This document shows positions 1 to 64,000 of a stretch of 64,000 bases of DNA, one piece after another. This stretch comes from Cenococcum geophilum (Eukaryota). The DNA lies in the NCBI GenBank assembly GCA_050273025.1, contig CP158635.1, forward strand, positions 6,386,001-6,450,000. Direction: 5' to 3'. How positions within the stretch are numbered: position 1 is the first letter of the stretch; every line of letters starts with the position of its first letter. The position numbers and the translations under genes were made by a program. The notes below the pieces were generated by a model. The model saw nothing but the letters and a program-made list of their open reading frames with translations. It had not been told where the DNA came from and did not search any database.

Positions 1-3000
1 CCCTATCCCTACTACACCCTCTTTCAATACCTCCAACGTTTTTTTAGACCCCTTATGGAGACCCCCTACCCCTTTGCAAACTACTACGGACCTGTTGAGA
101 CCCCTTATGGACACTTTTACCCTTCTACGAACCGCTACGGACATTAACCGCCTTTACGGACTACTATAAGACCTCTTTTACCTACTGCGTACTACACTAT
201 ACTATATAGTATAGCAGACCTAAGGAAGCAAGTCAATAAAGGCTAGGAAAAGTGGAGGCAGGGAGCTAACCTTACGTCTATACCTGATGTTAACAACTAT
301 ATTAAATTTAAAGTTCTTAAATATAAATATTTTAAGCTTATGAACGTCGACCTATAGGAGTAATACTAAGAAGACTTCGCGGATTTTATGGAAGCTATCT
401 TTAAAGTATGTAACCCTACTACCATCTATAACCTATGGACCCTCTTACATAACTAAGGTATATGGGTTAAAAGGAATAAACAAGTTACTATTACACAGTC
501 CTTATATAATATAATACACGAGAAGGACCAAACGGAATGGACTAAAGAGGAAATCCTAGACTAGTTCTAAGAAACTAAGGAACTCTTTACTTCTTCTAAA
601 CTTAATATAATCGCTAGCCTTATACCTAACCTACTTAACTAAATTCGTCCTATAAACCTAAGTAGTTTCGGAATTAATTTTATGGGCTAAAGCACACCTA
701 GTACTCAAGTTACGGACCGCAATACCCCCGCAAACCAAAATACGGACTAAATTACCCCTGTTATTTAAGTCACAGATCCGTAAGCCACATATCCGCAAAC
801 CACAAATTTATAAGTTATAGATCCGTAACCTACCTAATTAAAGACCTACGGTAAGGAGCTAGCTAACCTAGCTAAGCTCTATACCGATGAATCTAAGTAT
901 AGCGGCGAAAATAATAACTTTAACTTTAAACTAACCATCTTTACGGACCTCTGTTAGAAGGCTGATATTCCTAAACAAGAGTTTAGCCAAGCCTACTCTA
1001 CTATGCTGCGCGGCCTAGCACTTGACCACTACTATACTAACCTTAAGAGTAACCCCCTTGGTGTTTCTTTTAATAAGCTATGTGAAGCTACACGTAACTA
1101 CTTTAAAGGACCGGAATATAAGCGTAATATCCTTACCTAATGGAATGCGACTAAGCTACGGACCGTAATGGATAAGAACACTGAAAAATCGACTATAGAG
1201 TGCCTGCAAATCCTTATTAAAGACCTCCGCCACCTATAGCACGGTTTTAATATTAAGCTTTAAATGGACGACTTCCTGTATAATAAACTTATTACGGCCT
1301 GCTAGGAAGTAGAGCCCTGTAAGTACGCCTACTACAAGCCTATAGATACCTTAGCTGGCCTCATTAATAATCTACGCTCCTCTATTGTAACGTACAAAGT
1401 CTTAAACCCACTAGGCAGCACTTAAGCCTTTATTACAGATATTTAATATCCGCAAATAGACTTAAACGTCTACTTTATGGACCGCCGCTATTGCCAGCAG
1501 CACCCGTACCGACTAAGTCCTACCCATAACCCCTGCAGCAACCCCCGTACGAAAACATACCTCCGTAGACAAATTAGCCAGAAGTGCTTTATGTGCGGTA
1601 AGGAAGAATGTTAGTCTATAAGGTATACCTAGGAAGAACGTAACAAGTCTAGGAAGAGACTTAATAGCTGTATTAATTAGTTTATTTTAGAATACGAAGG
1701 AGAGGAAGTAGAAGAGCCCCCTAATAAGTTAATAGAAGCCCTTATAATTAACTTTAACTCAGATATTTAGGAACAAGAGACCTTAGAAACATTCCTAACT
1801 ACTTTCAGACCTTTTACGGACAGCTAAGCCTTTAATATTATGACCGTATTAGCCGACCGTTCCTTTATACACTTAGTTGCGCCTAAAAACCATTCCGCAA
1901 GCACCCTCGTTATAGACGTTATAGATTATAAGCAGGACCCATTTATATATATCACCACAGAACGCTATACCCCTAAGGAATTCTACGGTGTTATAATCGA
2001 TATAGGCGCCTCTAAGAAGTTTACTGTAGGCTACGGACAATACCTTATATATAGGACTACCGCAAATGATAATACGGACATTGATATTACGTAAACTGGG
2101 GCCGTAAACGTCCAATTCAGCATTGGCTTAACTGTATCAATTGGATCAGTTGCAGTTAAGACCCTAATTGGCCTAGTTAACTTCTATATAGTAAAAGCAG
2201 ACACTTCTTTCTTACTTTGCCTTACGGATATAGATAGGTTACAGGTTTACTATAACAATATTACGGACACCTTAATCGGCCCCGCAACTGCCCTAGAAAG
2301 CAAGCATGTTACCCTACTAATTACATGACGATTTGGACACCCGTTCCTTATATAGGGAGAGACTTTACGGACCTACATTTAGGAATCTTTCAACTATAAC
2401 CCGTGCTACCTTACCAGTACGGAGATCTACCGTCTGTACCGCCGTTTCGGCCACCTATTAGCTAAAAAGCTATATAGAGTCCTTGAACGCTCTGGACATA
2501 ACGACGTCGATAGGAAGGCAGTTGATTACCTGACTAAATACTGCTCCTTTTGCTAGAAATACGGACGTTCCCCAGGCCGATTCAAGTTCACCCTTTGTGA
2601 GAACCTACTCAGTGTATATAGACATTATGTACATTAACGGCAGCCTAGTATTATATATAATTGACGAGGCAACCCGCTACCAAGCCGCCCGTTGGTTGCA
2701 AAATATATCCGCAAAGTACACTTAGGATATTTTACGGACCTGCTGGATTGACACGTACGTTGGACCTTCTAAGTATATCACCTACGATGCCGGTAGGAAC
2801 TTCATCAGCAAGGAATTCCAGCAGTATGCTATGGCCATGGCTATATTAATAAAAGCTGTTCTAGTTAAGGCGCATTAGTCCGTCGGGCTTATTAAGTGAG
2901 CTTACCTAGCTCTATAGAGAGCTTATCAGATTATTACGGATGAGTGTAAGGACATTTAAAAGGAACTGGCTTTATAGATGGCCGTAAAAGCCGTTAACGA

Positions 3001-5894
3001 CACCGCTGGCCCTAACGGACTAGTACCCACCCTTTTGGTTTACGGAGCCTACCTAAGGATAAGCAACCTAGGCCCCCCTGCCCCGTCTATTATAGAACGA
3101 GCAGCTATAATACGGAAGGTAATGGCCGAAATAGTTAAATTACGGGCTAAACAAACTATCAATAACGCCCTATACTACTGTAACGGACCTAATACAACCT
3201 TAGTATATAACCTCCCGCTTAACTCTAAAGTCCTTATATGGCGTAAAAGCGGCAGTTGGAATGGACCTTACCGTCTACTAGCCGTAGAAAACGAGACGTG
3301 CTGTGTATAGCTTTCTAGCAGGCCAACTAGCTTTAGAAGCACGTCCGTAAAACCCTACTTTCGGCCCAAAAACACCTATGACGTTGAGCTAGACGAACTA
3401 AAAGCAACTGCTGAACTAGACGAACTAGAAATGACTGCCAAATTAGACAAACTGGAGGCACCCTTGCCTACCCTAAAGGTCCCCTAGAAACCCACTGAAC
3501 CTACTAAACCTGCCGTAAAGCGTGGCCAAGGACGCCCCTATAAGAATCCTATAACGGAGAACTACCTAATCTCCGCAGGCATATCTGTAAAGCAATCTCC
3601 GTCTATGGATATATTAGTTCTAGTACAGGAAACCCCTTTTACGGACTTACGGCGTAAAGAGATTAACGGACTACTTAAAAAGGGTATCTTTGCAATTATA
3701 ACGGAGAGAGACGTTCTGTAAGGCGTCCGTATATTTAACTTACGCTTTATTGACGAGATTAAGCACCCTAGTACTAATAAAGCCTTTAAGAAATTAAGGC
3801 TCGTTATATAAGCTTATAATGACTAGGGAAAGGACCTAGTCCTTACGCAATCGCCTATAATTTAACGGGTCAGTTAACGGATTATACTCGCACTTATACC
3901 TGGACTATAGCAAACTAAATCTATAGCCCTTTACTTACGGGACATCTTATAAGCCTATGTGCAGTCTAATACCTACCTAAGTAGGGATATCTTTATACGA
4001 CCACCCTATGAGCTTAACCTATAACTAGGAATAATTTTATGGGTTATAAAACCTCTTTACGGAGTACCAGAAGCTGGAAACCATTGGTTTAAGACATACT
4101 ACCAGCACTACATCAGTAAACTCAAAATGGAACAGTCGACCTATAACCCTTGCCTCCTATACAGCCCATTAAACGGCCTTGGTATTATTGGACTCTAAAT
4201 AGATAATACCCTCTTCTTAGTAGACTGGATATTTATGGACGCTAAAGAGACTAAACTGCAAGAAGCTAAGTTCCTGGCAAAGCTATGAGAGTAGTTAACT
4301 AAGCAGACTCCAATTAAGTTTAACGGAGGCTTAATTATACAAAAGGGCAACTTAATCTAGCTAACCTAGGAACGCCAAGCTTAAAACCTAAAGCTTATTA
4401 TAGTAAAGCCTATAGACCTTACTAGTTCCCGCGGAGAGACCTGTAAGACTGTAAATATAAAAGACTAATACGCTGTATAGCGTGCAAGAGGCGCCTATAT
4501 TGCCATAGTCTGCCAACCCAAATCTGCCTACGACTTGTCCTTTACGGCCTAGGTAGTAGATCTATAAAAAGAAAATATCAAGCAGCTTAATAAGCGCATT
4601 TAGTGGCAAATTAACAATGTAGTAAGGGGACTTACTTTTGAACCACTAGACCTAAGTTCCCTTAGCTTACTGGCATTTACGGACGCCTCCTTTACTAATA
4701 ACAAAGACCTATTATTACAAATCGGCTTTATAATTGTACTTACGGACCGCAATTAGGACGCAAATATACTGTACTAGTCTTTAATTAAGTGTAAATAAGT
4801 AACCCGTAGTGTACTAGCTTCTAAACTATATATACTAGCTCATAAATTTAATATAGTAGCCGCAATCAAATTAACGGTCTAGAAGATTCTATAACTAGAG
4901 CAGTTACCCCTAGTTTTATGCACCAATTTAAAGTCCCTTTACAACTGCCTAGTTAAACTAGGTACGATATAAGAGAAGAGGCTTATAGTTGACCTAATGT
5001 GCTTATATCAGGCCTACGAACGACGTGAGATTACGGAGGTTAAATGGATTAGCAGCGGAGATAACCTAGCGGACGCCATAACTAAGGCAAAGCTGTGTCA
5101 AGCCCTTAAAACCCTAATTAATATAAATAAGCTCAACCTAAAAGTTATAGAATGGGTAGAACGGGACTAACGGAGTACCTATGGTACGCCTACGGCCCAT
5201 TAGAAGGCCGTATGGCTTATTATATGGCCTATTCTACGGACCGTAAGCTGTTAGGTGGAAAAACGGTGGAAAGCTGTAATAGAACTTAGTGGACTTACGT
5301 GACCTGCTGAATTCTGCCATATTCTGCTATAGTGGTCAAATTAACTAATTACAATTTTCCATGCCGGGTATGGAAAATCGCCATTGGCTTGCTTAGTACT
5401 AGCGCCTTAGCGGCCCTTAAAATCTAACTTACTGCCCGTTGAAAGGCCGTACGGTTTATTTTACGGACCGTAAGCAGGACTTACGGCCAGCTTAAGGTAC
5501 CGTTTGAAAGGCAGCCTAGACGGTACCTTAGGGGAGATTTTCTATGTATTTTCCTTTGTGTTCTATGGTTTTATTAAAGTAATTACGGAGGCTGTACACA
5601 GGTGGTTTTATTTTTTAAGTACTGCTAGTGTATAATTACAGTACCTGTTGTACTAAACGCGTGCTTACGCGTTTACGCGTTTAGTGCACTAACCACTTAC
5701 TTACGCGTCTGGTGCACTTATAAAGCACTAACTAATTAGGGGGGAGGTGCATCAGTATATAGACCACGTAGTCTGCTTTATATAATTGATAGTCACCATC
5801 CAAACAAGCATACGATACTACATGTATTTCGTGCCCGTGGATACGACTTACTCGTGCTATTAAGTTAGTACGAATAATTACTAATTGTCTAATA
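1..5894 (+). mobile_element. Ty1/copia LTR retrotransposon, RIP-inactivated; 5' end lies outside the window
   Basis: Copia domain order on +: gag zinc knuckle KCFMCGKEEC*SIRY (~1582), protease IIDIGAS (~1993), pre-integrase LYRRFGH (~2433), integrase (~2550-3300), RT GVRIFNLRFIDEIK (~3722), RNase H LAFTDASF..NKDL (~4670), ending EWVERD* at 5170. Confidence 0.9.
5629..5894 (+). repeat. Probable 3' LTR of the copia element
   Basis: Starts with TG downstream of the pol stop, contains TATA-like motifs and ends ..TCTAATA (RIP form of ..CA). The partner LTR is outside the window, so the limits are inferred. Confidence 0.5.
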
Positions 5895-5967
5895 TATTAT
5901 CCGCTTTACTATCTTTATAAGTCACTCTATACTATTCTACATTAAGCTTTTACCCGCTTATAAATAT

Positions 5968-8900
5968 ATAGGGTCCCTAACTATAATAGCGGCGCCATAT
6001 TTAGAATCTAGTTAGTACTTAACTACTATAACTAATAAGAACTTATTATAAATAAGTGGTCTAAAGCTGCAGTAAGGACTTATAATTAACAAAAAAATAT
6101 ATAATAAAATCCTCTAATACTATGCTAGCGAAATTAATAAAGCGTCTAGTAGTAAGTTGCTAACGTCCGGACCTATATAAAATGGAGTTAAGCGCATAGT
6201 CTTTGACCTTCTTAACACTAAGTATGGGCACGTGTTTAAGAGATCCGATTTACCATTAGAGTTTAAAGCTTTCGCTATCGCCGCCAAAAAATCTATATAA
6301 CGACACGTAACGACTAATAGACGTGGAGGCGTAGAGGTTATAATAACTGATGCTGTTTAAAAGCGTGGCGCCTTATCTTCTAGAGAGTAGTCTGTTAACT
6401 TATCTAGATTAAGGGTAACCTCCGAGGCTACCTAGGTGCTTGGTAATCTATATATTAAAGCCCTATAACAGCTAAATACTATACCTATACTATTTTATAA
6501 AATAAGCTTTGTTATATATAGTTACCTAAACAAAACGCCATTTACTAGAGCCCCCATTCTATACAGATTTGCATTAAAAACTAAGTATAAGCATCTATTG
6601 TCTGATTCTCTAGAGAAAATTAATATATATTACTATAGATATAATAAGCTATAGGCCGCGATAAGTGAAAACTTCTTAGCGGATAAATATAGGGATGGCT
6701 GGACTATAGTAGATCTAACCACTAGTATACTAATTCTCAACTATATAAACCTAGCATTTATAGTGCTTTCTGTAAAGAAGGCCGGACTTAATATAATTAT
6801 AATTGGAGTTAAAGATCCTAATCGGATTACAAAGCGTAAGAGACTTTATAATTTATAAGATTATATAATATTATATAGAGTTATCTAACGTATATTTACA
6901 GGCATAAGATTTAATGAGGGTGATTCTAAGTCTAACTCTAACCCTAATATTATATGACCGGTACTAACTAGGAGAAGAATAGATATACTTACCCTAGGTT
7001 AAAGTAGTCATAAGCAGTTAACCTTAGAGTCTACGCTACCTATACCTAAGCAGTTAAATCTAAAGCCTATATTAACCCTAAAGTCTACGCCACCTATACC
7101 TACTAATGCATTATTAGCCGTATGGCCGGCTATAATTAAAACTGCTCGTAGCTAGACCCGTAGTAGTAAAGACTAGCCCCTACTAGATAAATTAGAGCTC
7201 TTAAAAGGCGTGGATCTAGATAAAGTATAAACATTTAAGATAATACCATGGGATAAAATAAAAAGATGGTGTGATAAATAGCTAAAGTCTAATCGCAAAA
7301 TGTTTATTAATACATTATTTAAGGATATAAATAATAACCCTAACCTAATTTGTATTGGGGAAATTAATCTTAACTATATATAGGAGCGCCGCCACTTTAA
7401 CGCCTTAATTAACCCTATTTCGACTAACAAGGAACCGGAAGATAAGTATAAGGATAAAATTAAGGAGGTTAATTAGGAAGTTAATCACCTAAAGGACGTA
7501 TAAGAAGCATATATTAACCCAATATTATAGGTAAAGGCGCTATAGTTCCTCTCATTTCCGTTAACTATTCGCAATACTCTTTAAGACGTAACCTTCTATT
7601 TACACAACATAAAAAAGGGTAAAGCTATATAGACATATTAGCTGCTTAGTATTACCTATACTCTTCTTAATTATACAACCCTAGGTAGGACCTTTCTCGC
7701 GGATATAATGGGTTTAGGCAAAACACTTTAAATGCTTTTAATCTAGTACACCGGCGTATTAATAACCAAGATTAACCTTAACTAGCTTAATTAGAAAAAT
7801 CAAAAAGGTAGAGATAAAAGTCTCTACTTTACCCCTAGTATAGATAAACACCTGCAGCCGCCTAACGCCTAATGCCCGAGTTAAATAGATAGCATACTAT
7901 AGTGCTGTTATATTAAGGGAAGTATCGCCAGAAAATTTCTTAACCGGCTAGTAGGACCAACTATATACATTACTAGACAGAATCTACTGCCCTAAGCGGT
8001 TAAAGACGTTAAATTATGGTTTAAGACCTTAGAACTAAATAATTTTATTCCTAGAGGCAAACTATAAGTCCGCGTACGCCATACGGCTTTTATTAAGTCC
8101 AGCATAAAGAAGTATAATTTCACGGATAAAGATAGGGACATTCTTAAACCTATAAAATATAAAGGAGAAGGCGAAGTAGTCTAGTAGAAAATGGACCCAA
8201 GATCGGCTTTATATCTTATAATTACGACCTTACAAACTTAGGCAACAATCTAGACCGCTTAGGAATAGCATAAAACCATTTTTAATCTCTATAGAGATGG
8301 TGGTCCTCATTATATTGTTAGTGGGATTTTTACCAACGAGTTCTATATAGATAGGTTAGAGACAGGTTATTTAATGAAAATCGCCAAATAAGTATATAAT
8401 GATTAAGTAGTATTTCCTTACTTTTAATACCCAGGCCAGTCTTATAAGGACGGCAATGGTAAAATAACCTACTATACCTCTCGACCTTTAGTAGTGTTTA
8501 CTTCCAGTACGCTAACTAGCGAAGGTTTTACAAGTTTAATTCCCGCCTTAGAAATTTTTAGGGCCCCTAATTAGACGGATTCCCTAAATACAAAATTAAT
8601 TAATAATTATAATGTTAAAGCATTAATTAAATATAAAAAGCTAGGAGCAGCTAATTGCTCTTCTCTTCCGAACAAGGTTATTACAGGCTTTAAAGAATGC
8701 TCCTCTTTAATTACAAAGGTCTTAATTATACATAGGATGGGGGAAGACCAATAGTTTAATAGGAGGGTAATTAATAAGCTACCACTGGTCGTCTACTAAG
8801 ACTGCTATATAATGAACGATTTAATATTCAAACCATATATTAAGAAGCTCTGGCGTGGAGCATCCCTAAAAGCTTTTAAACAGCTAAATAAAGCTTTTAG

Positions 8901-9800
8901 ACACTAGAAAGCTAAAAGAAGAAAAAAAGAAGAACCCGTCTTTAATATAGATTAATTTCTAGAGGGAGCCGGTTACTTATTAAAAAATTTTGCTATCTTT
9001 CTAGGCCTAGCTAAGGTAGGAAATAAGTGGCAGAATATATGGTGGAAGGATGAGACAAAAGTTAGAATAAAGCTAAGGTAGATAGTTAACAAGTTCTATA
9101 GCAAAAAATGGGATAAACCTTTAGATAAGAATCTACTTTAGAAGAATTAGAGCATAATTGCTAACTCCAGGAAACTAAATAGAATTATAAAATACGTTAA
9201 TAAAGTACTTAAAAGGAATCCTAATAAGAGACTACTATTTAGTAGTTACGAACTAGCGGCATATACGCTATTACGCCTTATAAGTTAGCTATTAGACTAG
9301 TAGTAAACTATTACTAATAATGTAATATAGTATTTCTATAAAAGGCTTAGCTAGTCTAAATATTTAACTGTTTACCAGATAGAGTCTAGGACATCCCTAA
9401 AAGACTAGAAGGATATCTACAAAGCGTTTTATATTTTAATAGGCGGTTTTTACTAGAATAATATGGTCTAGTTTTTTATTATTAACTAAAGAGTTAGAGG
9501 AGAGGGTCTAAATTTGGTCTCTACGCATAGAGTTTATCTACTTAAACTGGCGACAATAGTAGATATAGAGGTGTAAGTGTTCGGCTAAGCTGCTAGATCT
9601 AGATAGCTAGCGCTAGTAGTTATTACGTTAACAACGTATAGTACGGATAAGTGGAACCCAATTAATATAGTTATATTAGCGAGGCGTATAATAACTAAAA
9701 GGATAATAATTAATAAGTTCTATAAAGTATTTAAAGCCTAACCTACTTAGTAGGCTAATAATAATATAATAGAAATAGCGTAGCTAGTGCAGTTAGAGTA
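5968..9800 (+). pseudogene. SNF2-family (SF2) ATPase/helicase, ~1,250 codons, RIP-inactivated
   Basis: All motifs lie in one frame: Q motif TY*LLSI (~7633); motif I GRTFLADIMGLGKTL (7684-7728); motif II GIFTNEFY = DEFH (~8323-8346); motif III SSTL = SGTP (~8503); SRKL = SGKL (~9166); 51-nt intron 9280-9330; motif V RGEGLNL (9496-9516); motif VI *VFG*AARSR* = QVFGRAARSGQ (9574-9606). Confidence 0.88.
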
Positions 9801-10669
9801 GCGACCCCCTGTAATAAGAGTATGTCTTAGCATAATGTATATATATATAGACAATATGCAACTATTTAATATTTTGTAATATATTATCTTAGTATTAACT
9901 ACCTTATAACTAACTAAACCTTAAAAAGTTTAAATTTTATCCAGATTAATATTACTCCAGCCATTAACTACCTTAACACCTATTAAGTAATCTAGCCTAT
10001 AACCCTACTAACTCTTATTCCTAATATACATTAACAATTCCTATTAAGGTATATCCTTTCTACTAATAGACTATATATATATGCTATCTTTATTATTCTA
10101 AAAGCCTAATCAGTATATAAGAGGATCATCCCATAACTAAAGCTCCCTTTATATCTCGAATTATTATAAGAAGTAAAACAGCATTAGAACAGATAAACTA
10201 ACATTTATAACTACCGCTTTTGTCTGCCGATTATACAGTTATAGCGCATATACGTAGTTGTCTGCTATGAGGGGGAACCGTTAGTAGTGGTTTTTGAGAT
10301 CTCACTATCCCATATAAAACTTTCACTACTGCCTATAACGTCTTAATAACCACTAGCTCCTACCTATACGCTATATAACGTCTATATAAAATCCCTAATA
10401 GTAAAGAAAAGCGTACCCTAATTATTCTATTTAATCTACCTCCTGCCTTTTTTTATTAGTGTAAGATATTGAATTAACCTATAATATAATACTGACTGGA
10501 ATAATTGGCAAACCTAGCTCCGCTAGACAAATATGCTTAATTATAAGGACTAAAACCCCATTACTATTAAGCTTATTATGCTATAAAATAAAAGGGCTAT
10601 TATTAATATTGGTATGTTTTAAAGGTACTTTATTAGCCAGCACTAACAGATATAAGTTAATGGACTATT

Positions 10670-11203
10670 TACCACTTTATGTTTAATGGTTCTAAGAATA
10701 ACAGGGCAAAATATACTATTATTCGTTATGCTCTTACCAACTATAATATTTAATTTATTATAGGCTAGAAATTTAACCTTAAAGATAAGCAAAAGGCAGA
10801 CTTTTAGGATATATTAGATATGTTACGGACGAAACCTTTATATAACCTACCCGCATTAGAACACCTTAATAGCAGTACTATACTATTAGATTTCGCTATT
10901 AGGCATTAGTAACCGAGCAACCTTAAATCTTCCCCTCGTTGCCCAGCCCTAAGCCTTATTACGTTGCTAAGACTCATTACATCATTGAGTTTTATTGCAT
11001 TGCCGCTAAGCCTTATTACGTTACTAAGCCTTATTACATTATTAAGTCTCATTACATCGCCAAGCCTTATTACGTCGCCGAGCCTTATTACATCGTTAAG
11101 TCTCATTATATTGCCGAGTCTTATTACATCGCCGTTAAGCCTTATTACGTTATCGAGCCCTATTGCATCGCCGCCGAGCCTCCTAGCCAGATTAAGCAAT
11201 TAG
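10670..11203 (+). pseudogene. RIP-decayed unknown gene fragment ending in a Ser/Pro-rich repeat tail
   Basis: De-RIPed frame reads ..IIRYALADYDIQFIMGWKFDLEDEQKADFWDILDMLRTKP.. and runs into SPSPIT-like repeats. I recognise no family. Confidence 0.35.
10947..11180. repeat. 18/21-bp tandem array, about 12 units (consensus ~GCCGAGCCTTATTACATC)
   Basis: Units are directly visible. Unit lengths are multiples of 3, which explains the overlapping ORFs listed at 10906-11307. Confidence 0.9.
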
Positions 11204-12260
11204 ACGTCGCGTATTTAACTCCTAGGCATAGCGGGTTCAATTCCCACTCGTCGCGCATTAAAAATATTAAAAATATTAAAAAAGAAGGTTGTTTTCTATT
11301 AAATTAGGCGTTAGTAAGGCTCTAAATTAAGCTCATATTTTCGTATATGTCCCGCAACGCCTAAAGTCATATATTTGACGAAATCTCAGCACTATATACT
11401 AAGCATATCGGCTCTTCTATGTTAAGTTTTAATTATATTGGGCTAGCTCTAAATTATAGCAAGAGGCAGAATGTACTATACTACTATGTTATAAAGACTT
11501 TGGAATATAATCTTATAAATTTAACTAAATTATAACCCCTTCCTAAACCTCACGATTAAACTAGATCCTTAGGGAGAGATCCCTATATTAAATCTTAGGG
11601 AACGTTCGGTTGCGACTTTAGATTAAATCTAAAGGCCGTAGAATATATCTAAGCTAAAGCTTAAATCTGATTCTAACGCGATTATTTAGTCAATCTGGCG
11701 ACTTTCTGATCCGAAAGCTCCTCTAAATCGGCAAGTGCGTTAAATTCGCAAGCTATACCGTATATAGAATCTAAATTTATAAATATAGGGTATCTCTATT
11801 ACTGTAGTGGCTACTACAGTAACGGGGGCGCCATATTTCAGTGAGTAGTTAATCTGCTATATCTCTGCCACTGTAGTAGCAAGGCACCTTAAGTTCAATA
11901 CCACGCCAAGCATTATAACTTTCTTGCAGTAACTGAGCAACCCTAAACTAAAGCGATTGTAGAACTTACTATGCTACTACGCCGTAAAGGCCCTTAGTTA
12001 TAGTCTTATGAATTTAATTAAAATATAAACACCTTCCTAAATCTAACGATTAAATATTTCTATATGCAACACTATGCCAAGGATTATAATATAGATTGCT
12101 TAGATATGGCTTTACTATAATATAACGGCTCTACGCTAATCGATTGATCTATAAGAGATTTAGGTAGTAAAATTACTGCTAAGAGTTACTGCCTAGATCC
12201 TGGCCGATAAATACCTATAACTATAATCTTAGTAAATGGCAAAAAGTATATAGCAGTACC

Positions 12261-12588
12261 GAGATAATAGCAGGATAATATAAGATAATAATAGGATAAT
12301 ATAATATAATGGTAGGATAATAACAGGATAATATAATATAATAGTAGGATAATGATAGGACAATATAATATAATAGCAGGACAATAGTAGGATAATGTTA
12401 GGACAATATAATATAATGGTAGGGCGATAATAGGATAATATAATATAATGGTAGGATAATGTAATATAATAGTAGGATAATGTGATATAATAGTAGGATA
12501 ATATAATATAATGGTAGGACAATATGGGACAATATAGGACAATATGATATAATGGTAGGATAATAGCAGGATAATATAAGATAATATA
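12261..12588. repeat. Degenerate 10/11-bp (21-bp higher-order) tandem array; pre-RIP unit ~ATGGGACAAT/GGTGGGACAAT
   Basis: Repeated GGATAATATAATATAATGGTA. The least-mutated units (AATATGGGACAATATAGGAC) are at ~12,520-12,545. Confidence 0.85.
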
Positions 12589-12744
12589 AAAAAATAAAAT
12601 ATAAGATATAAAAAGAGGGAGCCCTAACACTTCCTCTTCTTTCTACTTTTACGGCCCTGGCGCCTAATATAGTGTAATATTGTCTATCCATATAAGCGAT
12701 AGTATTAAGACGGTTAGAAGTATTAGGAAATTTTATAAAGTATA

Positions 12745-13905
12745 TATTACTTTAAGTAATATACCTAAATAACTAGTCTAGTGTATGGTTTGTATAACAT
12801 ATAATAATAACGGGGGGATCTCCTATTGTTATATTGCTAAGCAACGCCTTTAAAGCCACGTTTTTCTAGTGCCTAGAGGTCTTTGGATTATTATAAGACG
12901 CTTTATAAGAACTCGTTTTAGTATAGTGGCTTAAGATTTGTTAAGCCCTATAGTAGTTATATCTAACCAGTCTTTAAAAATGTAAACATTCTTAAATAAG
13001 GAAGTATTCTTAATAGCTATAATTAAACTAAGATCCGTATAAGGCTTATTTATGACGTATTATAGTACTTTAATATTCTATTAAACTTAAATAAGGTGTT
13101 TTAATAACGGGAATCTATTAGTGGTTAGATATCTTCTTATTTAGAAAACATTACACACTTATAGCTCTCTTATTAGCTTTTGTAATGCTAATATAGTATA
13201 ATAACTAACTTTATAAAATCTAGTTTATTCCTTAACTATCGTCCATAATACGGATAAGTTAATCTTAATATCTTTAGGTCTTAAAGAATAAGTTAACCTC
13301 TAGAGGATTCTGTTCTAATGCGGCTAATAGTCTCGCCGCCACTATTACGAGTATATATTTCGTTTGAAAATTGTTAGTCTTAGGAGTTAAAGCAACTAGA
13401 GACCTAGTGATTAGTCTTTTTAACTAATCCTAATAGATTATCTTCCCTACTCTCCTAAGTAAGAACGCCACGCAGATTACTAGCCCTTAAGGTGAAAATA
13501 TTACTAAGCTAGTATAGACCTTGTAGATGTTAGGGGATAACTGCTTTAGAATTATAGCAGGCTTACCTGTTTATATATACCGACTCCATTACTATATCCA
13601 GATTCCAGCAAACTAAAAAGGGTTTGCTCTAATTTGACCTACTACCTCTCTTAACGGTTTAATCGTGTCTTCTTTTAAAAGATTGTATTAAGAGCTTAGA
13701 TACTCCTTTATTAAGCCATATAGACCTAAGATCTTATTAACTTATAGTAGAATATCTCCGTTTTTGCTAATGATATTCTGGCCCTTATTAGGGATATTAA
13801 GTATTTTGGTAGAGGTTAGGACCTCTAATCGTACTAACTAGGCTCTACTAGTTATAGGCTGACTAGGCGTCTTAAAGTATTAGTAAATATAGTTACTAGT
13901 ACATA
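12745..13905 (-). pseudogene. 5' fragment of an Hrr1/SAD-3-type (UPF1/ZNFX1-like SF1) RNA helicase, RIP-inactivated and truncated
   Basis: De-RIPed minus frame: W..EVPTSAEIL..NKISGPYGSIEEYLSSQYDLLKEDTIKPLREVV, intron, VAFSLGRVGKIIRWDQSKRLITGSLVALTP..VAARPL..LEQNPPEVDLFF..EERTGFYE..HTMLALQKLMREP, intron, FPLSKHL..RLAIIQGPPGTGKT (Walker A 12,859-12,885)..DPPVII.CHTNHALDQLFRHI. Similarity stops before the DEAA motif. Confidence 0.85.
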
Positions 13906-14279
13906 TTAAGCTGCCTAGAAAGGATTTATATATATAGAACTATAGCACTATAGCCTAGAGGCTGTATACGCATTATTATACGTAATATAATATAATAAAT
14001 ATATAAAAAATATATAAAAAAAAAGTATTGATAAATCTGGGTGCTGAATTGAGCTTATAGACGGAGACGTAAAAGGAATAGGAGGTTGTAAGTCTGGGTG
14101 GTATAGTGGGTGAAGAAGCGTTTGCTAATACGCTTATTTATTTCTTATAAGACATTTAACTAATTATTTTATATAATAACTAAACAATATACCTGTCTAC
14201 ATAATTCTATACATTAGTCTTGGCGCGTAATTAAGACGTCTTTCCTACCGTACCTCCCCTAACGCTTCTAGAATTATAG

Positions 14280-16083
14280 CACTAATAATAGACCTAAGCT
14301 ATGACACTAAAGACACTCTTAAGCGAGATCTAGGGCTTATGAACGAATAATACAATACGATTTACTATAATGTTGAAATCAAAATGTCGACGCGTGGGCT
14401 CCTTAGATAGCTACTACGCTCCCTTATAAGTAAGGCATAAATACGGCAAATATCAAACGAAATCTCTAATGAATTCCTATCTGTGTTTCTAGGTTTACCT
14501 AAGAACCTACGTACTAAATATGTTAAATAGCTTGCCTAGCGCTATAGCTATAACGCGATGCGTTGAACAAACAAAACGGCTCCTACTAGGCAAATTATAA
14601 TAGGCAACTTAGTACTCCTACACTCCGCTATTGCATATTATCTACTAGCCGGCATACTAAAGGTAATAAGGTAGGAGGGAATACTAAGGTTATATAGAAT
14701 AATAATAATACTAATCCGGTAGGTAGCTAATGAAGAGCTAATAATTATCCTAATCCAAAAGCTAGCGACTAGTAAGAATAACGCTCTAAATATACACGTT
14801 AATAATCTAAGCTTTAATACATTTATAAACATGCTAGGCTAGGATATTAACTTTAACCCTAAGAGCGAAACGCTTTGCTACTATGTTGGCGATAAAATAG
14901 CTAGAGGATGAATTCAGCTTATAAATAAAGAGAAATAGCGCAGTATAGTTAAGGATATATTTCTATAAGAAATAGATAGGTTTTTATTTATAATAGAATA
15001 AAGAAGAACAAGTAGGTTACTGCTTAAAGTTAAGCCAGCGTCACTAACTCGTATTTATAGTCTGCGCTACTAGCTAAGAACAATATAATTACTTACCCTC
15101 TATTTCCGTACCCTTGCCTTTACTAGACAACTCGTACTCTATATATATAAGAATAGGTAGAACTAGTAAACAGGTTAATACTAAGGTAATACTTAACCTA
15201 TAGCTGTCCTAAAAAACCTCTCCTAGTTAAAAAAGAGCCCTTACTCTACGCCTTAACCCATAATAGAAAAGGCGAAGGTAACTATAACTATAGCATGGAT
15301 TATGCGCCTTAAAGCCACTACTTTATCTAGAATACTTACTAGTTTAATAGATCACTATATATAAAGGTAGACGGCTTAATAGAGCCCCTTAGTGTACTAT
15401 TAGGTAAGGGAGTCTTAGAACAATATAACCCGAGATATTCTTATAACTTATCCGGCATTCTTAAAACGCCTAAGGGGATTAGACGATAAAGCCTAAGGTT
15501 TATACCCGTTCTTTTTAGTAAACTTATTAGGGTAATATATATTAATACCGTCCCTAGTTCACTCTTAGTATCTAACACCTAATCCTTATATCTATACTTG
15601 CGCTTTCCTTACTATTTTACTAAATTTAATTACTATTGCGATATATATATAGGGGATAGGTTAGGCTTACTATAGGCTAGTGGGGTTAACAACGCGGAAG
15701 AATAACGTTGGATATTTATGGTAGAAATACTAGGTATTGTATAAGGGTGTAAAATATGGCGATATAACTATATAGAAGTGTAATTGCTATCCTATATACC
15801 GCCTATGCCTACCCTAGTATTATCTACACTAGCAAGCTATATAGATAAGGTAGATAAGCTTTACTTTAAGCGCGAGACGGGTGTTAAACCTAGTATAGGT
15901 GGACTGGAATAAAGTATAGGATCTAAAAGCCAGCGCCTTAGGTAGGTAAAGTGGTTTAATAAGGTACCTCCCTATTAAATTTAGACATAAGCCTTACTAG
16001 CCTACTACTTTTATTGCCGGGATTAACGTTTAACCTTTTATATATATATACCATATCTATTAAGGGATATACTAATAGAATAA
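14280..16083 (+). pseudogene. One or two RIP-decayed genes of unknown function
   Basis: Long protein-like + frames (~14,280-15,060 and ~15,294-16,083) whose stops are RIP-type TAA/TAG, e.g. LKRDLGL.NE.YDTIY.NVEIKMSTRGLL. No family recognised. Confidence 0.4.
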
Positions 16084-16706
16084 AATAGTTTCGCGTATAA
16101 TAGTAAATAGTATTAGACAATCTTTAACTATACAATAATATTTTCTTAACTACTAACTTAACGCGAGTTAATAGGTTATAGTCGCGGCTTAACCGTAACC
16201 AGTTAAAACTAGCAGCTAATTATAATAAATACACCCCTATTTAAGTTATTTGCAAGCACTATAGCAATAATACTCCTACTAATACTGCTATTAGTCCAAT
16301 ATATACCATACCAGTATATATTTTTTTAAGTTATTAATCTATATACGCCCTAGATATTACAAAAACAGCTATAAGGTAACCTATTCTAGCTATAAGCTAT
16401 ACCTTCTACTAACTAGGCAAATATAGGAGTGTTACTATAGCAGGTAAACGTAAAAATGTGTTATTAAACACTTAAACTAGTAGCAAGAACCCTACTTTAA
16501 GTTAATATAAAATAAGGAAATAAGGATAACTAGTATAATTAACCTTATGTCTTTACCTAGCCTACTACTAGGAGTTACCTATGTCCTAGCTAACGGAAGG
16601 AAGAATACGCTAATAGAGAATAAGTATATAGAACTTAGCTAGGATAAGTATATAGAACCTAGCTAAAATAAGCACGTAGAACCTAGCTAGAACGAGTAAT
16701 ATTATA

Positions 16707-17012
16707 ACTCTAGTCTAGTTATATCTAGGCGTAAAGAGGAGCAGGCACGTAATAGACCCCGTTAATATTAAATATAATATATTAAGCTAGCTAATAATGT
16801 ATAGAATATATATAGCCGCCTCCGGCTTAAAAGGGTAATATCTAATAATAAGAATAGCGACTCTAGTCTAGTTATATCTGGGCGTAGAGAGAAGTAGGTA
16901 TATAATAGACCCTATTAATGTTATATATAATATATTAAGCTGGCTAATAATATATAGAATGTATATGGCCGCCTCCGGCTAAAAAGGGTAATCTTTAATA
17001 ATAAGGATAGTA
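16707..17012. repeat. 153-bp direct tandem duplication (2 copies)
   Basis: ACTCTAGTCTAGTTATATCT.. starts at 16,707 and at 16,860; the copies differ mostly by transitions. Confidence 0.9.
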
Positions 17013-18744
17013 ACTATAAGTCTACACCTACTTCTTCTATAAAACGACAGCGACTAAATATTAATAAATCTACTAAATCTATTAATGATCTAGTAGTAGA
17101 ACTAGCTCAGTTAAAGATATAAAGTCCCAATTTTTTAGTTAAGGTAGGTTATACCTTTATACATAACCAGAGTCTAACTATAATACTTAATAGTCTCCTC
17201 TACTATTTAGCACTTGGCGAGCCCTAGTAAATAAAATACTCTCTTTACTATTTAACCGCCCACCGCTATAAAAAGCAGCATCTTTATAATATACCTCTGG
17301 CTCTTAATAATTATGTATTAGTTTAAAATACTCTCTTACGCGCCTAATCCGTACCTTACCGCGTAAATAATTGCGTACTAGTTTAAAATACTCTTTCGCG
17401 CGCCTAATCTAAACCTTATTGCGTAAATAACTAATATTTAGCTTTATATTCTCCCTAGTAAGCCATGTTTGCCTAAACCCTAATATAGCTTCGTCTATAA
17501 AATAAGTAACCTCCCTCTAATATAGAGTACACTAATCTAGTGTTCAATCTAAAGGGGACCTAGATAGCACTAGGGAAAGTAAGGATAAGTTAGACTATAA
17601 CGATTTTAACCTAACTGCCATAATACGGGTAAGAGAAGAGTACCTCTAAACATTATAACGGCGATATATAAAAGAAAACCCACCTAAGAGATATAAGCCT
17701 ATATTTACGCTTTATAGGTCTATTTTATTAACAAGGCTAGTAACTAACTCTAGGACTTATAACGGGTATCTTATTAACCTATAGTTTAACCGCTTTCTAA
17801 GCCTTATTAAGGATATAATAAAAAAGGCATAGTTAGAAGCTATTTTAAAGCAGCCAAAAGTAGTATAAAAAAAAGCTAATCGTATTTCTGACCCGGTGTC
17901 CACTTATAAGGTATCTATATACTAGAAATATTGTATTAAATTATCCACTAATAATCTTAATATTATATATAGCTATTTAATGTAATAGGGAACTTTAGGA
18001 ACTACGTAATTATAAAGGCTTATATAGTTATAAGGGAGGTATATAGGCTAGGGTTTAACAACGCGCCCAAACTAATCGTAGAACTACTAACTAATTATAA
18101 TTTTATTGCGCTAGATTATATAAAGGTATTTTGCCCGTGCTATTTAGTAAAATGCTAATAAAAGTTAATAGCTAAGTAATAACCGCTTCCGTTCTAACGT
18201 AATAGTTGCTAGCATAGCTAGTATATTTTACGGTAAAGGAAGAAACGGCCTTACCTAATTACCCTACTCTTATAATATGTTTAAAAAGCTTACTAGTAAT
18301 ACTATTGCTTTTATTTTAATAGCAATATATTATACAATTAGGGAGTATAGAACTAGGTCTAAGGGAATAAATAACTTTTATAGCACTATTATTAGCGGTT
18401 AGTATATATCTGGTATTTTACTACCTATTATTATTCTCTAACCCGTTATAGAAGCCTATGCTAACCTCTTAGGCAGCTAAAACTAGATATTTAGAAAACG
18501 GCAATTTAGAATCTAGCTGCGGCTTTAGCCCGTAGTTATTAAATATACTATAGGCCTAATACCAGATTAATTAACTATAGAAATTATTAAGGACCCGTAT
18601 AAAGATAACCTTAACAACCTTATAGCGGATCTAAGCAATAATATAAGAGAGAGGTTCCTTATAAGCCTTAGCAATAATAAAACTGACGTAATTATTAACT
18701 TAGGCTATTTATTAGTGAGCCGGGCTATACTATCTAATTTACTA

Positions 18745-18875
18745 AGTTTATCTTAAAGGGAAAGCTCTAGAGTAGGCTAGACTAGTTTACTAAGTCTATC
18801 CTAAATAGAGAGCTCTAGAGTAGGCCAGACTAGTCCACTAAGTCCGTTTTAAAGGGAGAGCCCTAGAGTAAGCTA
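18745..18875. repeat. 42-bp tandem repeat, about 3 copies
   Basis: The unit ~AGAGCTCTAGAGTAGGCCAGACTAGTCCACTAAGTC recurs at 42-bp spacing. Confidence 0.8.
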
Positions 18876-19597
18876 GAAAATCTAGGGCCCTACTACTACT
18901 ATAATATTTACTAATTTAACTTTTAGAACTAGCTAAGTTTGTTAAATTTAGCAGAATATACATCCTCTGCCCTAGTATACCACTTTATCCTAAATATAGG
19001 AACCAGCAAGCCTAGGCTAGAAAGGTTTAAATCTAATAAGTTATTTATATAATTTAAGCAGTACTATAGCCTTGCAGAGAATAGCTATAGCTAGTATAAT
19101 AACGGAAAAGTAATATTAAATTTAATTAAGAATAAGGAGTAGTATATAAAGTTTATAATATATACTCTGGACTCTAGTATAGAGGAGCTGGTAGAGTTTT
19201 TAGTAGAAAATTAGGTGTAGGACTTTTTATACTCTCCTATAGGATGACTGCGGCTTCTTTATTATATATACTAGCTCTTAATCTACCTTTCTTTTAGCCT
19301 ATATCTGCTACTCTTAGTAGCTACTTTTTAGCTATATATATATGCTATACTAGTAAAGCTAAATACTTATAGTATATTATTATCGTAGGGAGAGTAGGAA
19401 AGGTCTTATACTTTTAGAATATATTATAAAACAGTTGGGATATTATATTAAATTGTCTAAAATAATATAATAGATTATATAAAAAAGTGTATATAATTTG
19501 CCTTGCTAGCCTTATAAATAGCTTTAAAGTAGCCTTTGTTTATTATCTAAAATATACTGTTAGTATAAAAGAGGTAGATAGCTCTAAATACAATTGT

Positions 19598-19667
19598 GGT
19601 TGCAGGTTGCGTGTAGGTTGCGCGCAGGTTGCGCGCAGGTTACGCGCAGGCTGCACGCAGGCTGCGT
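19598..19667. repeat. 11-bp GC-rich tandem array (GGTTGCGCGCA), about 5-6 units
   Basis: Directly visible. It marks the right edge of the multigene cassette and is only weakly RIP-mutated. Confidence 0.85.
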
Positions 19668-20269
19668 GTCAAAAAAACACGACATAGGCTAGTCGGTTAA
19701 GTTGCTAAATGCCCTCAACTGCGCGCCAATTGCGTCAACCACCAACCATTGAGGCCATTGGTAGGGTACCATATTTTGCCGATAATACTTTTTATTTATA
19801 ACTAATAAAAGCTAAATTCTACCTTTTATTAGTAATATATAGAAATAGGTAGTTCTATATTAGTTTTATTTTGATATTTTTATATAGGTAATATATAAAG
19901 TAATTTTCTAATTTTTCTTCTACTTTATACCTTTAAAGCCTATTTAATCCTCTACCATTAATAATATGTTATTCTTTTCTTAACGATAATTTTAACTTAT
20001 TGCTTTAGCTTTACTAAATAAAGAAGCGGGCTTAGAAATAACTTAGCGCGTCTTTAATCCTAAATTTCCACTTCTAGACTAGGTTAATAGTAGATCTTAA
20101 TACTATTAAGGATCTTATTAAGGAATAGCATGTAGAGATAACAAGATTAGGTGCTACTATTAAGGAGTTTAAGGAGTTTAATAGGTTTATTATAGTATAT
20201 AATAGAAACTTATAAATCTAATTCTATTTTAATATATCTATCCCTTAACCCGCTAACGTTTATAAAGTA

Positions 20270-21273
20270 AGCAGTCTATATAGAACACTAAGATTAGAGT
20301 AACGCGTATAGGCCGCATAGATTTAATTAATATAAACCATTAAGTATGCCTTCTAATTGTACTTCTAATAATATAGACCTTGTTAAGCTGACTCAATATA
20401 ACGTTTAACTAAATCGTATTTTAAAAAATCGTCTCCTAGAGCCTTAGCCATTGCCTAATTTCAACCCTCTTTATATTAGCTATATACTCCTAAGCACGAC
20501 AATTTTAATACATTGATTTGGTAAATCCTAATCGATAATATGTAGACGAATTTTGGCGGATTAAGGGATAAGGGTAATAGTCCTACTCGGCCCTATATAA
20601 ACAGCGCTTAAATAGTAGCTTAAATTCTAGGTAGGGTACCTATCTTAATCTTATACAAAGAGCTATTACTATCTTCTTAATTTTACTAATATTAACTAAG
20701 CTAGAACTAGTATTTTCTAGCTTAAAGTATAAAAGGATACCTAAAAGGATATACTTAAAGGTAATAATAGTAGAGATAACGGAGTATATAAAGAGCTAAG
20801 TAAAGATAACACTAGAGATAGAGTAGGCTCCCTTAAGCGGCGTTTTTAGGTAGAGTTACTTTATTGATAAAGTAGTATATAGAGATAACTCTAAGGGCTA
20901 AGGGTTCACTAGAAGAGGTTCTAAAGTAATATTATATATTTATGGCTAGCTGCAGAGGTATTAAGGGACGTAGAAGAGAGTCTCCTTTATATTTAAGGTA
21001 TTTATCTAGCTAATTTAATACCTAAAGTAGTTATAATATAATATTATATATAACTAATAGCGTATAAGTTAAAATCTACCTCTCTACTATTAAAACTTAT
21101 TAAAATATTAAAATTAACTTAAAATAGAGACCTATTTTAGTTTCTATATTTCTATATATTTCTATCATCTATTAGAAAAAGTTTCCTTTTACTATTTATC
21201 TAATATTGACTTCTAAGTTAATAGAAACTATTCTACTCTTTACTCTTTTATTCTCTATTTTATATATAGTATC
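20270..21273 (+). mobile_element. Internally deleted DNA-transposon relic, possibly piggyBac-like
   Basis: ATGCCTTCTAATTGTACTTCTAATAATATAG at 20,346 is homologous to 60,569. The MPSNRTS..PLP.F.PL N-terminus and a decayed Cys-rich tail resemble fungal piggyBac transposases. Termini not resolved. Confidence 0.35.
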
Positions 21274-21810
21274 TATAAGGTATAACGGAACCTTATAGCA
21301 GGAACTACAATAGGCTCATTATTAGGCTAGGTGTGTAGGTGATATAAGTTAAAGTCAACAATAAATAACAACTAGTGGAGTGGTTGCCTAATAGATTAAC
21401 TCTAATTGTATTCTAAAAATCACTATAAGGAAGGAACTATTTAGGTAGGGACTAAGGGTCCTTAAATACACAATCGTACTCCTATAAAATCCTTCTTATA
21501 CGTAATATACGTCTTATATATAAGGTACGTAAGTTCCTCTTATTCCCCTTATTTAATATATAGCATATTATATAACCTTAATTACTATTCCTTATTATAT
21601 AGTTCTATTGGCTCTATCCTAGACCATACCTAAATTAACCAACTAGCTTCTTCCGACTCCTCTCTAAGTAGTTATAATATTATACTTAAAGCGTCCGTAA
21701 CACTATCTCCCTCCCTTTTATCTTTGTCCTTAAAGATTTAAAATATCTCTAAGTTGTTTACTAGAGGTATAATATCCATTTAATTAATTTGGTTAATATC
21801 TTTACTTATT

Positions 21811-22484
21811 ATACCTAAAGTAATTTCTTCTTTACACGCCCAACGTCGTGCTCGCACTATTACTGCAATATTATCTCTTAGCGAGATTATACCGTCTTCG
21901 TGTTCGCGTTGTTTAAAAGAGGGGTTAGTTTATATTGCGTTGGCGAACCTATCTTTATAATAACTATTCTCTTACTTAAAGTGCACTAAAGCGAATATTT
22001 ATTTATCCTATAACGTTTACTTTACTTCTAATGCTAAATATACGTAACCTATTACTCTTAATAGTTATCTAGTTCCCTAATTAATTTGTCTTAGGGTCTC
22101 GTATTTAATCTACTGCTATATAGCTAGATAGTAAACTGTCTTAAGCCCTTACTAAGTTAGAACGTTCTTGGGATGCGGAATAAAAGGCCTTAGATACTCG
22201 TCTGCTCGCTTGCTCCGTCTTAAGAAGGTTTATAAAAAGGTCTGTTTTAAGGAATAGAAACTTATAAAATAGGGTCTATAGGAACTTAGTAATAAAAGAA
22301 CGGATTCTCTTTTAATAGAGAAGGAAATAGATCTAAGTAGTTCAGCAACTGCTCTTCTTAGGTCCCCTTTAGGTAACTTATTCTTTAGTAATCCTTCTTT
22401 ATTAATACTACCTAACCTAATTTCTTCCGATACTCCTATACCTTTCCTATAGTATTCTTTAAATTTTTTAGTAGTTTTTAGGTA
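21811..22484 (+). pseudogene. Antisense accessory gene of A1 (Cys6 cluster + coiled coil, one intron)
   Basis: De-RIP reading: MPKVISSSHAQRRARTIAAILSLGEIMPSSCSRCSKEGLVCIAL..SSCSECTKANI.SSCDV.SASDAE, 55-nt intron, WSRIQSAA.RLDGELSQALAELERS... The end is approximate. Confidence 0.7.
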
Positions 22485-24260
22485 GTCTTAGTATAGCCTA
22501 TCTACTTAACCTTATACCATATTTTATTATTAACGTCCTTATAACTAACGATCTTTAAAACTTATTATTTATCTTCTTCCTATCCTCTATATGTATCTAC
22601 TTTATAAACCGGTGGCTTAATATTCCTGTATACTAGCTCTAGTATTGCAATATGCTATATAGGGTAGATCTTTATTTTGGCTAGTAGGTTTAACTTAAAT
22701 ATAACCAGTAAAATTCTCTATATAATTTTAAAAGGTTTTAGTCTAACGTAGTCTAACTTTTTACTTAGTTATCGACTCTTAAAATTTTTGTATAATAGCT
22801 ATACTTTATCTCCCTCCTTAAGATCTAGTCCCTTAGATTTCTTATTATTATAGTACCTTTTTATTCTCTCTTATACTTTCTTTACTAATTCTATAAGGTC
22901 TATATAAAGATTTATTAATATCTTTATCCTTTCTTTAGCTGTGCTACTTATTTTCTTCGCTTATTATAGTAATAACGATATTCTTAGCTTATACCCGTAA
23001 TTTGCCTTAAATAGTAATATACCTATTCCTTCTTAAGGTGTTGCATTATATATAAACTATATAACTAGTAATAATAATACCTAATTATTCTATGCGTAAT
23101 TAATATAGTGCCTTAAATACTATTCTAGCGTCTAATTTAATCTTTCTATTTAACCGTCTGTCTGCGGATAATATGCGGTAGAAGTTACTGCTCTAACTCC
23201 TTATTCCGCTAAGAATACCTTCTAAAATGCTACTATGAATCTTAGATCTCTATCCAATATAATCTTACTTAGTACTCTATATCTTATAAATACTTCTTTA
23301 ATATAGATTCTAGCGACATCTTCTACTAATATTTCTTCCGTACATGCTATAAAGTATCCCTACTTTATAAGCTTATCTATTATTACTAAGATCGCATTAT
23401 AATTTTGTTTAGTAATAGGATCTTTTAATTTTAGTAACTTAATAATAAAGTCCTATAATATAACCTCCTATAGTCTCTCTGGTATTTTAATAGGTTATAG
23501 CCCTCTATATAGCTTATACCTTATTAGTTTATTTCTTTAGCAATCTAAATATTCCTTAGTAATTTTTCGCGCTAAGCCCTAGATTTTATTAATAATATAC
23601 TTATTACGGACGCTTTAAGTACAATATTACGACTACTTGGGGAAGAGTTAGAAGAAGCTAGTTAGTTAATTTAGGCACAGTCTAGGATGGAGCCGGTAGA
23701 ACTATATAACAAGGAATGGTAACTGAGGTTATATAATGTGCTATATATTAAATAAGAGGAATAAGAGGAACTTACGTACCTTATATATAAGACGTATATT
23801 ACGTATAAGAAGGATTTTATAGAAGTACGGTTATGTATTTAAGGACCCTTAGTCCCTACCTAGATAGTCCCTTCCTTATAGTAATTCTTAGAATATAATT
23901 AGAGTTAATCTATTAGGCAACCACTCCACTAGTTATTATTACATTGTTAACTTTTATACTTGCATTTCCTATACACCTAGCCTATTAATAAGCCCATCGT
24001 AGTTCCTACTACAAGGTTCCGTTACACAATTACTACTACGGTTATAGTATTAATATAGAAAGTCAAATAACATGCCACCAAAAGCAGCTACCACAACGCT
24101 ATTAACGGCGGCAACTACTTTAAGGTTAAGTAACGACACTAGTATAATAGACACTAACTTATAGCAACCTATAACGGTTAGACAGCTATAAGAGATAGTT
24201 AACTAGTTAACAGAAAATAATGCGATGTTAGAAAATAGGATTAATAGAATAGGCGCAGTA

Positions 24261-27200
24261 TGTAACGGAACCTTGTAGTAAGAACTACGGTGGGCTCGTT
24301 ATTGGGCTAGGTGTGTAGGAAATGTAAGTATAAAAGTTAATAACATAATAACAACTAGTGGAGTGGTTGCCTAACAGATTAACTCCAATTATATTCTAAG
24401 AATTATTATAAGAAAGGAACTATCTAGGTAGGGACTAAGGGTCCTTAAATACATAACCATACTCCTATGAAATCCTTCTTATACGTAATGTACGTCTTAT
24501 ATATAAGGTACGTGAGTTCCTTTTATTCCTCTTGTTTAATATATAGCATATTATATAACCTTAGTTACCATTCCTCGTCATATAGTTCTATTAGCTCTAT
24601 CCTAAACCGTGCCTAAATTAACTAACTAGCTTCTTTCGTCTCTTCTCTAAGTAGTCGTAATATTATACTTAAAGCGTCCATAACACTATCTTCCTCCTCT
24701 TTATCTTCGTCCTTAAAGATTTAAAACATCTCTAAGTCGTTTACTAGAGGTGTAATATCTATCTAATTAATTTGGTTAATATTATTACTTATTATACCTA
24801 AAGTAATTTCTTTTTTATACGCCTAACGTTGTGCTCGTACTATTGCTGTAATATTATCTCTTAGTAAGATTATACTGTCTCCGTGTTCTCGTTATTCGAA
24901 AGAGGGGTTAGTTTATATTACGTTGGCGAGCCTATCTTTGTGATAACCGTCCTTTTACTTAAAGTATACTAAAGCGAATATTCGTTTATCCTGTAACATT
25001 CGCTTTACTTCTAATACTAAATATACGCGACCTATTACTCTTAATAGTTGTCTAGTTCCCTAATTAATTTGTCTTAGGGTCTTATATTTAATCTACTGCT
25101 ACGCGGCTAGATGGTAAACTATTATAAGCCCTTACTAAGTTAGAATGTTCCTGTAACACGGAATAGAAGGCTCTAGATGCTCGAATTGCGGTATCTGCTT
25201 ATTTGCTTTATCTTAAGAAGGTTTATAAAAGGGTTCATTTTAAGGAGTAGAAACTTGTGGAATAGGGTCTATAGGAACTAGGTAATAAAAGAACGGATTC
25301 TCTTCTAATAGAGAAGGAAATAGATCTAAGTAGTTTAGCAACTGCTCTTTTTAGGTCCCCCTTAGGTGACTTATTCTTTAGCGATCCTTCTTTATTAATA
25401 CTGCCTAACCTAATTTCTTCTAATACTCCTATACCTTTCCTATAGCATTCTTTAAATTCTCTAGTAGCTCCTAGGTAGTCTTAGTGTAGCCTATCCACTT
25501 AACCTTATACTATATCTTATTATTAATGTCCTTATAATTAACAATCTTTAATACTTACTATTTATCTTCTTCTTATCCTCTATATGTGTCTGCTTTATAG
25601 ACCGGTGGCTTAATATTCCTATATACTGGCTTTAGCATTATAATGTGCTGTATAGGGTAGATCTTTATTTTAGCTGGTAGGTTTAACTTAAATATAACTA
25701 GTGAAATCCTCTGTATAATTTTAAAAGGTCTTAGTTTAATATGGTCTAATTTCTTACTTAGTTATCGACTCTTAAAATTTTTATGTAGTAACTATACTTT
25801 ATCTCCCTCCTTAAGATCTGGTCCCTTAGATCTCTTAGCATTATAGTACTTTTTTATTCTCTCTTATACTTTCTTTACTAATTCTATAAGGTTTATATAA
25901 AGATTTATTAATATCTTTATTCTCTCTTTAGCTGTACTACTCGTTTTTTTTGCTTGCTATAGTAATAACAATATTCTTAGCTTATATCCGTAATTTGCCT
26001 TAAATAGTAATATACCTATTCCTTCTTAAGGTATTATATTATATATAAATTATATAACTGGTAATAGCGATACCTAATTATTTTGTGTATAATTAATATA
26101 ATACCTTAGATACTGCTCTAGCGTCTAATTTAATTTTTCCGTTTAACCATCTGTCTGTAGATAATATGCGGTAGAAGTTACTACTCGAACTCCTTACTCC
26201 GCTAAGAACACTTTCTAAAATGCTGCTATAAATCTTAGATCTCTATTCGATATGATTTTGCTTAGTACTCTATATCTTATAAACACTTCTTTAACGTAAA
26301 TTCTAGCGATATCTTCTGCTGAGATTTCTTCTGTATATGCTATAAAGTATCCCTACTTTATAAGCTTATCTACTATTACTAAGATTACATTATAATCTTG
26401 TCCGGTAATAGGGTCTTTTAATTTTAGCAACTTAATAATAAAGTCCCATAATATAACCTTCTATGGTCTCTCTAGTATTTTAATAGGTTGTAGCCCTTTA
26501 TATAGCTTATGCCTTGTTGGTTTATTCTTTTAGTAATCTAAATATTCCTTTATAACTTTTCTAGCCATCCTTTAGATTCCGTCAATGATGTACTCCTCCT
26601 AAAATCTTAACACTAAGCCCGTAGCTCTATTGTGTCCTTAGGTTAGTCCCTTATAGAAGTCTTTTACAAATTGCTCTACTATGCTTTTTAGGATATACTT
26701 TACTTCTTAATTTTCGTATATATCTATCTATAGATCTTCTAGCTATACTTCTAGAATTCTTTATACCTAAAAGCTTTTTAGTGTCTTATAGACTTTCTCT
26801 AGTTTATTATTTTCTTAAGTTGTTATAATTTTTAGATAATTATACCTAATTAATCCGTCTATATCTTTTTGTAATAAAGCCCCTAATGGCTTTTCCTTAT
26901 TTTGTAGTTTAGCTTTACGGCTTAGAGCATCTGCCTATATATTATCTGTACCTTTAGTATACTAAATCTCGAAATAGTATTCTATAAGCATCTCTGCCCA
27001 TCTAACCTATCTTTAGTTAAGTTCCTTCGTTATTAGGAATTCTATTAGGTTCTTATAATCCGTTTTAACTATAAATAGTTTCTCTATACCTTATAAGAAT
27101 GCTCTCTATTTCTTTAATACTATAACTATACCTAATAACTCCTTGTTATAGATGTTATAGTTTAACTCTAGTAGTATTATTTTCCGACTATAGTATGCTA

Positions 27201-30200
27201 CTAGGTGCTATCTATTTTAATGCCTTTATATAAAGCACGCCCCTAGTATATAGTCTAATATATCTATTTCTATAACCGTCTCTAGTCCTAGTTAATAGAT
27301 CTTAAGAACTGGCTCCTAGGTGAATAACTCTTTGATTTTTTTAAAGAGTTCTCTTTGCTCTTCTCCCTATGCCTATAGTTCTTCTTTCTTTATTAACCGC
27401 GTAAATGGCTTAATATCCTTTAACTACTACGCTATAAACCTTCTATAGTAATTGTAAAACCCTAGGAATAATCTTAACTATATAACGTTCTCTAGTTCCT
27501 GCCAATTTACTATAGCCTCGATCTTCTTTAGATCTATACTAAGTTGGCCTAGTTTAATGATAAATCTAACGAAATTGGTCTTCCTGGTGAAGAACTCGCA
27601 TTTTTTAATTGCTATTAGTATCTGTTCTTCTTATAGTCTCTTTAAAACCTATTTAACGTGTTCCCTATATTCTTCCTTAGTTATTAAGTAGATAATGATA
27701 TTATTAAGATATACTATAATAAATTTATCTAAGTATTCTCCTAATACATTGTTAATACGCTTCTAGAACGTTGCTAATGCGTTTATAAGCCTAAATTATA
27801 TAACTAATGGTTTGTATAGTCCTTCCTTTAACCTAAAGACTGCCTTTTATTTATTACCTTCCTTAATCCTAATCTAATAGTACGCCTACCTTAGATCTAT
27901 TTTTGTGAAGATTTGCGTATTACCTATCCTGTCTTAGATTTCGCTAATTAAGGGTAAAGGATACCTATTCTTTCTGGTAATGCTGTTTAACTATCTATAG
28001 TTAATATATAGCCTTAGTTTGCTATTCTTCTTTAGTATAAATAGTACTGAATAACCCGTTAATAACTGCAATGGTCTAATGTATCCCTTTTATAGATTTT
28101 CCTAAATAAACTCTTTTAACGCTCTACCCTTTTCTTTAGTAAGCTTGTAGATTGGAAAGAACTTTAGACTTGTTTTTAGTTTTAACTCTATCTTATAGTC
28201 CTATGCTATATATTCTAATAGCTTCTTACTTTTTAGTGACTATAGTTTCCTACTATACTTATGGTATCTCTTTAGTATATAACTTAGTCCTTTTTCTATT
28301 TCTTTATAGGTTGCTCCTACTTAGTACTATACTAACTTGGCTTATTATTATATCTTACGGCGTTAAGTATCTTTAATATTAACCTAACCTGTAATCTAAT
28401 TAATTCTTAGATTGTATTCCTATAACTAAGGCATACCTAATACTGCCTCGTCCCGTCTTAATGGTAGGATATTAAAAGATATCTTAATTTGTCTTCCTTT
28501 AATAATTATCTAAATAGGTCCTGTTTTAAGATTGATAATCCCTCCTCTATAGGTTATTAGGTCTCCTGAAATTGTAACTAATAAATAAGATTACTCCTTT
28601 TATTTGTGAGGTAGCCCTATTCTCTTAACTACTACTAATAAGATATGGTTTTATATTGCTCTACTATCTATTAGCACTTTAAACTGCTAATCTTACCAAT
28701 TAATCTATAAATTTAGATATTGTCCTTGAATTCCTTTAAGGGTCTGAGGCTCTACTACTAGCTCCCTTTGGTTCTATAGGCCTTTACTTTTTTTTAACTA
28801 TTAGCTACTTAATTCTAGTATACTTAGCTCGCTCTTTAGCCAATACCTAGTTCGCTTTTTATCTTTAATATGCTATAGATATATGTTTTTTAGGTATTCC
28901 TACTACTGTTGTCTATCTAAGCATTCTTCTATAAGGAATCTTTCTGGTTAAAGTGCTAAACTTCCTTTTTTTTGGATTTCTATTAGATGCTATCTATGCA
29001 TATATTTGGTATTCCTGTACTATTGCTTATTTGTTATCTAGTATATCCTTATAGGGTATTTCCAATTCTTTTTTTTAGATTTTTATGTATTTTGTATATG
29101 TTGTCTATATACGCAATTTATAATAACGTGTAGTGTACTAGGTACTTTAGGTTAACTCTTAGCTCGTTTTTGTCCTTAAGTTTAAACCTTTATTATGCTA
29201 ATCTAAATGTTATAACTTTATTCGTAGGTACTAAGATACGTCTCTCGCTTCTTTAGTCCTCTAATTGTTTTTCTAGATCCTTTAACATTATAATTAAGGC
29301 TCCTTTAATATGCGTTATGGCCTTCTCTATAATTAGGTGGTCCTAGATAACCTTTTTATCTAACCATATATAGAAATCTTCCTACTTATTATTGCGTCGT
29401 TGCCTATACTACTTTTGGTATAGCTACTGGAGTGTATACGGCCTGTCCGTAAGGAAATATCTCTTTATTACTATATTGTGACAGCCTTTAGTATATCATT
29501 CCTTAAACCTAGTAGAAATCCCTAGATCCTCTTCTTGTTCTAGTTTAGTAAGCCACTTAGCTCTTAGTATGCTTACTTTCGGCCTATTGGTAATTCTTTA
29601 TACTAGTGCTCTGTCCTTTATACGTCCTAATGTGCTAGATCTCTTATCTAGTTTCTGTTCTTACTATGCGATAATTCTTTGCCTGAACTCTTTTATGGTT
29701 TTTTTTGGTTTGTGCCTTGCGCTCTAATTCTTAAAGTTATCTTGCTTCTTAATCCTGGTATTAACTTTTTAATCTTTAGTTTGAATACTTTGTTTAACTG
29801 GTAAATCTTTTAGGTTTATATATTTGTCTCCTAATCTGATTGCTATTTGTGCCGCAGATTCTCTGATCTATAAAGAAGCTCCTTGCCTTTTGTTTATGGG
29901 TGTCCTAATTTGTACTCCGAATTCTTAACCCCTTAGGTTCTTTAATCCCGAGCTTGCTTCTGACTTAAGCTTAGCTCTAGCCTTAGTTTAACTAGGCTTA
30001 CTTAGTGTTCTTATCTCGTCTTAAGAGTCTTAAATCTTACTTATCTCGTCTTGAGAATCTTGTGCCTGTGGGAACTTCTGTCTTGAGCTTATTTGTATGT
30101 TTTTAAACTGAGCTGCTGCTCTGCTTTATTGGTTATCGTCTATTGTAGGTTTTTAAGCTTGCCTTATCTTGTTTTAAGAATCTTGGTTATCTCTTATCTC

Positions 30201-32211
30201 GCTGTAAGAATCTTAAGCCTTTGGCCTTTTGCCTTTATTAAGTGCCGAAGTGGTTTACTGTTCTACTTCTCTTATATCTTGCGAAGCGATAGATATTGTG
30301 TCTAGTGGGGTTTTAATCCTAACTAATGTTCTTTATTCTGTAATAGAATTATCCTCTACCTCTAGTATAATATCTCTAAGGTCTACTTGCTTCTAGTAAG
30401 CGGCCCTTATTGCCTTATTGTTACGGAATGTTTTATTTAGGTTAAATTTATTATCTTTAATGTCCGATTTGTGAACTAGTTCGTTAGTTCCTCTATATCC
30501 TATAGGTGCTGGCTTTTATAGCTAATAGCTTGCGCCGTACTTGGCGTCCTTATGAATTTAGTATGCGTTATTATAATAAAACGTAAAACTTCTAATTAAA
30601 TACTCTTTTGTTCTTCGCAGTATATTATTATCCCTTTATATGTGTATATTATCTACTAATCTTATGCCTTTTACTACGTGGTGACTCTACCTACTTCTAT
30701 AGTCTCTAACGTAATAACCCTATTTTTTATAATTTATATAAGCTCCTTTTTTAAACCATTTTTCTTATTATAGGGTCTGCCTGAATGTCTTCTACTGTTA
30801 AGATCCCTGATTTAGCCTCTACTCCTTAGACCTTTAATTACTTAATCCTTGTCCTTTAGGTTTTTATAGTTTGCTCTATTTCTTATAGGCTTCTTTAGTA
30901 CTACTTAGGTCTATTGGCTCTACGCCGTACTATAGTTTCTGACTTAGCTTTTATTGTTGCGTACTTTGCGCCTTATACAACTATAGAACTCTATCCTGGC
31001 CTCTCTTAGCCTATTCCCTTTGGTAGATCTAATTATTAATCTTAATCGCCTAATCTATTAGATTCTTTAGGGTGTCCGTATCTTCTATTAGGATAATTAC
31101 GTCCTAGACTTTAGCCTTAAGTCCCTATTTATACTGTGCCATAAGCGCCCTATTATTTTACTCTACTTGTGTTGCTAGTGTCTGGAACTATGTTGTATAC
31201 TTAATTGCTAAAGTTTATTGTATAAGGTTCTGGAGTTTTCTTTCCGCTATAGTTGTTTCTTCTAGGTCTCTAAATATCTGCGTTAGTTGTTTTATAAATC
31301 CTTCCTAACTTAAGAATATAAATCGCATGTCTTAGTTAGTGGTTATTATTCCGTTCGCCTATATCTCTATAAGGTAAGGTTTAAACTACTTAAGTGCTTT
31401 TCCTGATAAGAATAGTCCTGTATAGGCTATCCGATCCACAGGTATAGGTAACTTTACTCCCTCCTATAAGACCTTAAAGTGTATCTGTATAAGGAATCCT
31501 TTAAGCTTTAACCTCTCTCCTATAAATCTCTTAATTAATAGTAGCTTGATTTTTACTGCTCCTATCCTATTAAGTCTTTTTTCTAATACTGTATTGTTAG
31601 CTGTTAGCTAGTTAACTATTTCCTATAGCTATCCAACCGTTACAGGTTGCTGTAAGTTAGTATCCGCCATACTAGTGTCACCTCCTGTCCTTAAAGTAGT
31701 TGCTGCTGTTAATGGCGTTATGGTGGCTGCTTTTAGTGGCATATTGTTCAACTTCTTATATTAATACTATAACTAGGTAGTGATTGTGTAACAGAACCTT
31801 GTAGTAAGAACTACGGTAGGCTTATTATTGGGCTAGGTGTATAGGAAATGTAAGTATAAAAGTTAATAACGTAATAATAACTGGTGGAGTGGTTGCCCAA
31901 TAGATTAACTTTAATTATATTCTGAGAATTACTATAAGGAAGGAACTATCTAGGTAGGGACTAAGGGTCCTTAAATACACAACCGTACTCCTATAAAATC
32001 CTTCTTGTATATAATGTACGTCTTATATATAAGGTACGTAAGTTCCTCTCGTTCCTCTTGTTCAATACGTAGCATATTATGTGACCTTAGTTACCATTCC
32101 TCATCACATAGTTCTATTGGCTCTATCCTAAACCGTGCCTAAATTAACCAACTAGCTTCTTCCGTCTCTTCTCTAAGTAGTTGTAATATTGTACTTAAAG
32201 CGTCCGTAACA
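24261..32211 (-). mobile_element. Ty3/gypsy chromovirus, family A copy A3 (innermost, uninterrupted, 7,951 bp; inserted in the A2 gag)
   Basis: LTRs at 24,261-24,685 and 31,787-32,211; TSD CAGTA at 24,256-24,260 and 32,212-32,216. gag ATG at 31,742, protease ~28,670, RT ~27,700, integrase ~26,000-26,650, chromodomain ~25,450-25,580. The A2 gag frame (GAV|KVKL) resumes after it. Confidence 0.96.
24794..25477 (+). pseudogene. Antisense accessory gene of A3 (Cys6 cluster + coiled coil, one intron)
   Basis: Homologous to 21,811-22,484, with the same 55-nt intron-like segment at 25,022-25,076. Confidence 0.7.
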
Positions 32212-35200
32212 CAGTAAAGGTTAAGTTACTATTAATTAAAAGATTCTTAGGAGAGAAATTAAAGCTTAAAGGATTCCTTATATAAATGCACTTTAAGGTC
32301 GCGCAAGAGGGAGTAAAGCTAGCAATATCTATAGATTAAATAGCGTATATAGGATTGTTCTTAATAGGAAGAGCACTTAAATAGTTTAAGCCTTACCTTA
32401 TAGAAATCTAGGCAAATGGAATAATAACTATAAACCAAGAGGTACGGTTTATATTCTTAAGCTAGAATAAATTCGTAGAGCAACTTATATAAATGTTTAG
32501 AGACCCAAAGGTAGTAACTACGGCAGAAAGAAAACTCTAAGATATTACGCAACGAACTTTAGCAATTAAGTACATAACGTAGTTCTAGACGTTAGCGACG
32601 TAAATAAAGTAAAATAATAGGGCGCTTATAGCACAGTATAAACAGGGACTTAAGGCTAAAGTCTAGGACGTAATTATCCTAATAAAAGATGCGGATACTC
32701 TAAGGGAACTAATAAATTAAGTAATTAAGATTAACAATTGGATCTACTAAAGGGAACAGGCTAAGAGAGGCTAGGATAGAGTTCTATAGTTATATAAGGC
32801 GCAGAGTACGCAACAACTAAAGCTAAGTTAAAAACTATAGTATAGCGCGGAGCCAATAGACCTAAGTAGTACTAAAAAAGCCTATAAGAGATGGAGCAAA
32901 CGACTATGGAAACCCAGAGGATAAGGATTAAGTAATTAGAGGTCTAGGGAGCAGAGGCTAAACTAGGGATCTTAATAGTAGAAGACGTTTAGGCGAACTC
33001 TATAATAAGAAAAATAGTTTAAAAAGGAAGCTTATATAAATTGCGGAAAATAAGGTTACTATATTAAAGACTATAAAAGTGGGCAGAGTTACTACGTAGT
33101 AAAAGGGATAAGACTAGTAGACGACATATACGTATAGAGGGACGATAATATACTACAAGGAACAAAAGAATGTTTAATTAGAAGTTTTGTGTTTTATTAT
33201 AATAACGCATGCCGAATTTATAAGGACGCTAAGTATAGTGTAAGCTATTAGCTATAGGAGCTATATTTAGCAGAATATAAAGGAACTAATAAACTAGCTC
33301 GCAGATTGGATATTAAGGACAATAAATTTAATATAGGTGAAGTATTTCGTGATAATAAGGTAATAAAGGCGGTTTACTAGGAACGCGTAGCCATTAGAGA
33401 TGTTATACTAGAGGTAGAGGATAATTCCACTATAGAATAGGGAACATTAGTAGGGATTAAGACCCCACTAGATATGATGTCTATCGCTTTATAAGACGCA
33501 AGAGAAGTAGGACAGTAAGCCACTTTGGCACTTAATAAAGGTAAAAGGCTAAAAGCTTAAGACTCTTATAACGAGATATGAGATAACTAAGATTCTTAAG
33601 ACAAGATAAGGCAAGCTTAAGGACCTATAATAGATAATAACCAATGGAGCAGAGTAATAGCTTAGTTTAGTAACATATAAATAAGCTTAGGACGAAGTTT
33701 CCTAAAGATATAAGACTCTTAAGACGAGATAAGAACACTAAGTAAGCCTAGTTAGACTAAGGCTAGAGCTAAGCTTAAGATAGAAGTAAGCTTAGGATTA
33801 AAGAATTTAAGGGGTTAAGAATTTGGAGTATAAATAAGGACACCTACAAGTAAGAGGTAAGGGGCTTCTTTATAGATTAGAGAATCTGTAATATAAATAG
33901 TAGTTAGACTAGGAGACAGATATATAGACCTAGAGGACTTACTAGGGGAACACAGTATTCGGCCTAAAGATTAAAATGTTAATACCAAGATTAAGAAGTA
34001 AGAAGACTTTAAGGATTAATCTATAAGACGTAAACTAAAAGAAACTATAGAAGAGTTTAGGTAAAGAATCATTGCATAGTAAGAACAGAAACTAGATAAG
34101 AGATCTAGTATATTAGGATATATAAGGGATAGAGCGCTAGTACAAAGAATTACTAATAGGCCTAGGGTAGGCATACTAAGAGCTAAGTGGCTTACCAAAC
34201 TAGAAAACGAAGAGGATTTAGGAATTCCTACTAGGTTTAAAGAATAATATATAAAGGGCTGTTACAACGTAGTAATAAGAAAATACTTCCTTACGGATAA
34301 GCTGTATATACTCTAACAGCTGTACTAAAAGTGGTATAGATAGCGATACAATAACGAGTGGGAAGATTTCTATATATAGTTGGATAAAAAAGTTATTTAG
34401 GACTACCCGATTATAGAGAAGGCCATAAGTTATATTAAAGGAGCCTTAATTATAATATTAAAGAATCTAGAGAAATAATTAGAGGACTAGAGAAGCGAGA
34501 GACATATCTTAGTACCTGTAAATAAAGTTATAACGTTTAGATTAGTATAATAAAGGTTTAAACTTAAAGGTAAAGACGAGCTAAGAGTTAACCTAAAGCA
34601 CCTGGCATATTATACGCTATTATAGATTATATACGTAGACGATATATATAAGATATATAAGAATCCAAAAGAAAAGAATTGGAAATACCCTATAAGGATA
34701 TACTAGATAATAGATAAGTAATAATATAGGAATGCTAAATATATATATGGATAGCATCTAGCAAAAGTCTAAAAGGAAGGGAATTTAATACTTTACCCAG
34801 GAAGATTTCTTATAGAAGAATACTTAAATAGATAATAGTAGTAGGAATGCCTAGAAAATACATATCTATAGCATATTAAAGATAAAAAGCGAACTAGGTA
34901 TTGGCTAAAGAATAAGCTAAGTGTATAAGGATTAAGTAGCTAATAGTTAAGAAAAGTAGAGGCCTACGGGACTAGAGGGAGCTAGTAGTAGAGCCTTAGA
35001 CCCTTAAAGGAATTTAAGGATAATACCTAAATTTACGAGTTAAATGGCAAGATTAGCAGTTTAAAGCGCTAATAGATAGTAGAGTAACGTGGAACTATAT
35101 CTTACTAGCAGCAGTTAAGAGAATAGGGCTACCTTATAGATAGAAGGAGTAATCTTACCTATTAATTACGATTTTAGGAGATCTAATAACCTATAGAGGA

Positions 35201-38200
35201 GGGATTATTAATCTTAAAATAGGACCTATTTAAATAATTATTAAAGGAAGATAAATTAAGATATCTTTTAATATCCTACTATTAGGACGGGATAAGGCAG
35301 TATTAGGGATACCTTAGTTATAGGAATATAATCTAAAGATTAATTAGATTATAGGTTAGGTTAATATTAAGAATACTTAACGCCGTAAGATATAATAATA
35401 AGCTAAGTTAGTATAGTACTAAGTTAGAGTAATATACGAAGAGACTAAGTAAGGCTTAAGTTATATACTAAAGAAATACTATAAGTATAGTAAGAAACTA
35501 TAGTTACTAGAAAGTAAAAAGCTATTAGATTATATAGTATAGGACTATAAGATAGAATTAGAACTAAGAATAAGTTTAAAGTTTTTTCTAATCTATAAGC
35601 TTACTAAAGAAGAAGGTAGAGCACTAAAAGAGTTTATTTAGAAGAACTTATAAAAGGGATATATTAGACTATCATAGTTATTAGTGGGTTATCCAGTACT
35701 ATTTATACTAAAGAAGAATGGTAAACTAAGGCTGTATATTAACTATAGATAGTTAAACAGCATTACTAGAAAGGATAGGTATCCTTTACCCTTAATTAGC
35801 GAAATCTAAAACCGGATAGGTAACGCGTAAATCTTTATAAAGATAGATCTAAAATAGGCGTACTATTAGATTAGGATTAAGGAAGGCAATAAATAAAAAG
35901 CAGCCTTTAGGTTAAAGGAAGGACTATATAAACTATTAGTTATATAATTTAGGCTTATAAATGTACTAGTAATATTCTAGAAGCGTATTAATAATATATT
36001 AGGAGAATACTTAGATGAATTTATTATAGTATATCTTAATAATATTATTATCTACTTAATAACTAAGGAAGAATATAGGGAATATATTAAATGGGTTTTA
36101 AAGAGACTATAAGAGGAATAGATGCTAGTAGCAATTAAAAAATGCGAGTTCTTTATAAGAAAGACTAATTTTATTAAATTTATTATTAAACTAGGCTAAC
36201 TTAGTATAGATCTAAAGAAGATTAAGGCTATAGTGAATTAATAAGAACTAGAGAATATAATATAGTTAAGGTTATTTCTAGGGTTTTATAATTACTGTAG
36301 AAGGTTTATAGCGTAATAGTTAAAGGATATTAAGCTATTTACGCGGTTAATAACGAAAGAAGAACTATGGGCATAGAGAGAGAAATAGTAGAAATTATTT
36401 AAAGAAATTAAGAGATTGTTTACCTAGGAGCCAGTTCTTAAGATCTATTAACTAGGACTAGAGACGGTTATAGAAATAGATATATTAGACTATATACTAG
36501 GGGCGTACTTTATATAGAAATATTAAGATAGATAGCGTCTAGTGGCATATTATAGTTAGAAGATAATACTACTAGAGTTAAACTATAGCATCTATAATAA
36601 GGAGTTATTAGGTATAGTTATAGTACTTAAAAAATAAAAAGCATTCTTATAAGGCATAGAGAAACTATTTATAGTTAAGATAGATTATAAGAACCTAATA
36701 GGATTTCTAATAATAAAGAAACTTAACTAAAGATAGGTTAGATAGGCAGAGATGCTTATAGAATACTATTTTAAGATTTAGTATACTAAGGGTATAAATA
36801 ATATGCGAGTAGACGCTCTAAGTTAAAAAGCTAAACTATAAAATAATGAAAAGTTATTAGGGGCTTTACTACGAAAAGACATAGATGGATTAATTAGGTA
36901 TAACTATCCAAAAATTGTAGCAACTTAAGAAGGTAATAAACTAGAGAAAGTTTACAAGATACTAAAAAGCTTTTAGGTATAGAGAATTCTAAAAGCATAG
37001 CTAAAAGATCTATAGACGGATATATACGAAAATTGAGAAGTAAAGTATATCCTAAGAAGTATAGCAGAGTAGTTTATAGAGGACTTCTATAAGGGACTAA
37101 CTTAAGGATATAATGGGGCTACGGGCTTAGTGTTAAGACTCTAGGAGGAGTATATTATTAATAGAATTTAGGGCTTAGCGCGAAAAGTTATAAAGGAATA
37201 TTTAAATTGCTAAAGGAATAAACTAATAAGGTATAAGCTATATGGAGGGCTATAACCTATTAAAATACTAGAGAGACCATAGGAGGTTATATTATAGGAC
37301 TTTATTATTAAGTTACTAAAGTTAAGAGATCCTATTACCAGATAAGATTATAATGTAATCTTAGTAATAGTAAATAAGCTTATAAAGTGGGGATACTTTA
37401 TAGCATATATAGAAGAAATTTTAGCGGAAGATGTTGCTAGAATTTATATTAAAGAAGTGTTTGCAAGATATAGAGCACTAAGTAAAATTATATTGGATAG
37501 AGATCTAAGATTTATAGCAGTATTCTGGGAGGTATTTTTGGCGGAATAAGGAGTTTAAGTAGTAACTTTTACCGTATATTATTTATAGACAGACGGTTAA
37601 ACGAAAAGATTAAATTAGACGCTAGAATAGTATTTAAGGCATTATATTAATTATGCATAGAATAATTAGGTATTGCTATTACTAGTTATATAGTTTATAT
37701 ATAATATAATACCTTAAGAAGAAACAGGCATATTACTATTTAAGGCAAATTATAGATATAAGCTAAGAATATCGTTGTTACTATAGTAAGTAAAGAAAAT
37801 AAGTAGTATAGCTAAAGAAAGAATAAAGACGTTAATAAATCTTTATATAGACCTTATAGAATTAATAAAGAAATAATAAAAGAGAATAAAAAGGTACTAT
37901 AATACTAGGAGATCTAAGGGACTAGATCTTAAGGAGGGAGATAAAGTATAGCTACTATATAAAAATCTTAAGAGTTAACGACTAAGTAAGAAGTTAGACT
38001 ACGTTAGACTAGGACCTTTTAAAATTACGTAAAGGATTTCACCAGTTATATTTAAATTAAACCTACTAGCTAAAATAAAGATCTACCCTATATAGTATAT
38101 TGTAATACTAGAGCTAGTATATAGGAATATTAAGCCACTAGTCTACAAAGCAGACATGTATAGAGGATAAGAAGAAAATAAATAGTAAGTTTTAAAGATT

Positions 38201-38259
38201 ATTAGTTATAAGGACATTAATAATAAAATATAGTACGAGGTTAAGTAAATAGGCTATAC

Positions 38260-38970
38260 TAAGACTACCTAGGAACTACTAGAAAATTTAAAGAACGCTA
38301 TAAGAAAGGTATAGGAGTATTGGAAGAAATTAGGTTAGGCAGTATTAATAAAAAAGGATTACTAAAGAATAAGTTACCTAAGGGGGACCTAAGAAGAGCA
38401 GTTGCCGAACTACTTAGATCTATTTCCTTCTCTATTAGAAGAGAATCCGTTCTCTTATTACCAAGTTCCTATAAACCTTATTCTATAAGTTTCTACTCCT
38501 TAAAACGGACCTTTTTACGAACCTTCTTAAGATAGATTAACCAAGCGAATACCACAAGACGAGATTTAAGGGCCCGTTGTTAAGCATTGGCAGCCTCTTA
38601 TTTAGTATTACGGAAATAGCGCAACTCCGCCAAAGTAACAGACAGTTTATTATCTAGCTACGTAGCAGTAGATTAAATATAAAACCCTAAAACAAATTAA
38701 TTAGGGAACTAGACGGCTATTAAAAGTAATAGGTTGCGTATATTTAGTATTAGAAGTAGAGCGAACGTTATAGGACGAATAAATATTTACTTTAGTGCAC
38801 TTTAAGTAAGAGAACGGTTGTCGCGAAGATAGACTTACTAACGTAATATAAACTAATTTCTTTTTTAAATAACGAGAATATGGAGACGGTATAATCTTAC
38901 TAAGAGATAATATTATAGCAATAGTGTGAGCACGACGTTGGGCATATAAGAAAGAAATTACTTTAGGCAT
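38260..38970 (-). pseudogene. Antisense accessory gene of A2 (Cys6 cluster + coiled coil, one intron)
   Basis: Its exon 1 forms the 5' part of track ORF 38701..38970 (MPKVISFLYAQRRAHTIAIILSLSKIIPSPYSRY..), which retains the ATG. Exon 2 is 7 codons longer than in A3. Confidence 0.7.
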
Positions 38971-41900
38971 AATAAGTAATAATATTAACTAAATTAATTA
39001 GACGGATATTATACCTCTAGTAAATAACTTAGAGATATTTTAAATCTTTAAGGATAAAGATAAAGAGGAGGGAGATAGTATTATAGATGCTTTAAGTATA
39101 ATATTATAACTACTTAGGGAAGAGTCGGAAGAAGCTAGTTAGTTAATTTAGGCACGGTCTAAGATGGAGCTAGTAAAACTATATAACGAGGAATAGTAAC
39201 TAAGGTTATATAATATACTATATATTAAATAAGAGAAATAAAAGGAACTTACGTACCTTATATATAAGACGTATATTATATATAAGAAGGATTTTATAAG
39301 AGTATGGTTATATATTTAAGGACCCTTAGTCCCTACTTAGATAGTTCCTTCCTTATAGTAATTCTTAGAATATAATTAGAGTTAATCTATTAGGCAACTA
39401 CTCCACTAGTTATTATTACGTTGTTAACTTTTATACTTACATTTCCTACACACCTAGCCTATTAATGAGCCTATCGTAGTTCCTGCTATAAGGTTCCGTT
39501 ACAATACTCCTCCTAAAGTCTTAACACTAAACCCGTGGCTCTATTATATTCTTAAGTTATTCCTTTATAGAAATCTTCTATAAATTATTTTGCTATACTT
39601 CTTAGGATATACTTTACTTCTTAGTTTTTATATATATCCGTCTATAGATCTTTTAGCTATACTTTTAGAATTCTTTATACCTAAAAGCTTTTTAGTAACT
39701 TATAAACTCTTTCTAGTTCTTCCTAAGTTATTATAATTTTTAGATAATTATACCTAATCAATCCATCAGTGTCTTTTCGTAGTAAAGCCCCTAATAGCTT
39801 TTCATCGTTTTATAGTTTAGCCTTTTAACTTAGAGCGTCTACTTATATATTATCTATACCCTTAATATATTAAATCTCAAAATAGTATTCTATAAGCATC
39901 TCTGCCCATCTAACCTATCTTTAATTAAGTTTCTTTATTATTAGGAATCCCGTTAGGTTCTTATAATCTATCTTAACTATAAATAGTTTCTTTATACCTT
40001 ATAAGAATGCTTTTTATTTCTTAAGTACTATAACTATACCTAATAACTCCTTGTTATAAATGTTATAGTTTAACTCTAATAGTATTATCTTTTAACTATA
40101 GTATGCCACTAGGTGCTATCTATTTTAATATTTTTATATAAAGCACGCCCCTAGTATAAAGTCTAATATATTTATTTCTATAACTATCTCTAATCCTAGT
40201 TAATAGATCTTAAGAACTAGCTCCTAGGTAAATAACTCTTTAACTTTTTTAAATAATTCCTACTGTTCCTTTCCCTATACCTATAGTTCTTCTTTCTTTA
40301 TTAATCGCGTAAATAGTTTAATATCCTTTAACTATTGCGCTATAAACTTTCTATAGTAATTATAAAACCCTAAAAATAATCTTAACTGCGTAATGTTCTC
40401 TAGTTCTTACTAATTTACTATAACCTTAATCTTTTTCGGATCTATACTAAGTTAGCCTAGTTTAATAATAAATTTAATAAAATTAGTCTTCTTAGTAAAG
40501 AACTTATATTTTTTAATTGCTATTAGTATCTGTTCTTCTTATAGTCTCTTTAAAACCTATTTAACATATTCCTTATATTCTTCCTTAGTTATTAAATAGA
40601 TAATAATATTATTAAAATATACCATAATAAATTTATCTAAGTGTTCTCTTAATATATTGTTAATACGCTTTTAAAATATTACTAGCGCGTTTATAAGCCT
40701 AAATTATATAACTAATAGTTTATATAGTCCTTTCTTTAACCTAAAGGCTACCTTTTATTTATTTCCTTCTTTAATTCTAATCTAATAGTACGCCTATCTT
40801 AGATCTATCTTCGTAAAGATTTATACGTTACCTATCCTATCTTAGATTTTGCTAATTAAGGGTAAAGGATATTTATCCTTTTAAGTAATGCTGTTTAACT
40901 GCCTATAGTTAATATATAGTTTTAGTTTACCATTTTTCTTTAGTATAAACAGTACTGGATAACCCGTTAATAACTATAATAGTCTAATATATCCCTTTTA
41001 TAAGTTTTCTTAAACAAACTCTTTTAATACTCTACCTTCTTTTTTAGTAAGCTTATAGATTAGAAAGAACCTTAGACTTATTTCTAGTTCTAACTCTATT
41101 TTATAGTCCTATGCTATATAATTTAACAGCTTTTTACTTTTTAGTAACTATAGTTTCTTGCTATACTTATAGTATCTCTTTAGTACGTAACTTAGTCCTT
41201 TCTCTATTTCTTTATAGGTTGCTTCTACTTAGTACTATACTAACTTAGTTTATTGTTATATCTTATAGCATTAAGTATTTTTAATATCGACTTAACCTAT
41301 AACCTAATTAATCTTTAGATTGTATTCCTGTAACTAAGGCATTCCTAGTACTGCCTTATTATTCCCTAATAGTAATATATTAAAAGACATTTTAATCTAT
41401 CTCCTTTTAATAGTTAACTAAATAGGTCCTGTTTTAAGATTAATAATGCCTCCTCCGTAGGCTATCGGATCTCCTAAAATTATCACTAATAGGTAAGAGT
41501 ACTCCTTTTTCCTATATAGTAATCCTATTCTTTTAACTGCTACTAGCAAGATATGGTTCCTTATTACTCCACTATTTATTAGTGCCTCGAACTATTAATC
41601 TTGCTATTTAATTTATAAATTTAAGTGTTATCCTTAAATTCCTTTAAGGGTTTAAGGCTCTACTACTAGTTCCCCCTAGTCCTATAGGCCTCTACTTTTC
41701 CTAACTATTAGCTGCTTAATCCTATTTATACTTAGTCTACCTTTAGCTAATACTTAGTTCGCTTTTTATCTTTAATATACTATAGACACGTGTTCTCTAG
41801 GCACTCCTACTACTATTATCCGTCTAAGTATTCTTCTATAAGGAATCTTCCTGGTTAAAGTATTAAGTCCCCTTAGCTTTATACTTCTATTAGGTGCTAA

Positions 41901-44900
41901 CTATATATATACCTAGCGTTTCGATATTTCGCCTTATCTAATAACTAATGCATCCTTACTAGGTATTTTCGATGTTTATCCTTAGGTGCTCTATATATAT
42001 TATATATATTATCCACGTACGCTATCTATACCAATATGTAGTATGCTTAGTGTTTTAGGTTAACTCTTAGCTTGTCTTCGTCCTTAAGTTTAAACCTTTC
42101 TTATATTAATCTAAGCGTTACAACTTTATTTACAGGTACTATAATTTGCCTCTTGCTTCTCTAGTCCTCTAATTACTCCTCTAGATTCTTTAATATTATA
42201 ATTAAGGCCCCTTTAATATGACTTATAGCCTTTTCTATAATTAGGTGGTCTTAGATAACTTTTTCGTCTAACCACATATAGAAATCTTCCCACTTATTAT
42301 TGTGTTATTGCCTATACTATTTTTAATACAGTTGCTGGAGTGTATACGGCTTATCTATAAGGAAGTATCTTCTTATTACTACGTCGTAACAGCCCTTTAT
42401 ATGTCGTTCTTCGAACCTAGTAGGGATCCCTAGATCCTCTTTGTTTTCCAGTTTAGTAAGCCACTTAGCTCTTAGTGTACCTATCCTAGGCCTATTAGTG
42501 ATTCTTTATACAGGTGCTCTGTCCCTTATATAACCTAGTATACTAGATCTCTTATCTAGTTTCTAATCTTGCTATACAATAATTCTTTATCTAAATTCCT
42601 CTATAGTTTCTTTTAGTTTATATCTTACGCTTAGATCCTTAAAGTCTTCGTACTTCTTAATCTTAGTATTAATATTTTAATCTTTAGGCTAAACACTACG
42701 TTTTCCTAGTAAGTCTTCTAGGTCTATATATCTGTCTCCTAGTCTAACTACTATTTATATTACGGATTCTCTAATCCCTTGTCCTTTGTTTATAGGTGTC
42801 CTTATTTATACTCTAAATTCTTAGTCCCTTAGATTCTTTAATCCTAAGCCTACTTCTAACTTAAGCTTAGCTGTAGCCTTAGTCTAACTAGGCTTAGGTA
42901 TTCTCATCTTATCTTAAGAGTCTTAAATCTTACTTATCTTATCTTAAGAGTCTTATGCCTGTAGGAAACTCTATCCCGAGCTTATTTATATATCTTTAAA
43001 CTAGGCTACTACTCTATTCTATCGGTTTCTATCCGTTATGGGTCCTTAAGCTTACCTTATCTCGTCTTAAGAGTCTTAGTTATCTCTTATCTCATCTTAA
43101 GAATCTTAAGCCTTTAGCCTTTTGCCTTTATTAAGTGCCGAAGTAGTTCGCTGTCCTACTTCTCTTGCGTCTTATAAAGCGATAGATATCGTATCTAGTA
43201 GGGTCTTAATCCCTACTAATGTTCCCTATTCTATAGTGGAATTATCTTCTACCTCTTATGTAATATCTTTAAGGTCTATATGCTCCTAGTAAGCCGCCCT
43301 TATCGCCTTATCGTTATAGAATGTTTTGCCTATATTGAATTTATCGTCCTTAATATCCAATCTGCGAACTAGTTTGTTAGTTCCTTTATATTTTAAGGAT
43401 TTTGGCTCCTATAGCTAATAGCTTACGCCGTACTTAGCGTCTTTATGAATTTGGTATATATTATTATAACAAAATGCAAAACTTCTAATTAAACACTCTT
43501 TTGTTCCTTGTAGTATACTATCGTCCCTCTATATATATATATCTTCTGCCGTTAGTCTAGTTCCCTTTATTACATAGTATCTCTAACTATCTTTATAATC
43601 CCTCGCGAAGTAATCTTGTTTCCCATAATTTATATAAGCTCCGTTTTTAAACCATTAACTTTACTATAGAGTCCGCCTAAACGTCTTCTGCTATTAAGAT
43701 CCCTGGTTTAGTCTCTATTCCTTAGTCCTATAATTACTAGATCCTTAACCTTTAGGTTTTTATAGTTTCTTACTCTATCTCTTATAGGCTTCTTTAGTAC
43801 TACTTAGGTCCATTAGCTCTACGCTATATTATAGTTTTTAACTTAGCTTTAGTCGTTATGTACTCTACGCCTTATATAACTATAGAACTCTATCCTAGCC
43901 TCTTTTAGCCTATTCCCTTTAGTAGATCCAATTATTAATCTTAATTACTTAATCTATTAGTTCCCGTAGGGTATCCGCATCTTCTATTAGAATAATTACG
44001 TCCTAGACTTTAGCCTTAAGTCCTTATTTATACTATACTATAAGCGCCCTATTATTCTACTCTACTTGCGTAGCTAGCGTTTAGAACTATATTGTATACT
44101 TAATTACTAAGGTTCATTGCGTAATATCTTAAAGTTTTCTTTCTGCCGTGGTTACTGCCTCTAGGTCTCCAAATATCTATATAAGTCGCTCTACGAACCC
44201 TTCCTAGCTTAAGAATATAAACCGCACCTCTTAATTAGTAGTTGTTATTCCGTTTGCCTGTATTTCCGTAAGGTAAAACTTAAACCATTTAAGTGCCTTA
44301 CCTAATAGGAATAGTCCTATATAGGCTATTCGATCTATAGGTGTTAGTAGCTTTACCCCTTCTTATGTGACTTTAAAGTGCATTTGCGTAAGAAATCCTT
44401 TAAGCTTTAATCTTTCTCTTAAATACCTCTTAATTAATAGTAACTTAATCTTTACTACTCTAATCCCATTAACCCTTTCCTTTAACACTGCGTTGTTAGT
44501 TATTAACTGGTTAACTATCTCTTATAGTTATCTGACCGTTATAGGTTGCTATAAGTTAGTATCTGCTATACTAGTGTCACCTAACCTTAAAGTAGTTGCC
44601 GCCGTTAATGGCGTCGTAGTGGCTGCTTTTAGTGGCATATTGTTTAACTTTCTATACTTAATACTGTAACTAGGTAGTGATTGTGTAATAGAACCTTATA
44701 GTAGGAACTACGATAGGCTTATTATTAGGCTAGGTGTATAGGTAATGCAAGTTAAAGTTAATAATAAATAATAACTAGTGGAGTGGTTGCCTAATAGATT
44801 AACTTTAATTGTATTCTAAGAATTACTATAAGGAAGGAACTATCTAGGTAGGGACTAAGGGTCCTTAAATACACAATCGTACTCCTATGAAATCCTTCTT

Positions 44901-45525
44901 ATATATAATGTACGTCTTATACATAAGGTACGTAAGTTCCTCTCATTCCCCTCGTTTAATACGTAGCATGTTATGTGACCTTAGTTACTATTCTTCGTCA
45001 CATAGTTCTATCGGCTCTATCCTGGACCGTGCCTAAATTAACCAACTAGCTTCTTCCGACTCCTCTCCAAGTAGTCGTAACATTGTACTTAAAGCGTCCG
45101 TAATATAAGGGATATTATTGCGGACACCTTGGGTTGCCCTTAGGACAACCCCCAGACGCCCCTTGGATGGTCGCCGGTCACGTGACGGAGGCACGTGCCC
45201 GTAGTATATAGTCTCCACAATCCCAGAGGCCTTACCTCCTTAAGGATTCGTCTCTCTTACCAATCTATCCTATTCCACAATCGTGTCCTTATAGCCCCCT
45301 ATCTATAAGATCCCCTTATAGTATCCTAGGTAGAAAATCTAATAGTAAGATTAATAGATTCCGTTAAACATTTCTCCTATAACCCCTCTTATCTCCTATA
45401 TTTTCTAGTAACGATTAAATATATTCTATAAGCTAACTTATACTAAATATTAGGTGTAGTTACTCGCGTATATATAGACTTACTATTAAGTAAGCAAGCT
45501 AAGCTAGAAAGTCTTAGCTTGCTAG

Positions 45526-48500
45526 TATAAGGGGACTTTATATATAAGGGGCTATAAGGCACAATTGTAGAAATAGGATAAATTAGTAAGAGAGACAAAT
45601 CCTTAAAAAGGTAAGGCCTTTAGAATTGTGGAGACTATATACTATAGGTATATGCCTCTAGTACGTAACCGGTAACCATCTAAAAGGCGTTTAGAGGTTA
45701 TCCTAAGGGCAACCCAAGGTGTCCGCAATAATATCCCTTATATTACCCCCCCTTCTTATAGTCGGCCCCTAATTGCTATTACCTTATTGTAGGGAGATTA
45801 TAAGGGCTTATCCCAGAAGGGGTTTAGAAAGATATTAGTATACCGCTATATATTATCTATCTATCTAACCCCTACTTTAAACTCCTAAAAAACCTTAATA
45901 AGGAAAAAACATAACTAGAGAAAAGACGTAAGGATTGCTAAGAGACCTATTAGAAGCCTATTAAAAGTATACTAGTAACTACCTAGGCTAATATAGGGAT
46001 TTTTATACAACTCTACTTTTAAGCCTTTATACTAGTTTATAATTAATTATAAGTATTATAAGTAATTTAGTGTTTTAATATAGTTCTATAGAACCTTTTA
46101 GTATAGGATTTAACGTATAGAGCTTTAGCTTACCGTCGTCTTTAACTGCTAAGATATAGTCTATAATTCTTTCTTATAACCCCTTTCTTATAATCCCCTG
46201 CGTTACTAATATACTGCTTTTATATTTGCCCTTAGGTTATTAGATACGGTTAAGGTATTAATTAGTTAGTTAAAGAGACTTATCTCTTAAGATTTAGTGT
46301 ATATACTTCCAAATCTAGTGGTCCTATACTATATATTTAGCGTAGCTCTACTACTTAGTAAATAGGGACACTTTATAATAATAACTATAACTATTATACA
46401 ATTGTCAAAAACGTCTATAACGTTGATCTTTAATATTATAGTATTGTTTAGGTATAATTTAACCTATATACGTCTTTAATTTAACGTTTTAATTGCCTTC
46501 CCCTGGCCGCGTTATTAGTTTTTATAAGGAAGTAATAGCCAAATAGCTTATACGCGTGTTTCCTTTCTTTTAAATAGCGCTATTATAACAAAGTTATATT
46601 AGTAAGGTTACGGCTATTTACCGGAAGGGTATTAAAAGGTAAAGTATAAAGACACCTTGCTTATTAAGCTTAATCCTTTTCTTTAACACCTTACTTTCCA
46701 TTATTAACCTTTATTTAATTTGGATGTATCTTTAATATATTATTAAGATTTTCTTTTTATTATTATTAATTTAATATACCTCTTTAATTTCCTACTAACT
46801 ACTTTTTTAAACAAATTCTATAGTATATTCTAGCCCTACCTTTATATATAGAACCTTAACCCTTACTAATCCGTAACTAGTGCTAGTCCTACCTAAATAA
46901 TTTTGCCTATATATCTTTAAAAGACCAAAAATCTAATAATAGGATTCCAGAGGCTTGTAATAAGACGTACTACGTTAGATCTAATACCTTGAGTCCTTAT
47001 AATTAATGTATATATACTAAGAGCGGTAGTTATATTAAAGTAAGCTTTTTTATTCTTAATAGATTTCTATTACTAACTTTAGGCTTTAATAGCCTAGGCC
47101 TAAGTAGCAATATTCCTTTAATGTCCTTAACTACTATATCGCCTAGGCTCTCTCCTATTTAAGCGCTAATACTAAATATCTAGGTTAAATTTAAGATTAT
47201 ACTATAGCTATTTATACCACCTATAACTCTTAGTAAGCTAGCCAGTAACGCTTAATATAAAAGTAAGGTTAGTATACTAAGGGTAGGATAAGAGATAGGG
47301 GTAATAAGAAGAAGGTTGCCGTCTATTATAGAAAGGATTTCGCGTATACGCGTTAAGTTTTAAAAGAGCATAATATAATGCGTTATTAGATAGGTTACTC
47401 TTTAGGTACCTAGCAGATAGGCAACTAACAATTACTATAGCAAGATCTTAGTGGTTCTAGACTATACCAGCCAGCCTATATCTCTGTTTATTCTAGGCTT
47501 AAGCGTATCTTTATTAACTATAAGCTTACGCCGCAGAAGCTTTATTAATATTAGTTTAGACCTAATATTAGTATTAAGCATTTAAGGATCTCTACCCTAG
47601 CTACACCTTATTATCCTGCCCCTATTTTTATGCCTACTTATATACCTATAAAGGGATCTCATTCCTATTAACCGTCCCTTAAAGGGCCAATAGATACTAA
47701 TCCTAATCCTAAGGATAAGGCGTAGTGGCTTTTTAGATTAGGTATTTTAGATTTATTCTTATATATAATAGCAATTAAGGACCTTAATTAGGTGCTTAGA
47801 AAGGCCTTGTAAGGCTTTTAAAAAGGGCTTAAAAGCCCTAGGAATAATATTCTTAATATAGATAAATTAATAGGAATACAATTCTAGTAAAATGCCCTAT
47901 TAACTCTATACTATATACGTAAAAAGGCTAAGGACCTATTCTACCTTAGGCTATAGCCCTAATCCTTATAGTTTCTGGAGCCTGTCCGTTCTATATCTTA
48001 TTTAACCTATTTACTCTTTTTATAAGCTTTTTTTATAGGTCGCAATAATATTATAGTATTAGAGCGCTTTTTACAATTTGTGTCACAGCGACTCAGTCAA
48101 TCGAGGCACGAGCGCCGTTTAGAACGTATGCAAGCCTGTACAATTGGAATGTCTATGGACCCGGATATCAAGATGAGGAGAAGAAGAAGGTCGTGGAAAG
48201 GACACGTCTATATACATGGAGCCAAGACGTAAGCGAACCCCCCTAACTAGGCCCTATCCAGGTTACGCGCGTCAGTGCCGTAACATTACCCCCCCCCTTC
48301 AAAAAAGCTTGCCCTTAAGCTTTATTCTTAGGTGCTTGTCTTCTACCTCTTGTACAGTTGTAGTTATTTACTGCAGGTGGGGCAGCAGTAGTCGATGAGA
48401 TGCTGCAGGTAGAGCAGCGAGTGTCAGTTAGAATGCTGCAGGCAGAGCAGCGAGGGTCGATCGTAGTGCTACGGGCGTAGCAGCAGAAGTTAATTGTGGT

Positions 48501-50430
48501 ACTGCAGGCAGGAGCAGTAGTGGTCGAATTAAGGTTTAGCTGCAGGTAGGAGCAGCTGTGTTCGGGTAGTAGTACGGTACTAGCGGCGGTAACGATAGTG
48601 GTCGAGCACAGAGCTCGTCTATCGGTTGTCTTGTAATAGCAGGTTAAACGTAGAGCTTAGGCTATCGATTGGTCTCGTCAACTGTGGCAGGGCAGTCGTT
48701 TGTTGTAGCAGTATGATGCAAGCGGAAGTCGTGGATCGCAGGCGTAACGGCACGATCGTACGGTCAGTAGGACTGTAGGCGTATCAGCACAGTTGTAGTC
48801 AGGTCGTAGTAGCAGGCGTATTGGCACTACCGTTGGTCTATAGGACTATAGGCAGAGCGGCATAGTCGGTGGGCAGTGGCAGAGTGGTGCCAGCGTTGAT
48901 AGTCCTGGTAATTTCGTTCCTCGCAGCTCGTAAGTATACGTAGCTCAGTATCCATCAAAAAGGACTATTTAGGTAGCAGTACGGTGCAAGCGTCCGATAG
49001 AGAGACGTACGGTCGGTTGATCGGTCGATCGATCGGTAGGTAGGTAGGTAGGCACACGCGTTCGGTTAACAGATGTACGCGTTGCTCGGTCGGTCGACGA
49101 GTTCGTACGGTCGGAAAGAGGTTACTGCTCGGCACGTGCTTCCCCATAGCATAGGCGGCCGTTTGGTAGAGAGAAAAGAAAAAAAGAAGAGAATATAAGG
49201 GAGGGTACCTATAAGTGTAGGGATTCCATACCCAGCTACCACAGGACTACGGTAACAATGAGCATAAGGGGTGCCTGTATGGTGTAGGGATTCCATACCC
49301 AGCCACCACAGGACTTCAATAACAATAATTCCTGCTTTATCTCAGAGTATGCATCTCCTGCCTTCTTTATTATAGGAGTTAGGCTCTCCTTCCTTCCTTT
49401 GCCTACTAGTATATAGGGCTCCGTTACCTATTAACTACCCTAGGCCACAGGGCTTCTTTAACCTGGGATATAACAGCCTGCGATCGGTTAAGGGATCTTA
49501 ATATAATGTCACAGCGACTCAGTCAATCGAGGCACGAGCGCCGTTTAGAACGTATGCAAGCCTATACAATTGGAATCAAGATAAGGAGAAGAAGAAGGTC
49601 GTAGAAAGGACACGTCTATATATATGGAGCCAAGACGTAAGCGAACCCCCCTGACTAGGCCCTATCCAGGTTACGCGCGTCAGTGCCGTAACAATTTGCA
49701 GATTATAGACCTTAGTCTTAATATTCTTTTAGAATATCTTTATAGTAATTAAGGTAATCCTCTAGTTCCTATATAAAGTCCTTAGCGGGCTAGCCTAGCT
49801 ATTTAACTTTATATTAAAGCTTATTCTTAATAGACTTATAGCATAGTATAGCTCTAATAGGTTTATATAAAATACTAAATGCATATAAGCTATAGATAGG
49901 GGTAGTTAGAGATAGTAGGCTAACTTCCTAATTTATTTCTTAACTTAAAAGGGACCTAGGTATCTTATATTAAGCTTCTTTAATAGTTAACAGGTTTTAA
50001 TATTCGTTAAACATAATAGAATCTCGTCGCCTACTTTAAAATGCTTATCTTAGTATTTACGGTTATACTAAAGTCTCTACTGCTTTTAGGCATCCTATAG
50101 GCTCTACTTTTACATACTTTTATTACTTCTTCTATTTCCGGAGGTATCTTTATACTCTTTAGCAGATATTCTTAAAATTCCTAGCAAGATCCTATAATTA
50201 ATTATACGGCCTTAGCTAGTAATTGCTAGGTATACTATTAAACCTAAATAGTTAGACGCTATAGGCAATCTAAATTAGTGTATACTTATATAATGCGTAT
50301 TACTTTAAATTATAAGCGTACTCTATATATGGAAGTAGCTTATACTAGTTATCTTATAAATGTATTTATAAGTAAGACTCTAGAGTCTTCTAAGCTTTAT
50401 ATTCGTCCTACGCGTTAATAGAGCTTTAAG
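45526..50430 (-). mobile_element. 5'-truncated gypsy chromovirus, family B (3' LTR 45,526-45,742)
   Basis: PPT GAAGGGGGGGTAA precedes the LTR on the minus strand. Minus-strand integrase C-terminus (TLESYLR..DNWYELLPY.EYAYN, KKLD.RYLGPF, HPVFHVNLLEPY) and chromodomain (YKVKWAGWPAEDSTWEPEDHL) at ~49,710-50,420 after de-RIP. I found no 5' LTR, gag or RT. Confidence 0.75.
48081..49693 (-). mobile_element. Non-autonomous LTR retroelement (TRIM-like, 1,613 bp), family C
   Basis: TG..CA direct repeats at 48,081-48,285 and 49,507-49,693 (the second has an 18-bp deletion). TSD ATTTG on both sides. PPT complement TTACCCCCCCCCTTC at 48,286. No pol motifs in the 1.2-kb interior. Confidence 0.93.
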
Positions 50431-51118
50431 CCACGTAGCTAATATTAGTACGAATATAATTCCCTCCTTAATGGTTTGTCTCTGTACTAGGGTATTACTA
50501 TACCTACTCTTTACTATATCGTCCTCTTCTATCGACTCTCCTATAACTTATGCTCGGCTTACCTACTCCCTACTATAGTTTCTTTAAGGCTTTTAATAAA
50601 TTAACTAACTTTATTAAGATTAATACCTCTTCCTTTATATTTAGGTAAGATTACTATAGGGAATAGAGGTAATTTATTCTATATAGCTTATAGTGTAGTT
50701 TATAGTATAGTTATTTACTATTTATTCTACGCTAATTGTAGTAGAGTAGTTTATGTCCTTTGCGACTGCTAGGCCTCTAGTACCTTCGCGCTTAGTTTTC
50801 TTATACGTTCTTTTAGTAGAGCTGCTGGCGGGTCCAGTGTTGCTAATACGCGTTTAGGGGTTAAAGCAGCTATCGGGGCTTCGGCGTTTCGTTCGGTAGG
50901 CCGCGGGGGCCGCCTTATAGCGCGGGAACTAGCTAAACGAAAGACCAGTATTCGATTAAAAGAATGTCCGAGATGAATAACCTCCTTTTTTAAAGGTTTC
51001 ATAAGCATTCTACAAGGGGGTTGCCTCGCCAATATAAGGGGGTACACATACGGGACGGACGCCCCCTGCTAGTATGTTTTAAAAATACGCGAGCCACCTG
51101 CAAAATACACGGACTGTG
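50431..51118 (-). mobile_element. End of an unclassified repeat (possible DNA transposon) with the 5' part of a RIP-decayed ORF
   Basis: The RIP signature fades here. The minus strand starts CACAGTCCGTGTATTTTGCAGG with a repeated CG(T/C)GTATTTT motif, followed by a basic ORF (RPPRPTERNAEAP..KER.RK.SAKVLEA) that is cut off by gypsy-B sequence. Confidence 0.4.
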
Positions 51119-51234
51119 TTACAGGTCGCTATTGTTGCCTTTGCAAAGTAACATTCTGTGCCACGGGCAAAAGTGCTGAAAAGTGCTATGACGCCGCGAG
51201 GGCGTCAACTAGACAGTTGGGAGCCTCAGAAAAT

Positions 51235-51390
51235 ATGGCATCGGATTGCCCTGGCGAAGAGCGCTTTCAGGCTCAGGCAGCCGAAAAAGGACTTCATCTG
51301 ACCCAGTCGAATCATATCGAATGGTGTAAAGGACATTCAAGTCACCCTCGCAACTGGTCTGCTGTGTTCGAATACTCGAATTTCAAGTCG
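51235..51390 (+). pseudogene. Possible remnant of an MFS (DHA1-like) transporter N-terminus
   Basis: HIEW....SHPRNWS resembles the W..HPRNW motif preceding TM1 of fungal MFS drug transporters. No transmembrane region follows before the COQ5 3' end. Confidence 0.35.
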
Positions 51391-51600
51391 TCTTGGCCCA
51401 CGAATGATATATAACAGGTTGAAAATGGAGCATTGATGCCACTAACTTTGAGCAATAGAAAGTCATCTACTTTGCGAATATATATCTTTACAGTCACCTT
51501 GAACAAGTTCATGGTGTTCGCTACGCAAGACCTCCAAGATAGTAGCAACCTCCAAAGGAGCACCATCCATGCAATCATGCATCCATCTGGTTTTACGAAT

Positions 51601-52618
51601 CTAATTTCGCTTCTCAATAGGTTTTACACCTTTATGGATGGCCGCAATTCCTCCCGTCAAGTCCTCCCATCCCTTACCCGGCACCAGGAATCCAGCGTCC
51701 TTTATCATGTCTCTGAATTCAGTCTGGCTGGGAAATCTCTCGATACTCTCGACTAAGTACTGGTAACTATCCCTATCGCCAGCTACCAATTGTCCGATTA
51801 ACGGAATAGCTCCGAAGCTCCAGTGCTTGTACAATGCGTCAAATAGTGAATTATTAACTTTGCTGAACTCGAGGCACGCAAACACACCACCCGGTTTTAG
51901 GACGCGGAATGCCTCGCGTAAAGCGGCGTCTTTATTGGTGAAGTTTCGAATGCCGAATGCGACGGTGTAGAGATCGACGGTGTTATCAGGGACTGTCGTG
52001 AGATCCTCTGCGTTGGCTTCCATGAATGTTAGGCGTGGTGAGCGGGCATATGGTGTTTCTAAAGCCCTTTTTCGACCCTCTGCTAGCATATCGGGGTTGA
52101 TATCGGCAACAGTGACGCGGGTGTGGACGTCATTGTTGATATTTGAGGCATGATCAAGCATGCGGAAGGCGATGTCGCCAGTGCCACCAGCAATATCAAG
52201 AATATTCCAACCTTGGGCCATAGGCGAAGGGAATGTGAGGGGATTGGAGCCAGGGTTGAGGTTGCGGACGAAGTGATCTTTCCAAAGGCGATGGATTCCT
52301 AGCGACATGAGATCATTCATAGTATCGTAGGAAGAAGCGACTGAGGAGAAGACGGCGCCGACTGAGGTATTATTAGTCACTGTATAAGCAGAGATGGACT
52401 TATAAGCTACCCTTCTGCTCCTTCAAGGCCTCCGCTATTGTCTCGAATCCAAAGTGTGTTGTTTTCGGCGCATCTTGACCGGGTGGAGGCGAGGTGTTCT
52501 GCTGTTGGGCATTCTGTATTGAGGAAGAGAAGCACCGGTATGGTTCTCTCCTCGCGGTTGGCCATGCGCTCCGAAAGAATTGACGTCTCGCAAGAAGTTT
52601 CGCTGTGGCGCCACTCAT
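51601..52618 (-). CDS. COQ5: Mitochondrial 2-methoxy-6-polyprenyl-1,4-benzoquinol C-methyltransferase (UbiE/COQ5)
   Basis: Exons 52,618-52,411 and 52,361-51,601 with a GT-AG intron at 52,410-52,362. Motifs THFGFET, VFSSVASSYDTMNDLMSLGIHRLWKD, LDIAGGTGDIAF, YTVAFGIRN, SYQYLVESI. Arg/Ser-rich presequence. Confidence 0.97.
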
Positions 52619-52797
52619 ATTGAAGCTGTTCGAGAGGTAGTTGGTAATGCTTGGCAGCGAGCAAGGAACGGCTGACATCAAGGTCCAAAGCGCCTCGATG
52701 GGCCGATGCCAACCGGGAACCGAGCTCTTCCATTGATGCTTTCCCCAAACTTTATACTCCACGCCTGCCTCACTTCCAACATGCAACTAGCTACACC
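52619..52797. promoter_or_regulatory. Compact divergent (bidirectional) promoter region
   Basis: Only 179 bp separate the head-to-head ATGs at 52,618 (-) and 52,798 (+). Confidence 0.65.
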
Positions 52798-54418
52798 ATG
52801 TCTCTACGCTATGGAACCCGAAGAATACTAATCCGGAGGAATCTCTACCCTCCGACTTGCATTAACACGCCTCAATCGCCTTCATTAACACGGTCCTGGC
52901 AGCGATGGAGCTCTATAGCTGCGTCCCCGGCTTCCGAACGGTAGGCTGAAGGAGCTGCGCTTGTAGCGACTCTGACTAACAAGATTGCTAGGGTGCTCTT
53001 TCCCGGTGCGTTAAACAGTAAATTCACCAATATTCTTGAATTTACGCGCCCGTCGGCCACGGAGGCTATTCCAACCTACCGAGTGATGGACCAATATGGG
53101 GCTGTGATAGATGTAGAAAGCGGGGTGGACACAACCGATGAGGAAGCTCTGAAGTTATACTCAAACATGGTGATGTGTGAGTTATCATGCTTTTTAAGAG
53201 CCGTGTCTGAGGCTAAAAGAAGCTGACGGTGGTTAGTGAGCATCATGGACTTGATCATGTTCGAAGCTCAGAGACAGGGACGACTGAGTTTTTACATGGT
53301 ATAGGCGTTCATAGCCTCACCTCAATTATTCTATACAACTCACATATCAATAGGTCTCAGCTGGAGAAGAAGGAATAACCGTTGGCTCCGCTAGTGCTCT
53401 CGATCCATCCGACGTAGTATTTGCCCAGTATCGCGAGACTGGTGTTTTTCTGCAACGCGGTTTCACACTCGACCAGTTCATGAGCCAGCTCTTCGCTAAT
53501 TGTAAGGATTCGGGGAAGGGACGCAATATGCCCGTTCATTATGGGAGCCGGTCATTGAACATCGTGAGCATCCATTTTACACCTTATGTACGCTCTAAGA
53601 TTTGAGCGACTACTGACGATTTTTTGCTAAAGCATACCATATCCTCCACCCTCGCAACTCAAATCCCTCACTCAGCCGGCGCTGCATATGCACTCAAACT
53701 TCAGAACCTGCAGCGTCCTGACCTACCACCTCGTATAACTTGTTGCTACTTTGGTGAAGGTGCTGCTAGCGAAGGAGATTTCCACGGTGCCCTTAACATT
53801 GCTGCGACGCGTGCATGCCCAGTTATATTCTTATGCCGGAACAATGGCTTCGCTATTTCCACCCCTACAGCAGACCAATATCGTGGAGACGGCATCGCGA
53901 GCCGCGGCGCAGGTTATGGCATCCCGACGATTCGCGTGGATGGGAATGATATTTTCGCTGTTAGGAAAGCCGTAAAAGAGGCGCGCCGCATGGCTCTTGA
54001 GGATGGCGGGAAACCTATCCTCATCGAAGCTATGGCATACCGTGTAGGCCATCACAGTACATCTGATGATAGCTATGCGTATCGGCAAAGGGTAGAAGTC
54101 GAGGATTGGAAGCGACGTGACAATCCTCTTACTCGGTTGCGCAAGTGGTTGGAGGGACGTGGGCTCTGGGATGAGAACAAAGAAAAAGAGCTGAGGGGTA
54201 AGGCTCGAAGGGATATACTGGTAGCATTCGACAAGGCCGAGAAGGAGAAGAAGCCAGCACTGAAGAATGCATTCACTGATGTGTGGGAAAAGCTCACGGA
54301 AGAACAAAAGGCGCATATGGAGGAACTCAGAAGTGTGATAGAAAGATATCCTGGAGAGTATAACTTAGATGAGTATGAGGGTGGCTTGGACGGTCTCATG
54401 GCCAAGGATATGAAATAG
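52798..54418 (+). CDS. BCKDHA: Branched-chain 2-oxo acid (2-oxoisovalerate) dehydrogenase E1 alpha subunit, mitochondrial
   Basis: Exons 52,798-52,940, 52,992-53,176, 53,237-53,298, 53,354-53,563 and 53,633-54,418, all introns GT-AG. Motifs AQRQGRLSFYM, QYRETG, GKGRNMPVHYG, TPP motif GEGAASEGDFH..CRNNGFAIST, YRVGHHSTSDDS. Confidence 0.97.
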
Positions 54419-54740
54419 GCATTGATCAAGGTCGTTATTTCTGCATGGCTGGCTTGTGGGCGGGCATTTATGAAACGGAACTTGAACTTTCAGCGCTTGA
54501 AAGAGCTGCATTGGAGACTTATAGCGCGAGGTTAGATTTCTTTTCTCCTATAATTGTATACACCGAGAAAGTATATGATTTGTCCAAAGAATCTTTAATA
54601 CATTACTATCGATTCTAGCCATCAGAGTAAACTCAGTCCCTTCGTCCATAAGGGAAAATAAATGTAGCTGGCCATAAAAATATACGGTTTGATTCAGTCT
54701 TAATCTCTAATGCCAGCCAAGAAAGCCAACTCCTCAAAAA

Positions 54741-55858
54741 TTAGCCTGTGTACGGCGGAGGAGGAGTATCAGTTCTAGGGCCGTCGTATGCGTCAAGCGC
54801 AGACTGAGAATCCGAGTCTGGCAAGCCGGTCGACCAACCAACGCCAGAATTAGAGGTACCCGCTTCGGATACAGGACTTGTGACGATATGCTCCTTCATA
54901 TCAGCAGCTGGTGAGATTTCCGATGTATGCGCGATGTTAATGCGCAGAGATTCAGGTGCATCAGGCTCCTAGTTTCTTATTAGCATCGACATATTCTCTT
55001 CTCGCACCATTTGAGCGCGAAAAAAAGGTAAGGTTCCCTTACTACTGTCTTTTCGTCCCTCAGGACCGGCCCAGGTTGCAAAGGCATCAATGGCTCTTGT
55101 AGCCTCTCCATCTCTTCCCTATCCCTCTCTCTCTTCTCCCAATCCTCCAATTTCTCAGCCACTACTTCCCCATCCCCCATCCTCCCCACCAGATTCCCAC
55201 GCTCCCATTTCCCATTCATCAGCCGCATTCGTTCGAACACCGTCCTCTCAAGCCGGCAGTTAATCACCTCACAGCCGTCCAACCTACTTCTCTCCATCCA
55301 ACTAGCTTCGACTTTACAATCCTTTAAGATGGAGCGTTCCGCCCGCGTCTTCTTCGCGATTGTGCACTCATTCACCTGAGACCGACCTAGGTAGCTCTTG
55401 TCTCGTACAATGCTGTCTGAAACAGTGCTGCGCTCGGCCGCGCTAGTGCCTGAAAAGGAGCAGTTGGAAACTCTAGAGCGGTCCAGCCGACTGCTCTCCA
55501 CCACGCTCTCCGAGCCCTCTAAATTGCTCCTGTCCAGACGCGCGCGGGCTACCGTGGCGTTCTTCACGACTGATCTGTCGATGTGGGAGTCCGTGATGTG
55601 CGACTCGGAGAGGCTGCTGCGGTCGATGGACGACTTGCCCTGCTTGGCACCAGAGGCGGGAGCAGGATCCGGAGCGGATGAGGTTACAAGTGTGGTGTTG
55701 GAGAGCCTGGAGTGGCTGATCTGGGTGGAGTCGGTAAGAGACTCAAAGTGGCAATTGGAAATGACTGATTTCTCGACACGAGGGTGCGAGTCCCAGTTGT
55801 TGGGGACGACAGTAAGCGCGTTTATGGAAGAGCTTTTGGCTTTGGGGATCGTAGACAT
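54741..55858 (-). CDS. Uncharacterised ~347-aa protein with ~15-residue (D/E)RS beta-solenoid repeats and a C-terminal PPPPY motif
   Basis: Exon 1 55,858-55,043; intron 55,042-54,969 (GTAAGG..CTAAT..TAG, phase 0); exon 2 54,968-54,741 ending ..RTDTPPPPYTG*. Not RIP-mutated. Confidence 0.8.
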
Positions 55859-56815
55859 GGCTGCGGAATGGTACTGATATGCAATTTTATAGTAGATATC
55901 CTAAGTATGAAGTCTCGAATATAGGATCTATTAGTGGAGAGACTGTTAGTGAACAATATATCTCGATGCAGGTTGTTGCTGCCTTTATCAATCAGACTAT
56001 GTGGTCATCAACGCCTTGTTAGCTTATGACACCCGTTGATGCCTTACGACGCTCTGTCGCATCCCTCGTATTCGTCAGAGCAGAGCGAGTTAAGTTGGTG
56101 GAGGGGCATTGGCTCGTGCAGAGCTGAAATCTCCCAGCAACGCCAGCTTCGTAACCCTAGTGCGTCAGCTCCAGAGCTGGTCGGAACCGCCGTCTTGGTT
56201 ACAACTTAATTCGAACTCCCGTTGACTTGCCTACGTAGACTTGCCTACGTAGACTCTGACAGTCTTTCGATCGATTTTGGAAAATGATTCTTTCGAGTCA
56301 GGAGACATGGGGGAGTAAGCAGAATGGATAGTGTTAGGAATCTTAGGATGTAAGTAAGATACGGGCGCTTTGACTAGAGACACTGAGGGATGAACTCAGC
56401 GACAGTGTGTTGAAGAACTTGCAGCGTCTCTATACATGTAAATGGGATGCAGGTTAAGGGTGTGGGCGTGGCACAGTGATGGAAATAAGAAATTTTATTT
56501 AAAAATCATTGTAAAGGTTGCGATTTCGTCTACTCTACCTTTTCTGCTGAAGACCTCAGCCTTGTTAACTAGACCCGGAGACAGAAGTGAATTTATCCAT
56601 TAGTAGCGTCCTACGATAATTGGACCGTGCGCAGAACACCAAAACACCCAGGGTCAGGCTTGCGGAGGATAAATTATCCTATCCGGTCGGGCGGATAATA
56701 ATCCTATCCAAGGATAGCCCGGATATCGGATAATATCCGGATAATATCTAGATATCCGCAAAATTTTTAACTATAAAACTAAACCTTTACCCCCTATTAT
56801 ACGACGCTATAAATA

Positions 56816-59115
56816 TAGCTAGTACTAGTAAAATTTACCCTAAAAACCTCAACGATAATAATTCCTTTAAAGTTAACACACTTTCTACCCTTTTAAGCGG
56901 CGTTAAGACTAAAGCTAATACTAGTTTAATCCTAACTACTTATATAACATAGATCTTAAGATAAGTCTCCTTAATTTATAAATATACTTATACGGCAATA
57001 AAGGAAGAAAAGGCTTATATAAAGAAACGCTACTTTTATAAATACTGTCCTCCTTAAGACCTAAAAGGATACTATTCCTTAACCGTTAAATTATAAGGCC
57101 ATTTTAAAAAATATAATATTAAATGGAATCTAGTAAAAAATTAAGAGTGTACGATAGTAAAAGATTAGGGGAAGAGATCTCTTTTAGAACTATATTAAAA
57201 GCTTTTAGTAAGAGGAGAAGTTTAAGGTCTTAAGGGTAAGGTTCTAAAGCGTATAGTATATTAAAATACTATAAAGCAAGTACTTCTAGATCTAATTATT
57301 ATACAACAGCTTCCCTTCTTATATGTGGAATAGCTAGAGTTTTATACTTTTATAAAAGCATTAAATTAAAAAGCACCCTTAATTATCCCTATACACTACT
57401 TAATAATTATAGCCTAGATTCTTAAATACTTTACTAAGAGTTAAGATATTATATAAAAAGTACTTTAATCTATAAAAATAAATATTTATCTTACTGTAGA
57501 TATCTAGACCTCTCTAAGTTATTCCCTTCTTCTTAGAATCTATACTAGCTTTATTAATATCTAGAATAAATACCGGAACCCCTTAATTACCCTTTATATA
57601 GTATCTAGTTAGAGTAGTATAGATTAATAAAAGGCGCTTTATCCAGTTCTTATTAAGTACGGCATTAAAACAAAGATTAAAGCTCTTATTGGCGATAATA
57701 CTAAATTAAATAATATTCTCTATTATACGATTAGCTAATAGCTTAGCCTTAAGTATAAAATTAACTAGATCGCAATATATTAAAGAATTTACTATTAGGG
57801 GCACGTTATTAATCTCATTGTTTAGGCCTTTTTATTTAATTTAAAAAAGGATAAGAAGCTTATAAACTTATATAAAAAAAAAATAAGGAACAGAATAAAA
57901 AAAAAAGGAAAAAAAAGAAGAAGTTATATAATAAGCACTACCGCTAGTTAAAAGAAAGAAAAAAAAGGATAAAGAATTAAAGCTAGTATTAGACAAAAAG
58001 CGTAAAAGAGGTTAAAATATTTAAAATATTATAGGGCCAATAAAAAAGCTTTATAACTATATTATTTATATCCGCAGCTTAGCTAACCGTATAATATAGT
58101 TTATTAAACATACTAGTAAAATGGTTCCTTTAGATAATTATATAAGATAGAATAGCTGGTTTCTTATACTATATATAGCTCTAAAGGATAAAGTAAAGGC
58201 TAGGCTTTAACTCTATATAAAGCACTATAAGGATAACTTAAAAGATAATATCCTCTTAACAAGCAAATAGATATATCTTTATACAATTTATAATTTCCTT
58301 TAGTCTTTCTATAAAGCAACTCTATTTCTTTAAGGAGATTATACAATACTAAAGAGGGTTCTAGAATTAGTTAATATCCTTAAGGATATAATATAGACCG
58401 TATTAGTAAATTATATAATACTCTTAACATTTCTTTAGCTAATTATTTCCTATAGGTAACAGCTACTAAGGCTAAGGATAAGTTTATAACTTCTTAACTC
58501 TAACATACTAAGGAAAAGCTTATAAAGTACGTTAAGAAGCTAGATAATTCTCCCTACTATCTAGCGGCACGAGTTCTTAACCTAAAGTGTTGTACGGCTT
58601 TCTTAAAAGATTAGAATAATTATATTACCACTAAAGGAGAAAAGAAGCTCTTTAGCGTACAAAAGCTCTAGGAAAAATTCCATAAGAAAGCAATACTTTC
58701 AGGTTTAACTATATTGTATACAACTAAGAAAGCTTAAAAGTCGCCTTTAGAGTCTAAAGAAAATCTCTCTGCCTTCTATAAGGCTCGTCTTTAGTATTAT
58801 TTAAAACATACTTATCTATAGAGTCTAGATAAGTTCAATAACTATATTAACAAGAATCCAATTCCGCTTAATAGCCGTACAATAGCTATTTAATAGTAGA
58901 ATTAGCCTCTTTAGTATATAAGATTTCCATAACTCTTACAGCTTATAATTAAAGTTCTCTTAATACCTAGAATAAGCGATAAGCTAGAGAGAGTATTTTT
59001 AGGTTCTTAACGCCGTATTCTATAGGATTATATAAAAACTACTTTATAAATACTTAAGGCATCAGAGTATATAAAGGACTGGGCAGCTTATAAGATTTTA
59101 AGTATTCCCTTATAG
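56816..59115 (+). pseudogene. hAT transposase
   Basis: De-RIP: BED-like CKYC (~57,035), LPFSCVEWPEF, IHLAVDIWTS (~57,485), IGDNA (~57,688), RIRCQGHVINLIVQA (~57,784), DNRTRWNSW (~58,133), probable intron ~58,406-58,455, IPGMSDEPERVFS (~58,963). Confidence 0.9.
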
Positions 59116-59215
59116 TTATATAAGGGAAAGTATATAAGGGGTATATTATATAACACTAAAGGGGGGAAGGGGGGCATATAAATAAAATAATTTTAGGTAA
59201 AAAGTAACTACTAAA

Positions 59216-59291
59216 GGCGTGTAGGTGGCGTAGGTAAATATATGCTAACTTTAAACTTAATAGATTATAAGTTTAAATCCCACCGACGTTG
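59216..59291 (+). other. tRNA-like (A-box/B-box) relic inside the hAT element
   Basis: 76 nt. TGGCGTAGGT is A-box-like. ATAAGTTTAAATCCCAC converts to GTGGGTTCGAATCCCAC (a perfect T-arm) using only RIP-type transitions. The 5' GGCGT can pair with the 3' ACGTT, but the acceptor stem is imperfect. Confidence 0.4.
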
Positions 59292-60000
59292 TCCTTTATT
59301 GAGAATTAGGAAATATAATTATCTAGTATACTTCCCGTCCTACTATATAATAGATTCTCTGGTAATATTGTTATACTATAAGTAAACTCTCCTCTCTATA
59401 TAATATACCTATATAACTAACTACTCTTAGGATAAGTAGGAGAGGGTAGAAGCTTTACCGGCGATTAATATGGAGGCTTAGGTGGGGGGTATATTAAAGA
59501 GGTAGGTGCGGATAGGGAGGCCCTTATATATAAATACAATTCTAATTTAGAGCTATAGGTCTCTAAATATAACTATAAGTAACCTATATTACTTATACAA
59601 GGCAGAGAGCTAATTAATACTAGCCTTGCGAGGCTTATACGGCAACTCTACGTCGTCCAGTAGGCCCTCGCCCCTTCGCTAAATGTCAAAGTCTCCTAGG
59701 GTTCTATAGTAGGTGCTGTAGAAATTATAAGTAGCGGGATTATGGAGCTTAATGTTCGTTATACAATATAAATTCTTAGCCTATAGTAGTGGCAGCGGGG
59801 GCACTAAAGGGTAAGGATCGGATTGTAAAACTGGAGGATAATAAGAAGTAGAAAAAAGTTACTAAATTTAAACTGCTGGGTCTCCTCTCTTTTTTCCTAT
59901 TTTTATTTTATTTTATAGTATTTTATATAAAGAGAAGTATAAATAAAAAGGTAGAAAGAAGATATCTAATTAGTAGGAAAGCTAAAGGTATTTGCTAAGG

Positions 60001-60200
60001 CTTTATATGAAGCTCTATATAAAGCTCTACACGAAGCTCTACACGAAGCTCTGCGGAGGCTTTACACGAAGCTCTGCACGAAGCTCTGTATACGGAGGCT
60101 CTGCATGATGGCTCTGCGTACGATGGTTTTGCGTACGACGGCTCTACTACGGAGGCTCTATATAAAAGCTTTGTGCAGAGCTTCGTACAGAGCTCCGTAC
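60001..60200. repeat. ~13-bp subterminal tandem repeats (ACGAAGCTCTRC) of the hAT element
   Basis: More than 10 degenerate units are visible. Confidence 0.85.
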
Positions 60201-60505
60201 GCGGCTCCCCGTAAGCCTTATCCCGCAGAGCTCTTATAAGCTTTATATCTATATAATATTACTTATCCTTAGGATATTTAGATAAAAGTGGTACTATTTT
60301 AAAGCGCTTTGCAAGCTCTATAAATCTATATTAATAGAAAAATTATTTATTTAATATTGGGGGTTGCATCGCAAGTATAAGTATATTAAGGTGATTTTGC
60401 CAAGACTATCCGGAGACTATCCGGATAGTCTCCGGATACTATCAGCTAATAGGTCTATTATCCGAGAGGCCTATCCGGCCTATCCTCCGCAACTCTGAAC
60501 ACCCA

Positions 60506-60880
60506 GAATTAAAAGTATGCGTACGGAATATTGCCTACATAGATTCAGATATTATACATCAATTAACCATGCCTTCCAATCGTACTTCTAATGATATAGG
60601 CTTTGTTCTACCAACTCAACATTCAATTCTACCGACTCGGAAGGCCAAAGAACCCCCGCAGCTGTAGCCTTTGCCCTCCTTCGAGCCTTTATATATCACG
60701 AATTTTAACAACCATAGCACCCTAAATATTCCTCTAAATTCGCTGCTTGCAAAATTCCGTTCTATAGAAACGATAAATATTAGTTACCTTATCTTAAACA
60801 ACTTAACTCCAAGGACCGGGTGTATATAGCAATTGTATATGGAAATCAGCAGATTCTACGACCTCATATTTTTCATCACA
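60506..60880 (+). mobile_element. Short DNA-transposon relic (possibly piggyBac-like) interrupted by the hAT; its left part is at ~56,566-56,650
   Basis: MPSNRTSNDIGFVLPTQHSILPTRKAKEPPQL*PLPSFEPL from ATG 60,569; nucleotide similarity to 20,270-20,480. Confidence 0.4.
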
Positions 60881-61585
60881 GAGCCTTGATCCTATTGATC
60901 CTATTGGCTAGTTCTTATCGATAACGGTAGGACGAATTGTACCAAGGGATATGATGTGCCGGCTCTGTTTCTCAGCAAACATGATTAGAGGTCGAAATAC
61001 TGCTTGGGGGTTGTTTATGCAAACTCAATGTCTTATCAAGCACAATGAAGAGTGCCGAGGTGCCTAGCGAGAAGCTTATATGTGTAGGACAGCTGGGATA
61101 GCAACGCCTTGGGTCGCTTTTCAAGCTGTATTAAGCCTACTTGGTTAACGATTTGGTACCTCACCAATTATGGCCAGGAATATACGAGGATTGAAAAATT
61201 GGATATTTCTAAACGCAAGCCATTTCTATAGCCGCAATACCACCATGAAGAAACAAATACGAGTAATTCGTCCGCCCCACCATGGGGCCGGAGGTCTTCC
61301 TGAATCTGCTACAGAACGCCGAGAATGCAGCCGTGCATTCTTTCCTACCCAGCCAAGCCGAAGGTAATCAATGAGAAATTTTTGAAATAAAAGAAAGCTA
61401 TAAAAGCCGCCATGCTAAACAAAAAGGAGAAAACTCGCTGGTAGCACACCGATGTCTGTTAACATGAAAAATCCATGCAAACGCCCATTATGCCCAGCCG
61501 TTATCTCTTATACACAAACAAGCCTTTCGTAACAATAAGAACCCGGAAACTCACTGCCTAAACCCACATTTCCAACCCACAATTC

Positions 61586-64000
61586 TCAATACCTTCCTCC
61601 ACTCGCCCTCTCACGCTCGTAAAATACTATATACGCTTGCTCGTTTTGCAACCTGTCATTTCTTCCCAGATTTGCGGGGTCAAAATCTGTGGCCCTTTCA
61701 TCATTGAATTGCCTCCAGCACCCTCTAAACTTATCTTTCACCATCGCGATGTAGTGCCCGCTGCTCAACGTGCTTCCAATATGTCTCATGACCGCATACG
61801 CATTATAGATGTAAGGCCCATTCATCGCTGGGTCAGCTTTGAGTGCTTCCAATTGCACAGGCCCATCTTTCGCATGTGTAGTGATGTAATCTTCACCTTC
61901 CTGCGTTGTGGGTGGGAGCACGAAAGGTCCCAAGTCTAACCCGTGAAGTGGGAACTCGATTGGCGTGCGGACTTTCCTTGCCTTCTCAGTATGTGAGGCG
62001 CTGAAGCGTTTGAAATGAACGACCAAGAACTCAGGGGCACGTGTAATGGTGATTTTTTTAGTGGCCTCGCGCTCCACACGGCAACGTGGGCACCGCCACA
62101 CCTCATCACCGGACAGCCGTTCAGAGGAGCAGTAAGAGCTGAGACAGTCCCTCAGATCTGCTGGCCGGTCACGGGGAATTTCAACGCTGATGCTCCAAAA
62201 AGCTTCATAGGTTGTACTAGTATTCCCACACGTCGTGCAATGTAGGCATGAGGCGTGTTGGCCCGCAAAGAGGTTGCCGATGACGGATTTTTCGCGGTGT
62301 GTATAACGGCCCCATTCAACTTTTGCGGCGTAAGCTCTAGGGAGGCGCTCACGAGCTTGTTCATCGGCCGCGGTAAGCTCGCGAAGAGGTGGTTTAGCCC
62401 ATGTTGTGTTGAGGTCTTCGTGCAAGAGGTCGAGGAGAAATTCAAGAAACTCTTTAGCATCTTGTTGCCGGTCCATGCCCCATTCGGAGTTGAAGCGAGC
62501 GCATAGTCTCTGTAGCTGGGGGTCAGATGTGATGTAGTAAGAGGGACTGAATTTGAAGTTGGACCAATGGTGCTTGGTATTAAAGGGAGAATTGAACTTA
62601 CTCTTAACGAACTGGGGCGGACAGATGTGACATCGTTCTTCCATAAATTCTGGATGAGAGTGGCGTAGTTCTCTGACATGAGACCTTTGGAACCCTTCCA
62701 GTTATCCCGTTGGATCTCTTTCAGGTATTGATTGCTAAGGAAGATGCCGGTTAGTGGTATAGTGGCATTCAGACACTGGATCGTGGAGTTCATGTAGCAA
62801 GTGACTCCAAAGTTAATCAAGCCGGTCCGAGGAAGTCTATTTTGAGGGTGGTGATTAGGAGAGACGTATGCGGGAAGTTGAAAGGTTCGTCCATGAGGAG
62901 TGATTTGCCGTTCGTGAACTCCACCATAACTCATCCGTGGCACAGAAGGTGGTGGCCGTGATGGGGCAGATGGAATAGCTGGAGCGACGTAGGCGTTTGG
63001 AACCGGAGGCCGAGACGGTGGATAAATCATAGATTGCTGCTCTATCTCAGATGGATCTGGATAGCGAAGTATGAAATCCTCAGTGGTTCGGTATATTGGT
63101 GAGACATCTTCATTCTCCCCTTTAAGCATGGGCCTTTCCCGTCGAGCTTCCTCCAACCATTTCCGTTCTTCTTCAGCATCCATAGGAGCATAATCGCGGA
63201 AACGTCTCCTTTGGAGATTGAGTCTGGCAGCATTACTGGCCACCGGGACTCTTCCGATGGCTCGTGATGGCTTCGCATATCCAGCAGCATAAGCGGCAGC
63301 TGTTGTCGAAGTTTTTAGAGACCTCGACCCTAGAATACGTGTCCATGCGTCAATACCACCCATCAAAAGAATCGGAGGTCGCTGTAGTGGCTTCTCCGAG
63401 TTGAACTCGTAAAGAGTATCGAAGAGACGCTGTAGGGCGATTTCACTCCCATTTCGATTTAGCTTGCTTCGAAAGTTTACACTTGTAGTTGATTGATCGT
63501 AGTACACCACCAAGTCATATTGGTCTCGACGATCGAACATGGTCTGCTCCTCATCTGGGGAGAGCACAAGCCGATCCGTTAATTGCTCTGCTGAGTAGCC
63601 ATCCACTAGTGCAGTAGGCTCAACACAAATAATGGAGTCGACATAAATATGCCCTTCGTCAAACTCCTCGCGATTCCGAACGTCAATTAGAAGTATGTTA
63701 TACATCGCAATGTAGTCGAAGAGCTTTTCAGCACTAATCTGGAGCTCCAGGGGCATGTGAATGGATTTCCGCCTGCTAGAAGCGGTCGTTTGGGAAGTAT
63801 TGGAAGAGTTGGTGAGATATGAGTCTGTCTCGCCATTAGTGCTAGGTGGATGAGACGAGACACTCGAAGCTGCCATGGAATTGCTTCGACCACCAGTTCC
63901 TACTATGCTGCGAGCAGTACTCCTTGGTGGAGGAATACTGGCGGGAGTTGACAAATTTCGCGCTGGACTGTATGTTGGACTCGGTTCTTTCGGCATAGAA
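61586..64000 (-). CDS. DOA4: Ubiquitin-specific protease of the Doa4/Ubp4 (USP8) type; 5' end outside the window
   Basis: Rhodanese-like domain (LLIDVRNREEFDEGHI..CVEP), Cys box GLINFGVTCYMNSTIQCL, intron 62,601-62,510, QQDAKEFL, WRCPRC, VHFKRF, His box HIGSTLSSGHYIAMVK..FNDE; stop at 61,586. Confidence 0.93.

Follow-up and report, generated by a model that had tools for sequence, protein, structure and literature searches.

A dead copy of a large dispersed repeat

The interval at 5895–19770 of the window (the whole 64-kb stretch of Cenococcum geophilum DNA analysed here, from contig CP158635.1) belongs to a large dispersed repeat family, of which it is one dead copy truncated on the left. 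The family is coherent over at least about 12.7 kb and occurs in several strains of this transposable element-rich ascomycete, where each genome holds dozens to more than 100 diverged copies. The unit measures 13.9 kb by the limits of the initial annotation and at least about 12.7 kb by coherent depth. Its features and those of its surroundings, in window positions, are:

1–5894, plus strand: context, RIP-mutated copia-type LTR retrotransposon that runs off the left window edge (rve, E = 8.2e-4)
5895–19770: RIP-mutated copy of the dispersed multicopy repeat unit (RIP indices, flat summed contig depth)
5896–9850, plus strand: candidate SNF2-like ATPase frame relic, about 1300 codons, in the frame of base 5401 (stop count, profile match)
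10949–11172: tandem array, 18-nt unit with 54-nt higher order, about 11 copies
12262–12614: AT-rich array with 11/21/32-nt periods, abutting the truncated end of the ZNFX1-like fragment
12758–13747, minus strand: N-terminal fragment of a ZNFX1/Hrr1/SAD-3-type SF1 helicase gene (Pfam PF25396, PDB)
16617–17430: cluster of three arrays, listed next
16617–16692: 24 nt × 3.2
16707–17010: 153 nt × 2
17306–17430: 60 nt × 2.1
18160–18405, plus strand: relic of a DUF6532-like gene, with the domain's C-terminal part (Pfam PF20149)
18734–18877: 48-nt × 3 array
19602–19666: GC-rich 11-nt × 5.9 minisatellite, GCAGGTTGCGC
21280–45106: context, nested copies of a single LTR retrotransposon whose LTRs measure about 425 bp (within-window repeat comparison)

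Copy number, coherence and RIP state

Contigs from four public runs (X1, X5, X6 and X21) were aligned to the window at 80% likeness, and every part of the interval was covered by tens of distinct contigs at 80–99% likeness in each run. Summed contig depth, which by the tool's own caution is not a copy number, was flat over 6335–19007 in X1, X5 and X6, at roughly 100-plus times single-contig depth. Across 18 bins of this stretch, with the low-complexity bin at 13672–14338 excluded, it ranged over 12.0–19.0 thousand in X1, 607–916 in X5 and 8.0–16.1 thousand in X6; for contigs that match the window exactly, depth was 77–84 in X1 and 5.2 in X5. At single sites, 13–42 distinct contigs carry an alternative base in the four runs (33, 23, 42 and 13 contigs at site 8376 in X1, X5, X6 and X21, respectively), and transitions make up 2899 of the 2983 variant places in X1 (about 97%). 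The summed depth of the flanks differs 10- to 80-fold from that of the interval: in X1 it is 132–328 thousand on the left, 1.2 thousand at 20342–21008 and 0.8–1.2 million from 21009 onwards, the copia element being 10–25 times as deep as the interval and the LTR nest about 80 times as deep in X1. Taken together, the flat depth, the many contigs per site and the differing flanks indicate one coherent dispersed repeat, in keeping with the initial suggestion that the block is or was multicopy. Other copies carry nested insertions of their own, since in some contigs interval positions 13878, 17907, 19331, 19466 and 19780 are joined to LTR ends (near 21283 and 21700). Inside the 64-kb window no second copy of the interval was found, and the stretch is present at least partly in 20 of 24 listed runs, from nine studies; runs X1–X4 may represent the source sample.

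The heavy RIP mutation originally read from the letters of 5895–19770 is confirmed by the dinucleotide indices, with TA/AT at 1.57, (CA+TG)/(AC+GT) at 0.51 and GC at 0.32, compared with 0.73–0.76 and 1.26–1.28 for the two ratios in neighbouring genes. The composite RIP index, calculated per 1 kb, ranges from +0.49 to +1.56 over 6–20 kb, compared with −0.37 to −0.71 for the genes at 51–56 kb and 61–64 kb, which are un-mutated, and the RIP block far exceeds the interval, extending over 1–51 kb of the window. The minisatellite at 19602–19666 sits in a patch of about 180 nt (19600–19780) in which CpA dinucleotides are still kept. On the left, the unit is cut by the copia element, which interrupts or abuts it; the copia insertion proposed at this position is supported by the rve match and by a gag–IN–RT–RNase H order read by eye. 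The right end lies, with some uncertainty, somewhere from about 19.0 to 20.4 kb.

Gene relics and tandem arrays

The relic at 5896–9850 may represent a SNF2-like ATPase gene, an identification that is marginal. One plus-strand frame there has stops in 71 of 1318 codons, compared with 149 and 189 stops in the other two plus-strand frames, and it contains GLGKT at 7696–7725 and a motif V–VI region at 9490–9609 (motifs named by eye). A profile built from 9349–9828 and seven fragments of other copies matched only Snf2-family ATPases in PDB (21 of 21 matches at E ≤ 10), the best being FUN30 (E = 8.5e-4); a single-sequence phmmer search of PDB and a mid-region profile searched against PDB each returned no Snf2 protein. 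Pfam SNF2_N and Helicase_C had no match in the read-through frames of the window (E ≤ 0.01), and Helicase_C reached E = 0.058 in one of 42 fragments of other copies. These fragments are the 42 phmmer matches to the frame, all 41–161 aa long and covering query residues 1–966 (window 6901–9798); six were traced, all to metagenome contigs of 575–1104 nt. Neither the protein searches nor a set of 1.84 billion representatives yielded an intact full-length relative.

On the opposite strand, the ZNFX1-type fragment at 12758–13747 comprises the ZNFX1 domain and the start of the helicase core, with PF25396 matching at 13277–13522 (E = 7.6e-11; 42.4 bits, cut-off 27) and a CYTNHxLD motif at 12767–12817. 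Its top PDB match is human ZNFX1 (9q9z_A, E = 0.0061) in two collinear pieces, query 20–58 on residues 440–478 and query 325–349 on residues 732–756, and downstream of the fragment there was no Pfam match to AAA_11 or AAA_12. The DUF6532-like relic rests on a PF20149 match (E = 1.1e-4, 22.6 bits, just below the cut-off of 24) that spans profile positions 106–184 of 194. Five or more genes had been proposed for the interval: the ZNFX1/Hrr1/SAD-3-type fragment, the DUF6532-like gene and, marginally, the SNF2-like gene have tool support, and the putative ‘Ser/Pro-repeat protein’ is an in-frame reading of the 18-nt tandem array. The interspersed tandem arrays of the same proposal were recovered, with seven located between 10949 and 19666.

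Search for a mobilising enzyme and termini

Six stop-read-through frames of 5401–21002 were scanned with Pfam (E ≤ 1, one scan at E ≤ 0.01) and gave no match to a transposase (PF18759 of Plavaka, KDZ or other DDE) or to gag/pol, reverse transcriptase, integrase, RNase H, tyrosine recombinase or Rep/Hel. DUF3435 had no match in the read-through frames scanned, and UBC (Rad6-type), RING and HIRAN domains had none in the frames of the interval. Since these scans also failed to pick up the SNF2 relic, the Pfam negatives carry little weight; at that sensitivity they agree with the initial annotation, which had seen no gag/pol or DDE motif here. Among the HMM profiles suggested there, DUF6532 came out just below its cut-off, and SNF2_N, Helicase_C, DUF3435, KDZ/Plavaka and tyrosine recombinase gave no match. 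Terminal inverted or direct repeats of at least 50 nt were not found, even after recoding as purines and pyrimidines, which makes the comparison blind to RIP, nor was any LTR or target-site duplication that bounds the unit. That the block belongs to a large mobile element is plausible, although neither a mobilising enzyme nor any of these terminal features was detected.

Comparison with known systems

As far as published descriptions allow comparison, the closest analogue is X3X3R8 of Parastagonospora (Stagonospora) nodorum (Hane and Oliver 2010, PMC3017866), a 26-kb repeat described as multicopy and affected by RIP, whose genes include Rad5/SNF2-like helicases and a Rad6-like gene alongside unknown ORFs. 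By that description both are long, multicopy, RIP-affected multi-gene units of filamentous ascomycetes, built around a SNF2-type helicase and uncharacterised ORFs (both putative here), with no recognised transposase. In contrast to the Rad5-like helicases and the Rad6-type ubiquitin-conjugating gene of X3X3R8, the interval shows no UBC, RING or HIRAN match and has different partners, the ZNFX1-type fragment and the DUF6532-like gene; intact genes are described as surviving in some X3X3R8 copies, whereas none survives in this copy of the interval.

Giant Plavaka elements of red algae are described as 17–19 kb long with accessory genes and tandem arrays (bioRxiv 10.1101/2025.02.11.637652), and Plavaka/CACTA-EnSpm (CMCT clade) DNA transposons with accessory genes are reported from fungi (PMC12730594). 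Like these, as described, the interval is large and present in many copies, has tandem arrays at internal or subterminal positions, and bears accessory genes with a potential to modify chromatin or DNA. The hallmarks given for such elements are the DDE transposase PF18759, termini TGT..ACA or CATCA..TGATG and 2–3 bp duplications; the interval differs in that its frames have no PF18759 match and its left end is missing. Our literature search found no published Plavaka with a SNF2 gene, SNF2 being co-mentioned in another context.

Two further systems offer parallels. RLx_Ayoly of Leptosphaeria maculans, listed as 10.4 kb, 164 copies, superfamily unknown, with 217-bp LTRs and RIP-degraded (PMC3105345), is likewise, by analogy only, a long repeat of moderate abundance that defies classification, in a genome shaped by RIP; unlike in that repeat, no LTRs were found in the interval, the 425-bp-LTR elements of our window have no counterpart in the L. 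maculans table of that paper, and contig totals of 146–241 Mb indicate a genome far larger than that of L. maculans. AcademH elements (Kojima 2020, as cited in PMC10045372 and PMC10799480) are fungal DNA transposons with a superfamily-2 helicase beside the transposase. They are reported to have few copies in fungi and to carry DEAD and Helicase_C domains, whereas the interval family is high-copy with a helicase relic of apparent Snf2 type, and an Academ transposase was not seen in the interval.

Origin of the repeat

Our best explanation, offered tentatively, is that the interval is the dead remnant of part of a giant CACTA/Plavaka-type DNA transposon that carried accessory genes, or of a non-autonomous derivative. 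Traits of the unit that recall such elements are its seven internal tandem arrays, its more than 12 kb with accessory genes and its truncated host-type gene fragment. The host-like look of the genes, and the detection of neither mobilising enzyme nor termini, would also fit an amplified host gene cluster that is no transposon in itself: a chromosomal segment (SNF2-like, DUF6532 and neighbours) that recombination, subtelomeric exchange or passive carriage copied many times before RIP mutated it. For such a cluster X3X3R8, read as an endogenous gene cluster in its description (PMC3017866), provides a published precedent. We regard such a cluster as unlikely: dozens to more than 100 copies with independent nested insertions are many for segmental duplication, the depth is flat and changes abruptly on both sides, no UBC (Rad6-type) domain is found in the interval, and the ZNFX1-type gene is a fragment ending in a tandem array, which capture fits better than a duplicated intact locus. 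It is also rather improbable that two or more unrelated repeat families (e.g. one SNF2-bearing and one DUF6532-bearing) lie side by side, with depth equal by coincidence or within a co-amplified nest. Genes on both strands with arrays between them, the failure to find unit-wide termini and the nesting usual in this RIP block would suit such a composite, but the depth is confined to the X1 and X5 ranges given above across 18 bins and 12.7 kb, all neighbouring families are 10- to 80-fold off, and equal depth of unrelated families in three strains would have to be coincidence.

A large retroelement or unclassified element, with machinery in the missing left part or mutated past recognition, recalls RLx_Ayoly in size and copy number (PMC3105345), and the insensitivity of Pfam on this DNA, where the SNF2 relic was missed, leaves it some room; we consider it improbable, given that about 14 kb yields neither an LTR-like direct repeat nor a match to RT, IN or RNase H, that the copia element in the same RIP block still yields an rve match, and that the genes lie on both strands. 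Starships are low-copy elements of tens to hundreds of kilobases. A Starship-type fragment, with its DUF3435 tyrosine recombinase (‘captain’) to the left of the window, would account for multi-gene host-like cargo and for a left part that is unseen, but the flat depth, the dozens to more than 100 copies of an approximately 13-kb unit and the lack of a DUF3435 match in the frames scanned make this initial proposal very unlikely. Single-copy host genes mutated only by RIP leakage from adjoining retrotransposons would fit a window with no second copy of the interval, but 42 fragments of other copies occur in public protein sets, and the tens of distinct contigs per run exclude this explanation.

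The unit carried a putative long SNF2-like ATPase gene and a DUF6532-like gene; a ZNFX1/Hrr1/SAD-3-type helicase gene, represented by its N-terminal third, lies on the opposite strand, and several tandem arrays separate the genes. If the CACTA/Plavaka-type reading is correct, the interval would derive from the interior and right-hand side of a giant cut-and-paste CACTA/EnSpm–Plavaka element, or of a non-autonomous derivative, with accessory genes on board and a fragment of a host helicase gene captured by the element. Its DDE transposase may have been encoded in sequence now missing on the far side of the copia insertion, or supplied in trans by other copies. Each burst of copying would have exposed the copies to RIP, which has inactivated every reading frame. 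More speculatively, a cargo of SNF2 and silencing-helicase genes might have served to manipulate host defence.

A dispersed multicopy unit

The interval at 5895-19770 is present in dozens to more than 100 diverged copies that are equally abundant along about 12.7 kb, which argues for a single unit over a patchwork. When public sequencing runs (X1-X24) were searched with 7000-16999, 20 of the 24 listed, from nine studies, contained part of this stretch, and the four best-matching runs may be the source sample. Contigs of four runs (X1, X5, X6 and X21) were placed on 3000-22999 at 80% likeness, and their depths were summed bin by bin.

Contig depth along 6335-19007 (18 bins, low-complexity bin left out); summed contig depth is not equivalent to copy number
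Summed, X1: 12.0-19.0 thousand
Summed, X5: 607-916
Summed, X6: 8.0-16.1 thousand
Summed, X21: mostly 130-310
Single contigs: X1 77-84 and X5 5.2 (both identical to the window); X21 5-8

At individual sites the alternative base is carried by 13-42 distinct contigs, and transitions account for 2899 of the 2983 places that vary in X1. Other contigs join LTR ends to the interval at 13878, 17907, 19331, 19466 and 19780; these are nested insertions that other copies carry on their own account, and the copies are therefore dispersed. The multicopy state that the initial annotation had deduced from the sequence alone is thus borne out by summed depth, by the contigs per site and by the LTR junctions, and an origin of the block as single-copy genes hit by RIP leakage is excluded by the dozens to more than 100 diverged copies.

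The exact locus is absent from X21, which holds 0.02 of the locus words, while the repeat family is still present there. Depth in this run is 13-23 at 12338-13671 as against about 130-300 elsewhere in the interval; a reading of the tandem array and ZNFX1-type fragment as a variable module was set aside, as poor cover is no evidence. Across X1-X24, which share a species label, the share of interval words ranges from 0.62 to 0.01, so that strains differ in this copy or in its precise RIP pattern. The contig totals of the runs, 146-241 Mb, suggest a very large, repeat-rich genome.

Boundaries and neighbouring elements

The main features of the interval and its surroundings are as follows.

1 to about 5.9 kb, plus strand: copia-type retrotransposon
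5896-9850, plus strand: SNF2-like frame
12262-12614: tandem array
12758-13747, minus strand: ZNFX1-type fragment
18160-18405, plus strand: DUF6532-like relic
21280-45106, both orientations: nest of a single LTR retrotransposon, in at least 4-5 whole or partial copies

The copia-type element (rve, E=8.2e-4; gag-IN-RT-RNaseH order by eye) continues beyond the left end of the window, and the left edge of the interval is therefore an insertion breakpoint and not a terminus. On the right, contig depth brackets the end of the unit to about 19.0-20.4 kb. In X1 the summed depth is 132-328 thousand over the copia flank, 1.2 thousand at 20342-21008 and 0.8-1.2 million over the LTR element, the nest reaching about 80 times the depth of the interval. 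Depth is also higher at 13672-14338 and 19008-20341, coinciding with low-complexity AT-rich sequence that may inflate it, and a terminal repeat at these places was not adopted; a boundary near 19503-19553, indicated by loose contig ends, was rejected, the loose letters resembling the sequence of the window itself apart from an indel. Inside the window we found no second copy of the interval and no LTR or inverted terminal repeat of at least 50 nt belonging to it, purine/pyrimidine coding included.

The nested LTR retrotransposon has LTRs of about 425 bp. Its internal regions are 83-87% identical as DNA, and the re-scored pairs are 98-100% identical in purine/pyrimidine coding, so the divergence consists almost purely of RIP transitions. 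A suggestion that the TE families of the window are those of Leptosphaeria maculans was rejected on misfitting LTR sizes and genome size.

Several smaller repeats lie in the same region. About 88 nt are shared, in the same orientation and at 92% in purine/pyrimidine coding, by 20313-20399, where repeated DNA yields to low-depth DNA to the right of the interval, and 60535-60622, at the right edge of a second RIP block beside intact genes; this stretch may represent the end of a different repeat family. Immediately beyond the LTR nest, 45100-45323 and 45523-45746 are inverted repeats of about 224 nt at 84% identity, with about 200 nt between them, and resemble a small TIR or foldback element. 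Further on, a direct repeat of about 205 nt (48081-48285 and 49507-49693, 89% identical) surrounds a 1.4-kb stretch within the RIP block that is GC-richer (0.42-0.49) and less mutated.

RIP mutation and tandem arrays

Computed in 1-kb windows, the composite RIP index is above zero (0.49-1.58) across 1-51 kb and again over about 56-60 kb, and it lies between -0.37 and -0.71 where genes are present, at 51-56 kb and 61-64 kb. The interval as a whole has a TA/AT of 1.57, a (CA+TG)/(AC+GT) of 0.51 and a GC content of 0.32, compared with 0.73-0.76 and 1.26-1.28 for the two dinucleotide ratios in two gene controls, in agreement with the heavy RIP first described for this block. Only eight ORFs of at least 80 aa occur in the first 24 kb, four of them within tandem arrays. 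Interspersed arrays had likewise been described, and seven are found in the unit. One of them, an 18-nt array read in frame, is what had been annotated as a Ser/Pro-repeat protein.

Within the interval, a 119-nt direct repeat (11444-11561 and 11938-12055, 91% in purine/pyrimidine coding) surrounds two overlapping palindromes at 11775-11880, and may represent either an inserted foldback element of small size or a structured piece of the unit. A GC-rich patch at 19600-19780, made up of an 11-nt minisatellite and about 110 nt, keeps many CpA amid heavily RIP-mutated DNA; Rfam and tRNA scans, which included this patch, gave no match.

Gene relics

The plus-strand frame at 5896-9850 holds 71 stops in 1318 codons, where its two companion plus frames hold 149 and 189. 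In it GLGKT (7696-7725) precedes a GxGLNL...R.R motif region (9490-9609), as in Snf2 proteins, the motifs being named by eye. Outside this frame, stop-density maps gave no decisive reading frame, and a count of TGA alone, taken as a 'non-RIP' stop, could not tell frames apart, TGA being too rare here. A profile (A2) built from 9349-9828 and seven fragments of other copies matched Snf2-family ATPases in the PDB in 21 of 21 cases at E<=10, aligned on motifs V-VI and of marginal significance; FUN30 (E=8.5e-4) and SsoRad54 (4.6e-3) came first, then Rad26, Fft3, ATRX, CSB and CHD1. Against this, no Pfam family, including SNF2_N (PF00176) and Helicase_C, was found at E<=0.01 in the plus frames of 5401-12002, Helicase_C appeared in just one of 42 fragments of other copies (E=0.058), a single-sequence phmmer search of the PDB with the frame gave no Snf2 protein, and a mid-region profile (A3) gave no Snf2 match there. 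It is plausible that RIP damage accounts for the missing Pfam matches. Weighing frame bias, motif order and the A2 profile against the Pfam, phmmer and A3 results, we regard the relic, with moderate confidence, as SNF2-like.

A phmmer search with this frame among 1.84 billion representatives returned no full-length relative and 42 matches, all fragments of 41-161 aa on query residues 1-966. They are pieces of ORFs from other mutated copies, and the six that were looked up came from metagenome contigs of 575-1104 nt. Protein homology searches for longer homologues with query P0040, the A2 profile and the ZNFX1 region found none, which is weak evidence. Two further metagenome contigs (L001:1-1830 and L002:1-2425) encode relatives of the C-terminal half, so that the SNF2-like gene family exists outside C. 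geophilum. Both are un-RIPped (TA/AT 0.80-0.81), and the gene, with several frameshifts and stops, has decayed without RIP in another organism. Their likeness to the window is confined to 8698-9738 and thus gives no information on conserved gene order, and Pfam found in them only Peptidase_C39 (E=0.023, under its cut-off), which is uninformative.

Stop-read-through translations (stops as X) of all six frames of 5401-21002 contained two meaningful Pfam matches. One is the ZNFX1 domain (PF25396) at 13277-13522 on the minus strand (E=7.6e-11, 42.4 bits, cut-off 27). A PDB search with this region ranked human ZNFX1 first (9q9z_A, E=0.0061), and the two are collinear, a YxxLLKEDxxxPLRE stretch falling on residues 440-478 and PPVIIICYTNHTLD on residues 732-756. 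No helicase core (AAA_11/AAA_12) follows the domain in the minus frames of 8401-15002, and the frame runs into the tandem array, so the piece is an N-terminal fragment and not a gene. This bears out the earlier description of an Hrr1/SAD-3 fragment. The other match, DUF6532 (PF20149) on the plus strand, falls just short of its cut-off (E=1.1e-4, 22.6 bits against 24) and covers profile positions 106-184 of 194; a literature search on DUF6532 found no related publication.

Class of element

Among known kinds, the unit is best, if tentatively, matched by a large class II element of the CACTA/EnSpm-Plavaka group. It is long and abundant, has genes in both orientations, seven tandem arrays and a truncated fragment of a host-type gene, and thereby shows the large size, accessory genes, internal or subterminal arrays and many copies of CMCT elements. 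Giant Plavaka elements of 17-19 kb with accessory genes and arrays are described from red algae (bioRxiv 10.1101/2025.02.11.637652), and fungal families and their termini are treated in PMC12730594; a literature search for Plavaka together with SNF2 found no publication linking the two. The termini that mark such elements are TGT..ACA, CATCA..TGATG or CACTA inverted repeats with a 2-3 bp target-site duplication. The assignment to this group stays tentative because the frames scanned hold no transposase and the left terminus is cut off by the copia element. Neither PF18759 nor an EnSpm-type DDE transposase was found in six frames of 5401-21002, an absence that weighs little given RIP and the missing left part; the same scans gave no gag/pol, as had been noted by eye.

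The main rival is an amplified endogenous gene cluster like X3X3R8 of P. nodorum, a repeat described as 26 kb long, multicopy and RIP-affected (PMC3017866). It carries a Rad6-like gene and unknown ORFs beside its Rad5/SNF2-like helicases, and that account reads it as an amplified endogenous cluster. It is the closest published analogue in kind, sharing with the interval its multicopy state, RIP and a SNF2-type helicase gene. For the Rad6-type ubiquitin-conjugating gene and the Rad5-type (RING/HIRAN) helicase of X3X3R8, the six frames of 5401-21002 gave no UQ_con, RING or HIRAN match. We consider such an origin possible but unlikely. A composite of unrelated repeat families, which would fit poorly with the equal abundance along the unit, appears improbable. 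So, to a slightly greater degree, does an unclassified retroelement resembling RLx_Ayoly (PMC3105345): the interval has no direct terminal repeat of an LTR retrotransposon, and no RT, IN or RNase H match occurs within 5.9-21 kb.

Starships carry a DUF3435 tyrosine-recombinase captain at one end, have low copy numbers and span tens to hundreds of kb. The initial annotation, whose description was largely accurate, had suggested a Starship-like or another helicase-encoding element. The scanned frames hold no DUF3435 match, the unit has dozens to more than 100 copies, and a Starship fragment is very unlikely.

Possible counter-defence and significance

A more speculative proposal, to which we give little credence, is that of a putative, previously undescribed family of counter-defence giant ascomycete transposons combining a Snf2-type remodeller of their own with an antisense-oriented, truncated copy of the host's silencing helicase (ZNFX1/Hrr1/SAD-3 type), or else of DDE-free, helicase-based mobilisation. 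In the counter-defence proposal the remodeller would keep the element's own chromatin open or protected, and the helicase fragment would serve as decoy, as dominant-negative or as a trigger drawing RIP or silencing onto the host gene.

Fungal repeat libraries usually list as 'unknown' those long, RIP-degraded repeats that have host-like genes and no recognisable transposase. The present block of this kind is coherent over at least 12.7 kb and occurs in dozens to more than 100 copies, with relics of an SNF2-type remodeller gene and a DUF6532 gene and a piece of an RNA-silencing-type helicase. The helicase fragment holds a second interest, in that a repeat containing part of a host defence gene can attract RIP to the host copy. 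Accessory genes published to date on giant DNA transposons are TET/JBP genes in basidiomycetes and Pezizomycetes, and methylase and oxygenase genes in red algae. If a transposase and transposon ends prove to be present in full copies, giant DNA transposons of ascomycetes would be documented as carriers of accessory chromatin and silencing genes, and the old puzzle of X3X3R8 would gain a mechanism.

Follow-up and report, generated by a model that had tools for sequence, protein, structure and literature searches.

A truncated, RIP-mutated piece of a ZNFX1/Hrr1-type helicase gene inside a large repeat of Cenococcum geophilum

The stretch of Cenococcum geophilum DNA analysed here (64,000 nt, below called the window) carries on its minus strand the broken 5' part of a helicase gene, which lies inside one copy of a large repeat unit. 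An earlier note on this DNA had described a truncated helicase copy of ~1.15 kb at 12745..13905, and such a fragment is indeed present there, though its real span runs from 14145 to 12752 on the minus strand. The locus comprises the following features, given with the evidence for each:

5874..19783, no strand assigned: carrier repeat unit, one copy, cut off on the left (recurring endpoints among loci; depth)
7700..9560, plus strand: long degraded frame of the carrier with SNF2-like motifs, an unconfirmed reading (motifs seen by eye in the window and the de-RIP consensus)
12186..12640, no strand assigned: minisatellite of the repeat unit, beside the point where the captured piece breaks off at its 3' side (self-similarity of the window)
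12752..14145, minus strand: captured piece of a ZNFX1/Hrr1-type helicase gene, RIP-mutated (alignment of copies and host genes; tblastn with P0004; PF25396)
12776..12796, minus strand: remnant of the TNHALDQ motif, YTNHTLD and then a stop (translation; tblastn with P0004)
12859..12885, minus strand: Walker A remnant QRPLGTRKT (tblastn with P0004; window sequence)
13115..13162, minus strand: retained intron 2, 48 nt (16-codon gap against P0004; same place in the host gene)
13281..13283, minus strand: 2-nt frameshifting deletion of the long lineage at ~13282 (bases absent except in 7 to 8 of 41 spanning copies)
13520..13566, minus strand: retained intron 1, 47 nt, GTAAGC...CTAAC...AG (not in P0004; same place in the intact host gene)
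13874..14032, minus strand: insertion of ~148 nt acquired secondarily at codon ~39/40 (lacking in both host genes)
14139..14141, minus strand: former start codon, now ATA (host AGAAATGAATGAG aligned with window AGAAATAAATAAG)
18160..18405, plus strand: DUF6532 (PF20149) coding remnant of the carrier (E 2.4e-4 and 21.5 bits in the window, below the cut-off of 24)

A stop-tolerant translation of the fragment matches the ZNFX1 domain of Pfam (PF25396; E 2e-11, 44.3 bits, cut-off 27), and its sole match in the protein collection, one out of 3524 candidates, is a 1162-aa helicase of Glonium stellatum (P0004; E 4e-56). When P0004 was used as tblastn query, three HSPs covering aa 41-407 were found at window positions 13879-12698 with a joint E of 3e-80, and this homology search detected no helicase HSPs in the 64-kb window besides the fragment. 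Judged by these sequence matches, the similarity of the fragment to the helicase is not due to chance. Among PDB entries, P0004 is best matched by ZNFX1 (9q9z, 1.8e-122), with UPF1 next at 1e-34, and PF25396 is carried by P0004 and all 120 of its listed relatives, seemingly with about one for each species; many of these relatives bear the source name [quoted passage not shown]. Homology thus assigns the source gene to the ZNFX1/Hrr1/SAD-3 helicase family, as the earlier note had proposed, and ZNFX1 is nearer to it than other SF1 helicases (UPF1, Sen1, Aquarius, DNA2) are. That the source gene is a direct orthologue of S. pombe Hrr1 and N. crassa SAD-3 is suggested by the source names rather than by a tree. 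SF1 membership was judged by Walker A (GPPGTGKT) and TNHALDQ (AAA_11) followed by AAA_12; the rest of the SF1 core beyond codon ~388 is missing from the fragment and is present in two full-length host genes (L017 and L029). The nearest named relative of the fungus that bears the repeat is G. stellatum, and the RIP-compatibility of the fragment is 85% with the protein of this species versus 61-74% with 26 other orthologues. A de-RIP consensus of 43 copies and host gene L029 have 1126 identical sites and 125 differences, only seven of which are transversions, and the fragment appears to derive from the host lineage.

To read the architecture of the fragment, the window copy and 42 copies from metagenome contigs were aligned to the two full-length host genes. 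The captured piece spans ~1.25 kb, introns included; it starts 5 nt upstream of the ATG and reaches codon ~388, where homology to the host genes stops (and not at codon 407). Two sublineages of copies can be told apart, a long one with codons 1-388 and a short one with codons ~59-314, and both keep the core of the fragment. In the window, codons 1-39 (14141-14033) are split off from the remaining piece by the ~148-nt secondary insertion, which is flanked by 11-nt direct repeats (14032-14022 and 13884-13874) and found, depending on the segment, in 19-32 of 30-32 spanning copies. Both introns announced by the earlier note (13566-13520 and 13162-13115) occupy positions identical to those in the host gene, and their retention implies, as that note had argued, that the capture took place at the DNA level. 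The 5' splice site of intron 2 has been changed by RIP from GTAAGT to ATAAGT in the window, and the host keeps GTAAGT...CTAAC...TAG.

Several lesions destroy the reading frame. The 2 nt deleted at ~13282 are kept at eight loci, which are exactly the short sublineage, and the small frameshifting deletion that had been noticed after GKT turned out to be a loss of 13 nt at ~12861, directly behind the GKT codons, which affects 33 of the 34 copies that span it (L016, the remaining one, is misaligned). The two helicase motifs named in the same description were recovered as QRPLGTRKT (12885-12859) and TNHTLD-stop (12796-12776). A 1-nt insertion at ~13612 is private to the window copy, and the main alignment frame contains 35 stops in 466 codons, consistent with RIP. 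Since the secondary insertion and the 2-nt and 13-nt deletions are common to all or nearly all copies of the long lineage, these lesions predate its amplification. Together with RIP-derived stops in every copy, these three early frame-destroying lesions exclude the dominant-negative protein that had been envisaged as one way in which the element might suppress host defence. The fragment makes no protein and is today probably a fossil passenger.

The carrier repeat unit measures at least 13.9 kb in the window and at least 15.5 kb in fuller copies, and its homology endpoints recur at 5873-5878 and 19783-19786 across many loci. Its right terminus is sharp at 19783 (...GGTACCATATTTTGCCGAT), with 16 sequences that end at the identical base and are followed by 16 different flanks spread over many contigs. 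On the left, other copies extend at least 1585 nt further than the unit of the window, and among five loci, which gave two types of flank, no left terminus was found. One locus (L031) shows an inverted arrangement at the left side of the carrier. The minisatellite region is shared widely, with ~33 of 48 loci matching window positions 12001-12500. Of the coding remnants, the DUF6532 region scores above the cut-off in two other copies (L012 with 27 bits and L018 with 31.2 bits), and the degraded frame with SNF2-like motifs at 7.7-9.6 kb gave no Pfam match and, in a phmmer search against 1.84 billion representatives, just 28 short fragments of 41-161 aa. Pfam searches of all six frames of 13880-21300 detected the weak DUF6532 match alone, and those of the plus frames of 6001-11100 and of the minus frames of 5874-12750 outside the helicase piece detected no match. 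Neither a transposase nor terminal inverted repeats nor a target-site duplication were found in the scanned parts and ends, and the mapped element copies contain no ORF of at least 180 aa except one frame over the minisatellite of L027. An LTR structure was considered and rejected on the grounds that the right-terminal 984 nt occur once per copy and that the ends of the unit in the window have no similarity. From its sequence the carrier could not be assigned to a known transposon superfamily; we speak of a transposon on account of the one sharp terminus with varied flanks and of the copy number. Individual copies of the carrier have received insertions of other repeats.

The absence of a transposase domain, terminal inverted repeats, LTRs and a target-site duplication, along with the two flank types at the left end, could also be taken to mean that the unit was never mobile and that segmental or tandem amplification multiplied a block that happened to hold a broken helicase pseudogene. 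We regard this as extremely improbable in view of the 16 right ends that stop at one base before 16 different flanks, the dispersal of copies among dozens of contigs that reach 200 kb and the insertion of other repeats into individual copies.

Sequencing depth reveals how abundant the repeat is. In three runs, the summed contig depth of the repeat unit is 10^2 to 10^3 times that of adjoining unique DNA; in run X1, it amounts to 12,000-27,000 over most of 12641-19878, with peaks of up to 240,602, compared to 122-130 over the unique DNA at 19879-21194. The fragment itself has a depth of 16,912-26,769 in X1 and 655-946 in X5, compared to 122-130 and 5.2-5.5, respectively, for adjoining unique DNA of equal AT-richness, which gives a ratio of ~120-220 in these two runs, and position 13560 is covered by 29-43 different contigs per run. 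As the depth of the fragment equals that of the remainder of the unit, it is judged to be present in essentially every copy of the carrier. Depth rises to local peaks at 13628-13956 and 19221-19878; the rest of the window contains nothing that corresponds to them, and they may be low-complexity effects. The earlier note had proposed to count copies and to find the host locus, and a degenerate-pattern scan of metagenome contigs retrieved 48 loci, made up of 46 truncated copies and two full-length genes. Sequence flanking the fragment on each side is common to 31-33 of the 48 loci. Depth, shared endpoints and the many loci all place the fragment inside repeated DNA, as had been described, and a unique duplicate outside any repeated element is not what these 46 truncated copies besides the window, with their common flanks, look like. 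The family thus comprises many tens and probably hundreds of copies. Four of the 46 truncated loci (L009, L015, L039 and L042) were excluded from the alignment because of large insertions or distant partial HSPs, and the misaligned L016 (67% identity, 109 transversions) was kept in the comparison of identity and 21-mers and dropped from the analysis of fixed sites.

The copies share 75-84% identity with the host gene, and 8106 of the 9391 differences between copies and host (86%) are C>T or G>A changes, with 66 such sites (about 5%) fixed in at least 95% of copies. The fragment has a GC content of 0.31 and RIP indices of 1.64 (TpA/ApT) and 0.44 ((CpA+TpG)/(ApC+GpT)). Determining identity and RIP index at the host gene, another check suggested by the earlier note, gave a different picture for the full-length genes, which come from metagenome contigs with the same repeat family. 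They align to aa 1-1162 of P0004 in four HSPs, with stops only in the HSP that reads through intron 2; their GC content is 0.45-0.49, their RIP indices are normal, and the two alleles differ at 24 of 1669 alignment columns. Within the captured interval, no CpA-biased damage is seen in the host genes, where the host has T/A and the copies C/G at 15 sites, nor do the two full-length genes show any sign of conflict-driven change. In the metagenome contigs, which are not the window's own genome, the host gene is intact and free of RIP mutations, and any exposure to RIP through the captured fragment has left no mark in it.

Some exact matches to the host gene have survived. At least one exact 21-mer is common to the host gene and 21 of the 43 copies, with 173 shared 21-mers in all, and the longest exact match among the 43 copies is 39 nt, so that cross-talk at the RNA level is physically conceivable. 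The fragment might therefore still be active, with these residual matches yielding small RNAs that tune the helicase mRNA, and the few RNA reads on the fragment, in sense orientation, would fit this reading. It is nonetheless very unlikely, given that the window copy shares not a single 21-mer with the host gene (longest exact match 20 nt), that AT-rich, RIP-mutated regions are mostly silent and that the reads are few and could be host mRNA. From 9.29 million records read in RNA run X21, 358 reads were placed on the window; fragment depth is 1.75-3.4, mainly with the first mate on the plus strand and with none on the minus strand in two bins at 12970-13627, and 289 of the reads are less than 90% alike and 342 lie only partly on the window. 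Being so few and so poorly matching, these reads do not allow expression of the copies to be separated from reads of host mRNA.

The window therefore probably holds a decayed copy of a large repeat whose helicase piece was captured, broken, passively amplified and RIP-mutated, with the host gene remaining intact. The order of events and the passive carriage are what we infer from the observed lesions, copies and host genes. The element would have taken ~1.25 kb of a host gene of the ZNFX1/Hrr1/SAD-3 type at the DNA level before its main amplification. An insertion at codon ~40 would then have broken the piece, to which the long lineage, including the window copy, would have added the 2-nt and 13-nt deletions. 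The family may then have carried the broken piece passively through its rise to many tens and probably hundreds of copies, and RIP, which would have set in before this spread had ended, would have mutated every copy. The family's two sublineages, taken with the intact progenitor, offer a dated marker of the order in which capture, amplification and RIP took place. Several points count against this account. Its cargo is a gene of a silencing pathway, which is a rare find among ~10^4 genes, and the core of the fragment was kept in both sublineages, which could reflect retention and not chance. In addition, 21-mers and a match of 39 nt have survived in the copies, the intact host gene comes from metagenome contigs rather than from the genome of the window, and the scanned parts of the carrier yielded neither a transposase nor terminal inverted repeats, a target-site duplication or a left terminus. 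A precedent for functional capture has also been reported with TART-A and nxf2 (bioRxiv 10.1101/2020.02.20.957324).

A different reading would be a past counter-defence at the RNA level, in which a newly captured fragment with 95-100% identity to its source would have given rise to small RNAs that hit the helicase mRNA, until RIP erased the effect. Quelling-type or meiotic unpaired-DNA silencing of the multi-copy element would then weaken silencing itself and aid the family and perhaps other elements. We consider such a history possible yet doubtful. The captured gene is of the right kind (Hrr1/SAD-3/ZNFX1 type), and the fragment predates the main amplification and is present in essentially every copy and in both sublineages. 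Among published precedents, as far as the accessible parts of these sources go, SAD-3 is needed for MSUD and homologous to Hrr1 (PMC3759863), an unpaired MSUD gene lowers MSUD in a Neurospora cross, which goes by the name of "silencing the silencer" (PMC10411587), and TART-A with its nxf2 sequence makes piRNAs antisense to the nxf2 transcript (bioRxiv 10.1101/2020.02.20.957324). On the other side, the host gene shows no sign of conflict-driven change in the captured interval. Furthermore, the common ancestor of the copies sampled already carried the 66 RIP sites (about 5%) in fixed form, meaning that identity to the host was already falling during the spread of the family. Gene capture by transposons is frequent and in the majority of cases neutral, and MSUD is, to our knowledge, not known from this class of fungi. 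That the captured 5' fragment served specifically as a bait, turning small RNAs of the host against its own helicase mRNA and allowing the family to reach ~10^2 or more copies before RIP disarmed it, is on this analysis unlikely. If the bait reading were true, it would make the repeat a fungal counterpart of TART-A/nxf2 with a possible part in the genome-wide expansion of repeats. Any action of the fragment via small RNAs would make it a natural transposon that turned the silencing of its fungal host against itself and would bear on how this repeat-rich, RIP-mutated genome filled with repeats. Counter-defence makes the testable prediction that small RNAs would be confined to codons 1-388 of the host gene.

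Passive amplification of a captured helicase piece, which we favour, would be of a known kind, since gene capture by a transposon followed by RIP is described for histone H3 and dim2 in Dothideomycetes; the helicase cargo is notable. We found no report of a captured RNA-silencing helicase, and the literature on transduplication, RNAi and counter-defence gave only TART-A of Drosophila. The main text of the 2026 C. geophilum genome paper contains none of the terms "helicase", "RNAi", "MSUD" and "gene fragment", and no literature joining Cenococcum with "heterochromatin assembly 1" was found. In the portion of the study available to us, Dhillon et al. (2019, PMC6710886) report that a hAT transposon in Pseudocercospora fijiensis and its relatives took up histone H3, which reached hundreds of copies with RIP in all but the original. 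As at our locus, a gene sequence lies inside a DNA repeat of a dothideomycete, with tens or hundreds of copies in AT-rich blocks that are all inactivated by RIP and with an intact original. Our cargo differs from that described in PMC6710886 in being the 5' third of a silencing helicase with its introns and not a housekeeping coding sequence, and our unclassified carrier is, at 13.9 kb or more, far larger. Moreover, the original helicase gene has no RIP signature, whereas the same source argues that functional H3 may carry such signatures. The available text of PMC6710886 likewise describes dim2 of Zymoseptoria as amplified and RIP-mutated, which again is a dothideomycete genome-defence gene multiplied in repeated DNA and then hit by RIP. 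In Z. tritici, however, the original dim2 was also inactivated and cytosine methylation lost (PMC6710886), whereas here the full-length gene is intact and a truncated fragment alone was amplified.

The TART-A element of Drosophila melanogaster, as presented in the part of the preprint at hand (Ellison et al., bioRxiv 10.1101/2020.02.20.957324), is similarly a transposon with a piece of a gene for small-RNA silencing of transposons, and it supplies the model of mechanism behind the counter-defence reading. Antisense piRNAs against nxf2 have been demonstrated for TART-A, and counter-defence was proposed; our copies are degraded by RIP to 75-84% identity. A polymorphic sad-3-like insertion would also constitute unpaired DNA of an MSUD gene, comparable to "silencing the silencer" in Neurospora (PMC10411587, PMC3759863). 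By the account accessible in PMC10411587, that effect came from deletions and ectopic copies, whereas we deal with a RIP-diverged 5' fragment of 1.25 kb in another fungus. Fungal Helitrons, as far as the consulted parts of PMC4289320 and PMC5148889 describe them, share with our carrier the DNA-level capture of gene pieces including introns and the large non-autonomous elements. Unlike in Helitrons, a 3' hairpin/CTRR end and a RepHel remnant were not found in the carrier. One of its termini is readable on the minus strand as an A and, across the break, TC....

The helicase fragment is probably a fossil passenger of a high-copy repeat that RIP has inactivated. The observation in an earlier note of a truncated helicase copy within repeated DNA was borne out and is extended here by a domain match, 46 further copies and two full-length genes. 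Between ca. 6 and 47 kb the window combines AT-richness (GC about 0.3) with RIP indices that are strong, and its gene-bearing parts at 52–56 kb and 60–64 kb have normal base composition and RIP values. No ORF was found across 12745–13905. The stop-tolerant minus-strand translation matches the Pfam ZNFX1 domain PF25396 (E 2e-11, 44.3 bits, cut-off 27) and also, weakly, human ZNFX1 (PDB) in two collinear stretches, the TNHALDQ motif among them. Its single match among 3524 candidates of the protein collection is P0004, a helicase of Glonium stellatum (1162 aa, E 4e-56), of which aa 41–407 fall on window 13879–12698 in three tblastn HSPs (joint E 3e-80); the whole 64 kb holds no further helicase matches. 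Walker A, TNHALDQ, two retained introns and a frameshift directly after the GKT codons, all described in the earlier note, are every one present:

12885–12859, minus strand: Walker A remnant QRPLGTRKT (P0004 alignment)
12796–12776, minus strand: TNHTLD then stop, remnant of TNHALDQ (P0004 alignment)
13566–13520 and 13162–13115, minus strand: two retained introns (alignment)

The source gene is indeed of the ZNFX1/Hrr1/SAD-3 type, as had been proposed, given PF25396, the names of its relatives and a far closer match to ZNFX1 (P0004 versus PDB, 1.8e-122) than to UPF1, which like Aquarius, Sen1 and DNA2 reaches 1e-34 or weaker. With residues 1–500 of P0004 as query, 8000 candidates were scored and 1425 proteins obtained; the best 120 of these 1425 relatives all carry PF25396, seemingly come at about one per dothideomycete species and in many cases bear the JGI/NCBI name [quoted passage not shown]. 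Neurospora SAD-3 is described as homologous to Schizosaccharomyces pombe Hrr1 (PMC3759863), and, going by source names, the source gene would be an orthologue of both. In a comparison over 366 codons that tolerated no change other than C>T and G>A, the fragment was 85% compatible with the Glonium protein, compared to 71–74% for the next three relatives and 61–69% for 23 more.

A 54-letter degenerate pattern derived from the fragment was run against metagenome contigs and recovered 48 loci (41 from one metagenome, five from a second, one from a third and one from another record). All but two are truncated, RIP-mutated fragments spanning P0004 aa ~41 to 314–388; the two others, L017 and L029, are full-length genes (aa 1–1162). 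Over 1251 sites compared with L029, the de-RIP consensus of the copies has 125 differences, of which 81 are C>T or G>A, 37 reverse transitions and 7 transversions; the donor was thus the own gene of the carrier's fungal lineage. For a housekeeping gene of the window, with self-hits masked, next-best matches lie at 62–64% and the named species among them are Pleosporales, which makes the fungus a dothideomycete with Glonium as its nearest relative. It is probably Cenococcum geophilum or a close relative, which agrees with the presence of a root metagenome among the runs containing the locus and with the C. geophilum genome being described as TE-rich and RIP-mutated (PMC12910237).

Inside the window there is no repetition around the fragment, and the only visibly repeated part is 21.2–45.1 kb with nested copies of one LTR element. 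The claim that the fragment lies in repeated DNA is sustained by high contig depth and the 46 truncated copies at other loci. Part of 11500–15500 is present in 20 DNA runs from nine studies, and depth was summed over contigs of three sequencing runs (X1, X5 and X6) on window 12641–22500 at a likeness of at least 80%.

Summed contig depth along the window
12641–13627, fragment bins: X1 16,912–26,769; X5 655–946; X6 12,182–15,336
Remaining unit up to 19878: similar to the fragment bins in X1, X5 and X6
19879–20207 and 20866–21194, adjoining DNA of equal AT-richness: X1 122–130; X5 5.2–5.5; X6 2.4–12

The ratio of fragment to unique DNA is 10^2 in X1 and X5 and nearer 10^3 in X6, as orders of magnitude only, since summed depth is no copy number. 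Position 13560 is covered by 29–43 distinct contigs per run; example contig pieces have single-copy depth and 13–16% differences, and among the listed variable sites some 97% are transitions. In X1, bins 13628–13956 (240,602) and 19221–19878 (59,779–178,850) are roughly ten times as deep as the rest of the carrier; their sequences are without match elsewhere in the window, and the peaks may reflect either low sequence complexity or sub-repeats of higher abundance.

Homology between the window and many loci has recurring endpoints at 5873–5878 and 19783–19786. The right terminus is sharp, with 16 sequences stopping at ...ATATTTTGCCGAT and then continuing into 16 different flanks. The left side of the window copy breaks off at 5874; other copies extend beyond this point by at least 1585 nt and show two flank types and an inverted arrangement. 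Window 1–5873 holds a copia/Ty1-like element, likewise RIP-mutated, whose translation by eye has a gag zinc-knuckle as well as protease-like and integrase-like motifs; it abuts the cut at 5874 and may therefore be the insertion that truncated the carrier. No LTR was found in the carrier and no long ORF in the mapped copies. Apart from the helicase piece, a Pfam search of the window copy that covered 13880–21300 in six frames, 6001–11100 in plus frames and 5874–12750 in minus frames gave a weak DUF6532 match as its sole signal. In a de-RIP consensus anchored on the window (13,912 nt, GC 0.449), the ORFs reach 286 aa.

18160–18405, plus strand: DUF6532 (PF20149) remnant, below the Pfam cut-off
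7700–9560, plus strand: long degraded frame with SNF2-like motifs by eye (GLGKT, TGTP-like, GEGLNL...RxGQ-like; window translation and de-RIP consensus)

DUF6532 exceeds its cut-off of 24 in two other copies (27 and 31.2 bits; L012:17833–18933 and L018:4478–5578), and its only mention in a literature search was in a Ganoderma genomics study. For the 7700–9560 frame, Pfam gave nothing, and the 28 hits of a full-library phmmer search with the window translation were all short fragments, none of them an intact relative. On these findings the carrier can be described as a large, unclassified repeat of which one terminus is defined. It also contains a minisatellite and tandem duplications (12186–12640, 10949–11170 and 16707–17024), with the minisatellite at 12186–12640 directly adjoining the 3' break of the captured piece.

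The window copy was aligned with 42 metagenome copies and the two host genes; four of the 46 truncated loci were set aside because their insertions were large or their matches partial and distant. The homologous stretch begins 5 nt upstream of the ATG (host AGAAATGAATGAG) and extends as far as codon ~388 (...CATGTTGCTCAA), i.e., window 14145 to 12752, with no microhomology evident at either junction. An insertion of ~148 nt at codon ~40, flanked by 11-nt direct repeats (window 13874–14032), occurs in 19–32 of 30–32 spanning copies depending on the segment and looks like a small element with target-site duplication that inserted prior to amplification of the family. The 13-nt deletion after GKT is shared by 33 of 34 spanning copies (the 34th, L016, is misaligned), and only the window copy has the extra nucleotide at ~13612. 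Two nucleotides at ~13282 are missing from all long-lineage copies, the group that includes the window copy, and retained in eight loci that are exactly the short sublineage with codons ~59–314, where eight of nine loci span the site and all eight keep them. In this sublineage (L002, L004, L019, L024, L032, L033, L041, L044 and L045), codons ~59–314 (window 13829–12967) adjoin a short sequence that matches window ~10254, and three of the nine loci match another carrier part at only about 64% identity, which points to a relative, older or chimeric, in which the fragment was likewise kept. At 66 sites a C>T or G>A change is fixed in 95% or more of the copies, so RIP was already under way before the sampled copies last shared an ancestor.

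The earlier note had suggested counter-defence by a dominant-negative protein, by exposure of the host gene to RIP, or through siRNA or unpaired DNA. The first is excluded because of the shared lesions and stops. The second was not seen: L017 and L029, located in gene-dense DNA of normal base composition, cover all of P0004 in four HSPs with stops only in the HSP reading through intron 2, and the host gene has normal RIP indices across its length (GC 0.45–0.49, TpA/ApT 0.41–0.96, (CpA+TpG)/(ApC+GpT) 1.12–1.52). T/A in the host against C/G in most copies occurs at only 15 sites; six of the 15 are polymorphic between the two host alleles, and the contexts of the 15 sites (CC 5, CT 4, CG 3, CA 1, AG 1, TG 1) have no CpA bias. 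This intact gene was observed in metagenome contigs, not in the window's own genome; of 1669 columns in the alignment, 24 distinguish L017 from L029, so the metagenomes contain at least two lineages of this fungus.

The counter-defence reading is modelled on TART-A, described as having captured nxf2 sequence and giving piRNAs antisense to the nxf2 transcript (bioRxiv 10.1101/2020.02.20.957324), and on the "silencing the silencer" reported for Neurospora, where an unpaired MSUD gene reduces MSUD (PMC10411587). Copies are 75–84% identical to the host gene, with 9391 differences (8106 C>T or G>A, 784 reverse transitions and 501 transversions, 109 of these from misaligned L016). At least one 21-mer is common to the host gene and 21 of 43 copies (173 in total; longest exact match 39 nt); the window copy has none (longest exact match 20 nt), and one RNA run gave few, poorly matching reads on the fragment. 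A past RNA-level role in counter-defence is possible, if rather unlikely. The pattern matches transposon-mediated gene amplification followed by RIP as in Dothideomycetes, where histone H3 is described as captured by a hAT element and RIP-mutated in all of hundreds of copies but the original (PMC6710886), and Zymoseptoria dim2 as amplified and then RIP-mutated, original included (PMC6710886; PMC8016269). We found no published report of this helicase-fragment capture; supplementary files of the C. geophilum paper could list the family.

In the rest of the window, 21200–45100 holds several nested or inverted copies of the LTR retroelement (about 7.3 kb, LTR about 425 bp), which are 83–91% identical to one another; its part at 21195–22500 has an X1 depth of about 0.6–1.9 million versus about 122 in unique DNA. 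Ordinary genes follow, separated by small AT-rich islands at 56–60 kb and identified by ORF translation only, none of them RIP-mutated:

51601–52422, minus strand: COQ5/UbiE-type methyltransferase
53606–54418, plus strand: branched-chain 2-oxoacid dehydrogenase E1 alpha
61586–63999, minus strand: Doa4/UBP-type ubiquitin hydrolase with rhodanese domain

What the first reader, a model, noticed from the sequence alone, without database searches (positions are those of the whole stretch)
24794..25477. Spliced antisense accessory gene (Cys6 zinc cluster + coiled coil) carried by all three gypsy-A copies
Seen: between the PPT and the chromodomain, each copy has an opposite-strand gene starting ~110 bp from the 3' LTR. 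Exon 1 de-RIPs to C-x2-C-x6-C...C-x2-C-x8-C, a Zn(II)2Cys6-like spacing. A 55-nt segment ([G>A]TACG..CTAAT..TAG) must be removed to join it in frame to a heptad-rich exon 2. A2 differs from A3 by exactly 7 codons in the coiled coil, which suggests selection on the protein. An intron can persist in a retroelement when it is antisense to the genomic RNA. Inference: an LTR-driven, element-encoded DNA-binding regulator or anti-silencing factor. Caveat: the donor G is A in all three copies; it lies in a TpG RIP target.
Basis: partly seen in the sequence, partly recalled or inferred. Interest (0 to 1): 0.7.

Follow-up and report, generated by a model that had tools for sequence, protein, structure and literature searches.

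The report
Spliced antisense gene overlapping retrotransposon pol
A fungal jumping-gene family carries, backwards inside the extended end of its polymerase gene, a real spliced gene for a small six-cysteine, long-helix protein that probably regulates the element, although the copies in this stretch have been killed by the fungus's repeat-mutation defence.

Summary
The gene is real; its function is untested. All three RIP-damaged Gypsy/chromovirus copies carry it. The GT donor survives in 5 of 544 genomic matches, and each Cys site reads only Cys or Tyr in 70 copies. Three un-RIPped relatives encode a 197-209 aa product (C-x2-C-x6-C-x13-C-x2-C-x8-C, long helix, acidic tail) with the same 55-nt intron and dN/dS 0.06-0.23. 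RNA contigs from 3 of 4 runs skip that intron exactly.

Corrections: the stop is at 25445, not 25477, and the 7-codon indel is not specific evidence.

Two additions. (1) The pol frame runs on 284-303 codons past the chromodomain, across the whole antisense gene and PPT into U3, in 3 of 3 intact elements. It is kept stop-free but evolves near-neutrally over exon 2. (2) A second, alternatively spliced intron removes the first start codon.

Zn_clus and DUF3716 matches stay below cut-off, and DNA binding is not shown. The closest known case is brtn of Botrytis Boty elements (homology untested). This scan has noted such genes before (69 notes, at least 11 genomes). Verdict: new variant of a known kind.

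The parts
24261..32211 (-). Inner, youngest Gypsy/chromovirus copy (7.95 kb), RIP-damaged; target-site duplication CAGTA
   Evidence: all 38 LTR-LTR differences are transitions
24261..24685 (-). 3' LTR; its U3 end faces the antisense gene and is the likely antisense promoter; holds tandem ACGT-core repeats
   Evidence: an RNA contig of the least-mutated copy begins about 20 nt inside the LTR (contig ends do not prove a start)
24686..24705 (-). Polypurine tract, read through by the pol frame
   Evidence: sequence; pol tail translation of intact relatives
24750..24803 (+). Upstream, alternatively spliced intron (54 nt, GT..AG) containing a 3-codon uORF and the first start codon
   Evidence: RNA joints in runs X3 and X12, retained in X1 and in one X3 contig; donor 44 nt before ATG1 in 3 of 3 intact elements; P0155 N-terminus matches the join
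24794..25022 (+). Antisense exon 1: start (ATA here), basic helix, second start at 24872 (ATA here), C-x2-C-x6-C-x13-C-x2-C-x8-C at 24884-24994 (2 of 6 Cys left in this copy)
25023..25077 (+). 55-nt intron; donor reads AT here, GT in rare copies and in intact relatives
25078..25445 (+). Antisense exon 2: long helix, acidic Ser/Pro/Thr-rich tail; stop at 25443-25445; last 23 nt overlap the chromodomain end
24565..25422 (-). Pol C-terminal extension: the pol frame continued past the chromodomain over the whole antisense gene and PPT to a stop inside U3 (broken by RIP stops here)
   Evidence: intact L073 pol residues 22-1421 align in one piece to 28782-24568
25423..28782 (-). Pol body: protease, RT, RNase H, integrase, SH3-like domain, chromodomain (RIP-damaged)
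   Evidence: (domains on intact L073)
38298..38970 (-). Antisense gene of the middle copy (long 21-nt form, ATG kept, intron 38741-38687)
21811..22452 (+). Antisense gene of the outer copy (intron 22040-22094; frameshifting deletion in exon 2)

Best explanation
Shown: intact members of this chromovirus family carry a selected antisense gene with a 55-nt intron. It encodes a 197-209 aa protein with six Cys, a long helix and an acidic tail. Every copy examined in this genome is dead through RIP, though one is still transcribed and spliced. The gene lies wholly under an extended pol reading frame, and an upstream intron that holds the first ATG is spliced in some RNAs and retained in others. Inferred: the transcript starts in the U3 end of the 3' LTR, and the introns persist because they are antisense to the RNA that is reverse-transcribed. 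The protein binds two zinc ions, pairs through the helix and acts as the element's own Gal4-style regulator on LTR DNA or chromatin, with the acidic tail as an activation surface. Splicing of the upstream intron would switch between a long form (with the basic N-terminal helix) and a 25-30 residue shorter form. The pol extension is kept free of stops mainly for the sake of the genomic RNA (for example to avoid decay triggered by a long 3' UTR), not for its amino acids. Confidence: 0.97 that the gene is real; the figure below is for the regulator mechanism.
For: Conserved GT-AG intron and Cys6 motif in 3 of 3 intact elements. dN/dS 0.06-0.23 in exon 1 and 0.14-0.22 in exon 2. In exon 2, where the two strands' codon phases differ, changes pile on antisense third positions (39/118 vs 14 and 15; 57/118 vs 19 and 31; 57/122 vs 28 and 30). 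Exact splice joints with 0 mismatches in RNA contigs of three studies, confined to about L034 1153-2018. An independent spliced product, P0155, has all six Cys. 183 relatives at E<=0.001, many starting at the same Met. Atlas first hit 0.92 is a 77-member ascomycete cluster automatically named 'Zn(2)-C6 fungal-type domain-containing protein' (a lead only). Weak Zn_clus and DUF3716 matches. Helix 98-199 is mostly at pLDDT above 90. The tail has 7-12 D/E against 2-4 K/R. The pol tail stays stop-free in only 28-152 of 4000 neutral simulations, with dN/dS 0.75-1.06 over exon 2.
Against: There is no functional data. Zn_clus is below cut-off in all four sequences where it hit, and P0155 did not hit it at all. 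The Cys3-Cys4 loop is 13 residues, one more than the recalled canonical maximum. L073 and L074 have K-E-G-L-V between Cys2 and Cys3, lacking the lysines that read CGG in Gal4 (Gal4 recalled). The cluster modelled at pLDDT 46-67. The only raw-read run had no reads on the gene (about 12 in 100 of the run read). No DNA run was laid as a control. The transcribed copy L034 has no ATG and two stops, so its RNA shows splicing, not a protein. Only three intact elements, all related, were available. The pol-only part of the tail (U3, PPT, leader) shows dN/dS 0.27-0.50 on 64-67 codons, which does not fit a wholly neutral tail.
Confidence: 0.45

Rival explanations
1. Counter-defence factor acting through proteins or RNA: the Cys cluster is a structural zinc domain and the helix a binding rod that blocks RNAi, heterochromatin or RIP targeting of the element, without sequence-specific DNA binding.
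For: Base-reading lysines are not conserved. The best Pfam match is DUF3716 over nearly the whole model (E 6e-4), not Zn_clus. The host is strongly RIP-competent.
Against: No likeness to a known suppressor was found. The family was RIP-mutated in all 70 copies examined, so any protection was incomplete.
Confidence: 0.22
2. Host-phenotype modifier: like REP9-1, a DUF3716 gene in a Zymoseptoria DNA transposon, the protein changes host development in a way that favours the element's spread.
For: Sub-threshold DUF3716 match in 2 of 3 intact exons at E<0.01. REP9-1 and REP9-2 contain DUF3716, and REP9-1 expression lowers pycnidia number (PMC8232023, abstract and three passages).
Against: Direct homology to REP9-1 was not tested. 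The match is below the 22-bit cut-off. No phenotype data exist for this family.
Confidence: 0.12
3. Replication-cycle cofactor or limiter: the protein, or the antisense RNA itself through pairing with the pol tail, acts on particle assembly, nuclear import, integration targeting or copy number.
For: The antisense RNA is complementary to about 860 nt of the genomic RNA and overlaps the chromodomain end. A review proposes such roles for antisense aORFs (PMC7264820, passages).
Against: Purifying selection acts on the amino acids, including six Cys, so an RNA-only role is insufficient. There is no evidence of contact with Gag or integrase.
Confidence: 0.16
4. The antisense frame is only a shadow of a functional Pol C-terminal extension.
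For: The pol frame is open through the region in 3 of 3 intact elements, and in exon 1 both frames share third codon positions.
Against: Over exon 2 the pol frame has dN/dS near 1 while the antisense frame has 0.14-0.22. GT-AG splicing occurs on the antisense strand. The tail has no family match, and its end shifted by a 2-nt insertion in L074.
Confidence: 0.03

Closest known systems
[quoted passage not shown] 2011, PMID 21802103; paper not held, seen only through citing passages in PMC7264820, PMC8365987, PMC4227169)
   Same: Antisense gene between pol and the 3' LTR of a chromodomain-bearing fungal Gypsy element; function unknown.
   Different: Homology was not tested (no BRTN sequence on hand). 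Whether brtn has a Cys6 cluster, introns or a covering pol frame could not be read. Here a Cys6 motif, two introns and full overlap by pol are shown.
Gal4-type Zn(II)2Cys6 binuclear cluster regulators (Pfam PF00172)
   Same: Six Cys with x2, x6, x2, x8 spacings, followed by a long helix and an acidic tail.
   Different: Loop of 13 residues; below the Pfam cut-off; recognition lysines absent in this subfamily; about 200 aa with no middle homology region; helix of about 70-100 residues.
DUF3716 (PF12511) proteins REP9-1 and REP9-2 of the Zymoseptoria tritici REP9 DNA transposon (PMC8232023)
   Same: Small transposon-borne protein; exon 1 matches profile positions 3-59 of 59 at E 6e-4.
   Different: The score of 20.1 is under the 22-bit cut-off. 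REP9 is a Class II element. No direct comparison was made.
Antisense aORFs of plant Ty3/gypsy elements (Grande gene23, RIRE2, Retand; PMC7264820) and retroviral antisense genes driven from the 3' LTR (HTLV, same review)
   Same: Position, orientation, presence in most copies, antisense promoter near or in the 3' LTR.
   Different: No sequence relation is known or was tested. The word 'intron' does not occur in that review's main text.

Membership tests
Ty3/Gypsy chromovirus | LTRs with TG..CA ends, 5-bp TSD, gag, PR-RT-RH-IN order, C-terminal chromodomain | tested here: met
   TSD CAGTA and LTR ends; Pfam domains including Chromo on intact L073, which aligns to the window copy
Antisense aORF between pol and 3' LTR (brtn kind) | ORF on the strand opposite gag-pol between chromodomain and 3' LTR, in most copies | tested here: met
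   (158 copies span the region)
Antisense aORF between pol and 3' LTR (brtn kind) | Transcribed on the antisense strand | tested here: met
   GT..AG joints read on the antisense strand in 3 of 4 runs; strand is inferred from the splice ends, since contigs carry none
brtn family proper | Sequence homology to BRTN | not testable with these tools
   paper not held; no brtn in two supplementary files of PMC8365987
Gal4-type Zn(II)2Cys6 (PF00172) | Six invariant Cys in two C-x2-C-x6..8-C halves | tested here: met
   motif in 3 of 3 intact elements and P0155
Gal4-type Zn(II)2Cys6 (PF00172) | Pfam Zn_clus score at or above 21 bits | tested here: not met
   14.3-17 bits in L034, L073, L074, L122; no hit for P0155
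Gal4-type Zn(II)2Cys6 (PF00172) | Cys3-Cys4 loop of 5-12 residues and basic recognition residues between Cys2 and Cys3 (pattern recalled, from no call) | tested here: not met
   loop is 13; SKEGLV and AKEGLV in L073/L074; AEKKLV in L122 keeps basic residues
Gal4-type Zn(II)2Cys6 (PF00172) | Binuclear cluster fold | tested here: inconclusive
   pLDDT 46-67 over the cluster; fold searches returned nothing or only long helices
Gal4-type Zn(II)2Cys6 (PF00172) | Zinc binding and sequence-specific DNA binding | not testable with these tools
   needs bench work
DUF3716 (PF12511) | Pfam score at or above 22 bits | tested here: not met
   20.1, 18.6 and 12.2 bits; near miss over the whole model

The most novel reading that the evidence does not exclude
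A lineage of fungal chromoviruses has a retrovirus-like, dual-coded 3' end. An LTR-driven antisense gene encodes the element's own zinc-cluster trans-regulator and is switched between two protein forms by splicing out its own start codon. On the other strand, Pol carries a ~290-residue extension that ends inside U3 and is itself needed, for RNA stability or through its acidic end.
Probability: 0.3. Interest if true: 0.78.

Novelty: new variant of a known kind. Interest (0 to 1): 0.52.

Why it matters
LTR retrotransposons are usually taken to need only gag and pol, and the role of their antisense extra ORFs is an open question (PMC7264820). This family gives a testable case: a defined, spliced, selected protein with a regulator-like build, natural intact sequences, and a candidate target (the LTR with its subfamily-specific ACGT repeats). 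The full overlap with pol means that annotation tools see one long pol ORF and miss the gene, and that in-frame indels there cannot be credited to one strand.

Tried and rejected
- Pfam on the window copy itself: no relevant hit.
- Word-index search with exon 1 of L034: 0 of 159 candidates scored.
- IMG/VR scan: one weak match (L153, 41 residues, no retroelement context), taken as chance.
- PDB sequence searches: nothing convincing. C2H2 hits rest on a short shared motif; PPR1 (a Zn2Cys6 protein) scored only E 0.16.
- Foldseek: no match at E<=0.001. VIA-align listed only generic long helices, Z<=8.
- A second AlphaFold model of exon 1 from 51 mostly RIP-damaged sequences did not fold the cluster.
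- Homodimer prediction with zinc: no verdict, score 0.12, no evidence either way.
- Atlas search with the pol tail: no usable hit.
- Alignment A3 misaligned exon 2 on exon 1 and was dropped.
- The 7-codon indel as proof of selection on the antisense protein: rejected, because it is one event and in frame on both strands.
- The heptad signal (0.64-0.65 hydrophobic at best a/d vs 0.42 overall) is best-of-seven without a null and was not relied on.
- The intron and leader show no length variation in 158 copies, so they could not test the pol frame separately.
- Literature searches for a Cys6 antisense gene or a pol overlap gave 0, 0, 0, 1 unrelated listing and 0 papers. The library lacks most subscription journals, so this does not show absence from print.
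- A search of the scan's notes for the pol-into-U3 overlap found none with all words.

Full report
SETTING. The window comes from a 178-Mb, seven-contig genome with a strong RIP signature over most of its length (TpA/ApT 1.4-1.9 in repeats, about 0.7-1.0 around host genes). Three copies of one LTR element are nested. The outer copy spans 21281-45105 (TSD TAAGG), the middle one about 23602-39503 on the other strand, and the inner one 24261-32211 (TSD CAGTA). All 38 differences between the inner copy's LTRs are transitions. An intact relative carries gag, protease, RT, RNase H, integrase, SH3-like and chromo domains and aligns along the window copies, so this is a Ty3/Gypsy chromovirus. The family is large: one 22-nt site gave 544 exact matches.

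THE OBSERVATION. The proposed start lies 109 nt inside the 3' LTR edge. In 32 copies the proposed frames carry the fewest stops of the three + frames in both exons. The donor pattern reads GT in 5, AT in 539 and CT/TT in 0 matches, so G is the only alternative allele. The third Cys codon, lost in all 32 copies first fetched, survives in 34 pattern matches. In 70 copies, partly chosen for these motifs, each of the six sites is Cys or Tyr and nothing else. None of the 70 has a stop-free antisense frame (minimum 2 stops, median 8), and one copy, L034, keeps all six Cys and the GT. The ORF ends at 25443-25445, a stop in 69 of 69 copies that cover it and the end point of un-RIPped proteins, not at 25477. 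The 21-nt difference is a subfamily polymorphism (38 of 70 short). The outer window copy has a frameshifting deletion.

RNA. Twenty of 24 listed runs hold at least half of the words of the L034 stretch; four were laid. In the three contig runs, from three studies, a contig with no mismatch to L034 skips exactly the 55-nt segment with GT..AG ends on the strand opposite gag-pol. These contigs span about 1153/1210 to 1913-2018, and depth falls to zero just beyond, which fits a discrete transcript better than DNA. The one raw-read run had 31 partial reads, all in the LTR and none on the gene (about 12 in 100 of the run read). No DNA run was laid as control. L034 has no ATG at either start and two stops, so this RNA shows splicing of a pseudogene, not a protein.

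INTACT RELATIVES. A profile of exon 1 found 183 proteins at E<=0.001. The 150 listed are mostly RIP-damaged reading frames of many subfamilies, often starting at the same Met. A metagenome scan returned 80 of 141 loci; three (L073, L074, L122) are un-RIPped elements with gag of 968-1001 aa and a long pol frame. All three have the 55-nt GT-AG intron and give 197, 209 and 201 aa products with C-x2-C-x6-C-x13-C-x2-C-x8-C. P0155, a database protein that reads straight across the junction, matches them. Pairwise dN/dS is 0.06-0.23 in exon 1 and 0.14-0.22 in exon 2, similar to integrase/chromodomain at 0.08-0.20. Only three related elements underlie these numbers.

ADDITION 1: THE GENE LIES UNDER POL. 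L034 shows a 177-codon sense frame running through the PPT (0 of 2000 shuffles). In 3 of 3 intact elements it is the end of pol: the frame continues 284-303 codons past the chromodomain and stops 109-139 nt inside the 3' LTR. L073 pol residues 22-1421 align in one piece to window 28782-24568. In exon 1 the two frames share third positions. In exon 2 they do not, and there changes fall on antisense third positions, which are pol second positions, giving dN/dS 0.75-1.06 for the pol frame. So the antisense protein is the selected one. Yet the tail is kept open: redrawing synonymous codons of the antisense gene leaves it open in 13-76 of 5000 trials, and applying the observed divergence in 28-152 of 4000. 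The pol-only part shows dN/dS 0.27-0.50 on 64-67 codons, confounded by cis signals. A 2-nt insertion in L074 changes the last residues. Net length of exon 2 is a multiple of three in 149 of 158 copies, against 106 of 158 in the LTR beyond the pol stop. This shows frame constraint but not which strand imposes it, which is why the 7-codon argument is not specific. The tail has no convincing Pfam match and no usable Atlas hit. That it protects the genomic RNA from decay is inference. An earlier scan note mentions an overlap with the pol tail (e1-7825760).

ADDITION 2: AN INTRON THAT REMOVES THE START. RNA of X3 and X12 also skips a 54-nt GT..AG intron (window 24750-24803) that contains the first ATG. 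X1 retains it in a contig that splices the 55-nt intron, and X3 holds both forms. The donor lies exactly 44 nt before the first ATG in all three intact elements, and the N-terminus of P0155 reads as the upstream exon joined at that intron. The intron would be 54, 56, 56 and 58 nt in the four subfamilies if the first AG is used, so the upstream exon has no fixed frame and is leader. After splicing, the first ATG is the one 3-4 codons before Cys1, giving 167-179 aa forms. Which form is made in vivo is unknown.

WHAT THE PROTEIN IS LIKE. AlphaFold gives a confident helix (residues 98-199 of P0155) and an unresolved Cys region. Zn_clus hits at 14.3-17 bits (cut-off 21) and DUF3716 at up to 20.1 bits (cut-off 22) over almost its whole model. 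The Atlas places P0155 next to ascomycete clusters, the first automatically named Zn(2)-C6 (a lead). The loop is 13 residues, and the window's subfamily lacks the lysines that Gal4 uses on DNA (Gal4 details recalled). It is built like a minimal Gal4-type regulator but fails membership by score and pattern. DUF3716 also occurs in REP9-1 and REP9-2 of a Zymoseptoria DNA transposon, where REP9-1 lowers pycnidia number (PMC8232023: abstract and three passages).

COMPARISON AND NOVELTY. An antisense gene at this place is known as brtn in Boty elements. I saw only citing passages: PMC7264820 (12 passages), PMC8365987 (4 passages and a search of two supplementary files) and PMC4227169 (2 passages). 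The original paper is not held, so its content on introns, cysteines or overlap is unknown to me and homology is untested. The lead came from earlier scan notes, which record such genes in 69 findings from at least 11 genomes, several in this genome. These are not independent evidence. Five literature searches found no paper describing a Cys6 antisense gene or the pol overlap, within a library that lacks most subscription journals.

VERDICT. The gene is real (0.97) and dead in all copies examined here. Its most likely role is a self-encoded regulator (0.45). New variant of a known kind; interest 0.52.

Noticed in passing
window 21281-45105: Three copies of the same family are nested inside one another (outer minus, middle plus, inner minus), each inserted into the coding region of the one before.
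   Followed up: yes
L034 900-1800 (G000:C7, about 816000-816800): Only the U3 and antisense-gene part of this copy is lightly RIP-mutated (GC 0.44-0.49 against 0.33-0.38 on both sides), and it is the copy matched exactly by spliced RNA. A ~3-kb insertion interrupts its pol. Why RIP spared this part is unexplained.
   Followed up: partly
window 24466-24560; L074 3701-3800; L122 6946-7050: U3 holds tandem ACGT-core repeats whose unit and number differ by subfamily (3 to 8 cores): candidate enhancer sites for either strand's promoter.
   Followed up: partly
L074 and L122: Both intact elements are assembled as circularly permuted contigs with one LTR, which may reflect collapsed repeats or one-LTR circles.
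   Followed up: no
window 51604-62701: Host gene island: COQ5/UbiE methyltransferase (51604-52422, minus), dehydrogenase E1 component (53606-54415, plus), a low-complexity frame with sub-threshold pentapeptide hits (54983-55900, minus), ubiquitin hydrolase (61589-62701, minus).
   Followed up: partly
window 10927-11307: Degenerate 18-21-nt tandem repeat array with a 126-codon open frame and no Pfam hit.
   Followed up: no
window 45100-45746 and 48167-49693: A 175-nt inverted repeat pair 297 nt apart (MITE-like), and a 119-nt direct repeat pair 1408 nt apart at 97% identity (possible small LTR element).
   Followed up: no
P0047, P0071: Some related subfamilies read through the main intron in frame, so its length, and the phase relation to pol, may differ between families.
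   Followed up: no
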